Translations under genes and position numbers: made by a program
Part shown: one piece after another, positions 1 to 64,000 of the stretch
Layout: each line of letters opens with the position of its first letter
Position numbering within the stretch: position 1 is the first letter of the stretch
Notes under the pieces: model-generated
Told to the model about the DNA's origin: nothing
Seen by the model: only the letters and a program-made list of their open reading frames with translations
The model's database searches: none
NCBI GenBank assembly: GCA_944331875.1
Contig: CALVJA010000011.1
Span: 417-64,416, forward strand
Direction of reading: 5' to 3'
Source of the DNA: an uncultured Clostridia bacterium
GTDB lineage: Bacteria > Bacillota > Clostridia > Christensenellales > DTU072
DNA length: 64,000 nt

Positions 1-16
1 ATGGAGTTATGGTGTT

Positions 17-3000
17 ATGAAAAAGGGTACAAAGAGCTTCGGAGGCTTTATTGTCGTTACGCTTTCGGCAATATTGATCATTGCCGCCATAGTAGCCGCG
101 GCATTTTATAATGAGGTCGTAATTCCCGAGCCAGAAACTCAAGCACTTGCGGCGGGGGAAGAATATGTACACGGATCGAATATAGGACGTAAGTCGAGCG
201 GGAATGGCGTAACAACCGGTGACCAGCTGGTAAGCGCCATTAACAGCAACTCTAATGTTAATCTTTTGAATAACGTTTCCATTCCATCTAGTAATTTTGG
301 CAGCATAGCGGTATATTCCGGTACAATTTACGGAAACGGTCATAAAATTACAATAAACGTCCCTGACAGTTCCGGAAAAAACGATCGAGGCAGACAGTTT
401 TTCGGCGGACTTATGGGTGAATTAAACGGCGGTGCAATCTATGATTGTACTTTCGATATAGGTTCCGGCGACTATAAAGGCGGCTATAACGACAACACAT
501 TTTTCGGTGCCGTTACAGGGAGTATATACAATGCCACAGTCGAGAACGTAACGATCAATATTTTATCGGGAACCGATTTTCGAATTTATTGTCACAGCAG
601 CGGGCAGCAAGTCGGGATAGGTATGCTTTCCGGATATGCGGGTAACGCCACTATACGAAATGTTACGATTAATAACAACGGCGGTACTTATCGTGCCGGA
701 TATTCAAGCAGTGATTTTAATACGATTTATACGGAAGCCAGCCCGTCCACAGTGGCTAATTTAGTGGGATTCTTTGAGGGTTCTGCAAGCACCGTGGAAA
801 ATATTATTATTAAAGGGGGGTCTACATCAACTACACTAGATGGGCAATATGCAAGCAATTTAGGTTTGTCTGCTTATGCAGCTACAACTATTACCGTTGG
901 GAATTTTTATAATGCATTTCTGGGCACCATTAATGCAATTAATAACGGCGGCTCTGTAACGTTTGCAAAACATATTTCTACATCGTGGGGAAGCACATCA
1001 TATGTAGGCAACGTATCTGTTACGAGATACTTTGAATATCACAATTCTGACAGCGACTGCGTAAATCAATTGTCAAATCATTCCGGACAATATTCAAATA
1101 GACAAATTACGGAGAAACTGAGTGTTCAGACTTCAGGAAACGATAACGTCGTGAACCGGCAAATACTATTTAACCCAAGGACTACAGATTATGCCAATTC
1201 GCTGGTGCTTATTTATACAAACAGAGAGTTATCAAACGCAATCGTAGGAAAGCAATGGACCGTAACAGCAGACAGCGGCAGAATTTTTAACGGCACAGAG
1301 GACGGTGACGGGATCGTTTTTGCAAATTTGCCTGTCGCCGACATATGGAATGACGATAATTGGGGAGACGGCAACGGATATTTCAATGCCACCCTATCTT
1401 ATACCGAAACGATACAAGGGTCATATCCCGCATTGAACGACTATGAGCACGGATACGTAGATGACGGCTATGCCGACAGTATATCGGGCACCGCATTAAA
1501 CAGTTCTAACTTTTACAACACGCTTATCGATAAAGATTCAAACAGACCCAGCGGCACATATAAACTGACAGAGGACATCGTTATCGAGGGCTTTACGGGA
1601 AAAGAATGGAACGAGGTCACTTTGGACGGCTGCGGTCATACGATTTACATTACATCGACTCAAACCGGTCTCGGCGGCAGTAATATCGGCGGTATAGTCG
1701 GGAAAATGACCCGCGGGACGATAAAGAATCTTAGAATAGTCCTTGCTGAAGACGTCACTGTCGCGACTACCGGAAGCAAAGAATCCAATGACGTCGTGGC
1801 GATCGGCATAGGAGCGGTTGCAGGGCAGCTGACAGGGGGAGCCACTATACAAAACGTGAATGTTGTGATTCCGGAAGGGGTCAGATTTTCAAATTCATGG
1901 AGCACCGGCGGAAGCGACCGCGCTTTAGGCGGTATAGCAGGTGAAATAGTCGGAAGCGGTCACATTATCGGCTGTACCGTTCAACTTGACGGGCAGATGA
2001 TAGCAGAAAGCGGCTGGCCTTTTGCCGCAGGATTGGCAGGAATAACAGAGGATATTTCGGGGGATATTTCGGGCGCTCCATCCGTCACCTTTGAAAATAA
2101 TATCCTGAAAGGCAGCGGACAGCTTGGCGGAATTGCCAACAATACGGACCAGCCTACTTTTTGCGCAGCAATAACCACGACACAACCGGGATCGTCCAAT
2201 GCTTTTACGGTAGACGGATTCATATATAATTTAACAAATACCTCGCCTACGGTCGGCTCCTTAAACGGTAATGATCAGTTGACGAACGACCTTGTATCAA
2301 GTTTCGGATATGTTTGTCAGAACAATGACACAGAAGGAACGGGCACCTCTGCCGGTTTGGATCCGTCAGGCGTGGTAAACGATTTTAATATATTTGACTA
2401 TGGCGCTTCCATGTCCGAGGACTTGGTCTATTATGATGAGGGCGACGGTAACGTATATTATAACATCCCCACGACCGCTGCAATATCCGGGAGCGTTGAG
2501 AACCTTGACAGAAGCACGGTCACCCCGTATTTCAGACCTAGTAGCACAACAGAATACAATGCAGCAAACATCACTTTAGTTGCGTCGGCGTCGGACTGGA
2601 GCGGATTCGAATTGCTGAAAGCCGACGGCGCATCTACCGCGCTCTCCGTAGACTCCGGAAGCGATAAGGTCATCGACGTGGCAAAAAACAATGCGGCGTC
2701 GGAAGGGGCTATCACCGTCATTAAATTCGAGACCGTAGAATTCGGTACCGACGGTGCGCTCAATTCTCTTACGTATACCGGCGAAGGGCAGGACGCTACC
2801 GCAAACCTTGTTTATCAAGGAAGCACTTATGGCGGAACTTACTCTCTCTCGTACACTGCAAACGGGGGCGGCGCTTCGCTCAGTGACGGAAAACCGTTGA
2901 CTGCGGGTAATTACCTCGTTACAATAACATTGACGGGAAACGAATTTTTCTATTATAACGGCGCCGCGTCGAAAACTTATACGGGGCTCGGTCTGAGGAT

Positions 3001-6000
3001 GGACAAGGCGCTGGTCCCGTTCGGAGTAAGTCTCGGGAACGATTCATTGACTTATACGGCGTCCGAACTGACAGGCGATCCGTCGGTAATTGCCACCAGC
3101 GGCGGAGACAAATACGATCATTTGCTCGACGATCTCGGTACGGTGACGTTTACCTACACGCCGAGCGGAGAAAGCAGTCCGCTTTCGGGGGACCCGACAA
3201 ATGCAGGAACTTATACGGTAAGTTTTACTTATACGAATACCGCAAACGTCGGATTAAGTAATACAATCAGAACCGCCACATTGACGATAAACCCGAAGAC
3301 TGTCGAGCTAGCCGCCAATAGTGTTGAAAAAACGTTTGCAAGCGATACCGGTGCGATAACTTCGGCGAACGTAAACGCGAACGATACATACGGCTTGACT
3401 ATAAACGGATTTATCGATAGCGATACGAACGCCGCATATACGGTTTCGCTCGCAAGCCCCGTTTATATTGAGGAAAACGGCACTTCAACCGAGTACCTTG
3501 CGGCAGACGAATACACTCTGACCGTCACTCTTTCGAGCTCGAACTATACTTTCGGGACTACGAGCGGCGAAAATACCGACACGGTCACCGTAAACGTTGC
3601 GCAAGGCTCAAACTCCGTTTCCACGGAATATGCGCGCGATAATTGGGTCTATTATAACACACCTTCCGCACAAAACTTCCAAATGCGCTTCGGAACGCCT
3701 ACGTTCAGCTATAGAAATACAACGACAGAACAGGTGTTTGATTCGATGACTTCGACTTCGCCTGTTGGCACATACAGTGTCACGGTGACGGTCGCGGAGA
3801 CGACAAGCTACAGCGCTTTCGAGCAAACGTTCAGCGGCGCGTTCCAGATAACCGCGCTCCCCGTGAGTATTACTCTCACCGCTCAAGACGCGGTCTATTC
3901 GGCGAAACAATATGCGGAAAGCAATATCACGGTATCGCTGGGCGGTAGTTACACGGCAACCGACGTCGCGGCGATATTAGGGGAGATAACCTATAAGCAC
4001 AGACTTGCTTCCGCCACGGAAGCCGAATACATACAGGGTCTTCCGACAGATGCGGGCGAATATGTGATTGGTATACATGAGCTCGGAAACATGACGGCAG
4101 GGAACGTCGGCGTGTCCGACTTGGACGCGATCACCGCCGGTCTGGTTATCAATAAAAAGACGGTCGCGTTCGATGCCGCAACGCCGGGCGGCACAAATCT
4201 GGGTTATGGCTCGGCTGCCGACCCGATGGATGTCGTCAATGTTTCGGCAGTTATCCCAGAGGGCTTTGAAAGCGATTTCACAGCGGACGACTGGTCGTGG
4301 AATGCAGTATTCGAAGAGGGATACGGAGCTTCGACGGCAGTAGGCACCTCGGTGACTTTGACCGTAAGTGTTACGATAACGGACGATAACTATACCGCGC
4401 AATTGGATCAAAGCGAATTCGAGTTTACCGTCGTGCAGGCAACTTTGACTTTAAGGGTAGAGGGCTTCGGTACGCTCGAAAACGGAGCCTCGGGATGGAT
4501 ATATGACGGTACGGCTCATGAGCTTACCGTATCGGTACCCGATGACCTCGTAGCGGAAGTAGTTTTGACTTACTATACCGTGAGCGACGGTTCATATACG
4601 GCGATCGAAGGCAACATAGCCCCGACAGATGCCGGAAACTATGCGGTCACAGCTTCGATATCGGGCGATAAAAACTATGCGGACGTGACTTCGAAGTATT
4701 TCGAATACACAATTCAGAAAGCGCAAATGGTAATAGAAGTCACGATGAACGGCTGGATTTACAACGGAAACGCGGGTACAGCCGCGGTGGTATCCGGTCA
4801 GCGGGAAAACGCGGTAACAGCCGTAAAGTATATCGGAACGCCGAACGGCGGGACGACCGATGAGTACAACTCACCGGATGTCCCGACAAATGCCGGCTCT
4901 TATAGAGTGGTGGTATCCGTTGAAGATACCGCGAATTACTTCGGAGTTTCCGAAACCGTCGTGCCGTTCACCGTTGAAAGGGCAGCCTTGAGCGATCTCA
5001 GCGTGTCGGTCGAGGGCTGGACCTATGACGCGACAGATCACTATTTAAGCAGTATACCTGTAGCTATAGAGAATAACAACGGTAACGGTAATGTTAGCTA
5101 TGCTTGGTACAGTGTGAGCGGCGAACAGCAGGTAGGGTTGGATACCGACTATATCCGCAATGCGGGAGAGTACCGCGTTACGGCAACGGTAGCGCAAACA
5201 AACAACTACCTCGAAGGAACGGCAAGCCATGACTTCACTGTTGCCAAACACGAAGTCACGGTAAAGACCGCCCCTTATGAATTTGCATACGGAGTGTTGA
5301 CGACTACAAACGCAAACAATGCCACGAATTTTCCCGGCGCCGTTACGGGATTCCTTGGCGGAGAGGCGGACAGCAGCTTTGAATTGAGTTTGGGATATTC
5401 CGGTCAAGTGACAGACGGCTATGTCAATGCCAGGGAATATGATCTTACAGTGACGCTTATCAACACAAATTATACATTCAAGACTGCAGACGGCACATTA
5501 AGCGGCACGGCGACAATTCCTGTAGTAGTCAATAAGACTGATAACAGTACTACGAGTGACTATAGCAGATCGGGCTGGACATACTATAACTCGCCTTCCG
5601 TCGATGAAATTTTGCCGAAATTCCGCTTCGGCTCCGAAGCGGCAATAGAAGTCAAATATTATACCGATCCCGAACGTCAAAACGAATATACGGATGGATT
5701 CACTTATGTGACGGCGGCAGAAACGTACTATGTCGCCGTGACAATGCCCGGTACGGATAACTACAACGAGTTGACAGTATACGGGCAATTTACTGTAGCG
5801 CAGCGCGAAGTTACTATTACAGTAGCCGATATAAGCAATAATACATACTATTACGGCGATATGATAGAGCCGAGCGCTACGATACCTGCCAGCGGTTTCG
5901 GAACCGATTATATCGGTACGGTAAGTTGGACGTATAAGGAAGCCGATTCCCAAGAGGATGTCTGGACGGCATTGCCCGATGACGGTATTTTCGATGTCGG

Positions 6001-9000
6001 TACCTATACGATCAGGTTCAATTACACCAATACCGCCAACGTGGCGTTGGATGCTGAAAGCGTTATTGAGACTACCGTCACTATAAACCGTCGCGCGGTC
6101 GAATTCACCGTGTCGCTTGAAGAGGGCGCCAAGATAGTCTACGGCATGACTTTGGAAGAGGTAAGGGCTTTGGTACTGATCTCTACCGACACCGAGCTTG
6201 AGTACGGCTCCGAGATCGGGGTCATGGCAGGGGGTACGGCATATTCCGAAACGGTGAACGCCGGTACTTTGGTGACCGTAACCGTGGAAATAACCGTGAC
6301 GAATACCAACTATACCGCGACGGTGAGCGGCGAAACGAAATATGAGCTTACTGTTGCAAAGAGGGCGGTCACGATCGCAGTCGATGAAACGGCGACAATG
6401 CTCCATGCGAATTATAATCAATTCGATCCGACTCCGTTCTACGGGCATATCCGGATAGAAGGACTGCTAAACGGCGACGTAAAGGAGAATGTATTCAATA
6501 TCGCGCTGCCCGTGGTAAGCGACACTCCGACGACGGACGCGTATGAAGTCAATGTCAGCCTCAATACGGACTTTGCGGGATACGCTAATTACGAATTCGG
6601 AGAGACGACGAAATGGGTCATATCGCTCACCTTGTCTGCAAGAGAATTTACCTTCACCGTCCAAATGAAGGAATCGTTCGTGTACGGCAAGGAGATTGAC
6701 GGCATGAAACTAACTATCGTACAACCGGAGGGCGAAGAGGAGATACCGAGCTCTGTATTGCATCAACCGATGACATTCAGGTACATCGGCGTTGACGGAA
6801 CCGAATATGATTCCAATATCGCGCCCGTAAACGTCGGCAGTTATACTTTGACGGTCACCATTACCGGTACAGCAGACTACCATTCCGAGCCCGCAACTTC
6901 GAAGGTGTTCGAAATTACTCCGGCGCCGCTCACCATGACGATTGACGCCGCCGCAGGCGGGCTGTCCACGACCTACGATCCGAATACCGAGATAACCGAC
7001 TTCATGGCGGCGTTCGCGGAATATTTCACGGTCGCTTTCCCCGCGGACGGCGCATACACCGACGAATTCGGCGATATATTCTCGCTGTCCGCGACCAAGG
7101 ACAATGATGGTGCGGTCGAGAGCATCAAAAATGCCGGCGCGTATACGCTTACTCCGACGCTCATAAACAAAAACTACTCGATAAAGGATATCCCGTCGCT
7201 TACACATACCGTGAACAAAGCGAATATGTCGGTCACGGTGAGCGTCGAGAGTTGGGCGTACGGCGAATATTCCTCGGAACTTAACGCGCCCGTGATAAGC
7301 GGTATCATGGAAGACGCCGATTTGCTCGAGGGATATTCCGAAGTGTATATGCTGAAACCGGACGAAAGCGACATACCTAGCGGTGAGCCCATTGTTGATA
7401 TTGCAAATGCAAACGTCGGCACATATATCTTAATAGTAACCGTGCCCGCGACCGACAACTATATCGGAATGACGGCAGAAGCGACATTCTATATTACGAA
7501 GACCACGTTCGAATCCGCGGTGACTATCACGGGCTGGACGTACGGCGAATATGACGCGGAATTGAACGCGCCTTCGGTCCACGAAGACGGAAACCCCGGC
7601 AACGCCGATGTCAGATATACATATACCGGCAGGAACGGCACCGAGTACGACGAGTCCGAGGAAGTGCCCCAAAACGCGGGATATTACACGGTGACGGCGT
7701 ATATCGATGGAAGCGTCAACTATGAGGCTCTCGAGGTCAGTTGCAATTTCGCGATAGATAAAGCCTCTGTCTCCCCCGCAATCGACGCGGAGCTGAGCAA
7801 GACGTATGACGGCGATGCGGTCGCGTTCACGCTGACGGAGGGCTCCAACCCCGGTATGGGAGAGGTGACCTACGTTATCGAAAGGGAGATATCCGGCGAA
7901 TACGTAACGGTAACGGAAGCAAGATACTCCGGTAATTACAGGGTGCGGGCAACCGTTTCCGAGACGGCGAACCATAGCGGCGCCACTACCGAACCCGTCA
8001 CGTTCGCGATAGGGCAAAAAGCGGTGACTGCGAGCTGGTCTGTAGCGAATGCCGCGCTGGTATACGGCGACAGTTACGATGAGGCGCTCGCGCTTATCCT
8101 CATCGACAGAAAGTCAGTCCTCGCGCAATTTGCGGCGGGCGACGGGGAGTATGTCGAATTCATACTCGACGCTCTTGCCGCGGACGGCTCCGATTATTCC
8201 GAACGCGTGAACGCCGGCACTGCGGTGACTTTCGGATTAAGCATAGCGTTTGCCGAGGGCACGGCGCAGGACATCGTCGGGAGCTACGATATAAGCGTAA
8301 GCGTTGAGGGCGCGGGATCCAAGACGGTCGCCCCGCGCAGCATAGAGATTACCGCAACGGATACGAGCGATATATACGGCTCGAGTTTCACCGCGGACGG
8401 CTCCTTAGCGGAGTACTTCGCGGAGAACTTTACCTACAACGGCACGTCGGTAAACGCCATAGCGGACGAATACACGACCGTGGCATTTGCCGTCAATGGG
8501 ACGAGCGGCGCAGCGATACCGAATGCGGGTACATATACGGTCACCGTCACGGTCGGCGGTAACTATACCGGAGCGGCAAGCGCCGCGTATACGATAGAGC
8601 AAAAGACTCTCACCGTCGCCGCGGGCTACGAGTTGCCTTTCGGGGTATTAAGCGCCGAGAACATCGCAGAATACGGCTACGAAGCGCTGCTCGGCGGTTT
8701 CGTCGGCGATGAGAGCGTGGATTACACGGTACGCGCAGACGACGAGTTGGGTGACGAAGACAGTTCGTTCGGGTTCCTGAATGTAAACGAATATGTATTG
8801 ATGGTCGAAATTGCCGAGAATACGAATTATAAGTTCGAAACGGGATATACCGCTAAGTTCACTGTCAATATAGAAAAGACGGATAACGCGTGGATCGTCG
8901 AATACGCTCGCGGCGACTGGACTTACCTTTCCGAGCCCGCCGCGGTAACCTCGCCGGAAGCGAGATTTGCCGAAAGCGATATCGACGTCAGGTATTATGC

Positions 9001-10111
9001 CGACTCCGGATATACCGTCGAAATGGCGCCCGAGGCGTTTACCGCCGCCACTCCCGCGGGTACGTATTATGTGACGGTTTCAGTACCGGGAAGCGATAAC
9101 TTCAACGCGCTGAGGGCGGAATATTCCTTCGAGATCTACCGTCTGAGAGCGGAGATGGAAGTTTCGACGCCGGAAGCGGTCTATGACGGCGAACCGTACG
9201 ACGGGCTGACTTACACCGTGTCCGGCGCTGCCGCGGACGTTGTCGGCGAGATAGGCTGGATGTACATCGGCGAGGGCATGAGTGACTATGTTTCGGGTCT
9301 TCCCGTCGACGCCGGCAGCTATGCCGTACGCATCGCTTCGGTTGAGAACCTGAGCATCGATATCATCAATATCACCGAGACCTTCGCGCTCGTCATCGAT
9401 CCCGCGACCGTCAACTTCACGGTAAGGATAGCCTCCGGCATGTCGGTGACGTACGGCGACGAGATCACAAACGCCGCGGCGTTCGTAAACACTCCCGTGC
9501 CCGATATCGATGTGGGCGAGTTCACCTATACCGTCACCGCCTATAATTCGCGCGGCGCGCTTTACACCTCCGGGCTTCAGGCGGGCGAGCAGGTCAGCTT
9601 CGCGGTCGAAGTCACCATCGAGGACACCAATTATGTCGCCAACGTTCGCAGCACACCCTCGCTCACGGTCAGAAGGCTCGCTCTCGAGCCCGAGATAGTC
9701 GTGGGTGACGAGACCGTAACGCACGGCGACGAGATAAGCGTGTCGAACGGCAGCGAATTCCTTGTGATCGACGCGATCACCAGGTATATGGCGGATAACG
9801 GGGTCAGATACTACGAGTACGCTATCTATGTCAACGGAGCGCGTTATACCACCGATTACGCGTTCACGCCCGGCGAATACGAGATATCGGTCGCTATCGA
9901 CGGCAATTTCTCCGGCGAGCTGCGTCTTACGGTAAACGTCGATGGGAACCCCGAATTAAGCGTTGCCTCCGCCGAGCCGGAGACCGCTATCGGCAGGTTC
10001 CTCGATTCCATAAACCTCTCCGTAGCGGGCGCGGTCGCCATATTGCTGGGATTTATGGTATCCCTCGTCGTGTGTCTGCTTATCGGGCTCAGAAAGAGGG
10101 GAAGCGAGTGA
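17..10111 (+). CDS. Giant cell-surface adhesin: N-terminal signal/TM, two GLUG/ZmpA-like passenger regions, many MBG/Ig-like repeats, C-terminal TM anchor
   Basis: 3364-aa ORF. Hydrophobic N-terminus; (I/L)xGxGHxI and GGIVG/GGIAG motifs in the first ~900 aa; recurring P(T/V)(N/D)AGxYxV MBG-type motifs; C-terminal hydrophobic helix followed by RKR. Confidence 0.8.
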   Translation: MKKGTKSFGGFIVVTLSAILIIAAIVAAAFYNEVVIPEPETQALAAGEEYVHGSNIGRKSSGNGVTTGDQLVSAINSNSNVNLLNNVSIPSSNFGSIAVYSGTIYGNGHKITINVPDSSGKNDRGRQFFGGLMGELNGGAIYDCTFDIGSGDYKGGYNDNTFFGAVTGSIYNATVENVTINILSGTDFRIYCHSSGQQVGIGMLSGYAGNATIRNVTINNNGGTYRAGYSSSDFNTIYTEASPSTVANLVGFFEGSASTVENIIIKGGSTSTTLDGQYASNLGLSAYAATTITVGNFYNAFLGTINAINNGGSVTFAKHISTSWGSTSYVGNVSVTRYFEYHNSDSDCVNQLSNHSGQYSNRQITEKLSVQTSGNDNVVNRQILFNPRTTDYANSLVLIYTNRELSNAIVGKQWTVTADSGRIFNGTEDGDGIVFANLPVADIWNDDNWGDGNGYFNATLSYTETIQGSYPALNDYEHGYVDDGYADSISGTALNSSNFYNTLIDKDSNRPSGTYKLTEDIVIEGFTGKEWNEVTLDGCGHTIYITSTQTGLGGSNIGGIVGKMTRGTIKNLRIVLAEDVTVATTGSKESNDVVAIGIGAVAGQLTGGATIQNVNVVIPEGVRFSNSWSTGGSDRALGGIAGEIVGSGHIIGCTVQLDGQMIAESGWPFAAGLAGITEDISGDISGAPSVTFENNILKGSGQLGGIANNTDQPTFCAAITTTQPGSSNAFTVDGFIYNLTNTSPTVGSLNGNDQLTNDLVSSFGYVCQNNDTEGTGTSAGLDPSGVVNDFNIFDYGASMSEDLVYYDEGDGNVYYNIPTTAAISGSVENLDRSTVTPYFRPSSTTEYNAANITLVASASDWSGFELLKADGASTALSVDSGSDKVIDVAKNNAASEGAITVIKFETVEFGTDGALNSLTYTGEGQDATANLVYQGSTYGGTYSLSYTANGGGASLSDGKPLTAGNYLVTITLTGNEFFYYNGAASKTYTGLGLRMDKALVPFGVSLGNDSLTYTASELTGDPSVIATSGGDKYDHLLDDLGTVTFTYTPSGESSPLSGDPTNAGTYTVSFTYTNTANVGLSNTIRTATLTINPKTVELAANSVEKTFASDTGAITSANVNANDTYGLTINGFIDSDTNAAYTVSLASPVYIEENGTSTEYLAADEYTLTVTLSSSNYTFGTTSGENTDTVTVNVAQGSNSVSTEYARDNWVYYNTPSAQNFQMRFGTPTFSYRNTTTEQVFDSMTSTSPVGTYSVTVTVAETTSYSAFEQTFSGAFQITALPVSITLTAQDAVYSAKQYAESNITVSLGGSYTATDVAAILGEITYKHRLASATEAEYIQGLPTDAGEYVIGIHELGNMTAGNVGVSDLDAITAGLVINKKTVAFDAATPGGTNLGYGSAADPMDVVNVSAVIPEGFESDFTADDWSWNAVFEEGYGASTAVGTSVTLTVSVTITDDNYTAQLDQSEFEFTVVQATLTLRVEGFGTLENGASGWIYDGTAHELTVSVPDDLVAEVVLTYYTVSDGSYTAIEGNIAPTDAGNYAVTASISGDKNYADVTSKYFEYTIQKAQMVIEVTMNGWIYNGNAGTAAVVSGQRENAVTAVKYIGTPNGGTTDEYNSPDVPTNAGSYRVVVSVEDTANYFGVSETVVPFTVERAALSDLSVSVEGWTYDATDHYLSSIPVAIENNNGNGNVSYAWYSVSGEQQVGLDTDYIRNAGEYRVTATVAQTNNYLEGTASHDFTVAKHEVTVKTAPYEFAYGVLTTTNANNATNFPGAVTGFLGGEADSSFELSLGYSGQVTDGYVNAREYDLTVTLINTNYTFKTADGTLSGTATIPVVVNKTDNSTTSDYSRSGWTYYNSPSVDEILPKFRFGSEAAIEVKYYTDPERQNEYTDGFTYVTAAETYYVAVTMPGTDNYNELTVYGQFTVAQREVTITVADISNNTYYYGDMIEPSATIPASGFGTDYIGTVSWTYKEADSQEDVWTALPDDGIFDVGTYTIRFNYTNTANVALDAESVIETTVTINRRAVEFTVSLEEGAKIVYGMTLEEVRALVLISTDTELEYGSEIGVMAGGTAYSETVNAGTLVTVTVEITVTNTNYTATVSGETKYELTVAKRAVTIAVDETATMLHANYNQFDPTPFYGHIRIEGLLNGDVKENVFNIALPVVSDTPTTDAYEVNVSLNTDFAGYANYEFGETTKWVISLTLSAREFTFTVQMKESFVYGKEIDGMKLTIVQPEGEEEIPSSVLHQPMTFRYIGVDGTEYDSNIAPVNVGSYTLTVTITGTADYHSEPATSKVFEITPAPLTMTIDAAAGGLSTTYDPNTEITDFMAAFAEYFTVAFPADGAYTDEFGDIFSLSATKDNDGAVESIKNAGAYTLTPTLINKNYSIKDIPSLTHTVNKANMSVTVSVESWAYGEYSSELNAPVISGIMEDADLLEGYSEVYMLKPDESDIPSGEPIVDIANANVGTYILIVTVPATDNYIGMTAEATFYITKTTFESAVTITGWTYGEYDAELNAPSVHEDGNPGNADVRYTYTGRNGTEYDESEEVPQNAGYYTVTAYIDGSVNYEALEVSCNFAIDKASVSPAIDAELSKTYDGDAVAFTLTEGSNPGMGEVTYVIEREISGEYVTVTEARYSGNYRVRATVSETANHSGATTEPVTFAIGQKAVTASWSVANAALVYGDSYDEALALILIDRKSVLAQFAAGDGEYVEFILDALAADGSDYSERVNAGTAVTFGLSIAFAEGTAQDIVGSYDISVSVEGAGSKTVAPRSIEITATDTSDIYGSSFTADGSLAEYFAENFTYNGTSVNAIADEYTTVAFAVNGTSGAAIPNAGTYTVTVTVGGNYTGAASAAYTIEQKTLTVAAGYELPFGVLSAENIAEYGYEALLGGFVGDESVDYTVRADDELGDEDSSFGFLNVNEYVLMVEIAENTNYKFETGYTAKFTVNIEKTDNAWIVEYARGDWTYLSEPAAVTSPEARFAESDIDVRYYADSGYTVEMAPEAFTAATPAGTYYVTVSVPGSDNFNALRAEYSFEIYRLRAEMEVSTPEAVYDGEPYDGLTYTVSGAAADVVGEIGWMYIGEGMSDYVSGLPVDAGSYAVRIASVENLSIDIINITETFALVIDPATVNFTVRIASGMSVTYGDEITNAAAFVNTPVPDIDVGEFTYTVTAYNSRGALYTSGLQAGEQVSFAVEVTIEDTNYVANVRSTPSLTVRRLALEPEIVVGDETVTHGDEISVSNGSEFLVIDAITRYMADNGVRYYEYAIYVNGARYTTDYAFTPGEYEISVAIDGNFSGELRLTVNVDGNPELSVASAEPETAIGRFLDSINLSVAGAVAILLGFMVSLVVCLLIGLRKRGSE

Positions 10112-10154
10112 TCCCGCGATCGTAAATAACCGCTTTATCCAACAATAAAAACGA

Positions 10155-10180
10155 AAAAGCCCCGAGAATTCGGGGCTTTT
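10155..10180. terminator. Bidirectional intrinsic terminator
   Basis: AAAAGCCCCGA-gaat-TCGGGGCTTTT between two convergent genes. Confidence 0.85.
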
Positions 10181-10198
10181 CGATACGGTTTCGTTATG

Positions 10199-10729
10199 TC
10201 AGTTTTCCAATAAAATATCGTGTATGGCGCGGTACATGTCCGGCGCGGTCTCTCCCCAGGAGTTTCTGATGCTCACCGCAAGCGCTCTGGAATCGACGAT
10301 GAGTTTCAGTTCCATCAAAACTCTTTTCAGATCCTGTATCTTCAATACCACCGTGAAAGTGCCGTCCGAGTTGCGGAAAAAATCGGATACGAATTCCTGC
10401 TTTTTGCGGTACTCCAGCCTGTTGTTCTTGACGAATGCGGTTATCTCCTCGCGAAGCGACAGCGGCAGCTCGTTATAAAAATAGGCTATACAGCTCCTGC
10501 CGTCCGAGGTGATCCTGAGAAGCGAAACGTTGTTCCCGGGAAGCGTGGTGCGATTGACAAACCCCGATTTTATAAGCTCGTTCAATACTTGCTTGCAATA
10601 TAGATACCTCAGCCAATTATTCTCCGTACAGCAAATCGACAGGAGCGTATCCTCGGTAAGCGGCATTTCGAATTTTTCCATTACGAAAAGCACAACAAGC
10701 TTATTGTTTGTCGTTTGGTCGTCAGTCAT
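10199..10729 (-). CDS. DUF4364 family protein (winged-helix, common in spore-forming Clostridia)
   Basis: NKLVVLFVMEKFEMPLT...WLRY...L.ELIKSGF...ITSDG...ELKL pattern. Start placed at 10729 (RBS GAGGA); the ORF extends to 10750. Confidence 0.75.
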   Translation of the reverse strand: MTDDQTTNNKLVVLFVMEKFEMPLTEDTLLSICCTENNWLRYLYCKQVLNELIKSGFVNRTTLPGNNVSLLRITSDGRSCIAYFYNELPLSLREEITAFVKNNRLEYRKKQEFVSDFFRNSDGTFTVVLKIQDLKRVLMELKLIVDSRALAVSIRNSWGETAPDMYRAIHDILLEN

Positions 10730-10879
10730 GTTTTCCTCTTTTGATGCCATTAAATTATATCACACATTCCGCGACTTGTACCCGCCCCGAAAAAATTTAT
10801 CCGCTTCTTTTACCTCTCGGCATTACCTATTTATACAATATATTGTGGTTTGGATCGTTTTGCATCACTATGTTATTTT

Positions 10880-11440
10880 GTGTAGGCTCAGCGGAAATTT
10901 TAACGCTTTGCGGCGTATCTTTTCCGCTACTGCTTTGAAAACTTCCTAATTCCTTTAATGCTAGGTTGAATTTCTTTCGACGAGCCACCGCGCAAGCGCG
11001 GTGGAATTAACGTTTAACAACTATATTTCTTAATTACCGTATCTTTTCGGTCCTTTTCCGCAAAAAAATATCGGCATACGTCGTATGCCGATATTTTGTT
11101 CACGCAAAATCACCCGAAAATCTACGGTTGTAGTGGTGTTATAAGCTTTTGTGATTATTCTTTGAAGCCATGAACAGCAGTTTGCTCATACAAGTGTTTT
11201 CCCTTACACAGGTGTTCGGCACCGATTTGCTGTGTATTTCGGAGCTATTTTTTTCGAAACAAGGACAGCGCGTATAGCATACGCGCCGACGCTGCCCTCG
11301 TTTGGTCTCCAAAGCGGGGGTCGCAGATTTCGGGAAAAAGAGCCCGAAAGACGCGGTAAAGCGGTGGTATTGATCGATTGCCGAAAATCAATATATATCC
11401 TTATGAAAGAAAAGCCCGTTTAAAGAACGGACTTCTCGCT
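10880..11440 (-). repeat. Mosaic intergenic palindromic repeat block
   Basis: 10880-10947 is the reverse complement of ~14928-14997; 10948-11004 of ~17424-17480; 11030-11207 of ~30180-30360; 11261-11330 is a near-identical direct copy of 17631-17701. Confidence 0.85.
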
Positions 11441-11495
11441 TCAGAATTCGGATTTCATTATATTGACCGCCTGCCTCATTTCATTCGGCAATCGA

Positions 11496-12950
11496 TCAAT
11501 ATAATGTGTTTTCGTAGAGCCGCTTGAAAAATTGTGTGCCTTGAGCAAGCTGCGCAATATCCTGCCTTTCGTTCAGCCCGTGTATCCTGTTCGCGTCCTC
11601 GACGGTCTTTTCGAAGGGGGTGAAACGATACACGTTATTCGTCAGACGGTAATAATGCTTCGCGTCCGACGCGGCTATGAACGGATAGGGCGCGACGATA
11701 TAGCCGTTGAACACTTCGTCGATGGTTTTTGCAAGCAGTTTATATGCCTCGGAATCGGTGTCCGAAACAGGGGAGGGATCGATGCTTCCTTCGAGCGTTG
11801 AAATTTTTACGTGATTGCCGACCGTTTTTTGAATGTGCGCCCTGACCTCTTCGACGGTTTCTCCGGTGTTTATTCTGGCGTTCACCGTGCCCCGAGCCAC
11901 CCCGGGGAGCGTATTCGGAGTGCTGGCGCCCTCGGCCTGCGTGGGCGCAAGAGTGGTGCGCATCAAGCAGTTCGTGAACGGGCTCACCAGGCACAGAACG
12001 GGTTTCAAAAGCGCGGAAAGGATGTCGCGGTTGGCGAGCGCCAGCCTGAAGCCGAAATTCATGTAGGGCGCGAGAGCCTTGAACATTTCTTTTGTGGGCT
12101 GCGTCCAGAAGGGGCGCATTTTTTTCTTTTCTACCCTGTATAGAGCCTCGCCCAAAAGTCCTACCGCGGTGCGGCGCGTGGGTGCGGAGGCGTGACCGCC
12201 GTCTTTTTCTATTTCCAATATAAAATCGGCGTAGCCCTTTTCACAGGTGCCTACGAGCGCTATCTTGTTGTCTATTCCGAGCAGCTTACCGTCCAATATC
12301 GTGCCGCCCTCGTCGATGACGTACTCGAGCCGCACGTTTTGCGCCTCAAGGTACTTGCTTATCTCCAGCGCGCCGTATGTACCCCTCAGCTCCTCGTCGT
12401 GACCGAAGCAGAACAATAACGTGCGCCGAGGCTTTTTACCCTCTTTCAGCAGTATCTCAAGCCCCTCGAGCGCCGCTATCATCTGCGACTTCATGTCCTG
12501 CGAGCCTCTGCCCCAGACATATCCGTCCTTTATGACTCCGCCGAACGGGTCGACTTCCCAGCCCTCGGGCTCTGCGGGAACGACGTCCTGGTGCGCCAAA
12601 ACCGCCGCAGGCAACAACTCGGGATCGCTGCCCGCAACTTTGTATATCACCGCGTACTTGTTGACGTTCGTCTTTTCCGCAGCCGCCATGACTGCGGGGA
12701 AGGTAGTTTCGAGATATTTTTGATATTCGAAAAAAATGCTGCCGTCAGCGTCGTTGTCGGGAAGGGTAACGGTCTTTATCCTGACAGCCCCCTGAAGTTT
12801 ATTGCTTAGCGCGTCCCGATCGATATCCGCGGGCGTGTACTCGGAGCACGAACGCTCCGGCTTTCTGAGAGCGAGCGCGCGAATGATCATTATCGCAAGG
12901 AGAAGGAGCACCGCTCCTAAAATAACATATCCAATTATCTGTCCCGTCAT
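11496..12950 (-). CDS. M20 family peptidase (PM20D1/carboxypeptidase S-like) with N-terminal membrane anchor
   Basis: AHQDVVP, WGRGSQDMK, GHDEE, DEGG, GGHASAP, SDAKHY and RIHG motifs. Confidence 0.9.
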   Translation of the reverse strand: MTGQIIGYVILGAVLLLLAIMIIRALALRKPERSCSEYTPADIDRDALSNKLQGAVRIKTVTLPDNDADGSIFFEYQKYLETTFPAVMAAAEKTNVNKYAVIYKVAGSDPELLPAAVLAHQDVVPAEPEGWEVDPFGGVIKDGYVWGRGSQDMKSQMIAALEGLEILLKEGKKPRRTLLFCFGHDEELRGTYGALEISKYLEAQNVRLEYVIDEGGTILDGKLLGIDNKIALVGTCEKGYADFILEIEKDGGHASAPTRRTAVGLLGEALYRVEKKKMRPFWTQPTKEMFKALAPYMNFGFRLALANRDILSALLKPVLCLVSPFTNCLMRTTLAPTQAEGASTPNTLPGVARGTVNARINTGETVEEVRAHIQKTVGNHVKISTLEGSIDPSPVSDTDSEAYKLLAKTIDEVFNGYIVAPYPFIAASDAKHYYRLTNNVYRFTPFEKTVEDANRIHGLNERQDIAQLAQGTQFFKRLYENTLY

Positions 12951-13169
12951 ATCCGACCTCCGAAATTGATATATAAATTTTATACCATTTTGCCGAAAAA
13001 TGCAATAAGCCTTCTCCTTTATTGCGGATGTCGTTTTTTAAGTTCCTGAAAGAATGTATCCGCCATATATTCGGGTACCCGAACGGGCGCGAATTTCGTA
13101 TCCCGATAACAGTAAAAATCGCGCGGTTTGCAACCGCACTAACCGATTTTCGGTCAAATACGGGCGAAC

Positions 13170-13334
13170 TTATCCACAATTCAACAGGGTTATCAACATT
13201 TTTTTGTTGATAACTCCGTTGATAAGTTGACAAGCACAAAATTCGACATATAAATACGGAGTCGCGGCCGCGTTTAGGTATCCGAAACGCGGGCGATTTT
13301 TTAAGGCAACCGAATTCGCGGTTTTTTATCCAAA
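13170..13334. promoter_or_regulatory. Cluster of DnaA boxes
   Basis: TTATCCACA 13170-13178 (perfect), TTATCAACA 13190-13198, TGTTGATAA 13205-13213, CGTTGATAA 13217-13225, TTATCCAAA 13326-13334. Confidence 0.65.
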
Positions 13335-13506
13335 ACGTCGCACGGCGCGCATTTGATTACCTGTTCGGCGCAAGTTTCCGCCGAAGGATTTGGTATCGTA
13401 TATACGCGCGCGTGCGAATAAATTTTAGGATACATATTAAAATCGTTTGTATTTTTACCGTGTCGGGTCTAGAATATCTTTGTACGACACAGGAGATAAT
13501 CGAAAT

Positions 13507-14292
13507 ATGACAAACGTCGGGATCACCGTATTGGGGTTTACGATAATATTTTTGGCGACCACTTTGGGCGCCGCTATGGTGTTTTTGTTCAGGAAAGAAA
13601 TATCCCCGAAACTTAACACTGCGATTTTGGGATTTGCCGCAGGCGTGATGATAGCGGCAAGTATTTGGTCTTTGCTGCTTCCTTCGCTCGAGGGAGCGGC
13701 GGATTGGGGAAATCTCGCGTTTATCCCCGCGCTTGTAGGATTTTTGGCGGGCGGCTTGTTCATGGTCGTGTTGGACAAGTTGATCCCGCATCTGCATAAA
13801 TCCGGCATCGACGAGGGACTCAGAAATAACTTCAAGAAAACGACCAAACTGTTCATGGCGGTCACCATACACAATATACCCGAAGGGCTTGCCGTGGGAT
13901 TCGCTTTCGGCGGCGCTTTTGCCGACGGATCTACGGCGGCGTTCATGGGCGCGTTGGGGCTCGCGATAGGGATGTCGATACAGAACTTCCCCGAGGGCGC
14001 CGCGGTCGCGCTTCCCATGCGCTCGGTCACCGGGAGCAAGCTGAAAGCCTTCCTCTACGGTACGGGGACCGGCGTTGTGGAACCGATATTCGCGGTGGTA
14101 GGTTATTTCCTCGCCGCGTCTTTGACGGCGGCGCAGCCGTGGTTCATGGCGTTTGCGGCGGGGCTTATGATTTTCGTAGTCGCCGAGGACCTTATCCCCG
14201 ACGCGCATATCGAGGAAAATTCGCACCTCGGTACTTGGGGCGTTATGACAGGATTTGCGTTGATGATGGTGCTCGAAGTTGCGTTAAGTTGA
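13507..14292 (+). CDS. ZIP family divalent metal transporter (ZupT/GufA)
   Basis: LGFAAGVM, HNIPEGLAVG, QNFPEGAAVALP and EDLIP motifs; RBS AGGAG before ATG 13507. Confidence 0.92.
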   Translation: MTNVGITVLGFTIIFLATTLGAAMVFLFRKEISPKLNTAILGFAAGVMIAASIWSLLLPSLEGAADWGNLAFIPALVGFLAGGLFMVVLDKLIPHLHKSGIDEGLRNNFKKTTKLFMAVTIHNIPEGLAVGFAFGGAFADGSTAAFMGALGLAIGMSIQNFPEGAAVALPMRSVTGSKLKAFLYGTGTGVVEPIFAVVGYFLAASLTAAQPWFMAFAAGLMIFVVAEDLIPDAHIEENSHLGTWGVMTGFALMMVLEVALS

Positions 14293-14422
14293 TTTCTTTG
14301 CCGAAAAAGATGTTTAAAAATTGCTTTGAAAGGAACTTATAAGCAAAGTAGTGAAAAAGAGTGCATTCGACCGAATGCGCTTTTTTCACAAGGTGAGATA
14401 TAATTTCGGCAAAGAAATCAAC
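14288..14422 (+). repeat. ~135-bp MITE/REP-like element with terminal inverted repeats, copy 1
   Basis: GTTGATTTCTTTGCCGAAA (14288-14306) / TTTCGGCAAAGAAATCAAC (14404-14422) with an internal hairpin. Confidence 0.85.
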
Positions 14423-14997
14423 ACCACCGCTTTGCGCCTCTTTTCCGCCGTATCGCACGAAATTACTTAAAGCCTTTAATATCACCCCGTTTTGGAGACC
14501 AAAACGGGGCGCGGACGGCGCATAGTCCACTATAGCGCCGCCCGCGTTTCGTGCGATACGACAAAAAATAGTCTGCAAATCGGCGCTACGTATGCTTATC
14601 GTGGCGACAAAGTACACAGTGAACTGTTTTCTTCTTTCATGCAAAACACAAGTACAAGCAAACTGCTGTTCATGGCTAAAGCAAATCGGTGCCGAACACT
14701 CCATTCAAAGAAAACACTAATATTGGCGAACTGCTGTTCATGGCTCCAAAGTAAAAAACGCAAAAGCCGATATTACGCCTACAGCCGTAGATTTTCGGGT
14801 GATATAATTCGACAAAAGAATATTAGGAAGTCCCGTGTCGGTGAAGCGGAAATTTTAGCGTTTTGCGGCTGGAGATTTTTCGTTAATGCGAAGAAAACTT
14901 CCGACGTTAATACCCGGAGGGTCTTAACTAGGAAGTTTTCAAAGCAGTAGCGGAAAAGATACGCTGCAAAGCGTTAAAATTTCCGCTGAGCCGACAC
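14423..14997 (+). repeat. Mosaic intergenic palindromic repeat block
   Basis: Shares TTTGGAGACCAAA, AAATCGG..TATGCT..TCGTGGCGACAA..TACACAGTG, CTGCTGTTCAT and TATTACGCCTACAGCCGTAGATTTTCGGGTGAT modules with 16730-16975 and/or 30014-30360. Confidence 0.85.
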
Positions 14998-15010
14998 AAA
15001 AAGCCGATTT

Positions 15011-15091
15011 ATTTCACAACGCGCCCGTTACGGCTTGTTTACCTACCCTCGGGCGCGTTATTTCACAATTCCGCTTGCGGAATTATTTCAC
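15011..15091. repeat. ATTTCAC-punctuated hairpin array, copy 1
   Basis: ATTTCAC at 15011, 15060 and 15085, each pair separated by an inverted repeat. Confidence 0.8.
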
Positions 15092-15130
15092 TTTTTTTTG
15101 GCACCGCTTTGCCGCCACAGAAAACAAAAA

Positions 15131-15160
15131 TTGACATTATATGTGTTATCCGGTTATAAT
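15131..15160 (+). promoter_or_regulatory. Sigma-A promoter
   Basis: TTGACA-18-TATAAT upstream of the RBS/ATG at 15212. Confidence 0.8.
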
Positions 15161-15211
15161 AGTTATGATTTAACGGGCGGAAACGCAGATGACTCCGTTC
15201 GGAGGGTGGCA

Positions 15212-16612
15212 ATGGCATCGGGACATTGGGTTATATTGAAGCGGTTGAATACCGGATATGCAGAGTGGGGCTTGAAAGAGGGCTCATTGGGCTATGTGTC
15301 GGGCATTCAATGGAATGTTACCAAGTTGTGGGTCAGTTTTTACGGAGAAAAATTATGGGACGCAATATACGGCGGGTATACGGATGAAGTCTTAGTGAAG
15401 GTAGATAAAGCCGATCTGGAAATACTATCGCGGGATGCGGTCGAATATGGGCAGTATTCGGATCAAATAAAAAAGCTGGAAGCCGAATCGGAAATCCCCT
15501 GGCGGGAGAGCGGCGGCTGGGTAATATTGAAGCGTTTAAGAGCGGAATACGCGGAAAAAGGCGTAAAAAAGGGCGCGTTGGGAACATTGGTATCTTATGA
15601 ACATAACCAAAATCATTTCAAGGTGAGGTTCTACGGCGATAAATGCCAAAACGCAGAGGGGGACTCGGTTACTTCCGTTACGAAATTAGAGGTATTCGAC
15701 GAGGATGTTGAGAAAATATTTCCGGATTCTCCCGCCGCCCGGCCTTACACCGAAAGGATACGGGAGCTGGAACATGAATTCGAGAATTGGCGGATCAATA
15801 GATACGAATGGGTAAAATTGACGCGCTCGAGACCGGAGTACGCCGCAGAGGGTGTCAAAGAGGGCGCTATCGGAATAGTTAAGGAAGGTTGCTATGACGG
15901 AACTTTTGCCTCCGTGTTGTTTTTAGAAGACATGACCCGGGACGAAGACGGCGCTTTCTTTACGGAGTTCAAGAAGCTTGACGTCAAGTCGGCGGATCTG
16001 AAAATAATATCGCCTGAGTTCTGTCCCGGTCCCGACGCGGAAAAAGTCATGAGGTCGGACGAGGAATTCAAAAATAGCGGTATTGAGGAATATGACTGGG
16101 TGAAGGTTCTTCGCACAAGAGAAGAATATGCCGAAAAAGGCGTCAAAAAAGGCGACTTCGGTTATGTGACATTTGCATTGCCCGAGGATCCGACCGCACA
16201 TGTGAAATTTTTCGGAGAAAGGCGTTTAGACCCCGGTAACGGATGGGTGCGGGATGACTTCTATATCAACATATATAAGGAAGATTTGAAAAAAGTGCCG
16301 CGTGACCCCGATCGTACCGATCCCGATACGGAAGAAGCGCTCAGGATCGAAGAACGAGTCCGTAACATGGAGCCTGTACAAAATGATTTGGTGGAAGTTA
16401 TACGCTTAAGACCAGAATATTCGGAACACAATGTGAAAATAGGCAGCCGGGGAATGATTGAATTTACGTCGGATAGATACGCTACCGCGTGGGTGGTGAT
16501 AGACGCCGAACGACATTATGACGAGGCGCTCGGCAAATATTATTGGGATGACTACGATGACCTAAATATATATCTCGATGATTTGAGGAAAATTGATTTC
16601 TTTGCCGAATGA
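15212..16612 (+). CDS. Hypothetical protein with five tandem ~90-100 aa repeats (DUF4926-like)
   Basis: Five copies of WVxLxRxRxEYAExGVKxGxxGxV; RBS GGAGGG before ATG 15212. Confidence 0.7.
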   Translation: MASGHWVILKRLNTGYAEWGLKEGSLGYVSGIQWNVTKLWVSFYGEKLWDAIYGGYTDEVLVKVDKADLEILSRDAVEYGQYSDQIKKLEAESEIPWRESGGWVILKRLRAEYAEKGVKKGALGTLVSYEHNQNHFKVRFYGDKCQNAEGDSVTSVTKLEVFDEDVEKIFPDSPAARPYTERIRELEHEFENWRINRYEWVKLTRSRPEYAAEGVKEGAIGIVKEGCYDGTFASVLFLEDMTRDEDGAFFTEFKKLDVKSADLKIISPEFCPGPDAEKVMRSDEEFKNSGIEEYDWVKVLRTREEYAEKGVKKGDFGYVTFALPEDPTAHVKFFGERRLDPGNGWVRDDFYINIYKEDLKKVPRDPDRTDPDTEEALRIEERVRNMEPVQNDLVEVIRLRPEYSEHNVKIGSRGMIEFTSDRYATAWVVIDAERHYDEALGKYYWDDYDDLNIYLDDLRKIDFFAE

Positions 16613-16728
16613 AAAATTAATAAATTGCTTTGGATGGAACTTATAAGCCAAGTAGTGAAAAAGGGTTCATTCGTTTGAATGAACTTTTTTTCATAAGGTG
16701 AGACCTGATTCGGCAAAGAAATCAATTT
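16590..16728 (+). repeat. MITE/REP-like element, copy 2
   Basis: 21-bp inverted repeats AAATTGATTTCTTTGCCGAAT / ATTCGGCAAAGAAATCAATTT; interior homologous to copy 1. Confidence 0.85.
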
Positions 16729-16990
16729 ACCACCGCTTTACCGTGTCTTTCGGGCTCTTTTGTGCGAAATCTCCGACCCCTGTTTGGAGACCAAATAGGG
16801 GCGGCTCGGTCGAGTATGGTATACACTTCCCTCGCCGTTTCGCACAAAATAGCTCCGAAATCCACAGCAAATCGGTGCCGAGTATGCTTATCGTGGCGAC
16901 AAAATACACAGTGGACTGTGTTCTCCTTTCATGGAAAACACTAGTATAAGCGAGCTGCTGTTCATAGCTTAAAAGAATCGGTGCTATACA
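16729..16990 (+). repeat. Mosaic intergenic repeat block
   Basis: Collinear with 14423-14700. Confidence 0.8.
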
Positions 16991-17423
16991 CGCTCTACAT
17001 TGCGACAAGATACACAGTATACCAAACAGCTCTATAATGGAAAACACTATTATGGGCGAAAAGGAAAACAAACTTTAAACTGCCAAGCCATGTAATCGGA
17101 GGGGGGTTACGTTGACACTTCACCCCCGGCGATTAAATGCTCTGCTAACGCTCCGCGCGCCTCCCCCATTAAAATGGCTTGGGGATATGCTGTTAAAGGA
17201 ATAATATGCTTTGTGTATTACGGGAAAGGGAAAAGCTATGTGCGAAACCGAAGTTATCCACATATTCATCCACTAAACACTAAAAAAGACTTTCGATTCA
17301 AGGCACAACAAACAGCAAACACAAAAGCGCTACTACCATATAAAGCAAAGAACGACCATGTCCCTATACTTTCATATGGGGCGGGCGGGTGGGACATTAA
17401 TCTAAAGACCGCATACATACAAA

Positions 17424-17895
17424 CACCGCGCTCGCGCGGTGACTCGCCGAAAGAAATTCAACCAAGCAATAAAGGAATTTCTTTCGGCGAAAAAGGCGCC
17501 GGGAAGCGTAAGATTGGGGCACATCGTCGATGTAATGTAAATTTTATTAGTGAAGTGTTGCGTTATAAGTCAATACTTCGCTAAAAACATTTAAGTGCCA
17601 CAAGCCAAAAGCTTCCGACGGCGCCGTGGCAAGGACAGCGCGTATAGCATACGCGCCGACGCTGCCCCCGTTTGGTCTCCAAAGCGGGGGTCGTAGATTT
17701 CATACAAAGCCATAAAGATTATCTTGCTTGTATTAGTGTTTTCCCTTACATAGGTGTTTGGCGGCAGATTGCCGTAGATTTGCGAGCTATTTTCCGCAAA
17801 ACGGGAGGGAAGTGTATAGCATACTCGACCGATCCGCCTCCCACGGAGGTCGTAGATTTTGCGGAAAAGAGCCGCAAAGATGCGGCAAGATGTCG
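17424..17895. repeat. Mosaic intergenic repeat block including a 130-nt imperfect palindrome
   Basis: Matches 10948-11004 (inverted), 11261-11330 (direct) and 16730-16880 (inverted); palindrome at 17495-17625. Confidence 0.75.
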
Positions 17896-18034
17896 GGAAT
17901 TGATTTCTTTGCCGAATCAGGTCTCACCTTATGAAAAAAAGCGCATTCGGTCGAATGCACTTTTTCTCATCACTTGGCTTATTAGTTCCTTCCAAACTTC
18001 TAATTTACATCTTTTCGGCAAAGAAATCAATTCC
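17896..18034 (-). repeat. MITE/REP-like element, copy 3 (inverted)
   Basis: 21-bp inverted repeats GGAATTGATTTCTTTGCCGAA / TTCGGCAAAGAAATCAATTCC; interior is the reverse complement of copies 1 and 2. Confidence 0.85.
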
Positions 18035-18050
18035 GTGTTATAATGGGGGT

Positions 18051-18830
18051 ATGATATTCACCGGTCCGCATTGGTTTACGGGAGTTTTTCAGATGGTTTT
18101 CGCCGCGGTCGAAGTGATCTTCGCCGTGAGAGTCTTGAACCGGCGCCCGTATTTCAGAAAAGCAGTCATATACGCGATAGGGTATTGGATACTTTCGTAT
18201 AAGTTTTCCGAATATATCGGCGGTACCGCGGTACCCGTCGATTTTTCCGCCGTCGCGTATTTTATGTGCGGATTCGCGGTGTTGTTCCCGGGAAGGATAA
18301 CGTATCTCATCGGCGCGTTCTGCGGGTTGATAGCGGGGGTAATGTACGTTACGACGATGTCTTTGGCGCCCGAGATCCATTACGGAATAGGCAGCAATTC
18401 GTTTACCACTATAGCCGCGCTTTTGAATCACAATCTGTTGTTTTTGCTGTCGATGTCTATGTCCGCGGAGAAAAAATTCCGCTTGAAAGACGTCCATTGG
18501 ATACCGGGATACATTGCTATCTATATATTGTACGTCCAATTCGTTACGGCGCGTTATCCGGTAGGATCGTCCGTGACAACGCTGAAAATTTTGGACGGCA
18601 CGATAATAAACCTCGTCGCGCCCGAGTTCGCCTTGACCGCCGCGTATTATGTTTTTTATTATGTTTTCGTCGTCGCCGCGCTTGTAGGCATCATCTCGCT
18701 CGTATACTTTATCAACCGCCGTCTCCACGCCGAGAAACGATTTGTCGAAAGCGAACGCGATCTGCACTTTTCCGGTCGGGCAGACATGTATTTGAGAACG
18801 GGACGACGCTCCTGCCGACGCGCGAAGTAG
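18051..18830 (+). CDS. Integral membrane protein (YwaF/TMEM164-like), probably leaderless
   Basis: Multiple TM helices, PVDFSAVAY and LLNHNLL motifs; TGtTATAAT 6 nt before ATG 18051. The longer upstream frame lies inside the repeat. Confidence 0.65.
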   Translation: MIFTGPHWFTGVFQMVFAAVEVIFAVRVLNRRPYFRKAVIYAIGYWILSYKFSEYIGGTAVPVDFSAVAYFMCGFAVLFPGRITYLIGAFCGLIAGVMYVTTMSLAPEIHYGIGSNSFTTIAALLNHNLLFLLSMSMSAEKKFRLKDVHWIPGYIAIYILYVQFVTARYPVGSSVTTLKILDGTIINLVAPEFALTAAYYVFYYVFVVAALVGIISLVYFINRRLHAEKRFVESERDLHFSGRADMYLRTGRRSCRRAK

Positions 18831-18967
18831 TTGCCCCGATATTATGCTACAAACGTAAATTAGGTTAATTATTGGCGAGATCATCATTTTTGCGTTCTTT
18901 TCATCATTTTTCGATGCTTTGAGATGTCCCGAAATAAGGACAAGCGAATTTTACGTTTCCCTCGGGC

Positions 18968-18996
18968 TTGACTTTCGGTTATGTCGGTGATATATT
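18968..18996 (+). promoter_or_regulatory. Sigma-A promoter of the phage-like cluster
   Basis: TTGACT-17-TATATT with extended -10 TG. Confidence 0.75.
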
Positions 18997-19003
18997 TGAA
19001 ATG

Positions 19004-19017
19004 CGAACAAATGTTCG
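19004..19017. promoter_or_regulatory. LexA (SOS/Cheo) box
   Basis: CGAACAAATGTTCG matches the Firmicute consensus CGAAC-RNRY-GTTCG; located 7 nt downstream of the -10. Confidence 0.85.
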
Positions 19018-19049
19018 TAAATTGAACGCGACATACAGGAGGAAAACGG

Positions 19050-19535
19050 ATGCTCTCCGCCAAAACGGCAGAAATTTTATTGACGGTCTATCCCGAACTG
19101 AACGATCTGAAAAGGAGATATTTGTCCAAAGCGAAAAGATGCCTGAGTTTTGAATACAACTCGTCGGGGATAGACGCGGCGACGGTATTCGCGGAATTTT
19201 TCGCCGCGGCGGAAACGTATCGAAACCTAAAGCTGTTCGGTGACGCAATGAGCGCGGCGCTCGGCATTTTGTCGCCCGAGGAGAGGGCGGCGGTAAAAAG
19301 TTTTTATATGCTCGGCGAATCCGCCATGGCGGGAGCGAAGCGGTTCGGCATCGAAAAAACTACGTTCAGATCCGCAAAAAGGCGCGCTGTCAGAAAGTTA
19401 GGCGCATATATCGAGGTACTGGGGTTTGACGAAAAGCGGATATTGGAGTGCTTCGACTCGGAATACGCGTTCGTTGACGCCGCCGAGGAAGTGGAAGCAA
19501 GGTATGTAGCGGCGGCGCGGTTCAAAAGGCGATGA
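19050..19535 (+). CDS. RinA/ArpU-like (sigma-70 region 4 type HTH) late-gene regulator
   Basis: C-terminal half LSPEERAAVKSFY..GES....AKRFGIEKTTFRSAKRRAVRKL; RBS AGGAGG; position directly before terS. Confidence 0.65.
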   Translation: MLSAKTAEILLTVYPELNDLKRRYLSKAKRCLSFEYNSSGIDAATVFAEFFAAAETYRNLKLFGDAMSAALGILSPEERAAVKSFYMLGESAMAGAKRFGIEKTTFRSAKRRAVRKLGAYIEVLGFDEKRILECFDSEYAFVDAAEEVEARYVAAARFKRR

Positions 19536-19559
19536 AGCCGCCCGCGGGCGGTTTTTTTT
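19535..19559 (+). terminator. Intrinsic terminator between regulator and terS
   Basis: GCCGCC-cgcg-GGCGGT followed by a T run. Confidence 0.75.
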
Positions 19560-19576
19560 GTGGGAGAAAGCGGGAT

Positions 19577-19882
19577 ATGCGATCGAGATCGATACGGAAA
19601 ACGGACAGGGAGAAACTTCTGAGCGGGCTCATAAAACGCGCGGAGGGGTTGGAAGCGGAGGAGCGCGTCATCGAATACGTCGTCGACGAGGACGGCAACA
19701 GACGCGCCGTAAAGGAAAAAACGCAATATAAATATTATCCGCCCGACGTTTCCGCGGCAAAGGTGTGTCTGGAGCTGGAAAAGGGGAACGCGAACGCGTT
19801 TTCGGGGCTCAGCGACGAGGACCTAGATCGGGAAAAAATAAGGCTCATGGAGGAACTCAAAAGAATAAACGGCGGCTCATGA
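19577..19882 (+). CDS. Putative terminase small subunit
   Basis: LIKRAEGLEAEERVIEY...KYYPPDVSAA..L pattern typical of small terminases; upstream of terL. Confidence 0.65.
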   Translation: MRSRSIRKTDREKLLSGLIKRAEGLEAEERVIEYVVDEDGNRRAVKEKTQYKYYPPDVSAAKVCLELEKGNANAFSGLSDEDLDREKIRLMEELKRINGGS

Positions 19883-20632
19883 ACGTTTCCCGTCGTCGTA
19901 AGGTTCGCGGGATCTTCCCGCGCCTCGGGAGCGGAACAGCAGCACGACAACGGCTATTGCCGGGACGGCAAGTCCCACGATTATGATTATTTTAAGCTCG
20001 TTGTCGTCCAGTGCGTCCATCACGCTCCCGTCCGAGGGAGCGGCAGTATCATCCGCGGGAGCCGAGACGTCCTCGGACGGCGGATCTTCGGGGACGAAGG
20101 GCTCGATGTCGGGGGAAGGCATCGTCGTCCTGTCGGCGCGGATATAGCCGTAGGAGTTTTCGTATTTGACGTAGTACCATGTCAGAGTTTCCGTGGGATA
20201 TACCCCCAAAAACGTTATCGAAGCGCCGACGGGGACCTCGGCGGCGCTATCGGAGGTAACGTCGGGAGAAACTTTCAGGTTTATCGCGGTGAACTCCGAA
20301 AAATCGGCGGAAACGCCAATCTCGCGCGAAGTGCCCGCCGCGGTAGTGTGGTAGCCGACGGCGGAAACGGTGTTTTTGTCTACCTTTCCCGAAACGCCGT
20401 TGAAAGTGACGTAATAGAAATTTTCGTCCAGATTGTTGATCCTGGCGTAGTAGGTGTCGGGAAGCATGAACAGCCTGACCCCGTCGCCGCTTAAAAGCCA
20501 CACGTCGCCGTCCGCTACGATATGCGGCGTATCGGCGGCAAACGCGGCGAAAGAGCTCTCGGGAACAAGAGCAAATATCATCGCGGCGGCGAGTATCATA
20601 ACGGCGGCGAGAGCGGCGCGTACGACTTTCAT
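19877..20632 (-). CDS. Exported SH3b-domain protein with C-terminal membrane anchor
   Basis: Signal peptide ending FAAFAA; FYYVTFNGVSGKV and WYYVKYENSYGYI SH3b signatures; Pro/Asp-rich linker; TM helix with basic tail. Confidence 0.75.
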   Translation of the reverse strand: MKVVRAALAAVMILAAAMIFALVPESSFAAFAADTPHIVADGDVWLLSGDGVRLFMLPDTYYARINNLDENFYYVTFNGVSGKVDKNTVSAVGYHTTAAGTSREIGVSADFSEFTAINLKVSPDVTSDSAAEVPVGASITFLGVYPTETLTWYYVKYENSYGYIRADRTTMPSPDIEPFVPEDPPSEDVSAPADDTAAPSDGSVMDALDDNELKIIIIVGLAVPAIAVVVLLFRSRGAGRSREPYDDGKRS

Positions 20633-20695
20633 ACAAAACAGTATATCCCGTATACGCCGCGCTAAAACCCGTAATTTGTTAAAAAGGAGATTATT

Positions 20696-21037
20696 ATGTT
20701 GATTACCCGCGACCCGCACGATATCGCCCTGAGGCTCAAGGAGATAGATCCCTCATACGAACTTCATTTCAACAATAGGACGTCCCGCTTCGAACTGAAG
20801 GACGGGAGCGGAGCAACTTTGATCGTTTTCCCGTATGACCGCATGGACGAAAGGATGGTACGCCACGCGCGCCGCACCAGGGCGGAGAGACTGGCGGAGA
20901 TAATACGCGAGATAGACCTTGCAAACGAACGCGCCGAAAAAAGGGCGTTAAGGATCCGCGAAAACGCGGCGGAGGACGGACTAAGGGAGGCAGCGGACAG
21001 ATTTTATGCCGACAGAAAAAGAAAGGGAGCTGGTTGA
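20696..21037 (+). CDS. Phage-associated hypothetical protein
   Basis: RBS AAGGAG; 113 aa; overlaps the terL start. Confidence 0.7.
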   Translation: MLITRDPHDIALRLKEIDPSYELHFNNRTSRFELKDGSGATLIVFPYDRMDERMVRHARRTRAERLAEIIREIDLANERAEKRALRIRENAAEDGLREAADRFYADRKRKGAG

Positions 21038-22439
21038 ACGGATACTCGGTATAGAGGCGGAACAGGCGAAACGGCGCGCCTCGAACAAACTTTTATATTA
21101 CAACGCGGGCGAAAAAAAGCATTTGAAACAGCTTGAGTTCCACAGAAGTATCGCGAGGAACCGCTGGGTATTCGGCGGCAACAGGTCCGGGAAAACCGAA
21201 TGCGGCGCGGCGGAGGCGGTGTGGATGTGCCGCGGCAACCACCCTTTCCGCAAAAACAGGCGCGACGTAAAAGGCTGGGCGGTCTCGGTGACGCGCGAGG
21301 TACAGCGCGACGTGGCGCAGGCGAAAGTGCTTTCATACCTTTCGCCCGAGTGGATAGAACGGGTGACGATGTCGGAGGGGACAAAGGAATTTCCCGAGGG
21401 CGGCGTAATCGACACGGTGTACATAAAAAACGTGTTCGGCGGGATAAGCTCGCTGACGTTCAAATCGTGTCAGCAGGGAAGGGAAAGTTTTCAGGGCGCG
21501 ACGCTCGATTTCGTGTGGTTCGACGAGGAGCCGCCCCGGGACATTTACGAAGAATGCCGTATGCGCGTGTTGGACAGAAGCGGCGATATATTCGGCACGA
21601 TGACGCCGCTGAAAGGGCTGACATGGGTGTACGACGAGATATATCTGAACGCTTCCTCGGACCCCGAGATATGGACGGAGACGATGGAGTGGGCGGATAA
21701 TCCGTACCTGAAGGAAGAGGAAGTTAAAAGGCTTTCCGCAGTGCTGTCGGCGGAGGAGCTCGAATCCAGGCGCTACGGCAGGTTCCGCGCGGATTCGGGA
21801 CTTGTGTATCCCGAATTCGACCCTTCGGTACACGTTATAGAGCCATTTGAGATACCGTTCGATTGGCAGTCGGCGATAAGCATCGACCCGGGACTCAAAA
21901 ATCCGCTGTCGTGTCATTTCTATTGCCAGGACTTCGACGGCACTATATACGTCGTCGCGGAGCACTACGAGGCGGGGCTCGACGTAAGATCGCACGCCGA
22001 AAAGATAGACGAGATAGCGACTAATCTCGACTGGCGGCGCCGCACGGACGGAAGGCTCGAAGCGCTCATCGACTCCGCCGCAAATCAAAGGACTTTAGCT
22101 TCCGCAAAGTCGGTGTCGGAACTGTTCTTCGAATACGGCATAGCGGTCAATACGAACGTCAACAAGGATATGTTCACGGGGATAAGCCGCGTGAGGCGCT
22201 TGTTCGCCGAGCGCCCGCCCGCGATATATATCTTCAATACCTGCACGAAAATGATAAAGGAACTGAAAAGCTATTGGTGGGGCGGCGGCGACGTTCCCGT
22301 CAAAAAAGACGATCACGCGATGGACGACCTGAGGTACTACGTCATGTCGCGCCCCGAAAACAGGGAACCGAAGCCGAAGCCAAACCGGTTCCAACTGCAC
22401 AAAACAAAATTGATGCGGTCATGCCGCGTCGGAAAATAG
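21006..22439 (+). CDS. terL: Terminase large subunit
   Basis: Walker A GGNRSGKT, Walker B VWFDEEP, motif III TMTP, nuclease IDPG and DDHAMDDLRY. Confidence 0.93.
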   Translation: MPTEKERELVERILGIEAEQAKRRASNKLLYYNAGEKKHLKQLEFHRSIARNRWVFGGNRSGKTECGAAEAVWMCRGNHPFRKNRRDVKGWAVSVTREVQRDVAQAKVLSYLSPEWIERVTMSEGTKEFPEGGVIDTVYIKNVFGGISSLTFKSCQQGRESFQGATLDFVWFDEEPPRDIYEECRMRVLDRSGDIFGTMTPLKGLTWVYDEIYLNASSDPEIWTETMEWADNPYLKEEEVKRLSAVLSAEELESRRYGRFRADSGLVYPEFDPSVHVIEPFEIPFDWQSAISIDPGLKNPLSCHFYCQDFDGTIYVVAEHYEAGLDVRSHAEKIDEIATNLDWRRRTDGRLEALIDSAANQRTLASAKSVSELFFEYGIAVNTNVNKDMFTGISRVRRLFAERPPAIYIFNTCTKMIKELKSYWWGGGDVPVKKDDHAMDDLRYYVMSRPENREPKPKPNRFQLHKTKLMRSCRVGK

Positions 22440-22447
22440 GAGGAAAC

Positions 22448-24271
22448 ATGTCACAAAAAGAGCTTGCGGCAGAGCTTAGAAGCGACTTCGAACGCCGCCG
22501 CGAACAACGAAGAGAGATCGAAGCGAAGTGGAACCTGAACATCGGATTCATGATGGGAAAACAGTACTCCGTAATAGACCCCCGCGGAGAGATCGTCGAA
22601 AATGCGGGAAGGTTCGGTTGGGAGGGGCGCGAGGTATATAACCATATCGCGCCTTTGATCGAAACGCGGCTTGCCAAATTCGCGAGGATAAACTGTGCGG
22701 TGAACGTGCGCCCCGCGGGCGCGGAGGACGCGGACGTAAACGCGGCGCGCCTGTCCGGAAAGATAATTGACGCCGCGATGCGCGACAACTCGTTCGCGAC
22801 GCTTGCGGGAAAGGCAAACTTTTGGTCGGAGCTCACCGGCACCGCGTTTTTCAAGGTGGTATGGGACGCGGACGAAGGGGAGTCCGGCGGCGTAAAGATA
22901 GCGGTCTGCCCGCCCGAGGAGATCTTCCCCGACGATATATCCGCCGCGGACGTGGGATCTTTGAGGAGCCTCATCCACGCGAAAATTTATCCCGTCGAGG
23001 CGGTATACGAGCTGTGGGGAAAGAAAGTGGAAAGCGAAGACGTGGATATGTACGATTTTACGGGCGCCGCCCGCCGCGTTCCCGAGTCCTCCGAGGAAAA
23101 AGAGGGGTACGTTCTGGTCATCGAAAGATACGAAGCGCCCTCCCAAAGCGCGCCCGAGGGGCGCCTCGTCATAGCGGCAAAAGACACCGTTTTGTATTCG
23201 GGACCGCTGCCGTACATAAACGGCGCGGGCGGCAAAAGGACGTTTCCGTTCATACGCCAGACCGCGCTGAACGTGCCGGGATCGTTCTACGGCATGAGCC
23301 TTATCGAACGCCTGATACCCGTCCAGCGCGCATATAACGCAGTCAAAAACAGAAAGCACGAGTACATGGCGCGACTGGCTGGCGGTGTGTACGCGGTGGA
23401 GGACGGCAGCGTCGACGCGGAATCGCTCGAGGAGGAAGGGATGTACCCCGGGCGCGTCATCGTCTACAGACAGGGCGGCAGTCCGCCGGCTCTGATGGCT
23501 CCCGGGAGCGTGCCGAGCGAATTCCGCGACGAGGAGAACAGGCTTTTGGAGGAATTCAGGACTATATCCGGCGTGGCGGACGTGATAAACGTGTCGGGCG
23601 CGGAACTCAATTCCGTCAGCGGGTACGCGCTGTCGCTACTCTTGGAGCAGGAATATTCCAGAATGTCCGTGACGACCGAATCGATAAGAGCGGCGGTCAA
23701 AGAAGTGGCAAGGCATATCCTGAGGCTTTACCGCCAATTTGCCGACAAGAAACGCCTCGTCATGATCGGCGGCGACTCGGGCGAAGTGGAGGCGGTCAGT
23801 TTCATGGGCTCGGATCTCGGCGGCGACGACGTCGTGACGGAGACCGATTCCGAGATGGTGGAATCCCCCGCGACCCGTAAAAACATGGTGCTGGAGCTTC
23901 TGAGATACGGGCTTCTCGGCGACGAAAACGGGAGGATCTCCAACAGAAACCGCGCGAAAATTATCGAAATGCTCGGTTTCGGCAATTGGGAAGCGGCGAA
24001 AAGCTCAGACGAGATACATATCAAAAAGGCGGCGCGGGAAAATCTCGAATTTTCGCGCGGCAAGTCGGCCGAGGTCGGAGAACTTGACGACCATCAGCTG
24101 CATATAGACGAACACCGCGCTTTTTATGCAGGCGGCGACGTGTCCGACAAAGCGAGAAAACTTGCCGAGGAACACGTCAGGAAACACAAGGTGATGATGC
24201 GGCTCGAATACGAGGCGGCAAACGTCGTTTCGGGCGCTTACACAACAAATAACACGGCAACGGAGGAATAA
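22448..24271 (+). CDS. Portal protein (P22/podovirus-like, 607 aa)
   Basis: Follows terL; YNHIAPLIE, GTAFFKVVWD, FYGMSLIERLIPVQRAYN and DDHQLHIDEH motifs; RBS AGGAGG. Confidence 0.85.
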   Translation: MSQKELAAELRSDFERRREQRREIEAKWNLNIGFMMGKQYSVIDPRGEIVENAGRFGWEGREVYNHIAPLIETRLAKFARINCAVNVRPAGAEDADVNAARLSGKIIDAAMRDNSFATLAGKANFWSELTGTAFFKVVWDADEGESGGVKIAVCPPEEIFPDDISAADVGSLRSLIHAKIYPVEAVYELWGKKVESEDVDMYDFTGAARRVPESSEEKEGYVLVIERYEAPSQSAPEGRLVIAAKDTVLYSGPLPYINGAGGKRTFPFIRQTALNVPGSFYGMSLIERLIPVQRAYNAVKNRKHEYMARLAGGVYAVEDGSVDAESLEEEGMYPGRVIVYRQGGSPPALMAPGSVPSEFRDEENRLLEEFRTISGVADVINVSGAELNSVSGYALSLLLEQEYSRMSVTTESIRAAVKEVARHILRLYRQFADKKRLVMIGGDSGEVEAVSFMGSDLGGDDVVTETDSEMVESPATRKNMVLELLRYGLLGDENGRISNRNRAKIIEMLGFGNWEAAKSSDEIHIKKAARENLEFSRGKSAEVGELDDHQLHIDEHRAFYAGGDVSDKARKLAEEHVRKHKVMMRLEYEAANVVSGAYTTNNTATEE

Positions 24272-24273
24272 CG

Positions 24274-24855
24274 ATGGAAAACGATTTGAACGTGGAACAA
24301 ACCGCTTTAAGTCCCGCCGGCACTCAGGGCGACAAGACCGAGACGGCTTCCTACGGGAAATTCAAGTCACCGGACGAGCTCTTGAACGCCTATAACGCGT
24401 TGGAGGCGGAATTTACCAGACGCTCCCAGCGCATAAAGGAGTTGGAAGGCAAGCTCGAATCGGGACGTATCGAGGAGGAATGGACGGAAAAACTGAAGAC
24501 TTTACACGAAAAGTACCCCGTATCCAAGGGACTTTCCAAGGAGATAGGCGAGTATCTGAAAGCGAACGAGTCCATGATAGGAGAAAAGGATTGCCTTGAA
24601 AAAGCGCTGTTGAACGTGCTCGCCGAACGCTCTTCGTTTTCTCCGTCCCCCGAAAAGGCGCGGAACATACCCCCCGACGGCGCGGACGCGCAAACGGTTT
24701 CGAACGAGGAAAAGGACGCGGGCAGGCGCGTTCCGCCCCCGAAGCTCCCCGTATCCGTCGGTATGCCTCCGGCAAACCCCTTCCGTAGACCATCAACGGT
24801 CGCGGAAGCGGGAAAGCTTGCCGCAGAACATTTCAAAAAATTAAAAGGAGAGTAA
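24274..24855 (+). CDS. Putative capsid scaffolding protein
   Basis: GKFKSPDELLNAYNALEAEFTRRSQ coiled coil and Pro-rich C-terminus; lies between portal and capsid genes. Confidence 0.7.
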   Translation: MENDLNVEQTALSPAGTQGDKTETASYGKFKSPDELLNAYNALEAEFTRRSQRIKELEGKLESGRIEEEWTEKLKTLHEKYPVSKGLSKEIGEYLKANESMIGEKDCLEKALLNVLAERSSFSPSPEKARNIPPDGADAQTVSNEEKDAGRRVPPPKLPVSVGMPPANPFRRPSTVAEAGKLAAEHFKKLKGE

Positions 24856-24858
24856 ATT

Positions 24859-26094
24859 ATGTTATCCGTCAGCTCAATAGACGCGGTACTCAAATCCTAT
24901 TATCTGGACGCGATATGCGCGTCGCTGAATACGGGAGTGAGTCCGCTTTACTCGGCGATAGAAAAATCCGCGGCGGAAATAACCGGAAAGGACGCCGTCG
25001 TGCCCACTATGTACGGCGTGTGCGGGGGACTCGGGTCCACCGACGAAACGGGAGAACTACCCGATTCCGGCGAATGCCTGCGCACCGGGTTTACCGTCCC
25101 GCTCAAAAACATCTACGGCGTCATCGATATTTCCGATAAGGCGCTCCGCGCCTCGCGCGACAACGCTTCGGGGATCGTGGGGCTTCTGAATACCGAAATA
25201 AAGGCGATGGTGCGTTCGGCACAGTTCAACCTTAACAGAATGCTTTGGATGGACGGCACAGGGCTTCTTGCGACCGTGAAGACTTTCACCAACGGCGCGA
25301 TGCCCACCGCCACCGTGGACGACACCCGTTTCCTCGCCGAAGGCATGAAAGTGGACTTTTATCGTTCGGGCGCGGCGGTCATGACCGGAGTCAGGATCGC
25401 AGACGTCAACCACGAGACCAAAACGCTCACGTTCCCTTACGGAATAATGAACACGAATTCGCTGCAGGCGGGCGACCTCATCTACATTCAGAAGTCCAAG
25501 GGGAACGAAGTCAACGGCATTCCTTACGTTTTCGATACGGGCAACACCTATTTCGGCGTAAACAAAGCCACAAATCCCGGCATAAAACCCGTCGAAAAAT
25601 CGCTCGGCGACGAGCTTACCGTGGACGCGATGCAGGAATTTTTCGATACCGCTTCCCTTCGCGCGGGCGTACAGCCCGATATGATAGTGTGCTCGATGAA
25701 AACGCGGCGCCAGTATCTGAAGCAGCTCGAACTGAACAGAAGGAACATCGACTATCTGAACCTCGACGGCGGCTTCAAAACGCTTGCGTTCAACGGCATA
25801 CCCGTCGTGGGAGAGCGTTTCGCGCCGGACGGCGAAATGTACTTTTTGAACACGCCCACTCTGAAGCTCGTGCAGCTGAACGATTGGGAATGGCTGGAAG
25901 GGGAGAACGGTTCCATATTGAATCAGCTCGACAGAAAAGCGGTATACACCGCTACCCTTGTAAAATACGCGAACTTCGTCGCGGCATACCCCAGGGGTCA
26001 GGCGAGGCTGAAAGGCATAGAGGATCCCTCCTCGAGCACGACTGCGTCCGGCGGCACCGACTCCGGCTCCGGTGCGGACGACGCCACCGGCTGA
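24859..26094 (+). CDS. Major capsid protein (HK97 fold)
   Basis: 411 aa; ETGELP, LNRMLWMDGTG and GGFKTLAFNGIPVV..RFAPDGEMYFLN capsid-like motifs; position. Confidence 0.85.
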   Translation: MLSVSSIDAVLKSYYLDAICASLNTGVSPLYSAIEKSAAEITGKDAVVPTMYGVCGGLGSTDETGELPDSGECLRTGFTVPLKNIYGVIDISDKALRASRDNASGIVGLLNTEIKAMVRSAQFNLNRMLWMDGTGLLATVKTFTNGAMPTATVDDTRFLAEGMKVDFYRSGAAVMTGVRIADVNHETKTLTFPYGIMNTNSLQAGDLIYIQKSKGNEVNGIPYVFDTGNTYFGVNKATNPGIKPVEKSLGDELTVDAMQEFFDTASLRAGVQPDMIVCSMKTRRQYLKQLELNRRNIDYLNLDGGFKTLAFNGIPVVGERFAPDGEMYFLNTPTLKLVQLNDWEWLEGENGSILNQLDRKAVYTATLVKYANFVAAYPRGQARLKGIEDPSSSTTASGGTDSGSGADDATG

Positions 26095-26113
26095 TAAGAG
26101 AACTATTTTTACG

Positions 26114-26133
26114 GGCGCGCCTTCGGGCGCGCC
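26114..26133 (+). promoter_or_regulatory. Extra-stable cUUCGg hairpin after the capsid gene
   Basis: GGCGCGCC-TTCG-GGCGCGCC, no downstream T run. Confidence 0.6.
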
Positions 26134-26151
26134 TCGGGAGGTATATAACAG

Positions 26152-26688
26152 ATGACTTTATCCGATGTGATCGAAAGAGCGGGCAACATCATAGGGCTCG
26201 AGGGGGAACCGACGTCCTATCCGACAAGCGCGTACAACAAACTGAAAGACTCCGCAGTGACCGTATATACCGAACTCATAACCGAACACGTCCCGCTCAG
26301 GACGAAGGAAACGGTGTCGGTATCGAACGGAAAGATCTTCTACGAGGATCTCGGAAAAAAGGTAAGGGAGATACTGAAGATATCGACCGGCGCGGGAAGG
26401 TTGAAATTTACGGTCTATCCGGAGTATATTGAAACCGAATGCGGATACTCGGGCGACGCGGAGATCGAATACCTTTATTATTACGTTCCGTGCCTTCCGA
26501 CGGACGAGATGCTCCTGCCGCCGCAATACACGGAGTACATACTTGCCGTAGGCACCGCGGCGGAGTATTTTTACCGCTCGTCCCTGATCGACGAGGCGAT
26601 GTTTTTCAGAAACCGCTTCGAGTCCGCGGTAAACAACCTGAGCCGCACCAAACGGGTGTTCGATCTGCCGTACAGGAGACTGATATGA
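26152..26688 (+). CDS. Putative head-tail adaptor protein
   Basis: 178 aa after the capsid gene; MTLSDVIERA start and LPPQYTEYILAVGTAA helix typical of podoviral adaptors. Confidence 0.65.
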   Translation: MTLSDVIERAGNIIGLEGEPTSYPTSAYNKLKDSAVTVYTELITEHVPLRTKETVSVSNGKIFYEDLGKKVREILKISTGAGRLKFTVYPEYIETECGYSGDAEIEYLYYYVPCLPTDEMLLPPQYTEYILAVGTAAEYFYRSSLIDEAMFFRNRFESAVNNLSRTKRVFDLPYRRLI

Positions 26689-28208
26689 GATACTTCAGTA
26701 GCTTCAGAGACGAACGCCTTCCCGCAACAGGTCAATTGAAGTGCAGTATCGGTGCCTTTGCATCCCTCGACGCCAGACGAGATATTGTCCCGAAATCATT
26801 AAGTTTATGTAGCTATGGATACAATATCCGCTTTACGGGAGGGATACTCCGCAATTCGTACGGCGTAAAGCTCGCAAGCTGGACTGCGGGAGACGATACC
26901 GCGATCACGCTGCCGACTCTCCAATACGAAGGCGAAAACCTTAAACGCCTCCATGTCATACGACGTACGACCCAAAGCGGAGAGGAGGCGGAGGAGCTTT
27001 TGGCGTACTCCGCGGAAGGGAAATTCTACGTCTGTCCGCTTACGGAGACCTCGAGCGCTTTTACGTATTTTCCCGGTATCACCGACGTCACGGAGGATAT
27101 AACGTTCATAAACTACTTTACCGGCGGAGCGGATACCGCTTTGATCTACACCGAGAACGGAGCGTATAAATATGACGGGAATTTTGTTAAAGTCGACGGC
27201 GCGCCGGGGCTCGTCGGGGCGTGTATGCACTATGACAGAGTGTTCGGGATAAAACCGGGCGCGCGCGACACGATAGCGTTTTCGGCGCTTCTCGACCCGT
27301 TCGAATTCTCCGTTGAAAGCGGCGGAGGCGAGATATCGCTTATGGATGAGGGCGGTAAGATATTGAAACTTATATCGATCCGCAACTCCGTATACATTTT
27401 CCGCGAATACGCCGTATACAGGATGACCGCCTACGTCGATCCCACGGAATACACTATCTCCAGGGTATTTTCCGCGGACAAGCCCATTCGGCCGGGATCC
27501 GTTGCGTCCGACGGTGACAGGGTTTTTTTCGTGTCGGGCGAAGACATATTCGTTCTAACATCCTCGGGAGCGGATAGGTCGTACGAGGAGATATCCCCGC
27601 TTATTTCGGACGCGTCCCACGCGGTGGGGCACATATTCGACGGGACGTATTATCTCGCGGCGTGCATCGCTAAAGAGGGGGACGAGTCCGTTGGCGACGA
27701 GTCCGTCGCGGGAGCGATAACCCAAAACAACGCGCTGTTCGGATTCGGATTCGCGCGCGGCACTCTGGATATCGTGCGCGGGACGGATATACGCTGGTTC
27801 GCGGGCGTCGTGAACGACGATATCAGCGCGCTTTTGGTGGTGTTCGGTGGCACGAGGAGCGCGTTCCCGGGGATGCTTACGGACGACGGAAAGCTGTTCG
27901 GACTGCCGCTTAAAAAGCTGTGGCGCTCCCATTTTGTCAGGCTCGGAGACCCCGAGGCGCTTAAAACGGTGAGGCGTATATATCTGGATACCGTATCGGA
28001 CGTCAACATCACGCTGGAATCGGAGACGGGCGACAAACTAGGTTACATCGCGGGCGGCTCGAAAATGGCAGTCGCGATACCGTCATTCGTTATCGGCGAC
28101 CGCCTGAAGATGAGCCTGGAATCGGTTTTTCCCGATTTCAGGATAGGCGAAGCCGTCGTTTATATAAATCAATACGGGAGGTATCTGGGAGATGCAGGAA
28201 ATACTTGA
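26685..28208 (+). CDS. Putative tail nozzle/hub (beta-propeller, P22 gp10/T7 gp12-like)
   Basis: 507-aa beta-rich protein; HYDRVFG, IAFSALLDP.F, VYIFREYAVY blades and C-terminal W.S..LGDPEALKTVRRI; ATGA overlap with the adaptor. Confidence 0.65.
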   Translation: MRYFSSFRDERLPATGQLKCSIGAFASLDARRDIVPKSLSLCSYGYNIRFTGGILRNSYGVKLASWTAGDDTAITLPTLQYEGENLKRLHVIRRTTQSGEEAEELLAYSAEGKFYVCPLTETSSAFTYFPGITDVTEDITFINYFTGGADTALIYTENGAYKYDGNFVKVDGAPGLVGACMHYDRVFGIKPGARDTIAFSALLDPFEFSVESGGGEISLMDEGGKILKLISIRNSVYIFREYAVYRMTAYVDPTEYTISRVFSADKPIRPGSVASDGDRVFFVSGEDIFVLTSSGADRSYEEISPLISDASHAVGHIFDGTYYLAACIAKEGDESVGDESVAGAITQNNALFGFGFARGTLDIVRGTDIRWFAGVVNDDISALLVVFGGTRSAFPGMLTDDGKLFGLPLKKLWRSHFVRLGDPEALKTVRRIYLDTVSDVNITLESETGDKLGYIAGGSKMAVAIPSFVIGDRLKMSLESVFPDFRIGEAVVYINQYGRYLGDAGNT

Positions 28209-28296
28209 AAAGCTGGATGAGATATTGTTGAGGCTCGTCGTACTTGACAAAAAAGTAAGCGCTTCATCCTCCGGCGGAGGAGGTTCGAATGAGTGA
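28192..28296 (+). CDS. 34-aa coiled-coil micro-protein (not in the ORF track)
   Basis: GGGAG RBS; MQEILEKLDEILLRLVVLDKKVSASSSGGGGSNE*; bridges the nozzle gene and the next gene with overlaps at both ends. Confidence 0.5.
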   Translation: MQEILEKLDEILLRLVVLDKKVSASSSGGGGSNE

Positions 28297-29362
28297 TTTC
28301 TCGCCTTCCGAGCATATGGCGGAAGTGGAACGAAAAAAAGACGAAGCTCTCGAAAAGATCAAAGAAGTGTACAGAAAACTCGGTTTGTATTCGGATAATG
28401 ACGAATCCGGGGAGAACGCAGAGGAAACGGGCCCTGTCATGGGTGCTAGCCGTGAGCTTATAGAGGAACTGAAAGATCTGGAGGAGCAATACCGATTGGC
28501 TTCGGCGGGACTGGAGCCCGCGGAGGAAGTCGAGATCCCCGCTACTCTCGGGGAAGAGCCGCTTACGTATGTACATGCCACGGACGAGGAGCTTGCCGAG
28601 ACCGCGAGAAACGAACTCAGACCGCAGTACGTCGCGAACAGAAACGAGGCTAAGGAAAATTATTCCTCGGCGGAAGCTAAGGCGGCGGAGGAAACCGCGG
28701 CGATTTCCGCGGCCGAAGCGGGATCGATAGCGGAGCTCAACGCAAATCGGCGTGACGAGGAGAACGCGCTTACGGAATCGATGGTGATACAGGGGCTTGT
28801 GAACAGCACCATCTTCGACCAGGGCAGCGACTCCGTCCGCAGAAAATACGCCGCCGAAAGCGCGCGGATCAGCACCGAATACGATTTAAAGTACTCGGCT
28901 ATCCGCTCCGAACTCGAACTCAAACAGCTCGAGTACGAGAACGCTCTCAGCGAATACGACTTAAGTTACGCCGCAGAGCTTCGATCGCGCGTGTCGGAAC
29001 TGAAGCGCGAAGAGGAAGCGCGCCTGAAAGAGATCAACGAGTACAACCGCGAGCTCGCCGAACGCGAAGCGGAATATCAAAAGGAGCGGCAGGAAGCGCT
29101 CGAGGCGATATATTTAAGCCGCAGCGAGGCTATCCTGAACGCGGCGAAAGCGGAACAGGAATACGAGCGGGAATACGGCGTTTCCTACGAAAAACAGGCA
29201 GAATACGTCAGGCGTTACACCCTGGCGAAAAACTTCTATTCGCGTTACACCGCGTCCGAAGCGGGCAGCATGATAGAAGAATCGGAAGGGTATCTTAGAC
29301 TTCTCCTCGGCGACGAGATGTTCACGGAACTCGCGCGTTGGAACTTCACCGAAAGGGGGTAG
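28289..29362 (+). CDS. Acidic coiled-coil protein (possible internal virion/ejection protein)
   Basis: 357 aa, E/A/R-rich and helical; QGLVNSTI motif; RBS GGAGG. Confidence 0.55.
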   Translation: MSDFSPSEHMAEVERKKDEALEKIKEVYRKLGLYSDNDESGENAEETGPVMGASRELIEELKDLEEQYRLASAGLEPAEEVEIPATLGEEPLTYVHATDEELAETARNELRPQYVANRNEAKENYSSAEAKAAEETAAISAAEAGSIAELNANRRDEENALTESMVIQGLVNSTIFDQGSDSVRRKYAAESARISTEYDLKYSAIRSELELKQLEYENALSEYDLSYAAELRSRVSELKREEEARLKEINEYNRELAEREAEYQKERQEALEAIYLSRSEAILNAAKAEQEYEREYGVSYEKQAEYVRRYTLAKNFYSRYTASEAGSMIEESEGYLRLLLGDEMFTELARWNFTERG

Positions 29363-29365
29363 CGG

Positions 29366-29659
29366 ATGAAACTGAGAGCTTTGACTATAAGACTTAAATG
29401 CGACAACGGCGTGTGCGATAACTATGCCGAATACGCCGTGGAAAGAAAAGGTACGCCTACCTCGAGGGAGCTGAGGCTATGCGGCGAGTGCATTCGTAAG
29501 CTCGGAGCGCTTTTCAGGGAAGCGGAACAAAGAAAAAAAGGAGGTGACGATAATGTGGGAACAGATCTGGGAGACTGCGATCAACTCGGGACTGTGGGCA
29601 ATGTTGTTCGTGGCGCTGTTCGCGATACAGATACGCGACAGCAAAAACCGCGAGACTAA
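29366..29659 (+). CDS. Small zinc-finger protein
   Basis: CDNGVC...LCGEC; the 3' end overlaps the holin gene. Confidence 0.55.
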   Translation: MKLRALTIRLKCDNGVCDNYAEYAVERKGTPTSRELRLCGECIRKLGALFREAEQRKKGGDDNVGTDLGDCDQLGTVGNVVRGAVRDTDTRQQKPRD

Positions 29660-29756
29660 GTATCAGACTTTGATCAATTCTCTTGCCGAAAAACTCGAAA
29701 TAGTCGAACTTATCAAAGACGACATCGAGGAAATCAAGGAAATTATTAAGAAGTAA
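29553..29756 (+). CDS. BhlA/UviB family holin-like peptide
   Basis: MWEQIWETAINSGLWAMLFVALF...SKNRETKYQTLI..L; RBS AGGAGGT. Confidence 0.85.
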   Translation: MWEQIWETAINSGLWAMLFVALFAIQIRDSKNRETKYQTLINSLAEKLEIVELIKDDIEEIKEIIKK

Positions 29757-29801
29757 AATTTATTGCCCGATTTTATACCGATTCGAACAAGTGCTCATAT
29801 G

Positions 29802-29915
29802 GTTTTGAGGGGCAGATGCGCCCAAATTCTGCGCGTTGACCCGCTAGCACGTACCGCTGCGGGTACGAGCGTCGGGGACACCGCTTGCCTTTGAACGTAT
29901 CTGCCGCCTCAAAAC
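29802..29915. repeat. ~115-bp imperfect palindrome (REP-like)
   Basis: GTTTTGAGG-GGCAGATGCG...CGTATCTGCC-GCCTCAAAAC with inner CGTACC/GGTACG hairpin. Confidence 0.7.
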
Positions 29916-30013
29916 TCCAGGGCACTTCGGAAACAATGAAAAGTCATTGTTTCCGAAGCATATTCGACTTGTTCTCATCGGTATTGACTTCCTAATATGC
30001 TTATATTTTATTA

Positions 30014-30360
30014 GGGCGCGGACGGCGCATAGTTTCGCTATAGCGCCGCCCGCGTATTTCGTGCGATATGACGTTAGTTTGCGAACGCAAACCTGGCGCG
30101 AATGCGCTAAAATAGTCTGCAAATCGGCGCCAAGTATGCTGTTCGTGGCGACAAGATACACAGTGGGCTATATTCTCCTATAAGGGAAAACACTAACAAA
30201 AGCGAACTGCTGTTCATTGCTCTAAAGTAAAAAATAACAAGAGCCTATATTACGCCTACAGCCGTAGATTTTCGGGTGATTTTTCGCAAACACAAAGGCG
30301 GCATACGACGTATGTCGCCTTTGTGTTTGCGGAAAAGGAGCGAAAAGATACGGAAATTAA
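30014..30360 (+). repeat. Mosaic intergenic repeat block
   Basis: Direct homology to 14506-14803 and inverted homology to 11030-11207. Confidence 0.85.
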
Positions 30361-30464
30361 ATTTTATAGTCAATATATTGCTTTTCGATCTAATGACCGC
30401 AACAAAATCCGCGGGGGATAGATTGAGTGGATAAGATGTATTATTTGAATGTGCATATCTCTAA

Positions 30465-30614
30465 AAAATCTAGCGGATTTTATTTCACAAATTGAAACTT
30501 TGCCCGCGAAGTTTCAATTTATTTCGCAATTCCGCTTGCGGAATTATTTCACAATTTTGCGCAGCAAAATTATTTCACATTGACTTGAAGCCGATGATTC
30601 GGCTTCAAGTCAAT
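30465..30614. repeat. ATTTCAC-punctuated hairpin array, copy 2
   Basis: ATTTC(A/G)C at 30482, 30521, 30546 and 30572, each followed by an inverted repeat. Confidence 0.85.
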
Positions 30615-31545
30615 CATTCAAAAAGCCGTGCCTGTCGGTGTCGAATTCGGGGTTGGAGTCGGGTGCGGAAGCGACTAGGGCGGCGAAAGATTTGACGTAT
30701 GCCTCCGCATTCATACCGACGACTATAAACGCTATTTCAAGCAGCGATACGCCCACGAATATTCCTACGAATGTGTTGGTAAGTGCTGTCAGCAACGCTA
30801 CCATTGCCGCCGCGGCGGCGAATATCAAAAGGTTGGTGGCGATGAGCTGCAATATGTTTTTGAAGTTCACGACGCGTCGGAACTCCACTTTGCCGAGTCC
30901 GTGCACGATATACGCTTCCAAAAGCGAGATAAAACCGAACAGCAAAAGCGACACGGGCGTCGATATGAAAACGCTGGGCTGCCACAGCGACAACAGATAT
31001 ACCGAGCCCGCTACGAGCGAAGCGGTTATCAGCGAATCGGTCAGGGATATGAGAAGATATTTCCAAAAGGCGCGCCGCGCCATATTGCGGCGGATAAATA
31101 TTTTCAGCAGGAAGTATCCCAGCAAAAACCCGAGGAAGACAAATATCACGAGCGTAGAAAGGTACGAACCCATTGCGCCGGCGAAAACTCCCGCGGCGGC
31201 GCCGAGTTCCGAGGTATACGCTCCGACGTCGCCTACGAGCGCTCCGACGGCACGGGTGAGCGCCGCGGTCAGCCAGTCGTCCGAAAACATCGTCTGCACC
31301 GCCGTGACGGGGTCGCTCCACTCCAGTTCTCCCGCGGAATCGGTGACGGAACTCAGGAGCGCGTCCAAATCGATAGGGGTGCCCTCAAGTATCTCCGCCA
31401 CGGAATCGACGAGCACGCTTGCGGATGAGAGCGCGCCGGGGATGAGAACCGATAATCCGAATACGAGCCCCAGCGCCACCGTCCCCATCGGAACGAAGAT
31501 GTATTTGAGGTTCATGAAAAAGTTTTTTACGCCCTGTAATATCAT
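30610..31545 (-). CDS. Hypothetical polytopic membrane protein
   Basis: 311 aa with several TM helices; RBS-like AAAGGG. Confidence 0.7.
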   Translation of the reverse strand: MILQGVKNFFMNLKYIFVPMGTVALGLVFGLSVLIPGALSSASVLVDSVAEILEGTPIDLDALLSSVTDSAGELEWSDPVTAVQTMFSDDWLTAALTRAVGALVGDVGAYTSELGAAAGVFAGAMGSYLSTLVIFVFLGFLLGYFLLKIFIRRNMARRAFWKYLLISLTDSLITASLVAGSVYLLSLWQPSVFISTPVSLLLFGFISLLEAYIVHGLGKVEFRRVVNFKNILQLIATNLLIFAAAAAMVALLTALTNTFVGIFVGVSLLEIAFIVVGMNAEAYVKSFAALVASAPDSNPEFDTDRHGFLND

Positions 31546-31668
31546 TCAGCCGAACCCTTTCCGATACGTCGCGCGCACCGTATATTATTTAGATTATACA
31601 CATTTTATGAAAATAGTCAACGGCGCGGGCGGCTTCCCGGACAAAAAAGTGCGGGTCGGGACGAGCGT

Positions 31669-32418
31669 TCAGCTTCGGTGCGCGCTTTTTTCGCGCGCTA
31701 TGGACAAAAGCGCGAGCGAGAGCGGAAGAAGCGAAAACCACAGATAGCTTTCGACGGCAAACGCGCCTAACAAAAAGCAAAACGCGGTCAGAAGATAATA
31801 TTTTATTTTCGCGGGGTCCAGTATGATATCCGCGGCCTCCGAGGCGCTCAAACCTTCGAAACGGCGCTTTTTCTTTTTCTCGGGACGGACAGGGAGCGCG
31901 TTTCTGGTGTAAAGGTACTTGTGGACGCGTCTTTTTTCGGGGAAACGGAACTCGACGTTCAGAATGGCGGTAAGCTGTAATACATATCGGGTGCGGCGGC
32001 GGGTAAGGATATAAACTTCGTTCAGACCCTCTTTTACCGCGTACCTGTATGCTGCGGCTATGTCCTCGCGGGTGAGGTCCAAAAACTTGTACAGACAGGC
32101 TACGACTACGTTTTTTTTGCCGTCGGAGGCGATGAAATAGGGCGCTTCCGACTTTACGCGCCTGTCTTCGGGCAGCGTCAGGTATATTAGCTCCGTCTGC
32201 GCGTAGGCGCCTTTTAATGCCAAAAGATCGCACATCTCCTGGCAGGAGATCGTTTTCATGCGTCTGACTCCCGCCGCCTTCAACACCGCCGCGAGCATTA
32301 CGACCGATACCCCGGCGATCGCGAGGGAAATATCGTACGGCAAAAACTTTGCCGCGAGCAGAAATACCGCCGCCGCGAATATCAGCGAGGATACGACCTT
32401 GTCTATTACGGACGCCAT
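31669..32418 (-). CDS. Hypothetical membrane protein
   Basis: N- and C-terminal TM pairs flanking a soluble alpha/beta domain. Confidence 0.65.
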   Translation of the reverse strand: MASVIDKVVSSLIFAAAVFLLAAKFLPYDISLAIAGVSVVMLAAVLKAAGVRRMKTISCQEMCDLLALKGAYAQTELIYLTLPEDRRVKSEAPYFIASDGKKNVVVACLYKFLDLTREDIAAAYRYAVKEGLNEVYILTRRRTRYVLQLTAILNVEFRFPEKRRVHKYLYTRNALPVRPEKKKKRRFEGLSASEAADIILDPAKIKYYLLTAFCFLLGAFAVESYLWFSLLPLSLALLSIAREKSAHRS

Positions 32419-32489
32419 GCGTCGATTATTCCCCGAAAAGAGGCTCTTAAGCGTTTACATACGAAAAATATCGTTGTATAATCGAATAT

Positions 32490-33650
32490 ATGAAACTCGG
32501 TATCTTCGGGGGCACTTTCGACCCCGTGCACAGGGAACATCTTGCGGTGATAACCGCCGCGGCAAAGGCTTCCGGCGCGGACGAGATACTTCTTCTGCCC
32601 GCGCCGAATCCGCCGCACAAGTCGGGGCACATCACCGATTACTCCGTCAGGAAAAAGATGCTTTCGGCATTCGTTTCGGACGCCGCCGCGGCAGGCGTAA
32701 AAGCGCGGATAGACGAAACGGAAACGGAATTCTATCCCGAGCCGTCCTACGCGTACAAAACGCTGAACGCGCTCAGGGTAAAATACCCCTCGGACGAGCT
32801 GATATATATCATCGGCTCCGATTCGCTGTTCAAATTCGATACCTGGAAACACCCCGAACTTGTCGCGGCGGCGGCTCCGATATGCGTCGTGCCGCGCGGG
32901 AAAGCGGAGGGAGTTATAGAAAAATGCCGCGAATTGAACGCGAAGTATCCGGGGGCGCGCTTTTTCTCAACCGACGGGGCGACCGAGGGAATATCTTCGT
33001 CCGGGATACGGTTTTTGACGGAAACGGGGGACGCGGAGGCAACGAGAGCGCTTCTGACCCCGTCCGTATTCGAACTAATACAAAAAGAGGGACTTTACCG
33101 CGAGTATTCCGCTATAGTGGAAAAACTGAAAAGCGATATTCCCGCGGGACTGTTCAGACATTCGCTGAATACCGCCGAATGGGCGACGGAGCACGCATGG
33201 CTGGACGGCGTTCCTTTCGGCGAAGCGTTCGTCGCCGCTCTTCTCCACGACAACGCGAAACCTTATTCGCCGATGTACGGGGAGGAAAATTATCCATTGG
33301 GCACGGCGCGGCAGGTCACGCACCAATACGACGGCGCCATAAGGGCGCGGGAGGTGTATGGGATAACGGACGAAAACGTACTGAACGCGATAAAATACCA
33401 CACGACGGCGCGCCCCGATATGAGCGGCGTAGAAAAGCTCGTATATCTCGGGGACAAGCTGGAAAAAGGTAGGGACTACCCGGGTATCGATGAGCTTCGC
33501 GCCGCGGCGGCGGCAGATACCGATTCGGGCATGGCGGCTCTCCTCGGGCATACCGTCGGGTATCTGAAAGAGCGTTCTGAAACGCCGGATATATTGACTA
33601 ATGCGGCTTACGAGTGGTATAATTCCGAAAGGAGGCAAAATGGACGCTAA
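32490..33650 (+). CDS. nadD: Nicotinate-nucleotide adenylyltransferase fused to a YqeK-type HD domain
   Basis: GIFGGTFDPVH, PPHK, IIGSDS, ISSS; then HS..TA, LLHDNAK, HQYDGA, IKYHTT, YLGDKLE..R.YPG. Confidence 0.9.
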   Translation: MKLGIFGGTFDPVHREHLAVITAAAKASGADEILLLPAPNPPHKSGHITDYSVRKKMLSAFVSDAAAAGVKARIDETETEFYPEPSYAYKTLNALRVKYPSDELIYIIGSDSLFKFDTWKHPELVAAAAPICVVPRGKAEGVIEKCRELNAKYPGARFFSTDGATEGISSSGIRFLTETGDAEATRALLTPSVFELIQKEGLYREYSAIVEKLKSDIPAGLFRHSLNTAEWATEHAWLDGVPFGEAFVAALLHDNAKPYSPMYGEENYPLGTARQVTHQYDGAIRAREVYGITDENVLNAIKYHTTARPDMSGVEKLVYLGDKLEKGRDYPGIDELRAAAAADTDSGMAALLGHTVGYLKERSETPDILTNAAYEWYNSERRQNGR

Positions 33651-33993
33651 AACATTGACCGAAACGATAGTAAAAGTCATCGAAGACAAAAACGGCAGGG
33701 ACACCGTCGTTATGGAGCTTAAGCAGCCGGCGATAGCCGATTATTTCATCGTGACTACCGGGAAAAACTACAACCATGTGCGCGCGATAGCGGAGGACGT
33801 GGAAGAAAAACTGTACGAAGCGGGAGTCGCGCCCACCAGGAGCGAGGGCGTCAGAGAGGGCAGATGGGCGGTCATCGATTACGATTCCGTCATTGTGCAC
33901 GTTTTCGGCGCGGACGCGAGGGATTTTTACTGTCTCGAAAAACTTTGGGCAAACGGCGATAAGGAACGCGCAAGCGTCACCGAAGAAGGCTGA
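33640..33993 (+). CDS. rsfS: Ribosome silencing factor
   Basis: IADYFIVTTG, EG..EGRWAVIDYDSVIVHVF...RDFYCLEKLW. Confidence 0.95.
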   Translation: MDAKTLTETIVKVIEDKNGRDTVVMELKQPAIADYFIVTTGKNYNHVRAIAEDVEEKLYEAGVAPTRSEGVREGRWAVIDYDSVIVHVFGADARDFYCLEKLWANGDKERASVTEEG

Positions 33994-33994
33994 T

Positions 33995-34714
33995 ATGAAC
34001 GAAATCGAAATTCAAAAGACAGAGTCCGTTTCGGGCTCCGGGGCGCCCGGCGCCGAATCCGCTGCGGGTGCGGACAACAAAACGAAAGTGGTATTGAAAC
34101 CCGCGGGTCCGTTGGATCCCCCCGGCGAGCGCGGCAGAAAGACTTCGCCGCGCCGTCCCGTGACCAAGCGAAACGCCGTCGCGTACCTGACGAAGATAGG
34201 GATACTTGCGGCGCTCTCGACGGTATTGTATCTGTTTGCGCGCTTCCCGATATTCGCGGTATTCCCGTTCAACGTGCTGGACATGGATTTTTCCGAGATA
34301 CCCGCGCTTATCGGAGGGTTTGCATTGGGACCCGTCGCGGGAGTCGTCATCGAATTTATAAAATGCGCGATAAAGCTCTCCACTTCCAGCACGATGTTCG
34401 TGGGTGAGCTTTCGAATTTCATCGTGGGAGTCGCTCTGGTGCTCCCGGCGTCGCTTTATTACAAGTACCACAAGACGATGAAGGGAGCTCTCATCAGTCT
34501 CATCATCGGCATAGCGGTAAACGCGGCGGTGTCGGTATTCAACAACTATTTCATAACGGTGCCGCTTTATTCGGTGTTCTCGCCCGCCGTAATGGAAGTC
34601 AGGGTGGAATTCGCGTGCTACTACGGACTCGGGTTCAACGTCTTGAAATCCGTAGTCGCTTCGGCGGTCACGCTTCTCATATATAAGCGCCTTTCGCCGC
34701 TTCTGCACCTCTAA
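33995..34714 (+). CDS. ECF transporter S component (RibU-like)
   Basis: MDFSEIPALIGGFALGPVAG, VGELSNF and FNVLK motifs. Confidence 0.85.
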   Translation: MNEIEIQKTESVSGSGAPGAESAAGADNKTKVVLKPAGPLDPPGERGRKTSPRRPVTKRNAVAYLTKIGILAALSTVLYLFARFPIFAVFPFNVLDMDFSEIPALIGGFALGPVAGVVIEFIKCAIKLSTSSTMFVGELSNFIVGVALVLPASLYYKYHKTMKGALISLIIGIAVNAAVSVFNNYFITVPLYSVFSPAVMEVRVEFACYYGLGFNVLKSVVASAVTLLIYKRLSPLLHL

Positions 34715-34716
34715 AG

Positions 34717-35133
34717 ATGGAATATCTGTCGAACGGCGTAAAAGATACATATATGCTTGCCGAAAAGATAGCGGCTAAGCTTCGGGGCGGCGAAACGATA
34801 GTGCTCGAAGGCGGGCTCGGCGCGGGGAAGACGACTTTTACAAAGGGGCTCGCGGCGGCGCTCGGCGTAAAGCGCGAGGTGGTTTCGCCCACTTTCACGC
34901 TCGTCAGGGAGTACGAGGGGACGAAACTTAAGCTCAATCACTTCGACCTGTACCGTGTGGAGGCGGAGGAGCTTGAGGAGCTGGGGCTCGAGGAGTATTT
35001 TACGCCCGACGCGGTGACCGTCATCGAGTGGAACAAACCGGAAGTAGATATCCCGGGTAAAACAATCCGGATAGAAATAGAGCCGGCGGGCGAAAACACG
35101 CGCATTTTCAGGATAAATACGGAGGAGAGGTGA
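34717..35133 (+). CDS. tsaE: t6A biosynthesis ATPase
   Basis: LGAGKTTFTKG, SPTFTL, HFDLYR, VIEW. Confidence 0.95.
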   Translation: MEYLSNGVKDTYMLAEKIAAKLRGGETIVLEGGLGAGKTTFTKGLAAALGVKREVVSPTFTLVREYEGTKLKLNHFDLYRVEAEELEELGLEEYFTPDAVTVIEWNKPEVDIPGKTIRIEIEPAGENTRIFRINTEER

Positions 35134-35696
35134 ACTTTTTAATAATCGACTCCACTCAGCCAAAACTCATGATACTTCTCGGTGCGGACGGGGAGCGTTT
35201 TTCATACGTCGGAAACGAGGAGGCGAGGCGGCATGCGTCGATGATACTCGAAAAAACGGACGAACTATTGTCGGAAGCGGGACTAAGCGCAAAAGATATC
35301 GACGTATTCGGCGCGGTGACCGGTCCCGGGTCGTTTACCGGGATAAGGATAGGGGTCACCACCGTAAACGCGCTCGCAGCGGCGTGGGGAAAAAAGATAA
35401 TAGCCTTTTCGGGGCTTGAGACCATAGCGGAAGGGGACGACGTCGCGGCGCTCATGGACTGCAAAAACTCCAATTATTACGCGCTTATCCGCAGGGACGG
35501 TTCCGATGAGTTTTCGGCGGTAAACGAAAAAGATCTCGATTCGCCGCGTTTCGAGGGACTGAAAAGGGTATATTATACCGAACCCGACCCCGCAGGCGCC
35601 GAGCGCGTATTTTTTCTGAAACTCGAAAAGGGCGAATTTGCCGACATGGCGCGCCCGTTTTATATCAAAAAATCTTCCGCGGAGAACATGAAATGA
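35130..35696 (+). CDS. tsaB: t6A biosynthesis protein
   Basis: GPGSFTGIRIG motif. Confidence 0.93.
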   Translation: MNFLIIDSTQPKLMILLGADGERFSYVGNEEARRHASMILEKTDELLSEAGLSAKDIDVFGAVTGPGSFTGIRIGVTTVNALAAAWGKKIIAFSGLETIAEGDDVAALMDCKNSNYYALIRRDGSDEFSAVNEKDLDSPRFEGLKRVYYTEPDPAGAERVFFLKLEKGEFADMARPFYIKKSSAENMK

Positions 35697-36151
35697 GCTT
35701 TCGTATAGCCCCGTACGAACTTGACGATCTGCACGGCATAGCCGAGATAGAAAAGGAATGTTTCGATCATCCCTGGTCTTACGACAGTTTCTGCATGGAA
35801 TACGCCGACAAACGAAAACATTACTTTGTCGCGAAAAACGAAGAGGGCGCTCTGATGGGCTACGGCGGCTTCGCCGAAGTCGAGGACGAAGCGCATATCA
35901 TGAACGTAGCGGTCAGCGCACCGTACAGGCGCACGGGAGTCGGAAGCGCGATAATGGGCGCCATGATCGAAAAAGCGAAGGAATTAGGCTTAAACGCGAT
36001 AACTCTCGAGGTAGACGATTCGAACAGCGGCGCAAAAGCGCTCTACGAGAAGGCGGGTTTCAGGTCGGCGGGACTCAGACCCCATTATTACGGCTGGGAC
36101 CGCCCGGCGAATATTTATTGGCTTTATTTCGACGAAAAGAAGCTCGGTTGA
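35693..36151 (+). CDS. rimI: Ribosomal protein S18 alanine N-acetyltransferase
   Basis: PWS, NVAV...RRTGVG, TLEV..SN..A..LYEK.GF, R..YY. Confidence 0.9.
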   Translation: MSFRIAPYELDDLHGIAEIEKECFDHPWSYDSFCMEYADKRKHYFVAKNEEGALMGYGGFAEVEDEAHIMNVAVSAPYRRTGVGSAIMGAMIEKAKELGLNAITLEVDDSNSGAKALYEKAGFRSAGLRPHYYGWDRPANIYWLYFDEKKLG

Positions 36152-36208
36152 ATTAATTACGAAGGCGAAACTACGCCGCAACAACGAATACGCATAAGAG
36201 GAGGACTT

Positions 36209-36826
36209 ATGACCGAACAAGAGATCACCAAAAGGGCAAAAGATTACATCGATAAGCTGGCGAACGGGATAAACCCGCTGACGGACGAGGCGGTGAACGA
36301 GGACGATATCGTCAATAACGTCCGTATCGCAAGGTGCCTTTTCTATGTTTCCGGAATTTTGGAACAGGTCATCGAGAAGGGCGTCGGTAAAAAACGCGAG
36401 CGCGCCGCAAAAAGCAACAAACAGCCTTTTTCTGTCACCGACGAGCAGCTGAAAAATTTGGAATATTCCGATACGCCTATATCCGTTACGGCGTTCGTAC
36501 AACGCGTAAACCGTTTGATAGAAGATCCCGATATTCGCAGACTTTCATATAAAGACGTGCAGCACTGGCTCGTCAGCGAGGGAATATTGGAGCCTGCGGA
36601 CGGGCGGTACGGCAGCGCGAAATTGTGTCCCACCGAGTACGGCTCACAACTCGGGATGGAGATCGAGAAACGAACGGGACCGTACCACACATATTATTGC
36701 GTATTCTACGACCGCCGCGCGCAGGAATTCATCGCCGCGCACCTGAGCGATATCTCGAAGCATGCGGATGAGTTACGCCTAAACCCCGCAAAAGAGGTGA
36801 ACTACGACGGGGAACAAGAGGAGTAA
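36209..36826 (+). CDS. Hypothetical protein
   Basis: RBS GAGGAGG; KLANGINPLTDE motif and a winged-helix-like C-terminus. Confidence 0.75.
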   Translation: MTEQEITKRAKDYIDKLANGINPLTDEAVNEDDIVNNVRIARCLFYVSGILEQVIEKGVGKKRERAAKSNKQPFSVTDEQLKNLEYSDTPISVTAFVQRVNRLIEDPDIRRLSYKDVQHWLVSEGILEPADGRYGSAKLCPTEYGSQLGMEIEKRTGPYHTYYCVFYDRRAQEFIAAHLSDISKHADELRLNPAKEVNYDGEQEE

Positions 36827-36843
36827 CGCCCCGAATATTTCGA

Positions 36844-36872
36844 TTGATGAAACGCTTATGTTGTGGTATACT
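36844..36872 (+). promoter_or_regulatory. Sigma-A promoter of the VapD pair
   Basis: TTGATG-17-TATACT with extended TG. Confidence 0.6.
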
Positions 36873-36937
36873 GGAGGCGTAGGATAAAAAAGGGCGGCGT
36901 ATCTTTGCTTATGCCCGAATTGCGCGGAGGTAACAAC

Positions 36938-37273
36938 ATGATGAAAATGGAGATCGCGTTGGACGAGGAGAGGATACTCCGCGACGGCGTGTACGATTTG
37001 AAGAAGATCTGGAATAAAATAGACGAAAAGTTCCTCTCCGCATGCACGCGCGAAAGGCTTCCGGACGGCTCGGTGATGTATTCGGGCGAACCGAATAAGG
37101 ATTATTATACTGCGATAATGCTTGCGGTAATGTATCTGGAAGACAGAAAATGGTTCGCCGAATATTGCGGCAAATGGATTTGGTATGACAATGAGGACGA
37201 CGAAACGCTCCCGTACCACATAATAGACGTATTATCCAGACAGCGTACCGATAACCGGTTGTTTGCTTCGTAA
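36938..37273 (+). CDS. Putative antitoxin partner of VapD (possibly a degenerate VapD-like fold)
   Basis: Acidic 111-aa ORF abutting vapD (TAA-ATG); RBS GGAGGT. Confidence 0.6.
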   Translation: MMKMEIALDEERILRDGVYDLKKIWNKIDEKFLSACTRERLPDGSVMYSGEPNKDYYTAIMLAVMYLEDRKWFAEYCGKWIWYDNEDDETLPYHIIDVLSRQRTDNRLFAS

Positions 37274-37612
37274 ATGGAAAGGACAAAGCGTAAAGCCGTC
37301 AATTTTGATTTGGACACCGTTATCATGCGGCGACTGAAGCTGTATCCCGACGGATATAGAATGTTGAAAAACGCATTTAAGCGGCTCGGGTTCGAACATC
37401 GGCAGGGTTCCGGTTATATTTCCGGGGATAAATTGGACAGCATGCAGGTAGAGCGTGTTATCAAAGCGATTTTTACAGAGCTTCCGTGGGTCGCCGAATG
37501 CGTAAAAAAATTAGATGTTACCGATATCGGAAGACAGCACGATCTGACCGTGATAGCGCGCGCTTTCGGTCACGCTAATGACGATGACGTAGATATAATG
37601 GTTTCTACTTGA
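37274..37612 (+). CDS. vapD: VapD family (Cas2-like) endoribonuclease
   Basis: AVNFDLDT, GFEHRQGSGYIS, PWVAECVKKLDVTDIG. Confidence 0.85.
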   Translation: MERTKRKAVNFDLDTVIMRRLKLYPDGYRMLKNAFKRLGFEHRQGSGYISGDKLDSMQVERVIKAIFTELPWVAECVKKLDVTDIGRQHDLTVIARAFGHANDDDVDIMVST

Positions 37613-37658
37613 AAAACGCTTGATTTTTCCAAGTTAAAAATATACATAAGAACATCTC

Positions 37659-37681
37659 GCCCCGCTTTCGCGGGGTTTTTT
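37659..37681 (+). terminator. Intrinsic terminator
   Basis: GCCCCGC-tttc-GCGGGGT followed by a T run. Confidence 0.75.
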
Positions 37682-37714
37682 GTCGCCCAAAACCGATATG
37701 CCGCATATATTTGA

Positions 37715-38410
37715 TTGATGAAATACACGGTTTCGGGACGGGAGACTGGAGAGTGGGTCGTCATATTGCACGGCTGGGGCGCGACGAAAGAGGCGATGAT
37801 GCCCATCGGGAGGGGGCTCGAAAACGATTGGAGGGTACTTATACCCGATATGTACGGTTTCGGGGAAACGCCGCACCCGCCGAGGGCGCTGACTGTCGAA
37901 GACTATGCCGAAGGGGTGGAGAAGATAGCAATGCTCGAAAACGTCACGGAAGCCGTCGTCATCGGGCATTCATTCGGCGGGAGAGTGGCGGTGAAACTCG
38001 CGGCGAGAGGAAAATTAAAAGTCAAAAGGCTGGTGCTCATAGACGCGGCGGGACTCAAGCCGAGAGGGGCGTTTTTTCGCGCTATACGCGTGAAAGTACA
38101 TAAAATATTAAAAAAATTAAGCGGTAGGGGACTTAAAGGCTCTGCCGATTTCGAGGCGCTCGAAGGATACAAAAAGTTTACGTTCATAAACGTCGTGAAC
38201 GAATATCTCACCGGCGACGCGAGGAAAATAAATACGGAAGCTCTTCTTATATGGGGCGCTCTCGACAGGGACACTCCGCCGTATATGGGGCGGCGGTACA
38301 GGCGGCTGATAAGCGGTTCCGTTTTGTATGTTTTGCGGGGCGCGGGGCACTTCTCGTATGCCGACAAGTCCGAGGAAACACTTTCGCTGATACGCGCATA
38401 TATTGCATAG
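37715..38410 (+). CDS. Alpha/beta hydrolase
   Basis: LHGWG, GFGET, GHSFGG nucleophile elbow, GAGH. Confidence 0.9.
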   Translation: MMKYTVSGRETGEWVVILHGWGATKEAMMPIGRGLENDWRVLIPDMYGFGETPHPPRALTVEDYAEGVEKIAMLENVTEAVVIGHSFGGRVAVKLAARGKLKVKRLVLIDAAGLKPRGAFFRAIRVKVHKILKKLSGRGLKGSADFEALEGYKKFTFINVVNEYLTGDARKINTEALLIWGALDRDTPPYMGRRYRRLISGSVLYVLRGAGHFSYADKSEETLSLIRAYIA

Positions 38411-38412
38411 GA

Positions 38413-39927
38413 ATGCAGGAATACGTCTTGATATCCCTATTTTTCATTATCCTTGCGGTGACGGTGCCGAAAAGCCTTATCGTCGCGGGGCGCGTGCAGC
38501 GCGCAAATTATTATCCCTGTCGCACGAGCGGCGCGGAATGGGCGGAATACGCCGCAACTTATGTCACCGGACTTGCGGCGGCGCTCGCGGAATACGCCGC
38601 GAGGGGTGCGGGAATCGCTATATTGGCGCTTGCCGCGGCGGCGGGTACGATATTTTATTCGGTAAAGGCATATAAAATGCGCGTTAAATTCCGATTTACT
38701 TACCGCGCGACCAGGCTTTACGCGCTGTATCAGGCGATGACGACAGCCGCATCGGGCGCGGTCTTCGCGTTTTCGGGCATACCCGCGGCGCTTATGTATG
38801 CGGCGTTGGTCGCGGCGGTAAGCCCGATGATCATGCGCTTTGCGGCAGCGGTATTGTTGCCGTTCGAGAAGAAAAACAATGCGCGGTATCTAAAAAAATA
38901 CGCCGAAAAATACCGCGAAATGAACTTTATACGGATCGCGGTCACGGGAAGTTTCGGAAAGACCGCAGTTAAAAACATGCTTTATGCGGCGCTGAAAAGC
39001 CACTACACGGTCATGATGAGCGAAGGAAACTTCAATACCCCGTTCGGGATCGTAAAATCATTGGAAAAATACGCGGGCGAACAGATATTCATAGCCGAAT
39101 TCGGCGCGCGGAGAAAGGGGGACATAGCGGAGCTCAATCGTCTTCTGCCCCCGGACCGCGCAGTCATAACGGGAGTGGGCGAACAGCATCTGGAAACTTT
39201 CGGGTCCGTAAGCGCGGTGGCTAAGGAAAAGGAAAAGCTCGCCGCGGCGGTAAGCGATCCGTCGCATATAGTTTTTAACGGCAGCAACGCGTATACGGCG
39301 GAAATGGCGAAGCGTTACCCGGGCTCGGTGACTGCGGGGGAAAAGGGAGAGGTCGCGGCGGAGCGGATAACGGAAACGGAAGAAGGACTCAGGTTTTACC
39401 TGAGGTACGGCGGCGAAAGGCGCTTGGTGACGTTTCCGTTGCACGGCAAACACAACGCGTACAACGCGGCAATGGCGGCGGCGGTGGCGCTGGGGCTCGG
39501 GGTGCCGCTGAAGGATATAGCCGATTCGTTGAAGCGCCTGACTCCCGTACCGCACCGTTTCGAGGTCAAAAAGGCGGGGGACATAACGATAATAGACGAC
39601 GGCTACAACTCGAATATCGAGGGAGCGGAGTCGGGAGCGGAGAGCCTAAAAGCGTTTTCCGGCAGAAAGGTGGTGTCGGCTGCGGGCGTCGCCGAGGCGG
39701 GCGCGAAAAAGCGCGAAATCAACATGCGCCTGGGTTCAGCCCTCGCGGGGGTAGCGGACGTGGTGATACTCTCGGGCGAAAACTCGAGATATATCGAAAA
39801 AGGGCTGAAACAGCGCGGTTTTTCGGGGGAAATAATAAAAACGCGCGGGATAAATCAAACGGCAAAGGCGCTGCCGCATATCCTTCGCCCCGGCGACGTA
39901 GTGTGGTTCCAAAACGATATTCCGTAA
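38413..39927 (+). CDS. murF: UDP-MurNAc-tripeptide--D-Ala-D-Ala ligase with N-terminal TM domain
   Basis: AVTGSFGKT, NFNTPFG, EFGAR, QHLETFG, IDDGYNSN; adjacent to ddl. Confidence 0.88.
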   Translation: MQEYVLISLFFIILAVTVPKSLIVAGRVQRANYYPCRTSGAEWAEYAATYVTGLAAALAEYAARGAGIAILALAAAAGTIFYSVKAYKMRVKFRFTYRATRLYALYQAMTTAASGAVFAFSGIPAALMYAALVAAVSPMIMRFAAAVLLPFEKKNNARYLKKYAEKYREMNFIRIAVTGSFGKTAVKNMLYAALKSHYTVMMSEGNFNTPFGIVKSLEKYAGEQIFIAEFGARRKGDIAELNRLLPPDRAVITGVGEQHLETFGSVSAVAKEKEKLAAAVSDPSHIVFNGSNAYTAEMAKRYPGSVTAGEKGEVAAERITETEEGLRFYLRYGGERRLVTFPLHGKHNAYNAAMAAAVALGLGVPLKDIADSLKRLTPVPHRFEVKKAGDITIIDDGYNSNIEGAESGAESLKAFSGRKVVSAAGVAEAGAKKREINMRLGSALAGVADVVILSGENSRYIEKGLKQRGFSGEIIKTRGINQTAKALPHILRPGDVVWFQNDIP

Positions 39928-39940
39928 AAAGGAGGTTAAT

Positions 39941-41020
39941 ATGATAAATTGCGTGCTGATATACGGATTCGATTCTCCCGAACACGACGTATCCGTCGTG
40001 ACCGCGACGGAGATCATGAAAAACGCGCCCTCGCGCGGCATACGCCTCTATCCCGTCTACGTTCGCGGCGGCGCTTGGTACACGGGAGCGGCGCTAAGCG
40101 ACCTAAGGAACTATTCGCCTTTCGAACCCTCGGCGCATCGCGCCGTTAAGATCGCGGGAAGAACGCTGTATATCGAAAAGCGCGGCAAACTGAAAGCTTT
40201 CGCGCCGATAGACTGCGCGCTCATCGCGGCGCACGGAGGCTTCGGCGAAAACGGCGCGCTGCAGGGCTTTTTGGACGTAAACGGTATTCCGTACTGCTCC
40301 TCGGGCGTGTTTTCTTCCGCCGTCGGGATGAACAAGGCGGCGGCGAAAACGCTTGCCCGCGCCGCCGGGATCCCCGTTGCTGATTGGATGACGGCAACAA
40401 GGGAAAACATCGGCGAAAAACTCGTAAGCGCGGCGGCGGAAATAGGGTATCCGCTCATGATAAAACCGCTTTCAAGCGGCAGCAGCCTCGGGATAAGCGT
40501 CGCGCATTCTAAAGGAGAAGCGGAATGCGCCGCCGAAAAGGCGTTCGGCTTTTCGGATGAGGTCATAATCGAAAAATACCTTCCGGACGCGGTCGATATA
40601 AACGTAGCCGTGCTGAAAACGGGCGAGGAGATCCGCTTCTCGCGCCCGGAACGTCCGATAAAAAGCGGAGAGATCCTTTCTTTTAACGATAAATACGCTC
40701 CGACTGCGAGGGCAAGCGAGTTTCCCGCGGACATACCGCCCGAAAAGGAAGCGGAGCTCATACGGCTTACCGAAAGGTCGGCGAAGACGTTTCAAACGGA
40801 CGGCGCGGTGCGCTTCGATTATCTTTTAGCGGACGATAAGATCTACTTCAACGAGCTAAATACGGTTCCGGGATCGCTTGCCGCATACCTGTTCCCCGAA
40901 TACAAGCCGACCGAATACATACGTCTGATAATAGAAACGGCGGCTGCGAAAGGGGGCGCGCCCAGAGGCGTCGATTACGATACGGGACTGTTGAGATTGA
41001 AGCCTAAAGGCAGGCGTTAG
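39941..41020 (+). CDS. ddl: D-alanine--D-alanine ligase
   Basis: SPEHDVS, HGGFGENG.LQG, IKP..GSSLGI, DKY, NELNTVPG. Confidence 0.92.
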   Translation: MINCVLIYGFDSPEHDVSVVTATEIMKNAPSRGIRLYPVYVRGGAWYTGAALSDLRNYSPFEPSAHRAVKIAGRTLYIEKRGKLKAFAPIDCALIAAHGGFGENGALQGFLDVNGIPYCSSGVFSSAVGMNKAAAKTLARAAGIPVADWMTATRENIGEKLVSAAAEIGYPLMIKPLSSGSSLGISVAHSKGEAECAAEKAFGFSDEVIIEKYLPDAVDINVAVLKTGEEIRFSRPERPIKSGEILSFNDKYAPTARASEFPADIPPEKEAELIRLTERSAKTFQTDGAVRFDYLLADDKIYFNELNTVPGSLAAYLFPEYKPTEYIRLIIETAAAKGGAPRGVDYDTGLLRLKPKGRR

Positions 41021-42660
41021 CGCTCGTCCGGTCTCAGCGGTTCGACCGAAACCGTCTTCTGCCCCGTATACGTCACACGCGTGCCCTTCAGCCGCTTTAC
41101 GCGGGAGCGGACGGTATAGTCGACGTCGGCGCGCCCGGAGGCGGCGCATTCCGAATACCCCGCGACTATGCGCGCCACATACTCTATAACGTCCGCGGGA
41201 ACGTCGCCGCTCTTTTTGACGACGATACCGTGTCCGCCGTGAAATCCTTTGGCGTGAAGCCATATGTCGCCGGGCGACGCCAGCTCGAAGGTCACGCGTT
41301 CGTTCTGCGCGGAGTTTCTGCCGACGTAAAAAATATAGCCCTTGTACTCGCCGGAGTAGGGCGGGGTCTTTTTGGGAGCGCGCACCTTCGCGGCGGCGCC
41401 GCGCGCCGCGCGTTTTCCCGACGCGCGGTCCAGTTCCGCTTCTATCTCGTTGAATTCCGCTTCGGCGGTGCAGTTCGAAATGTAGGTTTTCAGCTCCCGT
41501 ATCTTGTCCGACATCTCCTCGGAACGCTTCAGATCCTCCTCCGCATACGCCTTCGCGCCCTTTGCCTTGGAATACAGCTTGAAATAATGCTCGATGTTCT
41601 TTTTCGGCGAAAAAGTAGGGTTTAATTCGATTTTTACGCTTCGAGTATTATAAAAATCATCGCATTCGATAATACTCATGCCTCGCTCCATGCGGTGGAT
41701 ATTGCATTTTAAGATCTCGCCGAGCTCCTTGTACCTTTCCGCCCTGTCGGAGTTTTGAATTGTTTCAAGATCTTCTGCGATATGGCGGGCGGTCTTTTTC
41801 TCCAGCGCCTTCAAAAGCTTTCTGACTTTGGCGGATCGCGCCGCCACGGCGCGCACCTTTGCCGCGGCGCCGAGGCACATATCCACCGCCCGCGACAGCG
41901 TGCCCGTTTCGGTGAAATCCTCTTTGACCGCTTCGTAAGGATAGGCATAGTAGCCGCCGTTCCCGGAGCATATACCGGGGCGGTAAACGCCGGAGGAGTA
42001 CAAATTATTCATTCGTGCGAGCGCCTTTTCCGCGCCGACGGCGTTTTTCAGATACAGTAATTCCTCCGCGGAAGCCTTAGACAGTCCGTTCAGAGCGCCG
42101 TATACTTCGGCGGCATTTTCGGCTTCGAGCAGTATCCCCGCCGCTTCGGGGGAGCTTAGCTCCGTTTTACCGCGCGTAGGCGGGACGTATACGACGCGCG
42201 GATACACGGGACGCGAATTTTCGTTAATTATGCGCCTCGCCGCGTCGATGACGGTGTCGGACGCGTCCGCGAGTATCACGTTCGACGCGCCTCCCATTAT
42301 CTCGGCGTACAGGGTGTACCGCGCGGCGTCGTTCAATTCGTTTTTGGAGGTGAGGCGCATCCCGACGATCCTGTCCTCGTTTACGATATCGAATCCGTCT
42401 ATCACGGCGCCCGTCAGGTGCTTTCTGAGGCACATGCAAAAGTTTCCGGGCACGCCCGCGGCGTCGTTTATCGAGCGCGCGAGATATATCCCCGCCGCGT
42501 TCGGGGCGTAGGAGAGGGTCAGAACGCCGTTTTTACCTTTGGCGCGCACTCCGAAATACAGCGCTCTGTCGGCGGATTGTATCCTGTTTATCCTGCCGCC
42601 TTCGAGCATTGAAGTCAGTTCCGCGGCAAGCGCTTTCAACGTTATCATATCGCATGGCAT
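41017..42660 (-). CDS. rqcH: Rqc2/FbpA (NFACT) ribosome quality control protein
   Basis: LRKHL.GA, DRIV, EIMG..SNVIL, VGRNSAQNE, DIWLHAK...G.H, VDYT. Confidence 0.9.
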   Translation of the reverse strand: MPCDMITLKALAAELTSMLEGGRINRIQSADRALYFGVRAKGKNGVLTLSYAPNAAGIYLARSINDAAGVPGNFCMCLRKHLTGAVIDGFDIVNEDRIVGMRLTSKNELNDAARYTLYAEIMGGASNVILADASDTVIDAARRIINENSRPVYPRVVYVPPTRGKTELSSPEAAGILLEAENAAEVYGALNGLSKASAEELLYLKNAVGAEKALARMNNLYSSGVYRPGICSGNGGYYAYPYEAVKEDFTETGTLSRAVDMCLGAAAKVRAVAARSAKVRKLLKALEKKTARHIAEDLETIQNSDRAERYKELGEILKCNIHRMERGMSIIECDDFYNTRSVKIELNPTFSPKKNIEHYFKLYSKAKGAKAYAEEDLKRSEEMSDKIRELKTYISNCTAEAEFNEIEAELDRASGKRAARGAAAKVRAPKKTPPYSGEYKGYIFYVGRNSAQNERVTFELASPGDIWLHAKGFHGGHGIVVKKSGDVPADVIEYVARIVAGYSECAASGRADVDYTVRSRVKRLKGTRVTYTGQKTVSVEPLRPDER

Positions 42661-42830
42661 ACCGTGATTATATACTTTTTGCGTTACGATGTAAAGCGCG
42701 CGGCGCGCGTATGAAAATAATTTATAAATATTAAGTTTGCCGACGAAAAATAATTGCATATCCGCTCGCGATATGATAATATTATTGAGTTCACAATAAA
42801 ATAAAACCGGTATACACAATGGAGGTCAAA

Positions 42831-44198
42831 ATGGAATATTCGGTACAAAAACTCGATAAATCGAGAGTCGAGATCGCGGTAAGCATCGAAGGCGAGGAAT
42901 GGAAAGCGTTCATACGGAAAGCTTATCAGAAGACCAAAGGTCAGTTCGTGATCGAGGGCTTCCGCAAGGGTAAAGTGCCCTTCAGCATACTTTGCAAGCG
43001 CTACGGGGTCGAGATATTCTTCGACGACGCCGCCGAACTCGCTCTCGAGGAGCATTACGAAAAGATAATCGACGCGGAAAAGCTGAACGTCGTGTCCCGT
43101 CCGGACATCAAGGCGACGGCTTTGGACGACGAAGCGTTCAAATTCACCGCCACCGTCGCGGTCTATCCCGAGTTCGAGCTCGGTCAGTACAAGGGGCTTA
43201 CGATAGAGAAGGCAGCCCGCAAGGAAGTGACCGAAGAGGACGTTCAGCGCGTCATCGATTCCGATCTTGACGCCGCGGCGCGTTTCGTAGACGTTACCGA
43301 CCGCGCGGCAAAAGAGGGCGATATGGTGCTCATCGACTACGCCGGCAGCGTAGACGGCGTCGAATTCGAGGGCGGCAAAGCCGAAAAATATTCGCTGACC
43401 CTCGGCTCCCACACATTTATCCCCGGATTCGAGGAGCAGATCGTCGGCAAAAAACCCGGCGAATCGTTCGACGTAAGCGTCACGTTCCCCGAGGACTATC
43501 ACGCGGAATCGCTTAAGGGAAAGGCAGCGGTATTCAAATGCTTCCTGCACGAGATAAAGGTCAAGGAGCTCCCCGCGGCGGACGACGAGTTTGCAAAAGA
43601 TCTCGGCGAATACGATACTTTCGCGGAATACAAAGAGGGTATTAAGTCAAGACTTATTGCCGACGAGGAGAGGAAAGCCGCGGCGGAGGAAAACAACGCG
43701 CTACTCGAAAGGATCGTGGACGGCACCGAAGTGGAGCTGCCCGACGCGATGGTGGACGACGAAGTCGACCGTCAGATCAACGATATGAAGAGCAGCATGC
43801 AGATGTACGGACTGAAATTCGAGGATTATCTCGGATATATCGGCTCCACCGAGGAGAAGATGCGCGAGGAGATGCGCGAGCGCGCCGCGCGCGACGTGAA
43901 AGCGAGCGTAGTGCTTCCCGAGCTCATCCGCAGGGAAAACCTGTTCCCGACCGAGGAGGAGTTCAAGGCTGAAACGGAACGCGAAGCCGAAAAAGCGGGA
44001 AAATCCCGCGAAGATTATCTGAAAGACGCGGACGAAAGGGAAGTAAACGCGATATTCCAGAGGATGACCTCGGAAAAACTTTACAAATTCCTGCGCGAGA
44101 ACAACACGCTGGAGGATAAGGGCGCCGAAAAAGCAAGCGCCGGAAAGACCGCCGCGAAGCCCCGCGCGAAAAAGGCTAAAGAGGAAGCCTCCGAATAA
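42831..44198 (+). CDS. tig: Trigger factor
   Basis: GFRKGKVP signature, FEGGKAE, FIPGFEEQ, TFPEDYHA. Confidence 0.97.
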   Translation: MEYSVQKLDKSRVEIAVSIEGEEWKAFIRKAYQKTKGQFVIEGFRKGKVPFSILCKRYGVEIFFDDAAELALEEHYEKIIDAEKLNVVSRPDIKATALDDEAFKFTATVAVYPEFELGQYKGLTIEKAARKEVTEEDVQRVIDSDLDAAARFVDVTDRAAKEGDMVLIDYAGSVDGVEFEGGKAEKYSLTLGSHTFIPGFEEQIVGKKPGESFDVSVTFPEDYHAESLKGKAAVFKCFLHEIKVKELPAADDEFAKDLGEYDTFAEYKEGIKSRLIADEERKAAAEENNALLERIVDGTEVELPDAMVDDEVDRQINDMKSSMQMYGLKFEDYLGYIGSTEEKMREEMRERAARDVKASVVLPELIRRENLFPTEEEFKAETEREAEKAGKSREDYLKDADEREVNAIFQRMTSEKLYKFLRENNTLEDKGAEKASAGKTAAKPRAKKAKEEASE

Positions 44199-44234
44199 GC
44201 AAAAACGGAGGAGGGAGAGAAAAAAGGAGATAAT

Positions 44235-44843
44235 ATGTCAGACGAAACCAGATCCGTAATGATGCCCATACCCACCGTCATCGAAACCACGAACCGCGGG
44301 CAGACGGCTTACGACCTTTATTCCAGGCTCCTGGAGGACAGGATCATATTCCTTACGGGGCAGATAGACGACGCGACGGCGAACCTTGTCGTGGGACAGC
44401 TTCTGTACCTGGAGACCAAAGACCCCTCCAAGGACATATCGCTGTACATCAACTCTCCCGGCGGCTCCGTCACGGCGGGAATGGCGATATTCGACACGAT
44501 GAATTACGTCAAATGCGACGTTTCCACGATATGCGTCGGAATGGCGGCGTCGATGGGAGCGTTCCTTCTCGCGGCGGGCACCAAGGGAAAGCGCATCTGC
44601 CTTCCCAATTCGGAGGTGATGATACATCAGCCCCTCGGCGGCGTGCAGGGTCAGGCGAGCGATATAAAGATCGCGGCGGAGCATATCCTGAAAACGCGCG
44701 AAAAGCTGAACAGGTTCCTTGCGGAAGCTACGGGTAAAAGTATCGAGGAGATCGCCCGCGACACCGACAGGGACAACTATATGTCCGCCGAGGAAGCCAA
44801 AGAGTACGGGCTGGTGGACATGGTGTACACCAAACGCGCCTAG
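44235..44843 (+). CDS. clpP: ATP-dependent Clp protease proteolytic subunit
   Basis: [23 protein letters not shown]. Confidence 0.98.
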
Positions 44844-44851
44844 GAGACCAT

Positions 44852-46117
44852 ATGAGCGATTATACGCCTATTAAATGCAGCTTTTGCGGCAAAAACGAAT
44901 ACGAAGTCAAGACGATGTACGCAGGTCAGGGCGGCAGTTATATCTGTTCCACCTGCGTAAAGCGGCTGGCTTTCGAGGACGCGCATTTGAACAACGTTCA
45001 GGAAATGAACGCCGCCGGATCGCGCCGCCGGGAAAGGCTGTTGAAGCCCAGCGAGATAAAAGCGCGTCTTGACGATTATATCGTGGGGCAGGACGAGGCG
45101 AAGCGCGTTCTCGCCGTAGCGGTCTACAACCACTACAAACGCATAGGGAGCGCGCCCGCGGCGGACGAACCGAAGCTCGAAAAATCGAATATACTGATGC
45201 TCGGTCCCACGGGTTCCGGGAAAACGCTCCTCGCGAAGACCCTTGCGGACATTCTGAACGTTCCGTTCGCCATCGCGGACGCTACTACGCTTACCGAAGC
45301 GGGATATGTCGGAGAGGACGTCGAGAACATCCTTCTGAAGCTCATCCGCGCCGCGAACGGCGACATCCAGGCGGCGGAGCGCGGCATCATCTATATCGAC
45401 GAGATAGACAAGATCTGCCGCAAGAGCGAGAACATGAGCATCACGCGCGACGTTTCCGGCGAAGGGGTACAGCAGGCGCTTTTGAAAATAATCGAATCCA
45501 CCGTGGCGAGCGTACCGCCGACGGGAGGCAGGAAGCATCCTTATCAGGAATGCATCACCATCGACACGACGAACATCCTGTTCATATGCGGCGGAGCGTT
45601 CGTGGGGCTCGAAAAGATAGTCGAAAAACGTCTCGACGCCTCGTCCATAGGTTTCACCGGCGCTTTGAAGCGCGGCGAGGAAGGGTATTCGGAATCCCTG
45701 AAGGAGCTCCAGCCCGACGACCTCATAAAATACGGGCTCATCCCCGAGTTCGTGGGAAGAGTGCCGATAGTCGCTCCGCTCGATCCGCTGGACAGGAACG
45801 CACTGATAAAGATACTCACCGAACCCAAAAACGCGCTCGTCAAACAGTACGAAAGGCTGTTCGGTATAGACGGAATGCGCTTAAGGTTCACTCCGCGCGC
45901 GATAGGCGCCGTCGCGGACAAGGCGATACAGCTTAAAACGGGCGCGAGGGGCCTTAGGACCGTTCTCGAAAAGGCGATGACGAAAATAATGTACGAACTC
46001 CCCGACCGCGGAGAGGAAGTGGACGAAGTCGTGATACATTCCGAATGCATCACTTCGGGCGCGGATCCGGAGATAATACCGAAAAACCTACCGCGGGAGG
46101 CGAACAAGGCAGAGTAA
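44852..46117 (+). CDS. clpX: Clp protease ATP-binding subunit
   Basis: CSFCGK zinc finger, [22 protein letters not shown]. Confidence 0.98.
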
Positions 46118-46168
46118 ACCCAATAATTAGTCGTTGATTTCGTCTTTCCGCAGTGTTAAAATCCGAAC

Positions 46169-48466
46169 ATGGACAGGAAAAGATATATGCAGGACATAAA
46201 AGCAAAAGCCGTCAGCATAGGGAAAGCGGTCTTTCCCCGCGAAAGCGGCAGAATAGATCTGGATGAGAGCGCCGCCGTCACCGTACGGCGCGCCATAGAA
46301 GATCACGAAAGAATAGTTTTGGTGCCGGACGTCTCCGGCGACGGAGTCATAGCGCGCGGGGATATCTGCGTCCCCGCCGATATCGACCAATATATGGCGG
46401 TCAGATCCGATTCCGGTATATTGATGTACTCCTGCGGGCGTATGCGCTACAGGGTACTTGGTACGGAGTCCGACGATCCCGCCGTTCCCTATACGGTAAC
46501 GTTAGCGCCCGTCCGCTTTACGAATACGGGGGACGAGAGCCTGCCGTCGCTCACGCGCGAGTTGAAAAACCGCCTGGACGAGCTTTCGTCCGCCGACGAG
46601 CGTTACCGCACGGGGGAACCGCTTTTCGAGGATCCGTATAATATAAACGAGGACATCGACTATCTCGCAGGGCGGCTGCGCCACTCGGACAAGATGTTCT
46701 TTTTCAAGGAGCTGGACACCGTTTCGCGCGCCGTAAAGATGCTGCAGTGCATAAAGGACGAAACGGAAATAGACGAGATAGATTCGCGCGTCCACCGCAT
46801 GGTGCAGGCGGCGATGGACGACAATCAGCGCGAATACTACGTTCGCGAACAGATAAAGGCGCTTTCGAAGGAAATAGACGAAGAGGACGAATCGGAATCC
46901 TATCTCGAGAAGATAGACGCACTCAAAACGAGCGAGGAGAACAAGGAAAAATTCCGCCGCGAAGTACGCCGTCTGGACAGGACCGCGCCGTCGAGCCCCG
47001 ACATGGCGCTCATCAAAAATTACCTCGACACCGTCATAGAGCTTCCGTGGGGAGTGTATACGGACGACAACGAGGATCTGAAAGAGGCGGAGCGCGTGCT
47101 GAACGAGGACCATTACGGCTTGGAAAAGGTAAAGGAAAGACTCATCGAGGCGCTTGCCGTCAGGAAACTTTCCAAAGAGGGCAGAAGCCCGATAATATGC
47201 CTCGTCGGTCCCCCCGGAGTCGGCAAGACGTCGATAGCGCAGTCCATAGCGAAGGCGATGAACAAAAAGTACGTCCGTCTGTCGTTCGGCGGCATACGCG
47301 ACGAAGCTGAGATACGCGGACACAGGAAAACTTACGTCGGCGCGATGCCCGGGCGCATAATCACATCGATAATGGCGGCGGGCAGCATGAACCCGGTGTT
47401 CCTTATGGACGAAATAGACAAAATGGCGTCCGATTACAAGGGCGACCCTGCGAGCGCGCTTCTGGAGGTCTTGGATCCCGAGCAGAACAAAAACTTCCGC
47501 GACCATTTCCTCGAGGTGCCGTTCGACCTGTCCAAAGTATTGTTCATTACCACGGCGAACACATTGGACACCATCTCCAGACCTCTTCTGGACAGGATGG
47601 AGGTCATAGAGCTCAGCGGCTACACCGACATCGAAAAAAAAGAGATAGCGAAGCGCTATCTCGTCAAAAAGGCGCTCGCGCAAAACGGCGTCTCGCCGGA
47701 GTGGATGACGATATCCGAGGACGCCATAATGGAGATAATACATAATTATACGCGCGAATCGGGCGTGAGAGCGCTCGAAAAGCGTATAAATGCGGTAGTC
47801 AGGAAAGTGGCGAGAGCGTTTGTCGAAGACCCCGCGCACAAGCGCGTGCACGTCACCGTCAAAAACCTCGAAAAATTCCTTGGAGAGCAGAAATATCCCG
47901 CTTCGATGAAGCTGCGTTCCGACGAAAAAGGAGTCGTCACGGGGCTTGCGTGGACGGAAACGGGCGGAGACACTTTGGAAGTGGAGGTCGCGTTCACCGA
48001 AGGAAAGGGCGATATACTTCTGACCGGCAACCTCGGCGACGTCATGAAGGAATCGGCGCGTATAGCGATAAGCTACTGCCGCGCGTTCGGCGAAGAGTGG
48101 GGTATCCCCGACAACTTCTTCGCAACGCACGACGTACATATCCATGTGCCCGAGGGCGCCACGCCGAAGGACGGACCGAGCGCCGGCATAACGATAGCCA
48201 CGGCGGTGTGCTCCGCCGCGAGCGGCAAGCCCGTAAGGGGCGACGTCGCTATGACGGGTGAGCTTACGCTCAGGGGCAAAGTGCTTCCGATTGGCGGATT
48301 GAAGGAAAAATCGCTCGCCGCGATGCGCGACGGGATAAAGACGATATTCCTTCCCGAGGAAAACAGAAGGGACTACAGGGAGCTTCCCGAACTCGTCAAA
48401 AAGAGGATCGATTTCCGTTTTGTCGACAACGTCGGCGCGGTATTAAGGAACGCGATAGTATGGTGA
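46169..48466 (+). CDS. lon: Endopeptidase La
   Basis: GPPGVGKTS, HVPEGATPKDGPSAG, IGGLKEK. Confidence 0.97.
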   Translation: MDRKRYMQDIKAKAVSIGKAVFPRESGRIDLDESAAVTVRRAIEDHERIVLVPDVSGDGVIARGDICVPADIDQYMAVRSDSGILMYSCGRMRYRVLGTESDDPAVPYTVTLAPVRFTNTGDESLPSLTRELKNRLDELSSADERYRTGEPLFEDPYNINEDIDYLAGRLRHSDKMFFFKELDTVSRAVKMLQCIKDETEIDEIDSRVHRMVQAAMDDNQREYYVREQIKALSKEIDEEDESESYLEKIDALKTSEENKEKFRREVRRLDRTAPSSPDMALIKNYLDTVIELPWGVYTDDNEDLKEAERVLNEDHYGLEKVKERLIEALAVRKLSKEGRSPIICLVGPPGVGKTSIAQSIAKAMNKKYVRLSFGGIRDEAEIRGHRKTYVGAMPGRIITSIMAAGSMNPVFLMDEIDKMASDYKGDPASALLEVLDPEQNKNFRDHFLEVPFDLSKVLFITTANTLDTISRPLLDRMEVIELSGYTDIEKKEIAKRYLVKKALAQNGVSPEWMTISEDAIMEIIHNYTRESGVRALEKRINAVVRKVARAFVEDPAHKRVHVTVKNLEKFLGEQKYPASMKLRSDEKGVVTGLAWTETGGDTLEVEVAFTEGKGDILLTGNLGDVMKESARIAISYCRAFGEEWGIPDNFFATHDVHIHVPEGATPKDGPSAGITIATAVCSAASGKPVRGDVAMTGELTLRGKVLPIGGLKEKSLAAMRDGIKTIFLPEENRRDYRELPELVKKRIDFRFVDNVGAVLRNAIVW

Positions 48467-49059
48467 TAAAAAAAGCGGAGTATCTGACCGGCGCGGCGTT
48501 CAGGGAGCAGCTCCCTAGCGGAGCGGCTCCCGAAATAGCCGTCGCCGGGCGCTCCAACGTCGGAAAATCGAGTTTCATAAATTTCGTGACGGGAAACTCC
48601 AAACTCGCCAAGACATCGAAAGAGCCGGGGCGCACGCGGCTTATTAACTATTTTTCGATAAACGGCGGCGAATTTTATCTGGTCGATCTCCCCGGCTACG
48701 GATTTGCGCGCGTTTCGGACGACGAAAAGAGGAAGTGGGCTCAGCTCATCGAGGCGTATTTCCGGGCGGAAGCCGTAAAAAGGCACGTTTTCCTGCTTAT
48801 CGACATACGCCGCGACCCTACTCCAGGCGACGTGACGATGATAAATTATATGTATCACTACGCCATACCTTTTACGGTGATACTCACAAAGGCGGATAAA
48901 CTTTCGCGCTCGCAGGCGATGACGAGAAGGCGCGCCACCGCTTCGGCGCTCAAAATAGGTTACGATAACATTATTATATCGAGCGCGCACGCGCGACAGG
49001 GCAAAAGCGATATCCTCACCAGGATAGACGAGGTACTCTCGATAGACGTTTCGGAATGA
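48460..49059 (+). CDS. engB: Ribosome biogenesis GTPase YsxC/EngB
   Basis: GRSNVGKSS, DLPGYG, TKADK. Confidence 0.95.
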   Translation: MVIKKAEYLTGAAFREQLPSGAAPEIAVAGRSNVGKSSFINFVTGNSKLAKTSKEPGRTRLINYFSINGGEFYLVDLPGYGFARVSDDEKRKWAQLIEAYFRAEAVKRHVFLLIDIRRDPTPGDVTMINYMYHYAIPFTVILTKADKLSRSQAMTRRRATASALKIGYDNIIISSAHARQGKSDILTRIDEVLSIDVSE

Positions 49060-49763
49060 AAGTATTTGCGATAAGCGATCCCCATCTTTCCTTTACCGCC
49101 GACAAGCCGATGTCGATATTCGGCGACGTCTGGGAAAACCACTGGGACAGGATAGAGGCGGACTGGCGCGCCAAAGTGACGGAGGAGGATATCGTGCTCC
49201 TCGCGGGCGACATTTCCTGGGGAATGACTTTGGAGGAAGCCCGAAAAGATCTGGACGCGATAGGGGCGCTCCCCGGCAAAAAAGTATATATCCGCGGCAA
49301 TCACGACTATTGGTGGAACGGCATATCGAAAATACGCGCGGCGCTCCCCGCGGGATCGTACTGCATCCAGAACGACGCGATGAGATTCGGCTCCGTCGTC
49401 ATATGCGGAACGCGCGGCTGGACGGTGCCGGAAATAGGGACCTCTCTTTCCGCAGACGACGAAAAGATATTGAAGCGCGAAGCGCTCCGTATGGAAATGA
49501 GCCTGAAATGTGCCGAAAAATTAAGGACCGACGGCGATATGTTGATAGCGATGTGTCATTTTCCGCCATTCGATTCCCGCTATTCACCATCCGTTTTCAC
49601 CGAACTTTTTAACCGCTATTCGGTCGATAAAGTGGTCTACGGACATCTGCACGGCTCCCGTTCGCGCGCCGAACTGTATGTAAACCGCGGGAACATAGAA
49701 TATTATCTTACGTCCTGCGACAAACTCGGAAATTCCCTTGCGCTTGTAGCGGATATAGGGTAA
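49056..49763 (+). CDS. Metallophosphoesterase
   Basis: SDPH, GDISW, GNHDYWW, GHLHG. Confidence 0.9.
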   Translation: MKVFAISDPHLSFTADKPMSIFGDVWENHWDRIEADWRAKVTEEDIVLLAGDISWGMTLEEARKDLDAIGALPGKKVYIRGNHDYWWNGISKIRAALPAGSYCIQNDAMRFGSVVICGTRGWTVPEIGTSLSADDEKILKREALRMEMSLKCAEKLRTDGDMLIAMCHFPPFDSRYSPSVFTELFNRYSVDKVVYGHLHGSRSRAELYVNRGNIEYYLTSCDKLGNSLALVADIG

Positions 49764-50116
49764 AGCGGAGCGGTGGGGAAGCCGCTTTCATGAAAGTATA
49801 TTTGATTTATTATCGGGAAGCAGGATCTTTCGGTTTTTGACTATCCTCCGATAAATAATTTATTCGTGTCTGTTTCTGAATATCGGTCTTCGTCAATAAA
49901 AACGGTATGCCGCCGGCGGACGTTCTCTGCGTTTTTTTATATGTCGTCCGTAGGACGGAGCGGCGCCGCGAGAGGGACTCCAAGCCCCGCCGATGACCGT
50001 GCGGCGGTCGTTATTTTGCGATATTCAGAACAGACGTTCGCATATCGTTTCCCGAAAGGGCTTTGCCAAGGCGCTGATTCCCTAAATTTAATGATTTTCA
50101 ATGGGAATTTATTTTG

Positions 50117-50151
50117 AAGTGGTTGAAAGTGGTTAAAAATGACGTTATAAT
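50117..50151 (+). promoter_or_regulatory. mraZ promoter with MraZ-binding GTGG repeats
   Basis: AAGTGGTT repeated with a 10-bp period (GTGG at 50119 and 50129); TATAAT at 50146-50151. Confidence 0.7.
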
Positions 50152-50177
50152 TAAATCAAGGAACAAAGGAGAGAAAG

Positions 50178-50612
50178 ATGGCTCATTGCTTTATCGGGAG
50201 ATACGATCTGACGCTGGATGACAAATGCAGGATGCGTTTGCCGGCGAAGCTGCGCTCCGCGATAGGGACGGGATACGTCATAATCTACGGCGAAGGGTGC
50301 CTCACCGTACTGCCGAAAGAAGATTTTTCCGTGCTCAACGAAAAATTTTCCGCGATTCCCTTCTCCGACGTCGCCGCGAGGCGCGTCGTCTCCCTGATAA
50401 TGTCGTCCGCAGTGGAACCCGAGGAGGACGCGCAGGGGAGATTCGTGCTTCCTCTCCACGCCAGAAACCACGCCGGTATCGCTAAAAACGTGGTCGTGGC
50501 GGGCGCGGGTCCCGTAATAGAGATTTGGTCGGAAGAAGCGTACACGCTTTCGCGCGCCGACTCCGGATCGTTCGAAGACAAACTCGGAAAGCTTTCGGCA
50601 TATGGAATATAA
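50178..50612 (+). CDS. mraZ: Division/cell wall cluster transcriptional repressor
   Basis: LDDKCRMRLP and DAQGRFVLP repeats, IEIW. Confidence 0.93.
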   Translation: MAHCFIGRYDLTLDDKCRMRLPAKLRSAIGTGYVIIYGEGCLTVLPKEDFSVLNEKFSAIPFSDVAARRVVSLIMSSAVEPEEDAQGRFVLPLHARNHAGIAKNVVVAGAGPVIEIWSEEAYTLSRADSGSFEDKLGKLSAYGI

Positions 50613-51534
50613 ACATATTCCCGTTATGCTTTCGGAATGTATCGAGGGTCTGAATATCGACCCCGACGGCATATATGTCGACTGCACGCTGGGGCGCGCG
50701 GGGCACTCCGAGGAGATAGCAAAAAGGCTCCGCAACGGAAAGCTCATCGCTTTCGACCTCGATCCCGAAGCTATTGCGTACGGCAGAAAATCGCTTGAAG
50801 TCTACCGCGACAAAGTGACTTTCTTCAGGACCGATTTCAAGGACTTAAAGAGAGTGCTGACGGAGTCGGGCTACGACAAGGTGAACGGCATACTTATGGA
50901 TCTGGGTATCTCGTCCCCGCAGATAGATGACCCGAAACGCGGTTTCAGCTATATGCACGACGCGCCGCTGGACATGCGGATGGATACGGAGCAGAAACTC
51001 GACGCTTGCGCGGTGGTGAACGAATACCCCCTTCGCGAACTGACCCGGATATTCCGCGAATACGGCGAAGAGAAGAACGCGTATCCGATAGCGAAGGACA
51101 TCGTTTCGGAGCGTGAAAAAAAGAGGATAGAAACGACGGGGGAGCTCGTTAAAATAATCGAAAGACATTATCCCGCGTCGCCCGCCCGTCGCTCGGGTCA
51201 TCCCGCGAAAAGGGTGTTTCAGGCGATCAGGATAGAGGTCAACGGCGAACTCGACGGGCTGTCGGAAGCGATAGAAGACGGCGCAAAAATGCTGGTAAAA
51301 GGCGGAAGAATTGCGATAATCACCTTCCACTCGCTGGAAGACAGGATCGTCAAAAACGCCTTCAGAGAGCTTGAAAAAGACTGCGTATGCCCCAAAAATT
51401 TTCCAGTGTGCGTATGCGGGAAGAGAAAGGAAATAGAGATCCTCACCAAAAAGCCGATAACGGCGTCGGAGGAAGAACTAAGATCTAATCCCCGCGCGGC
51501 GAGCGCAAAACTCAGGATCGCCGAACGGGTATAA
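50602..51534 (+). CDS. rsmH: 16S rRNA m4C1402 methyltransferase
   Basis: HIPVML, DLGISSPQID, LDMRM, FHSLEDR, NPRA.SAKLR. Confidence 0.97.
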   Translation: MEYKHIPVMLSECIEGLNIDPDGIYVDCTLGRAGHSEEIAKRLRNGKLIAFDLDPEAIAYGRKSLEVYRDKVTFFRTDFKDLKRVLTESGYDKVNGILMDLGISSPQIDDPKRGFSYMHDAPLDMRMDTEQKLDACAVVNEYPLRELTRIFREYGEEKNAYPIAKDIVSEREKKRIETTGELVKIIERHYPASPARRSGHPAKRVFQAIRIEVNGELDGLSEAIEDGAKMLVKGGRIAIITFHSLEDRIVKNAFRELEKDCVCPKNFPVCVCGKRKEIEILTKKPITASEEELRSNPRAASAKLRIAERV

Positions 51535-51556
51535 TATAAAACGCGAGGAGGGCAGT

Positions 51557-52093
51557 ATGGTAACGCTCAGAAGAGATATTTCCACACGGGACATAACGAA
51601 CGATTTTCCGCACGGCGAGATGACCGATTACGACAGATTCATGCTCGGAAAAAAGAATGCCGAGTCGCACCGTAATACCGTATATACGGGAAACGGGCAA
51701 CTGACAGCCGTTCATGAAGCACCCAAAGCCCTCGGTTCGTATTCCGACTATCATGAGTACATGGTGGAACAGCTTAACCGCACCGCCCCCGAGAAGATGG
51801 TCTCCGAAGCCGAATTTTATATGGACAGGCACAATTCGTCGCGTCCCGCTTCCGACGTCAAAAAACCGCGCGCGAAACGCAAAATGACGCGCGCCGGCAA
51901 AATTTTTACGGCGGTGTACGTTCTGATAGTCGCGGCGCTCGCATCTATTATTATTGCGGTGAACGTCGATAAAAAAGACGTCAACGCGGAAGCGGGCGCG
52001 ACCGGCGGGGAGATCGCGGCGCTTTCGATAGAGCGCGAAACCAACGAGGGCAACGCTTTCGACGAATTTCTGGACGCGCTCTCGAACAAATAA
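51557..52093 (+). CDS. Single-pass membrane protein at the ftsL position (divergent)
   Basis: One TM helix preceded by a basic patch; lies between rsmH and the PBP gene. Confidence 0.6.
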   Translation: MVTLRRDISTRDITNDFPHGEMTDYDRFMLGKKNAESHRNTVYTGNGQLTAVHEAPKALGSYSDYHEYMVEQLNRTAPEKMVSEAEFYMDRHNSSRPASDVKKPRAKRKMTRAGKIFTAVYVLIVAALASIIIAVNVDKKDVNAEAGATGGEIAALSIERETNEGNAFDEFLDALSNK

Positions 52094-52115
52094 AAAAATC
52101 CCCCGCGGAGGGGAC

Positions 52116-53801
52116 TTGAAAAAAATTACTGCATTCAGACAAAGGAAGAGGTTATCGGCGATATTGGTGCTGATAACCTTTTTGTTTGCGGCGGTCGCCG
52201 CGAAACTGATATATGTGGGCGTCGTGAACGCTTCAGAGCTCAGAGTAAAGGCGCTGGAGCAGTGGTACCGCGACGTTCCGCTGAAAGCGGAACGCGGCAG
52301 GATACTCGACAGAAACGGCGTTTTGCTCGCCGGCACGGAAACGCTTTACACGCTGTACGCGCGCCCCGTGTCGATAAAAAACAAGCAGGCGGCGGCGAGC
52401 ATCCTGGCGGAGATACTCGAGCTGGATTACGAAAAACTGTACGCTAAACTCGGCTCCAGATCCTCGGAGATAACCTTGAAGCGCGGCGTCGACAAAGACA
52501 CGATGCTCCGCATAGTGGAATCCGGTACGGACGGGATATACGTTTCCGAAGACATAAAAAGGGTATATCCGTACGGCGATCTGATGACGCAGGTACTCGG
52601 ATTCACCAATTCCGATACCGACGGACAAACGGGCATAGAGGCGTACTACAATTCATACCTGAAGGGTAACGACGGATATGTGCTAACCTCGGCGGATCTC
52701 GTGGGCAGGGAGCTTGAGGGGGCGGAAACTTATTATGTCGAAGGAACGCGCGGAGCGGACGTATATTTAACGCTCGACTATCATATACAAAGTATTGTCG
52801 AAAACGCAGTTGCCAGGGCGATGACGACGCATTCGGCAAAATCGGTCAGCGCGATAGTTTTGAACTGCAACACCGGCGAGGTGCTCGCGATGGCGAAAAG
52901 TCCGTCGTTCGACTTAAACGACGTACCGAGAGACGACGTCCAAGCGCTCCTCGAAACGGCGAGACCGAGTTTTATATCCGATGTCTTCGAACCGGGATCG
53001 ACGTTCAAGATAATCACGACGGCGCTTGCGATAGAAGCGGGGCTCGTGAACGATGAAAAAAGATATTTCTGTTCCGGTTCCATGACGGTTGACGGACAGC
53101 GGATACGCTGTTGGCGCGCCATCGGGCACGGATCCCAGACGTTTCAGGAGGGCGTAAAAAACTCCTGCAACTGCGTGTTCATGACGGCGGCGCTGGAGCT
53201 CGGAGCCGAGAGGTTCTACGAGGGGATATCCGCGTTCGGGCTTACCGCGAAAACGGGCATCGATATGTCGGGGGAAGGCGCGGGGCTGACGATACCGCCG
53301 GATTCCGTAAAGCCGGTTGATCTCGCGCGCATCGGATTCGGGCAGGCGGTTGCGGTCACACCGATAGGGCTTCTTACCGCCGCGGCGGCTGCGGTAAACG
53401 GAGGATATAAAATTACTCCTGCACTCGTAGGAAAAATAGAGAACGAAAGCGGCATACTATTCAATGCGGCGGAAGGAAAGGGAGAAAGAGTGATATCCCG
53501 TTCCGCCTCGGAAAGGCTTAGGGGGATGCTGGAAACGGTGGTCACCGAAGGATCCGGCAAGAACGCCGCCGTCGAGGGAATACGCGTGGGCGGCAAGACG
53601 GGAACCGCTCAAAAATACGAAAACGGGAGCATAGCGCGCGGCAAATACATATCGACGTTTATCGGCTTCGCGCCGGCGGAAGATCCCGAATACATAACTT
53701 TATTCATGGTGGACGAACCCGTTGGCGCGTATTACGGCGGAGTTGTGGCGGCGCCGTATGTGGGGGAGATCTATACGAATATGTTCGCATATCTCGAGTG
53801 A
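52116..53801 (+). CDS. Class B penicillin-binding protein (FtsI/SpoVD)
   Basis: RGRILDRNG, EPGSTFK, SCN, KTGTAQ. Confidence 0.93.
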   Translation: MKKITAFRQRKRLSAILVLITFLFAAVAAKLIYVGVVNASELRVKALEQWYRDVPLKAERGRILDRNGVLLAGTETLYTLYARPVSIKNKQAAASILAEILELDYEKLYAKLGSRSSEITLKRGVDKDTMLRIVESGTDGIYVSEDIKRVYPYGDLMTQVLGFTNSDTDGQTGIEAYYNSYLKGNDGYVLTSADLVGRELEGAETYYVEGTRGADVYLTLDYHIQSIVENAVARAMTTHSAKSVSAIVLNCNTGEVLAMAKSPSFDLNDVPRDDVQALLETARPSFISDVFEPGSTFKIITTALAIEAGLVNDEKRYFCSGSMTVDGQRIRCWRAIGHGSQTFQEGVKNSCNCVFMTAALELGAERFYEGISAFGLTAKTGIDMSGEGAGLTIPPDSVKPVDLARIGFGQAVAVTPIGLLTAAAAAVNGGYKITPALVGKIENESGILFNAAEGKGERVISRSASERLRGMLETVVTEGSGKNAAVEGIRVGGKTGTAQKYENGSIARGKYISTFIGFAPAEDPEYITLFMVDEPVGAYYGGVVAAPYVGEIYTNMFAYLE

Positions 53802-53815
53802 ACGAAGGAGGCGTT

Positions 53816-55267
53816 ATGCGATTGAAAGAGCTGACCGAGGGTGTGCCTTACGAGGCGGCGGGCGCGGTGAACGAGGACGAGGACATAGCTTTTCTGACCG
53901 ACAGATCCTACGAATGCGGTCCGGGGGCGCTGTTTTTCGCGATACGCGGCTCGTCCGCGGACGGCGGCGCGTATATAAACGACGCGGCGCGCCTCGGCGC
54001 CAAAGCGTATGTGGCGGAAAGAGCCTTGAACTCGGACATCCCCGGCGTCATCGTCGCAGACGTCAGAACGGCGATGGCGAAAATGGCGGCGAATTTTTAT
54101 TACAACGCGCATAAAAATCTCGATATCATCGCAGTGACCGGGACGAACGGCAAGACCACCACTTGCAATATGATAGCGCATATCCTCTCCGAAAACGGCT
54201 CCAATACGGCGGTCTTCGGAACGCTCGGCGCGTTTATAAACGGGAGAAGGATAGATTCGCGTCTGACCACTCCCGATCCCATAGAACTCCACAGGCTTTT
54301 CCAGATAGCCTATCTTTCCGGAGTGAAATACGTCGTTATGGAAGTCTCGGCGCACGCGATTTATCTAAAAAAGATGGCGGGCGTAAAGGCGAAGATCGCG
54401 GTGTTCACGAATCTCAGCCGCGACCATCTGGACTTTTTCGGCGACATGGAAAGCTATGCCGCCGCGAAAACGAGCTATTTCACGCCGGGATATGCCGAAT
54501 ACGCTGTCGTCAATTCCGACGACGAGACGGGACGGCGCATAATGAACTCTTCGCGGATCCCCACCGCCGCTTACGGCATCGAAAATCCCGCGGACACGTT
54601 CTGCATCGACTACGACTGCACCAGGAAAATACGTTGCGTGGTCAACAGTTTCGACGATATTTTCGAATTGAAAACGCAGTTTTGCGGTAAATTCAATCTG
54701 TACAACGCGCTTGCGGCGGTGACTGCGGCAAGAGTCGTCGGAGTCAAAACGGAAGTCATCCGCCGCGCCCTGTTCGATATGGGCGAGGTGGACGGCAGGT
54801 TCAACGTGCTGGAGGGCGGAAAGCGCGTCGTCATAGACTATGCGCACACCCCGGACGGGCTCAAAAACCTGCTCGCGGCGGCGCGCTCGTTCAAAGGTGA
54901 CCTCGGGCGCGTCATCGTCGTGTTCGGCTGCGGCGGCGACCGCGACAGGGGAAAGCGCGCTCAAATGGGCGCGGTTGCCGCGGAATACGCCGATTTTTCG
55001 GTGCTCACAAGCGACAATCCGAGGACGGAAGACCCCGCCCTCATAATATCAGACATAGAAAAGGGTTTTCCGCGGGAAGCCGCAAGATACATCGCAATAC
55101 CCGACAGAGGGAGCGCGATAACGTACGCGCTTTTGATCTCGAAACGCGACGACGTCGTCGTGATAGCGGGTAAGGGCGCGGAAAATTATCTCGACGTCGG
55201 CGGCGAGAAAAAACCGTATTCCGACCGCGCCGAAGTGCTGGAAACTTTCAGGAGATACAATCTGTGA
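53816..55267 (+). CDS. murE: UDP-MurNAc-dipeptide--meso-DAP ligase
   Basis: VTGTNGKTT, DYAHTPDG, FGCGGDRD, DNPR (DAP-specific). Confidence 0.96.
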   Translation: MRLKELTEGVPYEAAGAVNEDEDIAFLTDRSYECGPGALFFAIRGSSADGGAYINDAARLGAKAYVAERALNSDIPGVIVADVRTAMAKMAANFYYNAHKNLDIIAVTGTNGKTTTCNMIAHILSENGSNTAVFGTLGAFINGRRIDSRLTTPDPIELHRLFQIAYLSGVKYVVMEVSAHAIYLKKMAGVKAKIAVFTNLSRDHLDFFGDMESYAAAKTSYFTPGYAEYAVVNSDDETGRRIMNSSRIPTAAYGIENPADTFCIDYDCTRKIRCVVNSFDDIFELKTQFCGKFNLYNALAAVTAARVVGVKTEVIRRALFDMGEVDGRFNVLEGGKRVVIDYAHTPDGLKNLLAAARSFKGDLGRVIVVFGCGGDRDRGKRAQMGAVAAEYADFSVLTSDNPRTEDPALIISDIEKGFPREAARYIAIPDRGSAITYALLISKRDDVVVIAGKGAENYLDVGGEKKPYSDRAEVLETFRRYNL

Positions 55268-56265
55268 ACGAATTTTTATGGGTGTTTGTCGCTGCCGTTG
55301 CGGCGTTTTTTCTCGGAATGCTCCTAGCGCCCTTCGTCATAAAAGCTGCGGCGCGGCTGAAAGCGGGTCAGAGCGTTCTAGTGTATGTTCATCAGCACGA
55401 AACGAAAGAGGGCACTCCGACGTTCGGCGGGCTGATATTCATTATCGCCGCGACCGCGGTGGCGGCGGCGTTCAATGTGTTCGCCCACGAACTCGGCAGG
55501 ATGCTGATGCTGGTGTTTTTGGGCTACGGACTCATCGGTTTCACCGACGATTTCATAAAAATAAAGCTGAAACGGAACAAAGGGCTCACTGCATGGCAGA
55601 AAATCATATTCCAGCTCGCGGCGGGCTTTATCGCGGCGTGGTTTTCGTATAAAAGCGAATTTATCGGAAGCGCGGTATCTTTGAATTTCGGGCTCGGCGA
55701 AGTCGATATGGGCGTGTGGTATCTGCCGTTCGCGACGATAGTGTTCGTGGCGATGTCCAACGCCGTCAACCTGACCGACGGACTGGACGGTCTCGCGGGC
55801 GGCACGGGAACGGTGTACGCGTCGTTTTTCGCGGTCATCGTAGCCTCGATGTACCTCGCGGCAAAGGACCTCGGGTACACCGCGTATGCGGAGGAGCTCG
55901 GCTCCCTTTTATACGCCGCGGCGGCGCTTATCGGCGCATTGCTCGCGTTTTTGATGTTCAACGCTCCGAAAGCCGCCGTTTTCATGGGCGACACCGGCTC
56001 CTTGGCGCTCGGCGCCTTCTTCGCGGCGATAGCGCTGTTTACGAAAAATCCGTTTATCGGCGCTCTCATCGGAATAACTTACGTTGTCTCCTGCATATCG
56101 GTAATTATACAGGTCGCGTCGTTCAAGCTCAGGAAAAAGCGCGTCTTTCTGATGTCGCCGTTCCACCATCATTTGGAGCTTAAAGGCGTGAGCGAATCCA
56201 AAATTTCCGCCGCCTACGCCATAGTCACGGCGATAGCGGGATTGACGGCGCTGGCGGTGATATAA
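55264..56265 (+). CDS. mraY: Phospho-MurNAc-pentapeptide transferase
   Basis: GTPTFGG, NAVNLTDGLDGLA, FMGDTGSL, PFHHH. Confidence 0.97.
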   Translation: MNEFLWVFVAAVAAFFLGMLLAPFVIKAAARLKAGQSVLVYVHQHETKEGTPTFGGLIFIIAATAVAAAFNVFAHELGRMLMLVFLGYGLIGFTDDFIKIKLKRNKGLTAWQKIIFQLAAGFIAAWFSYKSEFIGSAVSLNFGLGEVDMGVWYLPFATIVFVAMSNAVNLTDGLDGLAGGTGTVYASFFAVIVASMYLAAKDLGYTAYAEELGSLLYAAAALIGALLAFLMFNAPKAAVFMGDTGSLALGAFFAAIALFTKNPFIGALIGITYVVSCISVIIQVASFKLRKKRVFLMSPFHHHLELKGVSESKISAAYAIVTAIAGLTALAVI

Positions 56266-56275
56266 GCGAGGTTTT

Positions 56276-57559
56276 ATGAAAAATGCATTGGTAATGGGTA
56301 TGCGTTTAAGCGGCGCCGCGGCGGCGGGACTTCTGGAAAAAGAGGGCTTTGCCGTCAGGCGCTACGACGACCGGCTGGATATTCAGGACAATTGGAAAGA
56401 AAGGGGCGAGGAAATATACGCGGGACTGGATCTTGCGGTCGTCAGCCCTTCGATAGAAAACACCCACCCCGTGCTCGAAGGGCTCAAGGCGCGCGGCATA
56501 CCCGTCGTCAGCGAACTGGAGCTCGGGCAGAGGTTTCTGACGGGCACGAAGATAATTGTCACCGGCACGAACGGCAAGACAACTACAGTGGATATGCTGG
56601 ACAAAGCGCTGAAAACGGCGGGACTCAACGCGCGCACGATGGGAAACGTCGGGTATCCCGTAAGCCAGGTTGTATTGGACGGCTTAAAGTACGATTACAA
56701 CATAATCGAAGCCTCGAGTTTTCAGCTCGAATACACATATACGCTTCGTCCGCGTTTCGCCGCTTTTTTGAACATCGCTCCCGACCACATGGACCGTTAC
56801 GACGATTTCAACGCGTATTTTGCGGCGAAATGCCGTCCGTTCGCGGCGATGACGGCGGAGGACTATGCGGTACTAAACTACGATTCCCCCAAAATACGCG
56901 ACTTCGGCTCGCGCCTCGGCGCCAAAGTGCTTTGGGTGAGCACCAGAAGCGAAACCGGAATTTTTTACATAAAAAACAACTATTTTTATATGAACGGTCA
57001 GCCCCTTATTTCCGTCAAGGAAAGCAAGGTGCGCGGCGAGCACAACCGTTTCAACATGATGACCGCGATGAATATAGCGGCACTCATCGGCGCGGACAAA
57101 GAGCAGCTGAAGCATTTCGTGCGCTCGTACCGCGCGCTGCCGCACAGGATCGAATATATCTGCGCTTTCGGCGGAAAGCGTTACTACAACGACTCGAAGG
57201 GCACGAACATTGCGGCGACCCTGGGCGCCGTGGAATCGGTGGGCGGCAGGATAGGGCTCATCATGGGCGGTTCCGACAAAAAAGAGGATTACTGCGACTT
57301 TTTTCTGGAAATACCCGGAAAAGTCGAGTACGTCGTCGCAACGGGCGCGAACGCCGAAAAGATACTCGGTTCCGCGCTGAAAACGGGATTCAACGATATC
57401 GAAACGGCGCCTACGCTCGAGGAAGCGGCGGATATCCTGAAAAACCGTCCGGGCATAGATACCGTATTGTTTTCTCCCGCTTCCGCCAGTTTCGACAGAT
57501 ATTCGAACTACGCCGAGCGCGGCGAACGCTTCAAAAACATCGTGTATGCTCTCAGGTGA
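56276..57559 (+). CDS. murD: UDP-MurNAc-L-Ala--D-Glu ligase
   Basis: TGTNGKTT, EASSFQL, PDHMDRY, NDSKGTN, SPASASFD. Confidence 0.96.
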   Translation: MKNALVMGMRLSGAAAAGLLEKEGFAVRRYDDRLDIQDNWKERGEEIYAGLDLAVVSPSIENTHPVLEGLKARGIPVVSELELGQRFLTGTKIIVTGTNGKTTTVDMLDKALKTAGLNARTMGNVGYPVSQVVLDGLKYDYNIIEASSFQLEYTYTLRPRFAAFLNIAPDHMDRYDDFNAYFAAKCRPFAAMTAEDYAVLNYDSPKIRDFGSRLGAKVLWVSTRSETGIFYIKNNYFYMNGQPLISVKESKVRGEHNRFNMMTAMNIAALIGADKEQLKHFVRSYRALPHRIEYICAFGGKRYYNDSKGTNIAATLGAVESVGGRIGLIMGGSDKKEDYCDFFLEIPGKVEYVVATGANAEKILGSALKTGFNDIETAPTLEEAADILKNRPGIDTVLFSPASASFDRYSNYAERGERFKNIVYALR

Positions 57560-58757
57560 TCTTTTCCGCAAAAAGCCGAAAACCATCCCCGCCGTTTCCG
57601 CAGAAGCCGGGGTGAAAGTTACGCCGTCGGAGCAGAGGAACTCCTTGAAGCTCAGGCTCATGATACTTATCCCCGCGCTTTTGTTGTCCGCGTTCGGGAT
57701 AGTGATGATATATTCGGCAAGTTCTTATTCGGCGGAGCTCGATTACGGCGATCCGCTGTTCTACGTCAAAAAACAGCTTTTGGGCTTCGTGCCGGGGCTC
57801 GTCGCGATGTACGGCGCGTACAAATTGAAGCCGGAGTTTTTGAAAAAAGCGGCGCCGTATCTGTATTTCGCGTCGCTTGTTCTGCTCGCGGCGGTTTTTA
57901 TTCCCGGGCTCGGTCAGACCAGTTACGGCGCTACGCGCTGGATAGATCTCGGATTCATAACGCTGCAGCCCTCGGAGATAGCCAAATTCGCGTTGATGCT
58001 GCTTCTGGCACGCCTGTTAGCGGATAAACCGCCCGTAAAGTTCAAAAACCTCGTTATTCCCGTCCTCGCGGTGGCGGCGGTATTGGTGCTCATCATGCTG
58101 GAACCGAATATGTCCGTAACGCTATGCGTGGCGGCGGCGGCGTTTTTGGTGATGTTCGCGGCGGGGCTCGATAAAAAATACCTGATAGCGGCTCTCGCTG
58201 CCGCGCTCGCGCTGATACCCGTTCTGATAATGGCGGAACCGTACCGCGTAAGGCGAATGCTCGCCTTTTTGGATCCATGGGCGAACCCCAGGGCGGAAGG
58301 ATACCAGCTCATCCAATCGTATTACGCCCTCGGCGCGGGCGGGATATTCGGAGTGGGACTGTTCAACAGCAGACAAAAATATCTGTTCCTGCCGTTTGCG
58401 GAATCCGATTTTATCTTCTCGGTCATCGGAGAGGAACTCGGGGTGGTCGGCTGTCTTGTCGTACTGTCCGTATACGCGGTGATGATATATGCCGGGATAA
58501 AGACCGCCGTCATGAACCGCGACCCGTTCAGAAGGCTTCTCGCGTTCGGCATCACCGCGGTCATAGCGGTGCAGACGCTTTTGAACGTCGCGGTGGTCAC
58601 CGGCTCGGTGCCTCCGACCGGAGTGCCGCTGCCGTTCATATCCGCGGGCGGAACGTCGCTCATCGTTTTCATGTCCGCGGCGGCGGTGCTGATGCGCCTT
58701 ACCGTGCCCGAGGCGCGGATTATTTTCCCAAACGAAGGGAAAGCGCATACATTGTAG
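57546..58757 (+). CDS. ftsW: SEDS protein FtsW/SpoVE
   Basis: GATRWI, QPSEIAK, GYQL.QS, SDFIF, GVPLPFISAGG. Confidence 0.93.
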   Translation: MLSGDLFRKKPKTIPAVSAEAGVKVTPSEQRNSLKLRLMILIPALLLSAFGIVMIYSASSYSAELDYGDPLFYVKKQLLGFVPGLVAMYGAYKLKPEFLKKAAPYLYFASLVLLAAVFIPGLGQTSYGATRWIDLGFITLQPSEIAKFALMLLLARLLADKPPVKFKNLVIPVLAVAAVLVLIMLEPNMSVTLCVAAAAFLVMFAAGLDKKYLIAALAAALALIPVLIMAEPYRVRRMLAFLDPWANPRAEGYQLIQSYYALGAGGIFGVGLFNSRQKYLFLPFAESDFIFSVIGEELGVVGCLVVLSVYAVMIYAGIKTAVMNRDPFRRLLAFGITAVIAVQTLLNVAVVTGSVPPTGVPLPFISAGGTSLIVFMSAAAVLMRLTVPEARIIFPNEGKAHTL

Positions 58758-58758
58758 T

Positions 58759-60030
58759 GTGACTAGGTACATAATCAGTAATCCCGAGGCTTCCCGAGGG
58801 GAGCCGACAAGACTGAACGGGACCGTAAAGGTCCAGGGCGCCAAAAACGCCGCGCTTCCGCTCATCGCAGCCGCCGTTCTGACGGACAAGGAAGCGGTTT
58901 TGACGAACTGCCCCGATATTACGGACGTCGAAAATATGCTGAAGATCTATTCTTCTCTCGGCGGCGTTACCGAAAGGCGCGGGGATACCGTCAGACTGCG
59001 CCTCGAGTACATGCGTTCGCACGAGATACCGTCGGGACTTGCGGGAGAACTGAGAAGCTCGGTGTTCATGCTGGGATCCGTCCTCGCGCGCTCGGGAAAA
59101 GCGAAGGTCGCCTATCCCGGCGGGTGCGACATCGGGTTAAGACCTATAGACATTCATCTGAAGGCGCTCAGCGAAATGGGCGTCAAAGTCAGCGACAGAT
59201 ACGGATATCTTTTGTGCGACGCTGCCGATGCGCACGGCGCCGAAGTGACTCTCGATTATCCGTCCGTCGGCGCCACCGAAAACGTCATGCTGCTGGCGGC
59301 GGGTATACCGGGAAAAACCGTCATACACAACGCGGCGAGGGAGCCGGAGATAGAGGACCTCGGCAATTTCCTCACCGCAATGGGCGCCGAAGTATTGGGC
59401 GCCGGCACGCAGGTCATCACGATATGCGGCACAAAAGAACGGGGCGGCGTCGAGTACAGAGTGATGCCGGACAGGATCGCCGCGGGAACGTATCTTATCG
59501 CGGCTGCGGCGAATGGCGGCTCGGTTACGCTGAAAGACGTAAGACCGGAGCATATTTTCAGCCTTATCGGAAAGCTTCGTTTTGCCGGAGCGGAGATAGA
59601 TCTCTACTCCGACTCCGTCACGATCTCCGCTTCGGGACGTCCCAAAGCGGTAGGGGTGGTGGAAACGGGCGCGTATCCCGGTTTCCCTACCGATCTGCAG
59701 GCTCCGTTTTCGGTGCTCGCGGCGGTATCCGAGGGAAGTACGGTCATCGTGGAAAACATATTCGAAACAAGATTTAAGCACGTCGCGGAGTTGACAAAAA
59801 TGGGCGCTTCGGTTAAAGTAAAAGGAAGAGTGGCGGTGTTCGAGGGCGTCAAAAGACTGACTGCCGCTAAAGTTCAGGCCATGGACCTCAGGGGCGGAGC
59901 GGCGCTCATCACCGCGGGACTGAAAGCAAACGGCACGACGGTCGTCGAAAACGGTTATCACATCGAGCGCGGATACGTCCGCCCCGAGGAAGTTTTCGGC
60001 TCTCTCGGCGCCTACATAATAAAAGTATAG
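58759..60030 (+). CDS. murA: UDP-GlcNAc 1-carboxyvinyltransferase
   Basis: GAKNAALP, PGGCDIGLRPID, SVGATEN, PGFPTDLQ, DLRGGA. Confidence 0.96.
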   Translation: MTRYIISNPEASRGEPTRLNGTVKVQGAKNAALPLIAAAVLTDKEAVLTNCPDITDVENMLKIYSSLGGVTERRGDTVRLRLEYMRSHEIPSGLAGELRSSVFMLGSVLARSGKAKVAYPGGCDIGLRPIDIHLKALSEMGVKVSDRYGYLLCDAADAHGAEVTLDYPSVGATENVMLLAAGIPGKTVIHNAAREPEIEDLGNFLTAMGAEVLGAGTQVITICGTKERGGVEYRVMPDRIAAGTYLIAAAANGGSVTLKDVRPEHIFSLIGKLRFAGAEIDLYSDSVTISASGRPKAVGVVETGAYPGFPTDLQAPFSVLAAVSEGSTVIVENIFETRFKHVAELTKMGASVKVKGRVAVFEGVKRLTAAKVQAMDLRGGAALITAGLKANGTTVVENGYHIERGYVRPEEVFGSLGAYIIKV

Positions 60031-60040
60031 AAGGACTAAT

Positions 60041-60709
60041 GTGAAACTGAAGATAATTTCCGTAGCGATAGGCGTTGTTTTGGTGGCGGTCATAGCCGTA
60101 TTCGGCAGCTTGTGCCGGGTACGCGAGGTCGACATCGTGTTTTCGGAGTCCGTCGACATGAATAAAGCGGACGAGATATATACCGCGCTCGAAACGGAAA
60201 CGGGAGCGTCGATAATCGCCGTCAACGAAATCGATCTCGTCAGGCGCATCAATGCGGCGTATCCCGACAGATCCGTCGTCGTAACCGATATCATACGCTC
60301 TTTTCCCGATAAAGTGACCGTATACATCGATTTGAACGAGCCGATCTTTGCCGTGCCGCGCATGACGGGGGACGGATATCAGCTGGCGGACAAGGATTTC
60401 CAGCTGAATCTGGCGGCTTCGGAATCGGATCTGGATAAATCGCGTATCGTCGTTATAAGCGGCGTGAATGTCGGGAACAGTTTCGATCTTCCCGTATTTT
60501 CCTCTATACGAGGCGCCGTGCTCGGATTGAACGCGGCGGGGCTTAGCGACGACGGTATAGTTGCGCTTTTGTCCGAGATATCCATTGAAAACGGCGATAT
60601 TATATTCAAAACGCGCTCCGGTGCGGCGTTCAGGACTTCGCTTTATCCGTCGGAGACTCTCGGCGACAGGGCGGGCGCGGCGTATTCCGAATACGCGGCA
60701 GGGAGATAA
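60041..60709 (+). CDS. FtsQ/DivIB-like cell division protein
   Basis: N-terminal TM, POTRA-like region ending RSFPDKVTV; position before ftsA. Confidence 0.7.
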   Translation: MKLKIISVAIGVVLVAVIAVFGSLCRVREVDIVFSESVDMNKADEIYTALETETGASIIAVNEIDLVRRINAAYPDRSVVVTDIIRSFPDKVTVYIDLNEPIFAVPRMTGDGYQLADKDFQLNLAASESDLDKSRIVVISGVNVGNSFDLPVFSSIRGAVLGLNAAGLSDDGIVALLSEISIENGDIIFKTRSGAAFRTSLYPSETLGDRAGAAYSEYAAGR

Positions 60710-60760
60710 GCGTCCGTATTCTGAAAATCGGACTAATTTATAATATTCGCAAAAATACCG

Positions 60761-60789
60761 TTGACAACGCGCGCATATTTTTTTATAAT
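60761..60789 (+). promoter_or_regulatory. Sigma-A promoter of ftsAZ
   Basis: TTGACA-17-TATAAT. Confidence 0.88.
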
Positions 60790-60841
60790 AATTTTATATA
60801 AAACAACGCGCCGACGCGCGTGTGAGGAGTGACCCGACCCG

Positions 60842-62029
60842 ATGAACGGCAAAAAAGTAGCGGTTCTAGACATCACCAGCGATATGATAACGCTCGTCCT
60901 GCAGGATAAAAAATTCGCGGACAGCTTCGCTTTCCACGCCTACGAAAATTATTCGGGATATCAGGACGGCGAATTTCTGGATACGGGCGAGCTCATAAAA
61001 GTCGTCGAATCGCTGATCGTGAGATGCAGAAAGACCGCGTTTGCCGAGCCGGAGGAGATAATGGTCGGCGTTCCCGCGGAATTCACGTCGGTAGTGTGCC
61101 GCGAAGCGGTCAAAAACTTCGGCGCTCTCAAAACCGTAACGGAAAGGGACGTGGACGAGATCATAGCCTCTCCGCCCCCGGAAGCGGACCTGAAAACGGT
61201 CATATCCGCTTCTCCGGTGTGGTTCACTCTGGACGACGGCAACGCGGAGATAGTCCCCGTGGGGAAGCAGACGTCCCGCCTTACCTGCCAGATGTCCTAC
61301 GTATTCTGCGTGAATTCGTTCATAGCGCTGTTCGACAAAATTTCCGAGATGACCGGCGTCAGATTCGAATACGCTCCCGCCATGCTCGCCGAGGTAATGT
61401 ACGTCGTACCCGAATCCATGCGCGACGACGGCGTGCTGCTCGCGGACGCGGGATACCTGTCTACGGGGGTTTGCTATGCATACGGCGACGGGATGCTGGG
61501 GCAGACGGCTTTTTCGATAGGAAGGGGGCATTTCGCCGCCGACCTTGTGTTCGTGGACGGACTGCCGTTCGAGAACGCCGCCGCCGCGGTCGATAAATTG
61601 AATTTCAATCTCCACCCTTCCGGCGGCGAAAAATATTTCGTGACGGTGAACGGGGAATCTTACGAATACGACATTGCCCGCGTTAACGACATATGTTTGG
61701 CGCGTGCGGAGCAGATAGCGGAGGAGATAGCGGCCTCCGCCGCCTCATTCCCGTTCAAGCTCCCCGCCGATTACAAGATCGTGCTGACGGGTTCGTGTTT
61801 TCAGGGAATACCCGGGGCAAAAGACATCGTCCGCCGGGTGACCGGTCACGATACGGAGTTCGTTTCGCCCGCGTTGAAGCCTTTCGACAAGCCGCGTTTT
61901 GCGTCCCTTGCGGGACTTATCGGCGTGCAACGCAGAAATCTGGATAAGACCGAGCGTGAAAAGTTCGGAAATTTCAATAAATTCATACATAAACTCAAAG
62001 AGAAACTCTTCAGGAGGAGCGACCGATAA
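60842..62029 (+). CDS. ftsA: Cell division protein FtsA (divergent)
   Basis: VAVLDI, LADAG...T and IVLTG..IPG actin-fold motifs; directly upstream of ftsZ. Confidence 0.8.
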   Translation: MNGKKVAVLDITSDMITLVLQDKKFADSFAFHAYENYSGYQDGEFLDTGELIKVVESLIVRCRKTAFAEPEEIMVGVPAEFTSVVCREAVKNFGALKTVTERDVDEIIASPPPEADLKTVISASPVWFTLDDGNAEIVPVGKQTSRLTCQMSYVFCVNSFIALFDKISEMTGVRFEYAPAMLAEVMYVVPESMRDDGVLLADAGYLSTGVCYAYGDGMLGQTAFSIGRGHFAADLVFVDGLPFENAAAAVDKLNFNLHPSGGEKYFVTVNGESYEYDIARVNDICLARAEQIAEEIAASAASFPFKLPADYKIVLTGSCFQGIPGAKDIVRRVTGHDTEFVSPALKPFDKPRFASLAGLIGVQRRNLDKTEREKFGNFNKFIHKLKEKLFRRSDR

Positions 62030-63246
62030 TGAACGATAATTACGGAATGAACGACAACCTCGGGCTTCCCACCGTCCCGAACGGATACGGTATGGCGAAA
62101 ATAAAGGTAATAGGCGTGGGCGGAGGCGGCGGCAACGCCATCAACAGGATGATACTTGCCGGAGTGTCCTCGTGCACGTTCATCGCGGCTAACACCGATA
62201 TGCAGGCGCTGAATCTGAGCCGCGCCCAATATAAGATACAGCTCGGTTCCACTCTGACGAAAGGGCTCGGAGCGGGCGCCGACCCCGAAATGGGCGCGCG
62301 CGCCGCGGAGGAATCCAAGGACGCCATTGCGGAGGTATTGAAGGACACCGACCTTCTGTTCATCGCCGCGGGTATGGGCGGAGGCACCGGAACGGGCGCC
62401 GCTCCCGTCATCGCGAAGATGGCAAAGGACATGAACATTCTGACGATAGCGGTCGTGACGAAGCCGTTCGAAACTTTCGAGGGAAAGACTAGAATGGACA
62501 ACGCGAACGCCGGGATAGAGAAGCTCAAAGGCGTTGTCGACACCCTTTTGGTGATACCGAACGAAAAGATACAGCTTTACGTTCCGAAAGGCACACCGCT
62601 CGTACAGGCGTTCAAGGTCGCCGACGACGTCCTGCGCCAGGGTATACAGGGCATAACGGAGATAATCGTCACACCGTCCCTTATAAACCTCGATTTCGCC
62701 GATATAAAGGCGATAATGAAAAACAAGGGGAACGCGCACATCGGCATCGGCAAAGGAAAGGGCGACAACCGCACTTTGGACGCCGTCAGACAGGCGGTGC
62801 AGTCGCCGCTTTTGGAGACAAACATCCAGGGCGCTACCGGGCTTATCATCTATGTCACGGGCGGCACCAACCTTACCATAGACGAGGTGCACGATTCGGT
62901 ATCTTTGGTCAAGGAAGTCGTCGATCCCAACGCGAAGATAATATTCGGCATGGGCATAGACGAAAATCTGCAGGACGAAGTGATGATAACGATAATAGCG
63001 ACGGGATTCGAGCCGCAGGCGGAAAACAAGAATCTTTATTCGTCGCCCCGTCCCATGTTCAGCCAACCCAAAAGCAATCCTCACGTCAATTCAATGTACG
63101 GATTTTCTCCCGACTCCGCGGTAAGGGACGACAAAGTTCACGCGTCGCGCGAAGTCGCCGCCGACGAGATCCCGCCCCTCAGACAGGAAAGCGCCGACAA
63201 CAGGAGCATACCTCCGTTTTTGCAGAGGCTGAAAGACAAAAGGTAA
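62029..63246 (+). CDS. ftsZ: Cell division protein FtsZ
   Basis: GVGGGGGNA, GMGGGTGTG, INLDFAD, C-terminal IPPFL. Confidence 0.98.
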   Translation: MNDNYGMNDNLGLPTVPNGYGMAKIKVIGVGGGGGNAINRMILAGVSSCTFIAANTDMQALNLSRAQYKIQLGSTLTKGLGAGADPEMGARAAEESKDAIAEVLKDTDLLFIAAGMGGGTGTGAAPVIAKMAKDMNILTIAVVTKPFETFEGKTRMDNANAGIEKLKGVVDTLLVIPNEKIQLYVPKGTPLVQAFKVADDVLRQGIQGITEIIVTPSLINLDFADIKAIMKNKGNAHIGIGKGKGDNRTLDAVRQAVQSPLLETNIQGATGLIIYVTGGTNLTIDEVHDSVSLVKEVVDPNAKIIFGMGIDENLQDEVMITIIATGFEPQAENKNLYSSPRPMFSQPKSNPHVNSMYGFSPDSAVRDDKVHASREVAADEIPPLRQESADNRSIPPFLQRLKDKR

Positions 63247-63368
63247 ACTTTATCACGTATCCCAAGCCTGGAGCGCTCGGATACGCGGCTAAACATATCG
63301 CATACTAACCGAGGAAGAGCCGGACGATATCCGCGCTCTTTTTTCATGCCGAGGACAGGGAGAACCGG

Positions 63369-64000
63369 ATGCCCATTACGGAGATATTGAATACTTTCAC
63401 GGTATTCGTTACCGCATATATAGTCTTATACGCCGCGGCTTCGTTTATAGGCGGCGCCCCGGCGCTCAGAAACACCGTTGCGGCAGTTATCCTTTCGATA
63501 GCATATCTGAGACCGCTGCCGGTGATATCCGATACGGCGTTCGCCGTATCGCTGACTATTGCGGCGCTGCTGATATTGAAAAAAGAGCTTGCGTTCGGCG
63601 AATTCACTTTGCTGACGGCGGGGTACGCGCTGGTGCTCGCCGCGGTAACGGGCGCGGAATATATACGACTGAGCTTTACCGACGTCGGCGACGTCTGGTC
63701 GCCGGTAGTTTCGGGAGGCGTCGCGATAGCGATCTCGGTCCTTACATATATCATGCGCAAAGCGCGCGAACAAAAGGTTTATTACGACGTCGGCGTTCTG
63801 ACCGAGGACGGCAGGGAACATAAACTAAAGGGCTATCTGGACACGGGGAACGCGCTGTATTCGGACGGCGAAGCGGTGGTCGTATTGTCGGAGCGCGCCG
63901 CCCTGAAACTCAAGCTGAAAGCCACGGGATACATGGCGGTGAATACGGTCTCGGGGGTGGGACTGCTGCCCGAAACGCGGCTGAAGTATAAGATATATTA
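63369..64000 (+). CDS. spoIIGA: Sigma-E processing aspartic peptidase (truncated by the window end)
   Basis: Own translation from ATG 63369: TM helices, then KGYLDTGNAL; canonical position after ftsZ. Confidence 0.8.
   Translation, partial: MPITEILNTFTVFVTAYIVLYAAASFIGGAPALRNTVAAVILSIAYLRPLPVISDTAFAVSLTIAALLILKKELAFGEFTLLTAGYALVLAAVTGAEYIRLSFTDVGDVWSPVVSGGVAIAISVLTYIMRKAREQKVYYDVGVLTEDGREHKLKGYLDTGNALYSDGEAVVVLSERAALKLKLKATGYMAVNTVSGVGLLPETRLKYKIY

What the first reader, a model, noticed from the sequence alone, without database searches (positions are those of the whole stretch)
18968..29756. Candidate SOS-controlled podovirus-type gene transfer agent in a Clostridia-type bacterium
Seen: a ~10.8-kb cluster with intact terS, terL (ATPase and nuclease motifs present), portal, scaffold, capsid, adaptor, nozzle, coiled-coil protein and holin. 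No integrase, excisionase, CI/Cro, replication gene, flanking tRNA or att repeat is recognisable, there are no pseudogene fragments, and codon style resembles the housekeeping genes. Established: GTAs are host-regulated, replication-less head/tail clusters that package host DNA, and accessory genes can lie at other loci. Inference: a domesticated DNA-packaging particle under host LexA control. To my knowledge such a podoviral GTA has not been characterised in this group.
Basis: partly seen in the sequence, partly recalled or inferred. Interest (0 to 1): 0.92.

Follow-up and report, generated by a model that had tools for sequence, protein, structure and literature searches.

The report
Domesticated short-tailed phage particle cluster
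A chicken-gut Clostridia bacterium carries a stripped-down, host-inherited set of short-tailed phage head, packaging and lysis genes wired to the DNA-damage response, most likely a gene-transfer-agent-like particle of the kind recently found in Faecalibacterium.

Summary
The cluster is real (window 18968-29756). Profiles and folds confirm TerL, portal, capsid, adaptor, nozzle and BhlA holin. A short TerS-like gene (19577-19882) and a conserved opposite-strand membrane-protein gene (19877-20632) were missed.

A perfect LexA box follows a sigma-A-type promoter in front of a sigma-region-4 protein. It is conserved in 12 of 12 species examined.

No integrase, replication gene or other terminase or capsid was found.

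TerL is present in 20 of 21 species genomes of the genus. Nearest species share the host flanks. The TerL tree shares 12 of 18 splits with the Lon tree. pN is far below pS, as in flanking host genes, and codon use matches housekeeping genes.

A related full prophage in another genus has integrase, replication initiator, canonical TerS and tail fibre. None has a homologue here.

Domestication is well supported. Host-DNA packaging and transfer are untested, and no fibre or endolysin was found. A podovirus-like GTA in Clostridia (FpGTA, PMC12946183) is already published, so this is a new member of a known kind.

The parts
18925..18942 (+). Conserved palindrome TGTCC-N8-GGACA about 25 nt upstream of the -35 box; candidate second operator, regulator unknown
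   Evidence: A TGTC(C/T)-N6-9-(A/G)GACA palindrome is visible at this position in most of the 12 orthologous upstream regions printed. It is not enriched genome-wide: 15 sites against about 30 in shuffles.
18968..18996 (+). Sigma-A-type promoter: TTGACT (18968-18973), 17-nt spacer, TATATT (18991-18996)
   Evidence: Read. TTGAC(T/A)-N17-TATAnT is conserved in the 12 species.
19004..19017 (+). LexA (Cheo-type) box CGAACAAATGTTCG, just after the -10 box
   Evidence: The GAAC-N4-GTTC core sits at the same place in 12 of 12 species. It is one of 8 exact sites in the genome. The genome has lexA, whose own upstream region shares ATGTTCGTAAATT with this site.
19050..19535 (+). Sigma-70 region-4-type regulator (161 aa), presumed activator of the structural genes
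   Evidence: Sigma70_r4_2 at 2.9e-4. The orthologue profile hits sigma region 4 in PDB (3hug_A, 2.5e-7). Sigma70_r4 is found in 9 of 12 orthologues. It is the first gene of the cluster in all genera where it was found.
19536..19560 (+). Terminator-like hairpin GCCGCCCGCGGGCGG followed by T8, after the regulator gene
   Evidence: Read. Similar hairpins appear in G010 and G013 but not in all species.
19577..19882 (+). Short TerS-like protein (101 aa)
   Evidence: phrog_309 'terminase small subunit' in 7 of 12 orthologues, best 1.6e-7; the window's own copy gives no hit. It lies next to TerL in the other genera. It is about half the length of the canonical 194-aa TerS of prophage G033b.
19877..20632 (-). 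Conserved opposite-strand gene: signal peptide, SH3b-like region, C-terminal membrane anchor (251 aa); role unknown
   Evidence: Sequence. SH3_3 at 4.1e-4. 52-67% identical in 11 other species. dN/dS 0.08-0.15. Found next to the regulator and TerL in other families.
20696..21037 (+).
   Evidence: No family hit. It lies directly after the capsid gene in the other genera and in prophage G033b, which has its own TerS.
21006..22439 (+). Large terminase TerL (477 aa)
   Evidence: PF03237 4.2e-16 and phrog_2 8.6e-30. 134 residues are invariant in 26 orthologues, including G57-x4-G62K63T64, D173E174E175, D294, D356 and D436.
22448..24271 (+). Portal protein (607 aa)
   Evidence: P22_portal 7.1e-17, SU10_portal 3.5e-10, phrog_156 9.6e-37. 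The start codon and ribosome-binding site were checked.
24274..24855 (+). Scaffolding protein (193 aa), assigned by position
   Evidence: No family hit. It always lies between the portal and capsid genes.
24859..26094 (+). Major capsid protein (411 aa), SU10-like family
   Evidence: phrog_14242 1.5e-39. Relatives carry PF17236 and are named 'phage major capsid protein'.
26152..26688 (+). Head-to-tail adaptor (178 aa), T7 gp11 type
   Evidence: Model pLDDT 88.9. 23 PDB matches at E <= 0.001, led by podovirus tail adaptors: KHP30 3.9e-6, N4, SU10 7z47_A, T7 7box_N.
26685..28208 (+). Tail nozzle / hub (507 aa), beta-propeller, P22 gp10 / T7 gp12 type
   Evidence: Model pLDDT 88.3, pTM 0.88. Pa223 9nwi_Y 3.9e-21, VP1 TM-score 0.71, SU10, P22 gp10 8eap_D, T7 7ey7_s.
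28289..29362 (+). DUF7934 coiled-coil protein (357 aa); possibly a tail plug or needle, by position only
   Evidence: PF25588 2.6e-35. No solved relative by sequence. It follows the nozzle gene, as the needle gene does in P22 (gene order recalled).
29366..29659 (+). Small Cys-rich protein (CxxxxC...CxxC); its 3' end overlaps the holin gene
   Evidence: Sequence. Conserved in relatives, where it lies between the TerS-like gene and the portal gene.
29544..29756 (+). BhlA-family holin (70 aa); last gene of the cluster
   Evidence: PF10960 2.5e-16. phrog_2429 6.7e-12. 77-94% identical over 47-48 aligned residues across the genus.
29772..29990 (.). MITE-like hairpin repeat; not part of the system, but it marks the cluster's 3' edge
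   Evidence: Fold energy -106 kcal/mol, z -10.7. 21 BLAST hits on 14 contigs at 92-95% identity. No Rfam family.

Best explanation
The locus is a host-fixed, vertically inherited remnant of a P22/SU10-type short-tailed phage. It has been reduced to a morphogenesis, packaging and lysis module. It most likely makes GTA-like particles that package host DNA after DNA damage.

Proposed sequence of events:
1. LexA sits on a box just downstream of a sigma-A promoter and represses a small sigma-region-4 protein.
2. DNA damage removes LexA in some cells, and the regulator switches on the structural genes.
3. Portal, scaffold and capsid protein build proheads.
4. TerL, with only a half-length TerS-like partner, fills the heads without sequence specificity.
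5. Adaptor, nozzle and the DUF7934 coiled coil close the portal.
6. The BhlA holin, with an unidentified wall hydrolase, releases the particles.

The locus has no integrase and no replication gene, so it cannot spread by itself and must be kept by selection on the host.

Shown here: gene identities, the conserved LexA box, the missing phage functions, co-divergence with the host, and purifying selection.

Inferred: the regulatory cascade, random packaging, particle release, and any DNA delivery.
For: Gene content:
- See parts.

Missing phage functions:
- No tRNA in the window.
- No tyrosine integrase on the contig, nor near the cluster in G001, G004 or G040.
- The only serine recombinase is on C6.
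- No other TerL_ATPase, Terminase_3 or Phage_capsid match in the 95.9%-complete genome.

Contrast with a real phage:
- Prophage G033b has TerL 56%, portal 38% and capsid 34% identical to this cluster.
- It carries an integrase (3.3e-39), a replication initiator (9.9e-11), a canonical TerS (8.2e-20), an 807-aa tail protein and a fibre.
- None of these has a homologue in this genome at E 1e-4, apart from generic integrase hits on other contigs.

Inheritance:
- Capsid gene in 18 of 21 and TerL in 20 of 21 species genomes of the genus, one cluster each.
- The cluster is collinear in 11 other species.
- Four nearer species share downstream host flanks, and two also the upstream ones, with flank identities like those of the cluster (M20 82%, RsfS 80% against TerL 80%, portal 75%).
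- G040, from another family, also has the M20 peptidase next to the regulator gene.
- TerL and Lon trees of 21 genomes share 12 of 18 splits; label shuffles give a mean of 0.25 and a maximum of 4 in 2000. Mantel rho is 0.86, with 0 of 2000 permutations as high.

Selection:
- In four species pairs, cluster genes give dN/dS mostly 0.07-0.29. The small overlapping gene at 29366 gives 0.33-0.58.
- Flank genes give 0.03-0.29.
- pS is 0.37-0.87 in the cluster (0.51-0.87 apart from the overlapping gene at 29366) and 0.53-0.82 in the flanks, that is, equally saturated.
- Codon-frequency correlation with housekeeping genes is 0.949, against 0.957 for housekeeping split halves. GC3 is 0.683 against 0.679.

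Distribution:
- In a class-wide sample, 27 of 401 genomes have the capsid gene at E <= 1e-30, concentrated by lineage.
- One family of 0.8-1.1-Mb, 99-100%-complete genomes has it in 7 of 7 and keeps the gene order.

Regulation:
- LexA box in 12 of 12 species, and in G023 of a sister genus.

Precedent:
- FpGTA operon I is 10.5 kb with ten ORFs: TerS without a DNA-binding domain, TerL, portal, scaffold, capsid and short-tail genes.
- It makes ~40-nm capsids holding 8.4-8.9 kb of host DNA (PMC12946183, section 9).

Weak support:
- Contigs from three RNA libraries of three studies lie on cluster genes. DNA carry-over is not excluded.
Against: - There are no particle, packaged-DNA or transfer data; the organism is known only from metagenome bins.
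- No receptor-binding protein, fibre, ejection protein or endolysin was found in the cluster, downstream of it in 8 relatives, or elsewhere in the genome using the G033b prophage proteins as queries. DNA delivery is therefore doubtful.
- The promoter of the structural genes was not identified. The conserved motifs in the 60-nt gap before 20696 may belong to the opposite-strand gene.
- Host flanks differ between sub-clades of the genus, so the locus has moved or its surroundings were rearranged.
- One good genome (G005, 96% complete, 20 contigs) lacks capsid, TerL and portal genes.
- No LexA-like box was found with my pattern in 2 of 5 more distant genera.
- dS is saturated, so dN/dS values are rough.
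- Only one genome per species was searched, so strain-level presence is unknown.
- Metagenome bins often lose prophages, so a helper phage cannot be excluded.
- Homology to FpGTA could not be tested.
Confidence: 0.6

Rival explanations
1. An SOS-induced killer or lysis particle in the manner of PBSX. The particles, or the BhlA protein itself, harm competitors or release cell contents. Any packaged DNA is incidental and is not delivered.
For: The BhlA families in PHROGs are annotated 'involved in bacteriocin production or immunity'. No fibre, ejection protein or endolysin was found. The control logic of SOS plus a sigma-like activator matches what I recall of PBSX. The FpGTA authors leave the same option open (PMC12946183, section 10).
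Against: PBSX kills with a contractile tail, whereas this cluster has only an adaptor and a nozzle. TerL catalytic residues and the portal are strictly conserved, which points to selection on DNA packaging itself. A head is not needed for a holin-based bacteriocin.
Confidence: 0.2
2. A helper-dependent satellite, of the capsid-forming island type, that makes its own heads and borrows fibres and other functions from a resident or infecting phage.
For: It encodes head, packaging and connector genes but no fibres. Full prophage relatives exist in the same order. Bins can miss prophages.
Against: There is no integrase, replication or excision gene and no att site. It co-diverges with the host and shares host flanks. 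Codon use is host-like. No other terminase or capsid gene is in the genome. It is retained in 0.8-1.1-Mb genomes in 7 of 7 sampled.
Confidence: 0.07
3. A defective prophage remnant without function, decaying slowly.
For: Most phage functions are gone. One species in the genus lacks it.
Against: All 13 genes are intact and collinear in 12 species, with pN far below pS. The gene set is conserved across several families. The promoter and LexA box are conserved while the surrounding intergenic sequence is not.
Confidence: 0.03

Closest known systems
FpGTA of Faecalibacterium prausnitzii (Borodovich et al., Nat Commun 2026, PMC12946183; sections 9-10 and passages read)
   Same: Both are in gut Clostridia. 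Both have a ~10.5-kb operon with a TerS lacking an obvious DNA-binding domain, then TerL, portal, scaffold, capsid and short-tail genes. Both are near-ubiquitous in their genus and have no other prophage functions.
   Different: Sequence homology could not be tested because FpGTA sequences were not obtainable with these tools. FpGTA has a second 5.5-kb operon (baseplate, fibre, receptor-binding protein, holin, endolysin), and no counterpart was found here. The holin here lies inside the main cluster. The LexA box, the sigma-region-4 regulator and the opposite-strand membrane-protein gene are not mentioned in the main text of that paper (0 occurrences of 'LexA'). FpGTA has particle, DNA and proteomic data; this locus has none.
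RcGTA-type gene transfer agents of Alphaproteobacteria (recalled; reviews seen only as search listings)
   Same: A replication-less head, tail and packaging cluster that is inherited vertically, under purifying selection and under host regulation. TerS is degenerate. A dedicated activator has a sigma-like domain (GafA, recalled).
   Different: RcGTA derives from a long-tailed (siphovirus) HK97-type phage and has a capsid protease. This cluster is P22/SU10-like and short-tailed, uses a scaffold and has no protease. The hosts are in another phylum, and control is direct through LexA.
PBSX of Bacillus subtilis (recalled; mentioned in PMC12946183, section 10)
   Same: A Gram-positive, SOS-inducible, host-fixed phage-like element. 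A sigma-like factor drives its late operon, and it packages host DNA.
   Different: PBSX is a ~28-kb myovirus-like element with a contractile tail that kills. This cluster is 10.8 kb and podovirus-like.
P22- and SU10-type podovirus prophages, represented by the prophage in genome G033 (L108/L109)
   Same: Homologous TerL (56%), portal (38%) and capsid (34%), plus the small post-capsid protein, nozzle and DUF7934. The head-to-tail gene order is the same.
   Different: The prophage also has an integrase, a replication initiator, a canonical 194-aa TerS, an 807-aa tail protein, a 704-aa protein and a tail fibre. All of these are missing here.
Capsid-forming phage-inducible chromosomal islands (recalled; cited in the reference list shown)
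   Same: A small element of about 10-15 kb with its own capsid, portal and terminase genes and no tail fibres.
   Different: Those islands have integrase, replication and att sites and are mobile. This locus has none of these and co-diverges with the host.

Membership tests
Gene transfer agent (viriform) | Phage-like head, tail and packaging genes encoded in the host chromosome | tested here: met
   TerL, portal, capsid, adaptor and nozzle are confirmed. The locus lies between core host genes: ZIP transporter and M20 peptidase on one side, NadD-YqeK, RsfS and the cell-division/cell-wall (dcw) gene cluster on the other.
Gene transfer agent (viriform) | No replication, integration or excision functions; the element cannot propagate itself | tested here: met
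   No tyrosine or serine recombinase on the contig. No replication gene was recognised among the cluster or flank ORFs. The related prophage's replication initiator and integrase have no counterpart at the locus.
Gene transfer agent (viriform) | Vertical inheritance with the host and purifying selection | tested here: met
   TerL in 20 of 21 species genomes. Shared flanks in the nearer species. 12 of 18 tree splits shared with Lon. dN/dS mostly 0.07-0.29, like the flanks, though dS is saturated.
Gene transfer agent (viriform) | Expression under host regulators | tested here: inconclusive
   A LexA box is conserved at the promoter in 12 of 12 species, and lexA is present. Binding and induction were not tested.
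Gene transfer agent (viriform) | Particles hold near-random host DNA in pieces too short to encode the whole system | not testable with these tools
   This needs DNase-protected DNA from particles. The only indirect hint is the half-length TerS-like protein.
Gene transfer agent (viriform) | Delivery of the DNA to recipient cells | not testable with these tools
   No fibre, receptor-binding or ejection protein was found, which counts against this feature but does not settle it.
FpGTA family | Operon I architecture: DBD-less TerS, TerL, portal, scaffold, capsid, short-tail genes, about 10.5 kb | tested here: met
   The same content in 10.8 kb (see parts), compared with the description in PMC12946183, section 9.
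FpGTA family | Sequence homology to FpGTA proteins (capsid RCH50849.1, portal RCH50851.1) | not testable with these tools
FpGTA family | Second operon with baseplate, fibre, receptor-binding protein, holin and endolysin | tested here: inconclusive
   Nothing was found with the tail and fibre proteins of prophage G033b as queries or downstream of the holin in 8 relatives. No search was made with FpGTA II proteins.
Temperate podovirus prophage | Complete genome with integrase, replication, canonical TerS and fibres | tested here: not met
   All are present in G033b and absent here.
Capsid-forming chromosomal island (satellite) | Integrase, att sites and a replication module | tested here: not met
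   the flanking repeats are genome-wide families.
PBSX-like phage-derived bacteriocin | Contractile-tail particle | tested here: not met
   The tail genes are a podovirus adaptor and nozzle. No sheath or tube gene is in the cluster.

The most novel reading that the evidence does not exclude
This is an anciently domesticated, order-wide podovirus-derived gene transfer agent, acquired independently of FpGTA. It was kept even in 0.8-1.1-Mb reduced genomes because SOS-triggered sharing of randomly packaged chromosome pieces aids repair. It is the unidentified genetic basis of the GTA-like packaging of whole genomes reported for Christensenellaceae in human gut virus-like particles (PMC12946183, sections 7 and 9).
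Probability: 0.3. Interest if true: 0.8.

Novelty: new member of a known kind. Interest (0 to 1): 0.6.

Why it matters
Gene transfer agents outside the Alphaproteobacteria are few, and only one podovirus-like example in gut Clostridia has been described. This locus adds three things:
- A second lineage with unusually clean comparative evidence: co-divergence with the host, purifying selection, and retention in very small genomes.
- A natural contrast with a full prophage relative, which shows exactly what was discarded: integrase, replication, the DNA-binding half of TerS, fibres and large tail proteins.
- A simple, testable control circuit: a LexA box followed by a sigma-region-4 activator.

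If the particles carry host DNA, the cluster is a marker for finding GTA producers in gut metagenomes. It could also explain published whole-genome packaging signals in related gut bacteria.

Tried and rejected
Approaches that led nowhere:
- Cultured-phage search. Capsid: 13 records, all 22-27% identical. TerL: 921 records, those listed 27-31% identical. No close phage.
- IMG/VR. Three contigs of 33.6-51.9 kb with the capsid gene at 28-29% identity. Too distant to serve as a donor.
- Sequence-profile searches of PDB for the nozzle, adaptor, DUF7934 and the 113-aa protein found nothing significant. Only the fold searches identified the adaptor and nozzle.
- Profile comparison of the TerS-like family with the G033b TerS gave only a 19-column match at probability 5.8%. 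This is not evidence of homology; the TerS-like call rests on phrog_309 alone.
- Rfam found no family in the window.
- The hairpin after the holin gene is a repeat element, not a regulatory RNA.
- The identical GAACTGCTGTTC sites at 14728 and 30204 looked like att or LexA sites. They lie inside genome-wide repeats.
- The ORFs first called at 13357-14226(-) and 32258-33472(+) gave pN above pS. The real genes are a ZIP-type transporter (13447-14292, +) and NadD-YqeK (32490-33650, +), judged by reading the translations.
- The palindrome upstream of the promoter is not enriched in the genome, so no regulon could be named.
- Second locus. No homologue of the prophage tail, fibre or TerS proteins is in the genome. 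Genes after the holin in 8 relatives are host genes, apart from one small conserved ORF that was not found in this genome.
- RNA libraries. All runs were contigs, so depth, strand and transcript ends cannot be read. Parts without cover, such as TerL in X17, say nothing.
- Complex prediction, the search of protein representatives and the metagenome-contig scan were not used.

Tree rows left out: G002, G005 and G021 had no full-length TerL locus. G008, G017, G019, G027 and G034 had no usable full-length Lon locus. That left 21 of the 26 genomes with a TerL row.

Full report
WHAT IS THERE

The window is contig C11 (417-64416) of a 1.96-Mb, 38-contig, 95.9%-complete genome. Record titles of close relatives name the genus Candidatus Stercoripulliclostridium, known from gut metagenome bins, mostly of chicken. 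Runs holding this DNA are chicken or bird gut metagenomes from 12 studies.

Between host genes lies a tightly packed set of genes on the + strand. On one side are an M20 peptidase and a ZIP-type transporter. On the other are NadD-YqeK, RsfS, an ECF transporter, TsaB and then the cell-division/cell-wall (dcw) gene cluster.

GENE IDENTITIES

- TerL, portal and capsid protein are confirmed by Pfam and PHROG profiles.
- Relatives of the capsid protein carry the SU10 capsid family.
- Two proteins with no family hit were folded from alignments of 14 and 17 orthologues.
  - The 178-aa protein (pLDDT 88.9) matches podovirus tail adaptors, including those of SU10 and T7.
  - The 507-aa beta-propeller (pLDDT 88.3) matches podovirus nozzles or hubs: Pa223 E 3.9e-21, VP1, SU10, P22 gp10, T7 gp12.
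- DUF7934 is a coiled coil sitting where P22 has its needle gene. The P22 order is recalled, so this is an inference from position.
- The last gene is a BhlA-family holin.
- TerL keeps 134 invariant residues in 26 orthologues, including the P-loop and acidic residues.

1. The 113-aa "terS" at 20696-21037 has no family.
   - In all other genera it lies directly after the capsid gene.
   - In a related prophage it coexists with a canonical TerS.
   - It is therefore not the small terminase.
2. The 101-aa gene at 19577-19882 is the better TerS candidate.
   - 7 of 12 orthologues hit phrog_309, "terminase small subunit". The window's own copy does not.
   - It always lies next to TerL in the other genera.
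   - It is half the length of the prophage TerS.
3. Between it and the structural genes, on the opposite strand, is a gene for a 251-aa protein with a signal peptide, an SH3b-like region and a C-terminal membrane anchor.
   - It is 52-67% identical across the genus and under purifying selection.
   - It keeps its place next to the regulator gene in other families.
   - Its role is unknown.

REGULATION

Upstream of the first gene is TTGACT, a 17-nt spacer and TATATT, followed by a perfect CGAACAAATGTTCG.

- The genome has only 8 such exact sites.
- It has lexA, whose own upstream region carries a near-consensus box and shares 13 nt with this site.
- In all 12 species whose upstream regions I extracted, the promoter and the GAAC-N4-GTTC core sit at the same position while the surrounding sequence differs.
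- A sister genus also has the box. Of four further genera, two have degenerate or displaced boxes and two have none under my pattern.

The first gene encodes a 161-aa protein whose orthologue profile matches sigma-factor region 4: 3hug_A at 2.5e-7, and Sigma70_r4 in 9 of 12 orthologues. That it activates the structural genes is inferred from position and from analogy with PBSX Xpf and RcGTA GafA, both recalled. I could not identify its target promoter.

WHAT IS MISSING

- There is no tRNA, no tyrosine integrase on the contig, and no serine recombinase except on contig C6.
- There is no other terminase or HK97-type capsid gene in the genome.
- The direct repeats flanking the region belong to repeat families with 150-280 hits across the genome.

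A related element in genome G033 (TerL 56% identical) is a full prophage. It has an integrase, a replication initiator, a canonical TerS, an 807-aa tail protein, a 704-aa protein and a fibre. None of these has a homologue in this genome. The cluster is therefore that kind of phage minus everything needed for autonomy, pac-site recognition and, as far as I can see, adsorption.

INHERITANCE

- Among 21 other species genomes of the genus, 18 have the capsid gene and 20 have TerL. The two extra genomes are fragmented assemblies.
- G005 (96% complete, 20 contigs) lacks capsid, TerL and portal genes.
- Eleven other species examined keep the 12-14 genes collinear.
- The four nearer species share downstream host flanks, and the two nearest also the upstream ones, with identities like those of the cluster.
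- More distant species have other flanks, shared within sub-clades.
- A genome of another family again has the M20 peptidase beside the regulator gene.
- TerL and Lon trees of 21 genomes share 12 of 18 splits, against a maximum of 4 in 2000 label shuffles. The conflicts are at weakly supported deep nodes.
- pN is far below pS for every cluster gene, with values like those of the flanking host genes. dS is saturated, so the ratios are rough.
- Codon use is indistinguishable from that of housekeeping genes.
- Across the class, 27 of 401 sampled genomes have the capsid gene. They are concentrated in a few lineages, including 7 of 7 genomes of a family with 0.8-1.1-Mb genomes, which keep the cluster.

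WHAT IT MOST LIKELY DOES

The most likely function is a GTA-like particle:

1. DNA damage removes LexA and the regulator is made.
2. Heads are built and then filled by TerL with a truncated TerS.
3. The heads are closed by adaptor, nozzle and coiled coil.
4. The particles are released through the holin.

Only the parts list, the conserved operator and the evolutionary pattern are shown. Packaging of host DNA, capsid capacity, release and delivery are inferred. The absence of any fibre, ejection protein or endolysin is the main weakness. It keeps alive a PBSX-like "killer or lysis particle" reading. Contigs from three RNA libraries of three studies lie on cluster genes, but DNA carry-over cannot be excluded.

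PRIOR WORK

Borodovich et al. (PMC12946183; sections 9 and 10 read, other passages by term search) describe FpGTA in Faecalibacterium prausnitzii.

- Operon I is 10.5 kb with ten ORFs and matching content.
- A separate tail and lysis operon lies elsewhere in the genome.
- The particles are ~40-nm capsids holding 8.4-8.9 kb of host DNA.
- They also report GTA-like packaging in Christensenellaceae bins, without naming a gene cluster.

Searches for 'FpGTA', 'DUF7934', 'Stercoripulliclostridium' and GTA with Bacillota found no paper on this cluster.

VERDICT

- The domestication and LexA inferences are well supported.
- GTA function is plausible but unproven.
- The novelty claim is overtaken by FpGTA.
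- I rate it a new member of a known kind, with interest 0.6.

Noticed in passing
window 17-10111 (+); G000 C14:23546-37406: The window holds a 3364-aa ORF with no clear Pfam domain. A paralogous operon (a ~3300-aa protein followed by proteins of about 630, 282 and 297 aa) lies directly upstream of the regulator gene of the cluster, in the same orientation, in G004, G015 and G016, and within about 0.5-1.5 kb in G006 and G009; in G019 only its last two genes are on the contig. In this genome that operon is on another contig.
   Followed up: partly
window 10876-11370, 14279-15001, 16583-17071, 17630-17996, 30000-30370: Several families of intergenic repeats give 150-280 BLAST hits on 25-29 of the 38 contigs. 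They crowd both flanks of the cluster and account for extra DNA relative to the nearest species.
   Followed up: partly
window 29772-29990: A 220-nt perfect-hairpin element (fold z -10.7) gives 21 hits on 14 contigs at 92-95% identity. It looks like a MITE, and no Rfam family matches.
   Followed up: yes
window 15035-16612 (+): A 525-aa ORF built of five 291-bp (97-aa) tandem repeats, with a weak DUF4926 hit. It is absent from the nearest species.
   Followed up: no
window 15020-15095 and 30478-30590: Arrays of the decamer TTATTTCAC(A/T), with short palindromes between them, occur at both edges of the variable flanks. Their meaning is unknown.
   Followed up: no
L130 (G387) 8035-9201 and 9219-10367: A tandem duplication of the capsid gene in one of the small-genome relatives; both copies are open.
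   Followed up: no
L108/L109 and L110 (G033): One complete genome holds both a reduced ~11-kb copy of the cluster and a full prophage relative with integrase, replication initiator, TerS and fibre. This pair could be used to date and dissect the reduction.
   Followed up: partly
L119, L120, L121, L122, L130, L125, L112, L044, just after the holin gene: A small ORF (79-164 aa) directly after BhlA is conserved in 8 relatives of other genera. It was not found in this genome by tblastn at 1e-8.
   Followed up: no
G000 C9:13642, C10:55799, C18:25850: Near-identical palindromes TGTCCATATA(T/C)GCGGACA occur at three other loci. They resemble the palindrome upstream of the cluster promoter and may mark a small regulon.
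   Followed up: no
window 13357-14226 (-) and 32258-33472 (+): These are the longest ORFs at their positions but are in the wrong frame or strand, since pN exceeds pS. The real genes are a ZIP-type transporter (13447-14292, +) and NadD-YqeK (32490-33650, +), identified by reading the translations.
   Followed up: yes

What the first reader, a model, noticed from the sequence alone, without database searches (positions are those of the whole stretch)
18968..19559. Two-step switch: LexA box, RinA/ArpU-like activator, terminator gating the structural genes
Seen: TTGACT-17-TATATT, then CGAACAAATGTTCG over the predicted +1, then a 161-aa HTH regulator, then a GC hairpin plus T8 just 17 nt before terS. 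Established: RinA/ArpU proteins activate packaging operons upstream of terS, and prophages normally use their own CI rather than LexA directly. Inference: host LexA replaces the phage repressor, and the regulator must activate a late promoter or antiterminate.
Basis: partly seen in the sequence, partly recalled or inferred. Interest (0 to 1): 0.8.

Follow-up and report, generated by a model that had tools for sequence, protein, structure and literature searches.

The report
SOS switch on a domesticated phage-capsid cluster
A binding site for the host DNA-damage repressor LexA sits on the promoter of a small sigma-like regulator at the head of an inherited, phage-derived capsid gene cluster in gut Clostridia, so DNA damage probably switches on production of particles resembling gene transfer agents.

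Summary
The LexA box is the strongest part. The host's own lexA and a Y-family polymerase carry near-identical boxes. A box follows a sigma-A-type promoter upstream of the regulator in 26 of 26 orthologous loci, although the regulator has diverged to 22-51% identity.

The regulator (REG) has a sigma-70 region-4 fold. It matches no RinA or ArpU model and belongs to a tiny lineage-specific family.

The terminator "gate" is not conserved. It occurs in 4 of 24 loci. In 17 loci the regulator overlaps or abuts the next gene, a possible small terminase.

The element is not a prophage. It is a ~10.4-kb, 11-gene short-tailed-phage head and nozzle cluster. No integrase, repressor, replication or lysis gene was recognised in it. 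It is single-copy and collinear in 20 of 21 species of the genus. It co-diverges with RpoB and is under purifying selection.

The closest known systems are FpGTA of Faecalibacterium for the cluster and LexA-to-SigN of pBS32 for the circuit. How the regulator acts on the structural genes is inferred, not shown. This scan has noted SOS-wired GTA-like cassettes before on other DNA.

The parts
18926..18952 (+). Inverted repeat GTCC-N8-GGAC followed by ATTTT, about 27-42 nt upstream of the -35. It may be an insulating mini-terminator or a second operator. Its role is unknown.
   Evidence: Read. The same GTCC/GTAC...GGAC/GTAC plus A/T-tract arrangement is visible in many of the orthologous upstream regions printed. 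I did not count it formally.
18968..18996 (+). Sigma-A-type promoter: TTGACT, 17-nt spacer, TG-n-TATATT.
   Evidence: A TTGAC(T/A) plus TATA(T/C/A)T pair stands before the box in most orthologous loci.
19004..19017 (.). LexA (Cheo-type) operator CGAACAAATGTTCG over the expected transcription start.
   Evidence: Near-identical boxes stand upstream of host lexA (CGAACTTTTGTTTG) and of a Y-family polymerase (CGAACAAATGTTTG). Conserved in 26 of 26 orthologous loci.
19050..19535 (+). REG: a 161-aa sigma-70 region-4-like regulator, preceded by the AGGAGG ribosome-binding site at 19037-19042.
   Evidence: Pfam Sigma70_r4_2 E 2.9e-4, below the cut-off. ECF-sigma region-4 matches in NCBIfam. AF2 model pLDDT 83.8. 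Its best PDB matches are sigma region-4 domains, TM by target 0.81-0.87. BFVD matches are small phage sigma70_r4, DUF1492 and 'transcriptional activator' proteins. dN/dS 0.10-0.19.
19534..19559 (+). Intrinsic-terminator-like hairpin plus T8 between REG and the next gene. It is a lineage-specific attenuator, not a conserved gate.
   Evidence: A hairpin plus T-run occurs only in the window and in L010, L011 and L012, that is 4 of 24 loci.
19577..19882 (+). o101: a 101-aa conserved protein and possible small terminase subunit. It is co-transcribed with REG and translationally coupled to it in most species.
   Evidence: No Pfam, PHROG, NCBIfam or PDB sequence match. Atlas structure look-alikes: 'terminase small subunit family' TM 0.71 and Sf6_terminase TM 0.54. 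Present in all 18 larger loci. dN/dS 0.06-0.18.
19877..20632 (-). sh3m: a conserved opposite-strand gene for a membrane protein with a signal/TM segment, SH3-like domains and a C-terminal TM. It is embedded between o101 and o113.
   Evidence: Translation. SH3_3 E 5e-4, below the cut-off. Present on the opposite strand in 18 of 18 larger loci and in a sister family. dN/dS 0.06-0.15. The start is set at ATG 20632 because the upstream extension carries stops in relatives.
20633..20695 (.). Divergent control region. On the minus strand, TATACT (20640-20645) lies 7 nt before the sh3m ATG, which looks leaderless, and GTTTTA (20663-20668) lies 17 nt upstream of it. On the plus strand the sequence reads TAAAAC-N-TTTGTTAAAAA-GGAG-ATG(o113). 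This is the candidate REG target.
   Evidence: the arrangement is conserved in most of the 18 loci printed. The composite motif is unique in the genome. No sigma-A promoter for o113 was found.
20696..21037 (+). o113: a 113-aa conserved protein of unknown role that overlaps the TerL start. In sister families it lies after the capsid gene.
21006..22439 (+). Large terminase subunit.
   Evidence: Terminase_6N E 4e-16. phrog_2 E 9e-30.
22274..24271 (+). Portal protein. The true start is probably near 22454.
   Evidence: P22_portal E 7e-17 and SU10_portal. phrog_156. Start corrected.
24274..24855 (+). o193: a candidate scaffolding protein, named by position only.
   Evidence: No family hit. Conserved between portal and capsid genes.
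24859..26094 (+). Major capsid protein.
   Evidence: phrog_14242 E 1.5e-39. 1902 relatives at E<=1e-10, some carrying PF17236.
26152..26688 (+). o178: a conserved 178-aa protein. Its position suggests a head-to-tail adaptor.
   Evidence: No family or PDB sequence match.
26691..28208 (+). Short-tail nozzle/hub protein of about 505 aa. The longer ORF from 26439 is an over-extension.
   Evidence: AF2 model pLDDT 80.1. Foldseek: phage Pa223 tail E 1.3e-18, VP1 portal-tail, SU10 tail, P22 gp10, T7 nozzle. phrog_3287.
28289..29362 (+). o357: a DUF7934 coiled-coil-rich protein and the last conserved gene of the cluster.
   Evidence: PF25588 E 2.6e-35. Conserved in the 14 larger loci that reach this far.

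Best explanation
The region is the control head of a host-owned, phage-derived particle gene cluster of the FpGTA type. It is not part of a prophage.

Proposed mechanism:
1. In undamaged cells host LexA binds CGAACAAATGTTCG, which overlaps the start site of a strong sigma-A promoter. This keeps the REG-o101 transcript off.
2. DNA damage activates RecA and LexA cleaves itself.
3. The promoter fires and makes REG (a sigma-region-4-type DNA-binding protein) together with o101 (a possible small terminase).
4. REG then raises transcription of the structural genes o113, TerL, portal, scaffold candidate, capsid, adaptor candidate, nozzle and o357. The likely site is the conserved divergent control region between sh3m and o113. 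Read-through from the LexA promoter may contribute.
5. In this species and three relatives a terminator after REG lowers what passes into o101.

What is shown from sequence and comparison: the operator, the promoter, the gene order, the fold of REG, the inherited nature of the cluster, and selection on all 11 genes.

What is inferred: LexA binding, SOS induction, REG acting as an activator and its target, and particle production with host-DNA packaging.
For: Operator:
- Host LexA is present, with an S24 peptidase domain and a LexA DNA-binding domain.
- lexA itself and a Y-family polymerase carry CGAAC-N4-GTTTG boxes in their upstream regions.
- The core GAACA..TGTTC is invariant in 24 of 24 loci, while REG identity falls to 22-51%. 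L049 and L050 also carry a box.

REG:
- The region-4 fold is supported.
- It is always the first gene of the cluster.

Cluster nature:
- REG was found in 19 of 21 other species of the genus, and in 26 of 81 genomes of the family counting the window's own.
- TerL was also found in G062.
- The 11 genes are collinear in the 18 larger loci, as far as each locus reaches.
- The TerL+portal+MCP tree shows the same three clades as the RpoB tree.
- dN/dS is 0.04-0.29 with dS saturated.
- Housekeeping genes resume at about 32.5 kb.
- MCP is only 23-27% identical to any deposited phage.
- REG found no relative in the viral contig scan.
- The nozzle fold is shown.

Precedents:
- FpGTA I is a 10.5-kb, ten-ORF, podovirus-like operon shown to make particles that carry about 9-kb DNA (PMC12946183, section 9 read).
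- sigN of pBS32 has a LexA-repressed SigA promoter (PMC6751061, abstract and Discussion read).
Against: - No experiment: LexA binding and induction are untested.
- recA has no box in its 400 upstream bases. Only three promoter-placed boxes were seen in the genome, so the regulon is small and the motif rests on few sites.
- REG matches region 4 only below Pfam's cut-off, and all Foldseek E-values are above 1e-3.
- No sigma-A-type promoter was found in front of o113. o101 and sh3m end tail-to-tail with no terminator, so plain read-through could express the structural genes without REG.
- Sister families keep the cluster with no detectable REG and no box upstream. Two genomes of family f3 have no lexA. 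LexA and REG are therefore not essential to the cluster as such.
- In G057 REG carries an in-frame TAA.
- No lysis or receptor-binding genes were found here.
- Homology to FpGTA itself was not tested.
Confidence: 0.6

Rival explanations
1. There is one LexA-controlled operon and REG is not a transcription activator. Transcription from the LexA promoter simply reads through REG, o101 and the antisense of sh3m into o113, TerL and the rest. REG, with its helix-turn-helix, would then be the DNA-binding partner of the small terminase (a split TerS) or have another role.
For: - REG and o101 overlap or abut in 17 of 24 loci, which indicates translational coupling.
- o101 has no recognisable DNA-binding domain. 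The FpGTA TerS is described the same way (PMC12946183, section 9).
- There is no terminator between o101 and sh3m and no sigma-A promoter before o113.
Against: - Sister families have o101 but no detectable REG, so the terminase works without it.
- REG's nearest structural neighbours are sigma region-4 domains and small phage regulators, not terminases.
- In this window a strong terminator stands between REG and o101.
- Read-through would collide with sh3m transcription.
Confidence: 0.2
2. This is the first reader's reading: an inducible but possibly defective prophage that has lost its own CI and uses host LexA. A RinA/ArpU-type late activator is gated from terS by a terminator.
For: - The sequence features are real.
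- Ltr-type activators sit upstream of terS in many Gram-positive phages (PMC3753634, passages read).
- Phage GIL01 uses host LexA directly (PMC4551915, abstract read).
Against: - No integrase, repressor, replication or lysis gene was recognised between the flanking host genes.
- The cluster is present once and collinear in 20 of 21 species of the genus, and it co-diverges with RpoB.
- Selection acts on all genes.
- The terminator is present in only 4 of 24 loci.
- No RinA or ArpU model matched.
Confidence: 0.07
3. REG's direct target is the sh3m promoter, not the structural operon. REG would supply recognition of the odd, conserved GTTTTA element 16-18 nt upstream of a good -10 on the minus strand. 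This would switch on the membrane SH3 protein late, for release or surface change, and send antisense transcription back into o101 and REG as a feedback.
For: - On the minus strand a conserved TATAAT/TATACT lies 6-15 nt before the sh3m ATG, with a conserved non-canonical GTTTTA at -35 distance.
- Region 4 of sigma reads -35 elements (PMC3753634, passage read).
Against: - This rests on pure sequence inference.
- The same arrangement is present in a sister family that lacks REG. The sh3m promoter therefore does not need REG there.
Confidence: 0.1

Closest known systems
FpGTA of Faecalibacterium prausnitzii (Nat Commun 2026, PMC12946183; section 9 and passages read)
   Same: Both are ~10.5-kb chromosomal operons with a possible TerS that lacks a DNA-binding domain, TerL, portal, scaffold, capsid and conserved short-tailed-phage proteins. 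Both are present in all or nearly all species of a genus. The hosts are gut Clostridia. That paper also saw GTA-like packaging in Christensenellaceae.
   Different: Homology to FpGTA genes was not tested here, because no Faecalibacterium sequence was at hand. The words 'regulator' and 'promoter' do not occur in that paper's main text, so it names no regulator. Here a LexA operator and a sigma-region-4 regulator head the cluster, and an opposite-strand SH3 membrane gene is embedded in it. No second locus with tail-fibre, holin or endolysin genes was found here. Particle production is not shown here.
LexA-to-SigN circuit of Bacillus subtilis plasmid pBS32 (mBio 2019, PMC6751061; abstract and Discussion read)
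   Same: [quoted passage not shown] DNA damage derepresses it.
   Different: SigN is a proven sigma factor with its own feedback promoter, and it is plasmid-borne. REG shows only region 4, with no region-2 match. REG has no sequence similarity to anything on deposited plasmids at E<=1 except one Thermus sigma factor at E 0.8. No feedback promoter is evident for REG.
Ltr superfamily of late activators (RinA, ArpU, LtrA = Sigma70_r4, LtrB = DUF1492, LtrC; NAR 2013, PMC3753634; passages read)
   Same: These are small phage regulators placed just upstream of terS. The LtrA class is defined by limited similarity to sigma region 4, as in REG. Structural neighbours of REG include DUF1492 and sigma70_r4 phage proteins.
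   Different: In those phages ltr is under the phage cI repressor, and the activator acts on a promoter lying between ltr and terS. Here the gene is under host LexA, and in 17 of 24 loci it overlaps or abuts the next gene, leaving no room for such a promoter. No RinA or ArpU model matched.
Phage GIL01 of Bacillus thuringiensis (NAR 2015, PMC4551915, abstract read; NAR 2018, PMC6182141, search listing only)
   Same: Host LexA, not a phage CI, directly represses the element's promoter through SOS boxes.
   Different: GIL01 is a replicating temperate tectivirus and needs the co-factor gp7. No gp7-like gene was looked for or seen here. The present element is chromosomal and inherited.
PBSX of Bacillus subtilis with its sigma-like factor Xpf (recalled; search listing only)
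   Same: PBSX is a defective, host-DNA-packaging phage-like element. It is induced by DNA damage and has a sigma-like positive factor encoded just before the terminase genes.
   Different: As I recall it, PBSX is a long-tailed element with its own Xre repressor, and control by a LexA box on xpf is not known to me.

Membership tests
Firmicutes-type LexA operator (Cheo box) | Palindrome CGAAC-N4-GTTCG | tested here: met
   Perfect match at 19004-19017. The consensus itself is recalled.
Firmicutes-type LexA operator (Cheo box) | The host encodes LexA, and the same motif stands before canonical SOS genes of the same genome | tested here: met
   LexA scores 184 bits, over the cut-off, with S24 and LexA_DNA_bind domains. 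Boxes stand upstream of lexA and of a Y-family polymerase. recA has none within 400 nt.
Firmicutes-type LexA operator (Cheo box) | The site overlaps core promoter elements and is conserved in orthologous loci | tested here: met
   The box starts 8 nt after the -10. It is found in 26 of 26 loci.
Firmicutes-type LexA operator (Cheo box) | LexA binds the site and transcription is induced by DNA damage | not testable with these tools
   Needs EMSA or footprinting and expression data. The RNA contigs are unstranded and of low depth.
RinA / ArpU late activators | Match to the family's sequence models | tested here: not met
   The NCBIfam scan at E<=0.1 listed only sigma-70/ECF models. Pfam listed only Sigma70_r4_2. 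PHROGs listed a sigma-factor family and one family of unknown function.
Ltr superfamily, LtrA (Sigma70_r4) class | Limited similarity to sigma-70 region 4 in a small protein encoded just upstream of terS | tested here: inconclusive
   Region-4 similarity is weak by sequence (E 2.9e-4, below the cut-off) and clear by fold (TM by target 0.81-0.87). Whether the next gene is terS rests on look-alikes only.
Ltr superfamily, LtrA (Sigma70_r4) class | Activates a promoter lying between its own gene and terS | tested here: not met
   The genes overlap or abut in 17 of 24 loci. In the window only a terminator and 17 nt lie between them.
Bona fide alternative sigma factor (ECF- or SigN-like) | A region-2 domain as well as region 4 | tested here: not met
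   No Sigma70_r2 match. Full-length ECF sigma matches have rmsd 12-25 A. The N-terminal half is modelled as two long helices.
Gene transfer agent / domesticated particle cluster (FpGTA type) | Head, packaging and short-tail genes without replication, integration or lysogeny genes, embedded among host genes | tested here: met
Gene transfer agent / domesticated particle cluster (FpGTA type) | Inherited with the chromosome and kept by selection | tested here: met
   20 of 21 species of the genus. Collinear. Clades shared with RpoB. dN/dS 0.04-0.29.
Gene transfer agent / domesticated particle cluster (FpGTA type) | Particles package random host DNA in pieces shorter than the cluster | not testable with these tools
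   Needs purified particles and sequencing of their DNA.
Gene transfer agent / domesticated particle cluster (FpGTA type) | Sequence homology to FpGTA I genes | not tested
MCP relatives at 40-46% identity are widespread on long Bacillota contigs.
Terminator-gated (attenuator or antiterminator) late switch | An intrinsic terminator between the regulator and the late genes, conserved with the system | tested here: not met
   The hairpin plus T8 is real in the window but is found in only 4 of 24 loci.

The most novel reading that the evidence does not exclude
This may be the first readable control circuit of the newly recognised short-tailed GTA class of gut Clostridia. Host LexA would directly gate a lineage-specific, fast-evolving sigma-region-4 master regulator that is co-expressed with the small terminase. 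That regulator would fire the particle genes through a divergent control region shared with a leaderless, antisense-embedded SH3 membrane gene. Under this reading, DNA damage makes these bacteria package and release their own DNA. The LexA/REG module would be a family-specific add-on to an older cluster that other families, including 0.8-1.0-Mb genomes without lexA, run by other means.
Probability: 0.35. Interest if true: 0.75.

Novelty: new variant of a known kind. Interest (0 to 1): 0.6.

Why it matters
GTA-like DNA packaging was recently reported as the most common form of host-DNA packaging seen in the gut virome study PMC12946183. That paper describes no regulation: 'regulator' and 'promoter' do not occur in its main text.

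If the LexA-to-REG circuit is real, it gives a testable trigger for particle production in uncultured chicken- and human-gut Clostridia. DNA damage would be that trigger, including damage from antibiotics or from oxidative or bile stress. It also gives a concrete promoter, operator and regulator to use in reporters.

The comparison shows how a domesticated virus cluster is rewired. The same structural genes are kept across families, while the control head (LexA box, REG) is specific to one family.

Tried and rejected
- RNA evidence. The best holders were unstranded, low-depth contigs from metatranscriptome runs. They cover pieces of the cluster. One contig of X2 begins at 19000, and one of X3 (19702-20626) ends with adapter sequence 6 nt short of the sh3m ATG. 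Contigs cannot show starts, strands or levels, and DNA carry-over is possible. I draw nothing from them.
- REG-o101 binding. Complex prediction gave no verdict: score 0.07 against a mark of 0.32.
- Sequence-profile searches of PDB with o101, o113, o178, o357 and o589 found nothing meaningful.
- Pfam on the 19 o101 orthologues gave only scattered weak hits.
- Rfam scan of 13.5-34 kb at E<=0.1: no match.
- REG against viral contigs and metagenome contigs: no relatives. REG against deposited phages: nothing below E 0.1. REG against plasmids: one Thermus sigma factor at E 0.8.
- The first RpoB tree was wrong for four rows because I picked an open wrong frame. I repaired this.
- The first dN/dS values for portal, o589 and sh3m were artefacts of over-extended ORF starts. 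I redid them with trimmed queries. dS is saturated in all pairs, so the ratios are rough.
- I searched for the composite TAAAAC...TTTGT motif elsewhere in the genome, to find a second REG-controlled locus. It occurs only at o113.
- I looked for a sigma-A promoter in front of o113 and found none.
- I rejected the idea that sh3m is a stray inserted gene. It is conserved in all 18 larger loci and in a sister family.
- I rejected the idea that the four genes upstream of REG in most species (F4, F3, F1, F0) belong to the element. They are membrane or surface proteins kept as a block elsewhere in this genome.
Full report
**1. Observation**

- TTGACT at 18968-18973, a 17-nt spacer, and TATATT at 18991-18996, with TG at 18988-18989.
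- CGAACAAATGTTCG at 19004-19017.
- AGGAGG at 19037-19042.
- A 161-aa ORF at 19050-19535.
- A hairpin plus T8 at 19534-19559.
- The next ATG at 19577, 17 nt after the T-run.

The consensus scan lists the promoter and places the hairpin at the head of its terminator list.

The perfect box alone is not beyond chance. The 1.96-Mb genome holds 8 perfect boxes, against about 2 expected from composition by my arithmetic. With one mismatch the window holds 12 against 5.6 expected.

**2. Is it a LexA site?**

The genome encodes one LexA, at 184 bits with S24 and LexA DNA-binding domains. I listed all boxes with at most one mismatch and an A/T-rich spacer. Three sit in promoter-like, A/T-rich, non-coding places:
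- upstream of lexA itself (CGAACTTTTGTTTG);
- upstream of a Y-family DNA polymerase (CGAACAAATGTTTG);
- the one under study.

recA, which follows a cinA-like gene, has none within 400 nt. The one near it lies inside a radical-SAM gene.

The regulator (REG) has one copy in 19 of 21 other species of the same genus, and in 26 of 81 genomes of the family counting the window's own.

In 24 of 24 distinct loci, exactly one NGAAC-N4-GTTCN lies 33-161 nt before the REG start. L006 was dropped because it is the same place as L007. L008 is the window itself. The box nearly always comes just after a TTGAC(T/A), ~17 nt, TATA(T/C/A)T promoter. These 24 are the only occurrences of the motif in the 76,061 bases of those loci. 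The two weakest matches, G080 and G050, also have a box behind such a promoter.

The core GAACA..TGTTC is invariant, while REG identity to the window falls to 22-51%. I take the operator as real on comparative grounds. Binding and induction are untested.

**3. The regulator**

- Pfam gives only Sigma70_r4_2 (E 2.9e-4, 20.8 bits, cut-off 25.7).
- NCBIfam gives only the region-4 ends of ECF sigma models and no RinA or ArpU model at E<=0.1.
- PHROGs gives a sigma-factor family at E 6e-4 and one family of unknown function at E 0.008.
- An exhaustive profile search of 1.84 billion representatives found just 39 clusters.
- The word-index search found 4 proteins.
- The AF2 model has pLDDT 83.8. Its best PDB matches are the -35-binding domains of ECF sigmas: 3hug, TM by target 0.87, rmsd 1.2 A over 70 columns, E 0.011. 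Full-length sigmas fit badly, with rmsd 12-25 A.
- In the viral library its neighbours are small phage proteins named sigma70 region 4, DUF1492, ECF sigma or transcriptional activator, with TM by query up to 0.64 and all E above 1e-3.

REG is therefore a small region-4-type DNA-binding protein. It is closest in kind to the LtrA (Sigma70_r4) class of late activators (PMC3753634, passages read). By sequence it is not a member of RinA or ArpU, and it is not a complete sigma factor.

**4. The terminator and 'terS'**

Across the 24 loci:
- 4 have a hairpin plus T-run after REG: the window and L010, L011 and L012 (G075, G073, G059), all of one sub-clade.
- 17 have the REG stop overlapping or abutting the next start (gap -26 to +3).
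- L009 has an 18-nt gap without a T-run.
- L025 was not resolved by my script.
- L027 has REG cut by a stop.

The ancestral state is therefore a REG-o101 bicistron. The terminator is a local attenuator, not the system's gate.

o101 (19577-19882) has no family or PDB sequence match. The Atlas's structural look-alikes are a 'terminase small subunit family' cluster (TM 0.71) and Sf6_terminase (TM 0.54). That is a lead, not proof. In sister families o101 lies between TerL and portal.

**5. What the element is**

Downstream of REG and o101 come:
- an opposite-strand membrane protein with SH3-like domains (sh3m, 19877-20632);
- o113;
- TerL (Terminase_6N);
- a P22/SU10-type portal;
- a 193-aa scaffold candidate;
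- the capsid protein;
- o178;
- a ~505-aa protein whose model (pLDDT 80.1) matches short-tail nozzle or hub proteins: Pa223 E 1.3e-18, VP1, SU10, P22 gp10 and T7 gp12;
- the DUF7934 protein o357.

Host genes flank the cluster. On the left are an M20 peptidase and ZupT. On the right, from about 32.5 kb, are a cytidylyltransferase-HD protein, an ECF transporter S component, TsaB, Mur ligases, Ddl, trigger factor, ClpX, Lon and the cell-division cluster. No integrase, repressor, replication or lysis gene was recognised.

All 11 genes are collinear in the 18 larger loci, as far as each locus reaches, with TerL at 63-81% identity. G062, where REG was not found, still has TerL at 65% identity. G061, which is 96% complete, has none with this query.

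An RpoB tree of 49 genomes (quick IQ-TREE, LG+G4) and a TerL+portal+MCP tree of 15 rows show the same three clades within the genus. The window's own genome has no rpoB in its assembly, so it is absent from the RpoB tree.

Nei-Gojobori dN/dS is 0.04-0.29 for all 11 genes in the pairs tried, with dS saturated.

In clades A and C and in two other genera the same four membrane or surface genes stand upstream of REG. In the window's clade the cluster instead sits next to ZupT, and those four genes lie elsewhere as a block on C14.

MCP has only 23-27% identity to deposited phages. It has 1902 relatives at E<=1e-10 in the large protein collection, many on contigs of hundreds of kb labelled Clostridia, Christensenellales, Bacillota or Acidaminococcus.

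In a class-wide sample, 21 of 301 genomes have it. These include 2 of 2 and 6 of 6 genomes of two sister families, the latter with genomes of 0.8-1.0 Mb. Those clusters have another gene order: TerL, o101, portal, scaffold candidate, capsid, o113, o178, nozzle, o357. They show no REG by tblastn and no box upstream. Two of the small genomes, and one of the other sister family, show no lexA.

The cluster is thus an old, inherited, selected particle gene set. The LexA/REG head is an addition of this family.

**6. Known relatives of the idea**

PMC12946183 (passages and section 9 read) describes FpGTA I. [quoted passage not shown] It makes ~40-nm particles carrying ~9-kb DNA. A second locus carries tail-fibre and lysis genes. 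The paper also saw GTA-like packaging in Christensenellaceae. The words 'regulator' and 'promoter' do not occur in its main text. Its supplements were not seen.

PMC6751061 (abstract and Discussion read) shows a LexA-repressed SigA promoter driving the sigma factor SigN of a cryptic phage-like plasmid.

GIL01 uses host LexA directly (PMC4551915, abstract).

In RcGTA the activator GafA has a sigma-like part, and LexA acts indirectly through CckA (PMC6363796, passages).

My searches turned up no paper describing a LexA box on a regulator of such a cluster in Clostridia.

This scan's own earlier notes, which are AI notes on other DNA, had already called this cluster family a domesticated GTA-like set. 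In three cases they called it SOS-wired. I reached the same reading before seeing them.

**7. How it most likely works, and what is open**

Shown: the operator, the promoter, the bicistron, the region-4 fold, inheritance and selection.

Inferred: LexA repression and SOS induction, and REG as activator.

The link from REG to the structural genes is the weak step:
- No sigma-A promoter precedes o113.
- o101 and sh3m end tail-to-tail without a terminator.
- The 63-nt sh3m-o113 spacer holds a conserved arrangement that is unique in the genome. On the minus strand it looks like a leaderless sh3m promoter with a good -10 and an odd, conserved GTTTTA at -35 distance.

Three possibilities remain. REG may act at this spacer on the plus strand, on the minus strand, or on both. 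Alternatively, the structural genes may be reached by read-through. The sister family that lacks REG keeps the sh3m arrangement, which weakens the idea that sh3m needs REG.

**8. Verdict**

It is partly wrong: this is not RinA or ArpU, not a conserved terminator gate, and not a prophage. The finding is best filed as the control head of an FpGTA-type domesticated particle cluster, which is a new variant of known kinds.

Noticed in passing
window 14279-15100, 16583-17060, 17640-18000, 29980-30560: A dispersed non-coding repeat family with small hairpins. blastn of two units gave 528 HSPs spread over most contigs of the 1.96-Mb genome. It has no Rfam match. It flanks the cluster on both sides here and carries a GAAC-N4-GTTC-like word (CGAACTGCTGTTCA) that inflates one-mismatch box counts.
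   Followed up: partly
window 15035-16612: A 525-aa ORF built of five 291-nt tandem repeats, with only weak DUF4926 and phrog_7871 hits. It lies in a 4.7-kb stretch (14.3-18.9 kb) that is absent from the closest relatives L033 and L034.
   Followed up: partly
window 2-10111: A giant ORF of at least 3369 aa runs off the 5' end of the window. A related open frame stands at the same side in L006.
   Followed up: no
window 18926-18952 and orthologous loci: An inverted repeat GTCC-N8-GGAC plus an A/T tract is conserved upstream of the -35 of the LexA-controlled promoter in many species. It may be a small insulating terminator or a second operator.
   Followed up: partly
L027 / L046 (G057): In this sister-genus genome REG carries an in-frame TAA, giving a 98-aa product, while the promoter, the box and the rest of the cluster are intact.
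   Followed up: no
L115, L116, L119, L123 (family f3): Genomes of only 0.8-1.0 Mb, rated 99-100% complete, keep the particle cluster in 6 of 6 sampled. lexA was not found in the two that were checked.
   Followed up: partly
G089: This sister-family genome has three separate lexA-like genes (150-159 bits).
   Followed up: no
G000 whole genome: No rpoB was found in the window's own assembly although it is rated 95.9% complete.
   Followed up: no
window 20630-20650; L114 5855-5890: sh3m looks leaderless. A TATACT/TATAAT-like hexamer lies 5-15 nt before its ATG and no ribosome-binding site is present. This is conserved from this genus to a sister family.
   Followed up: partly
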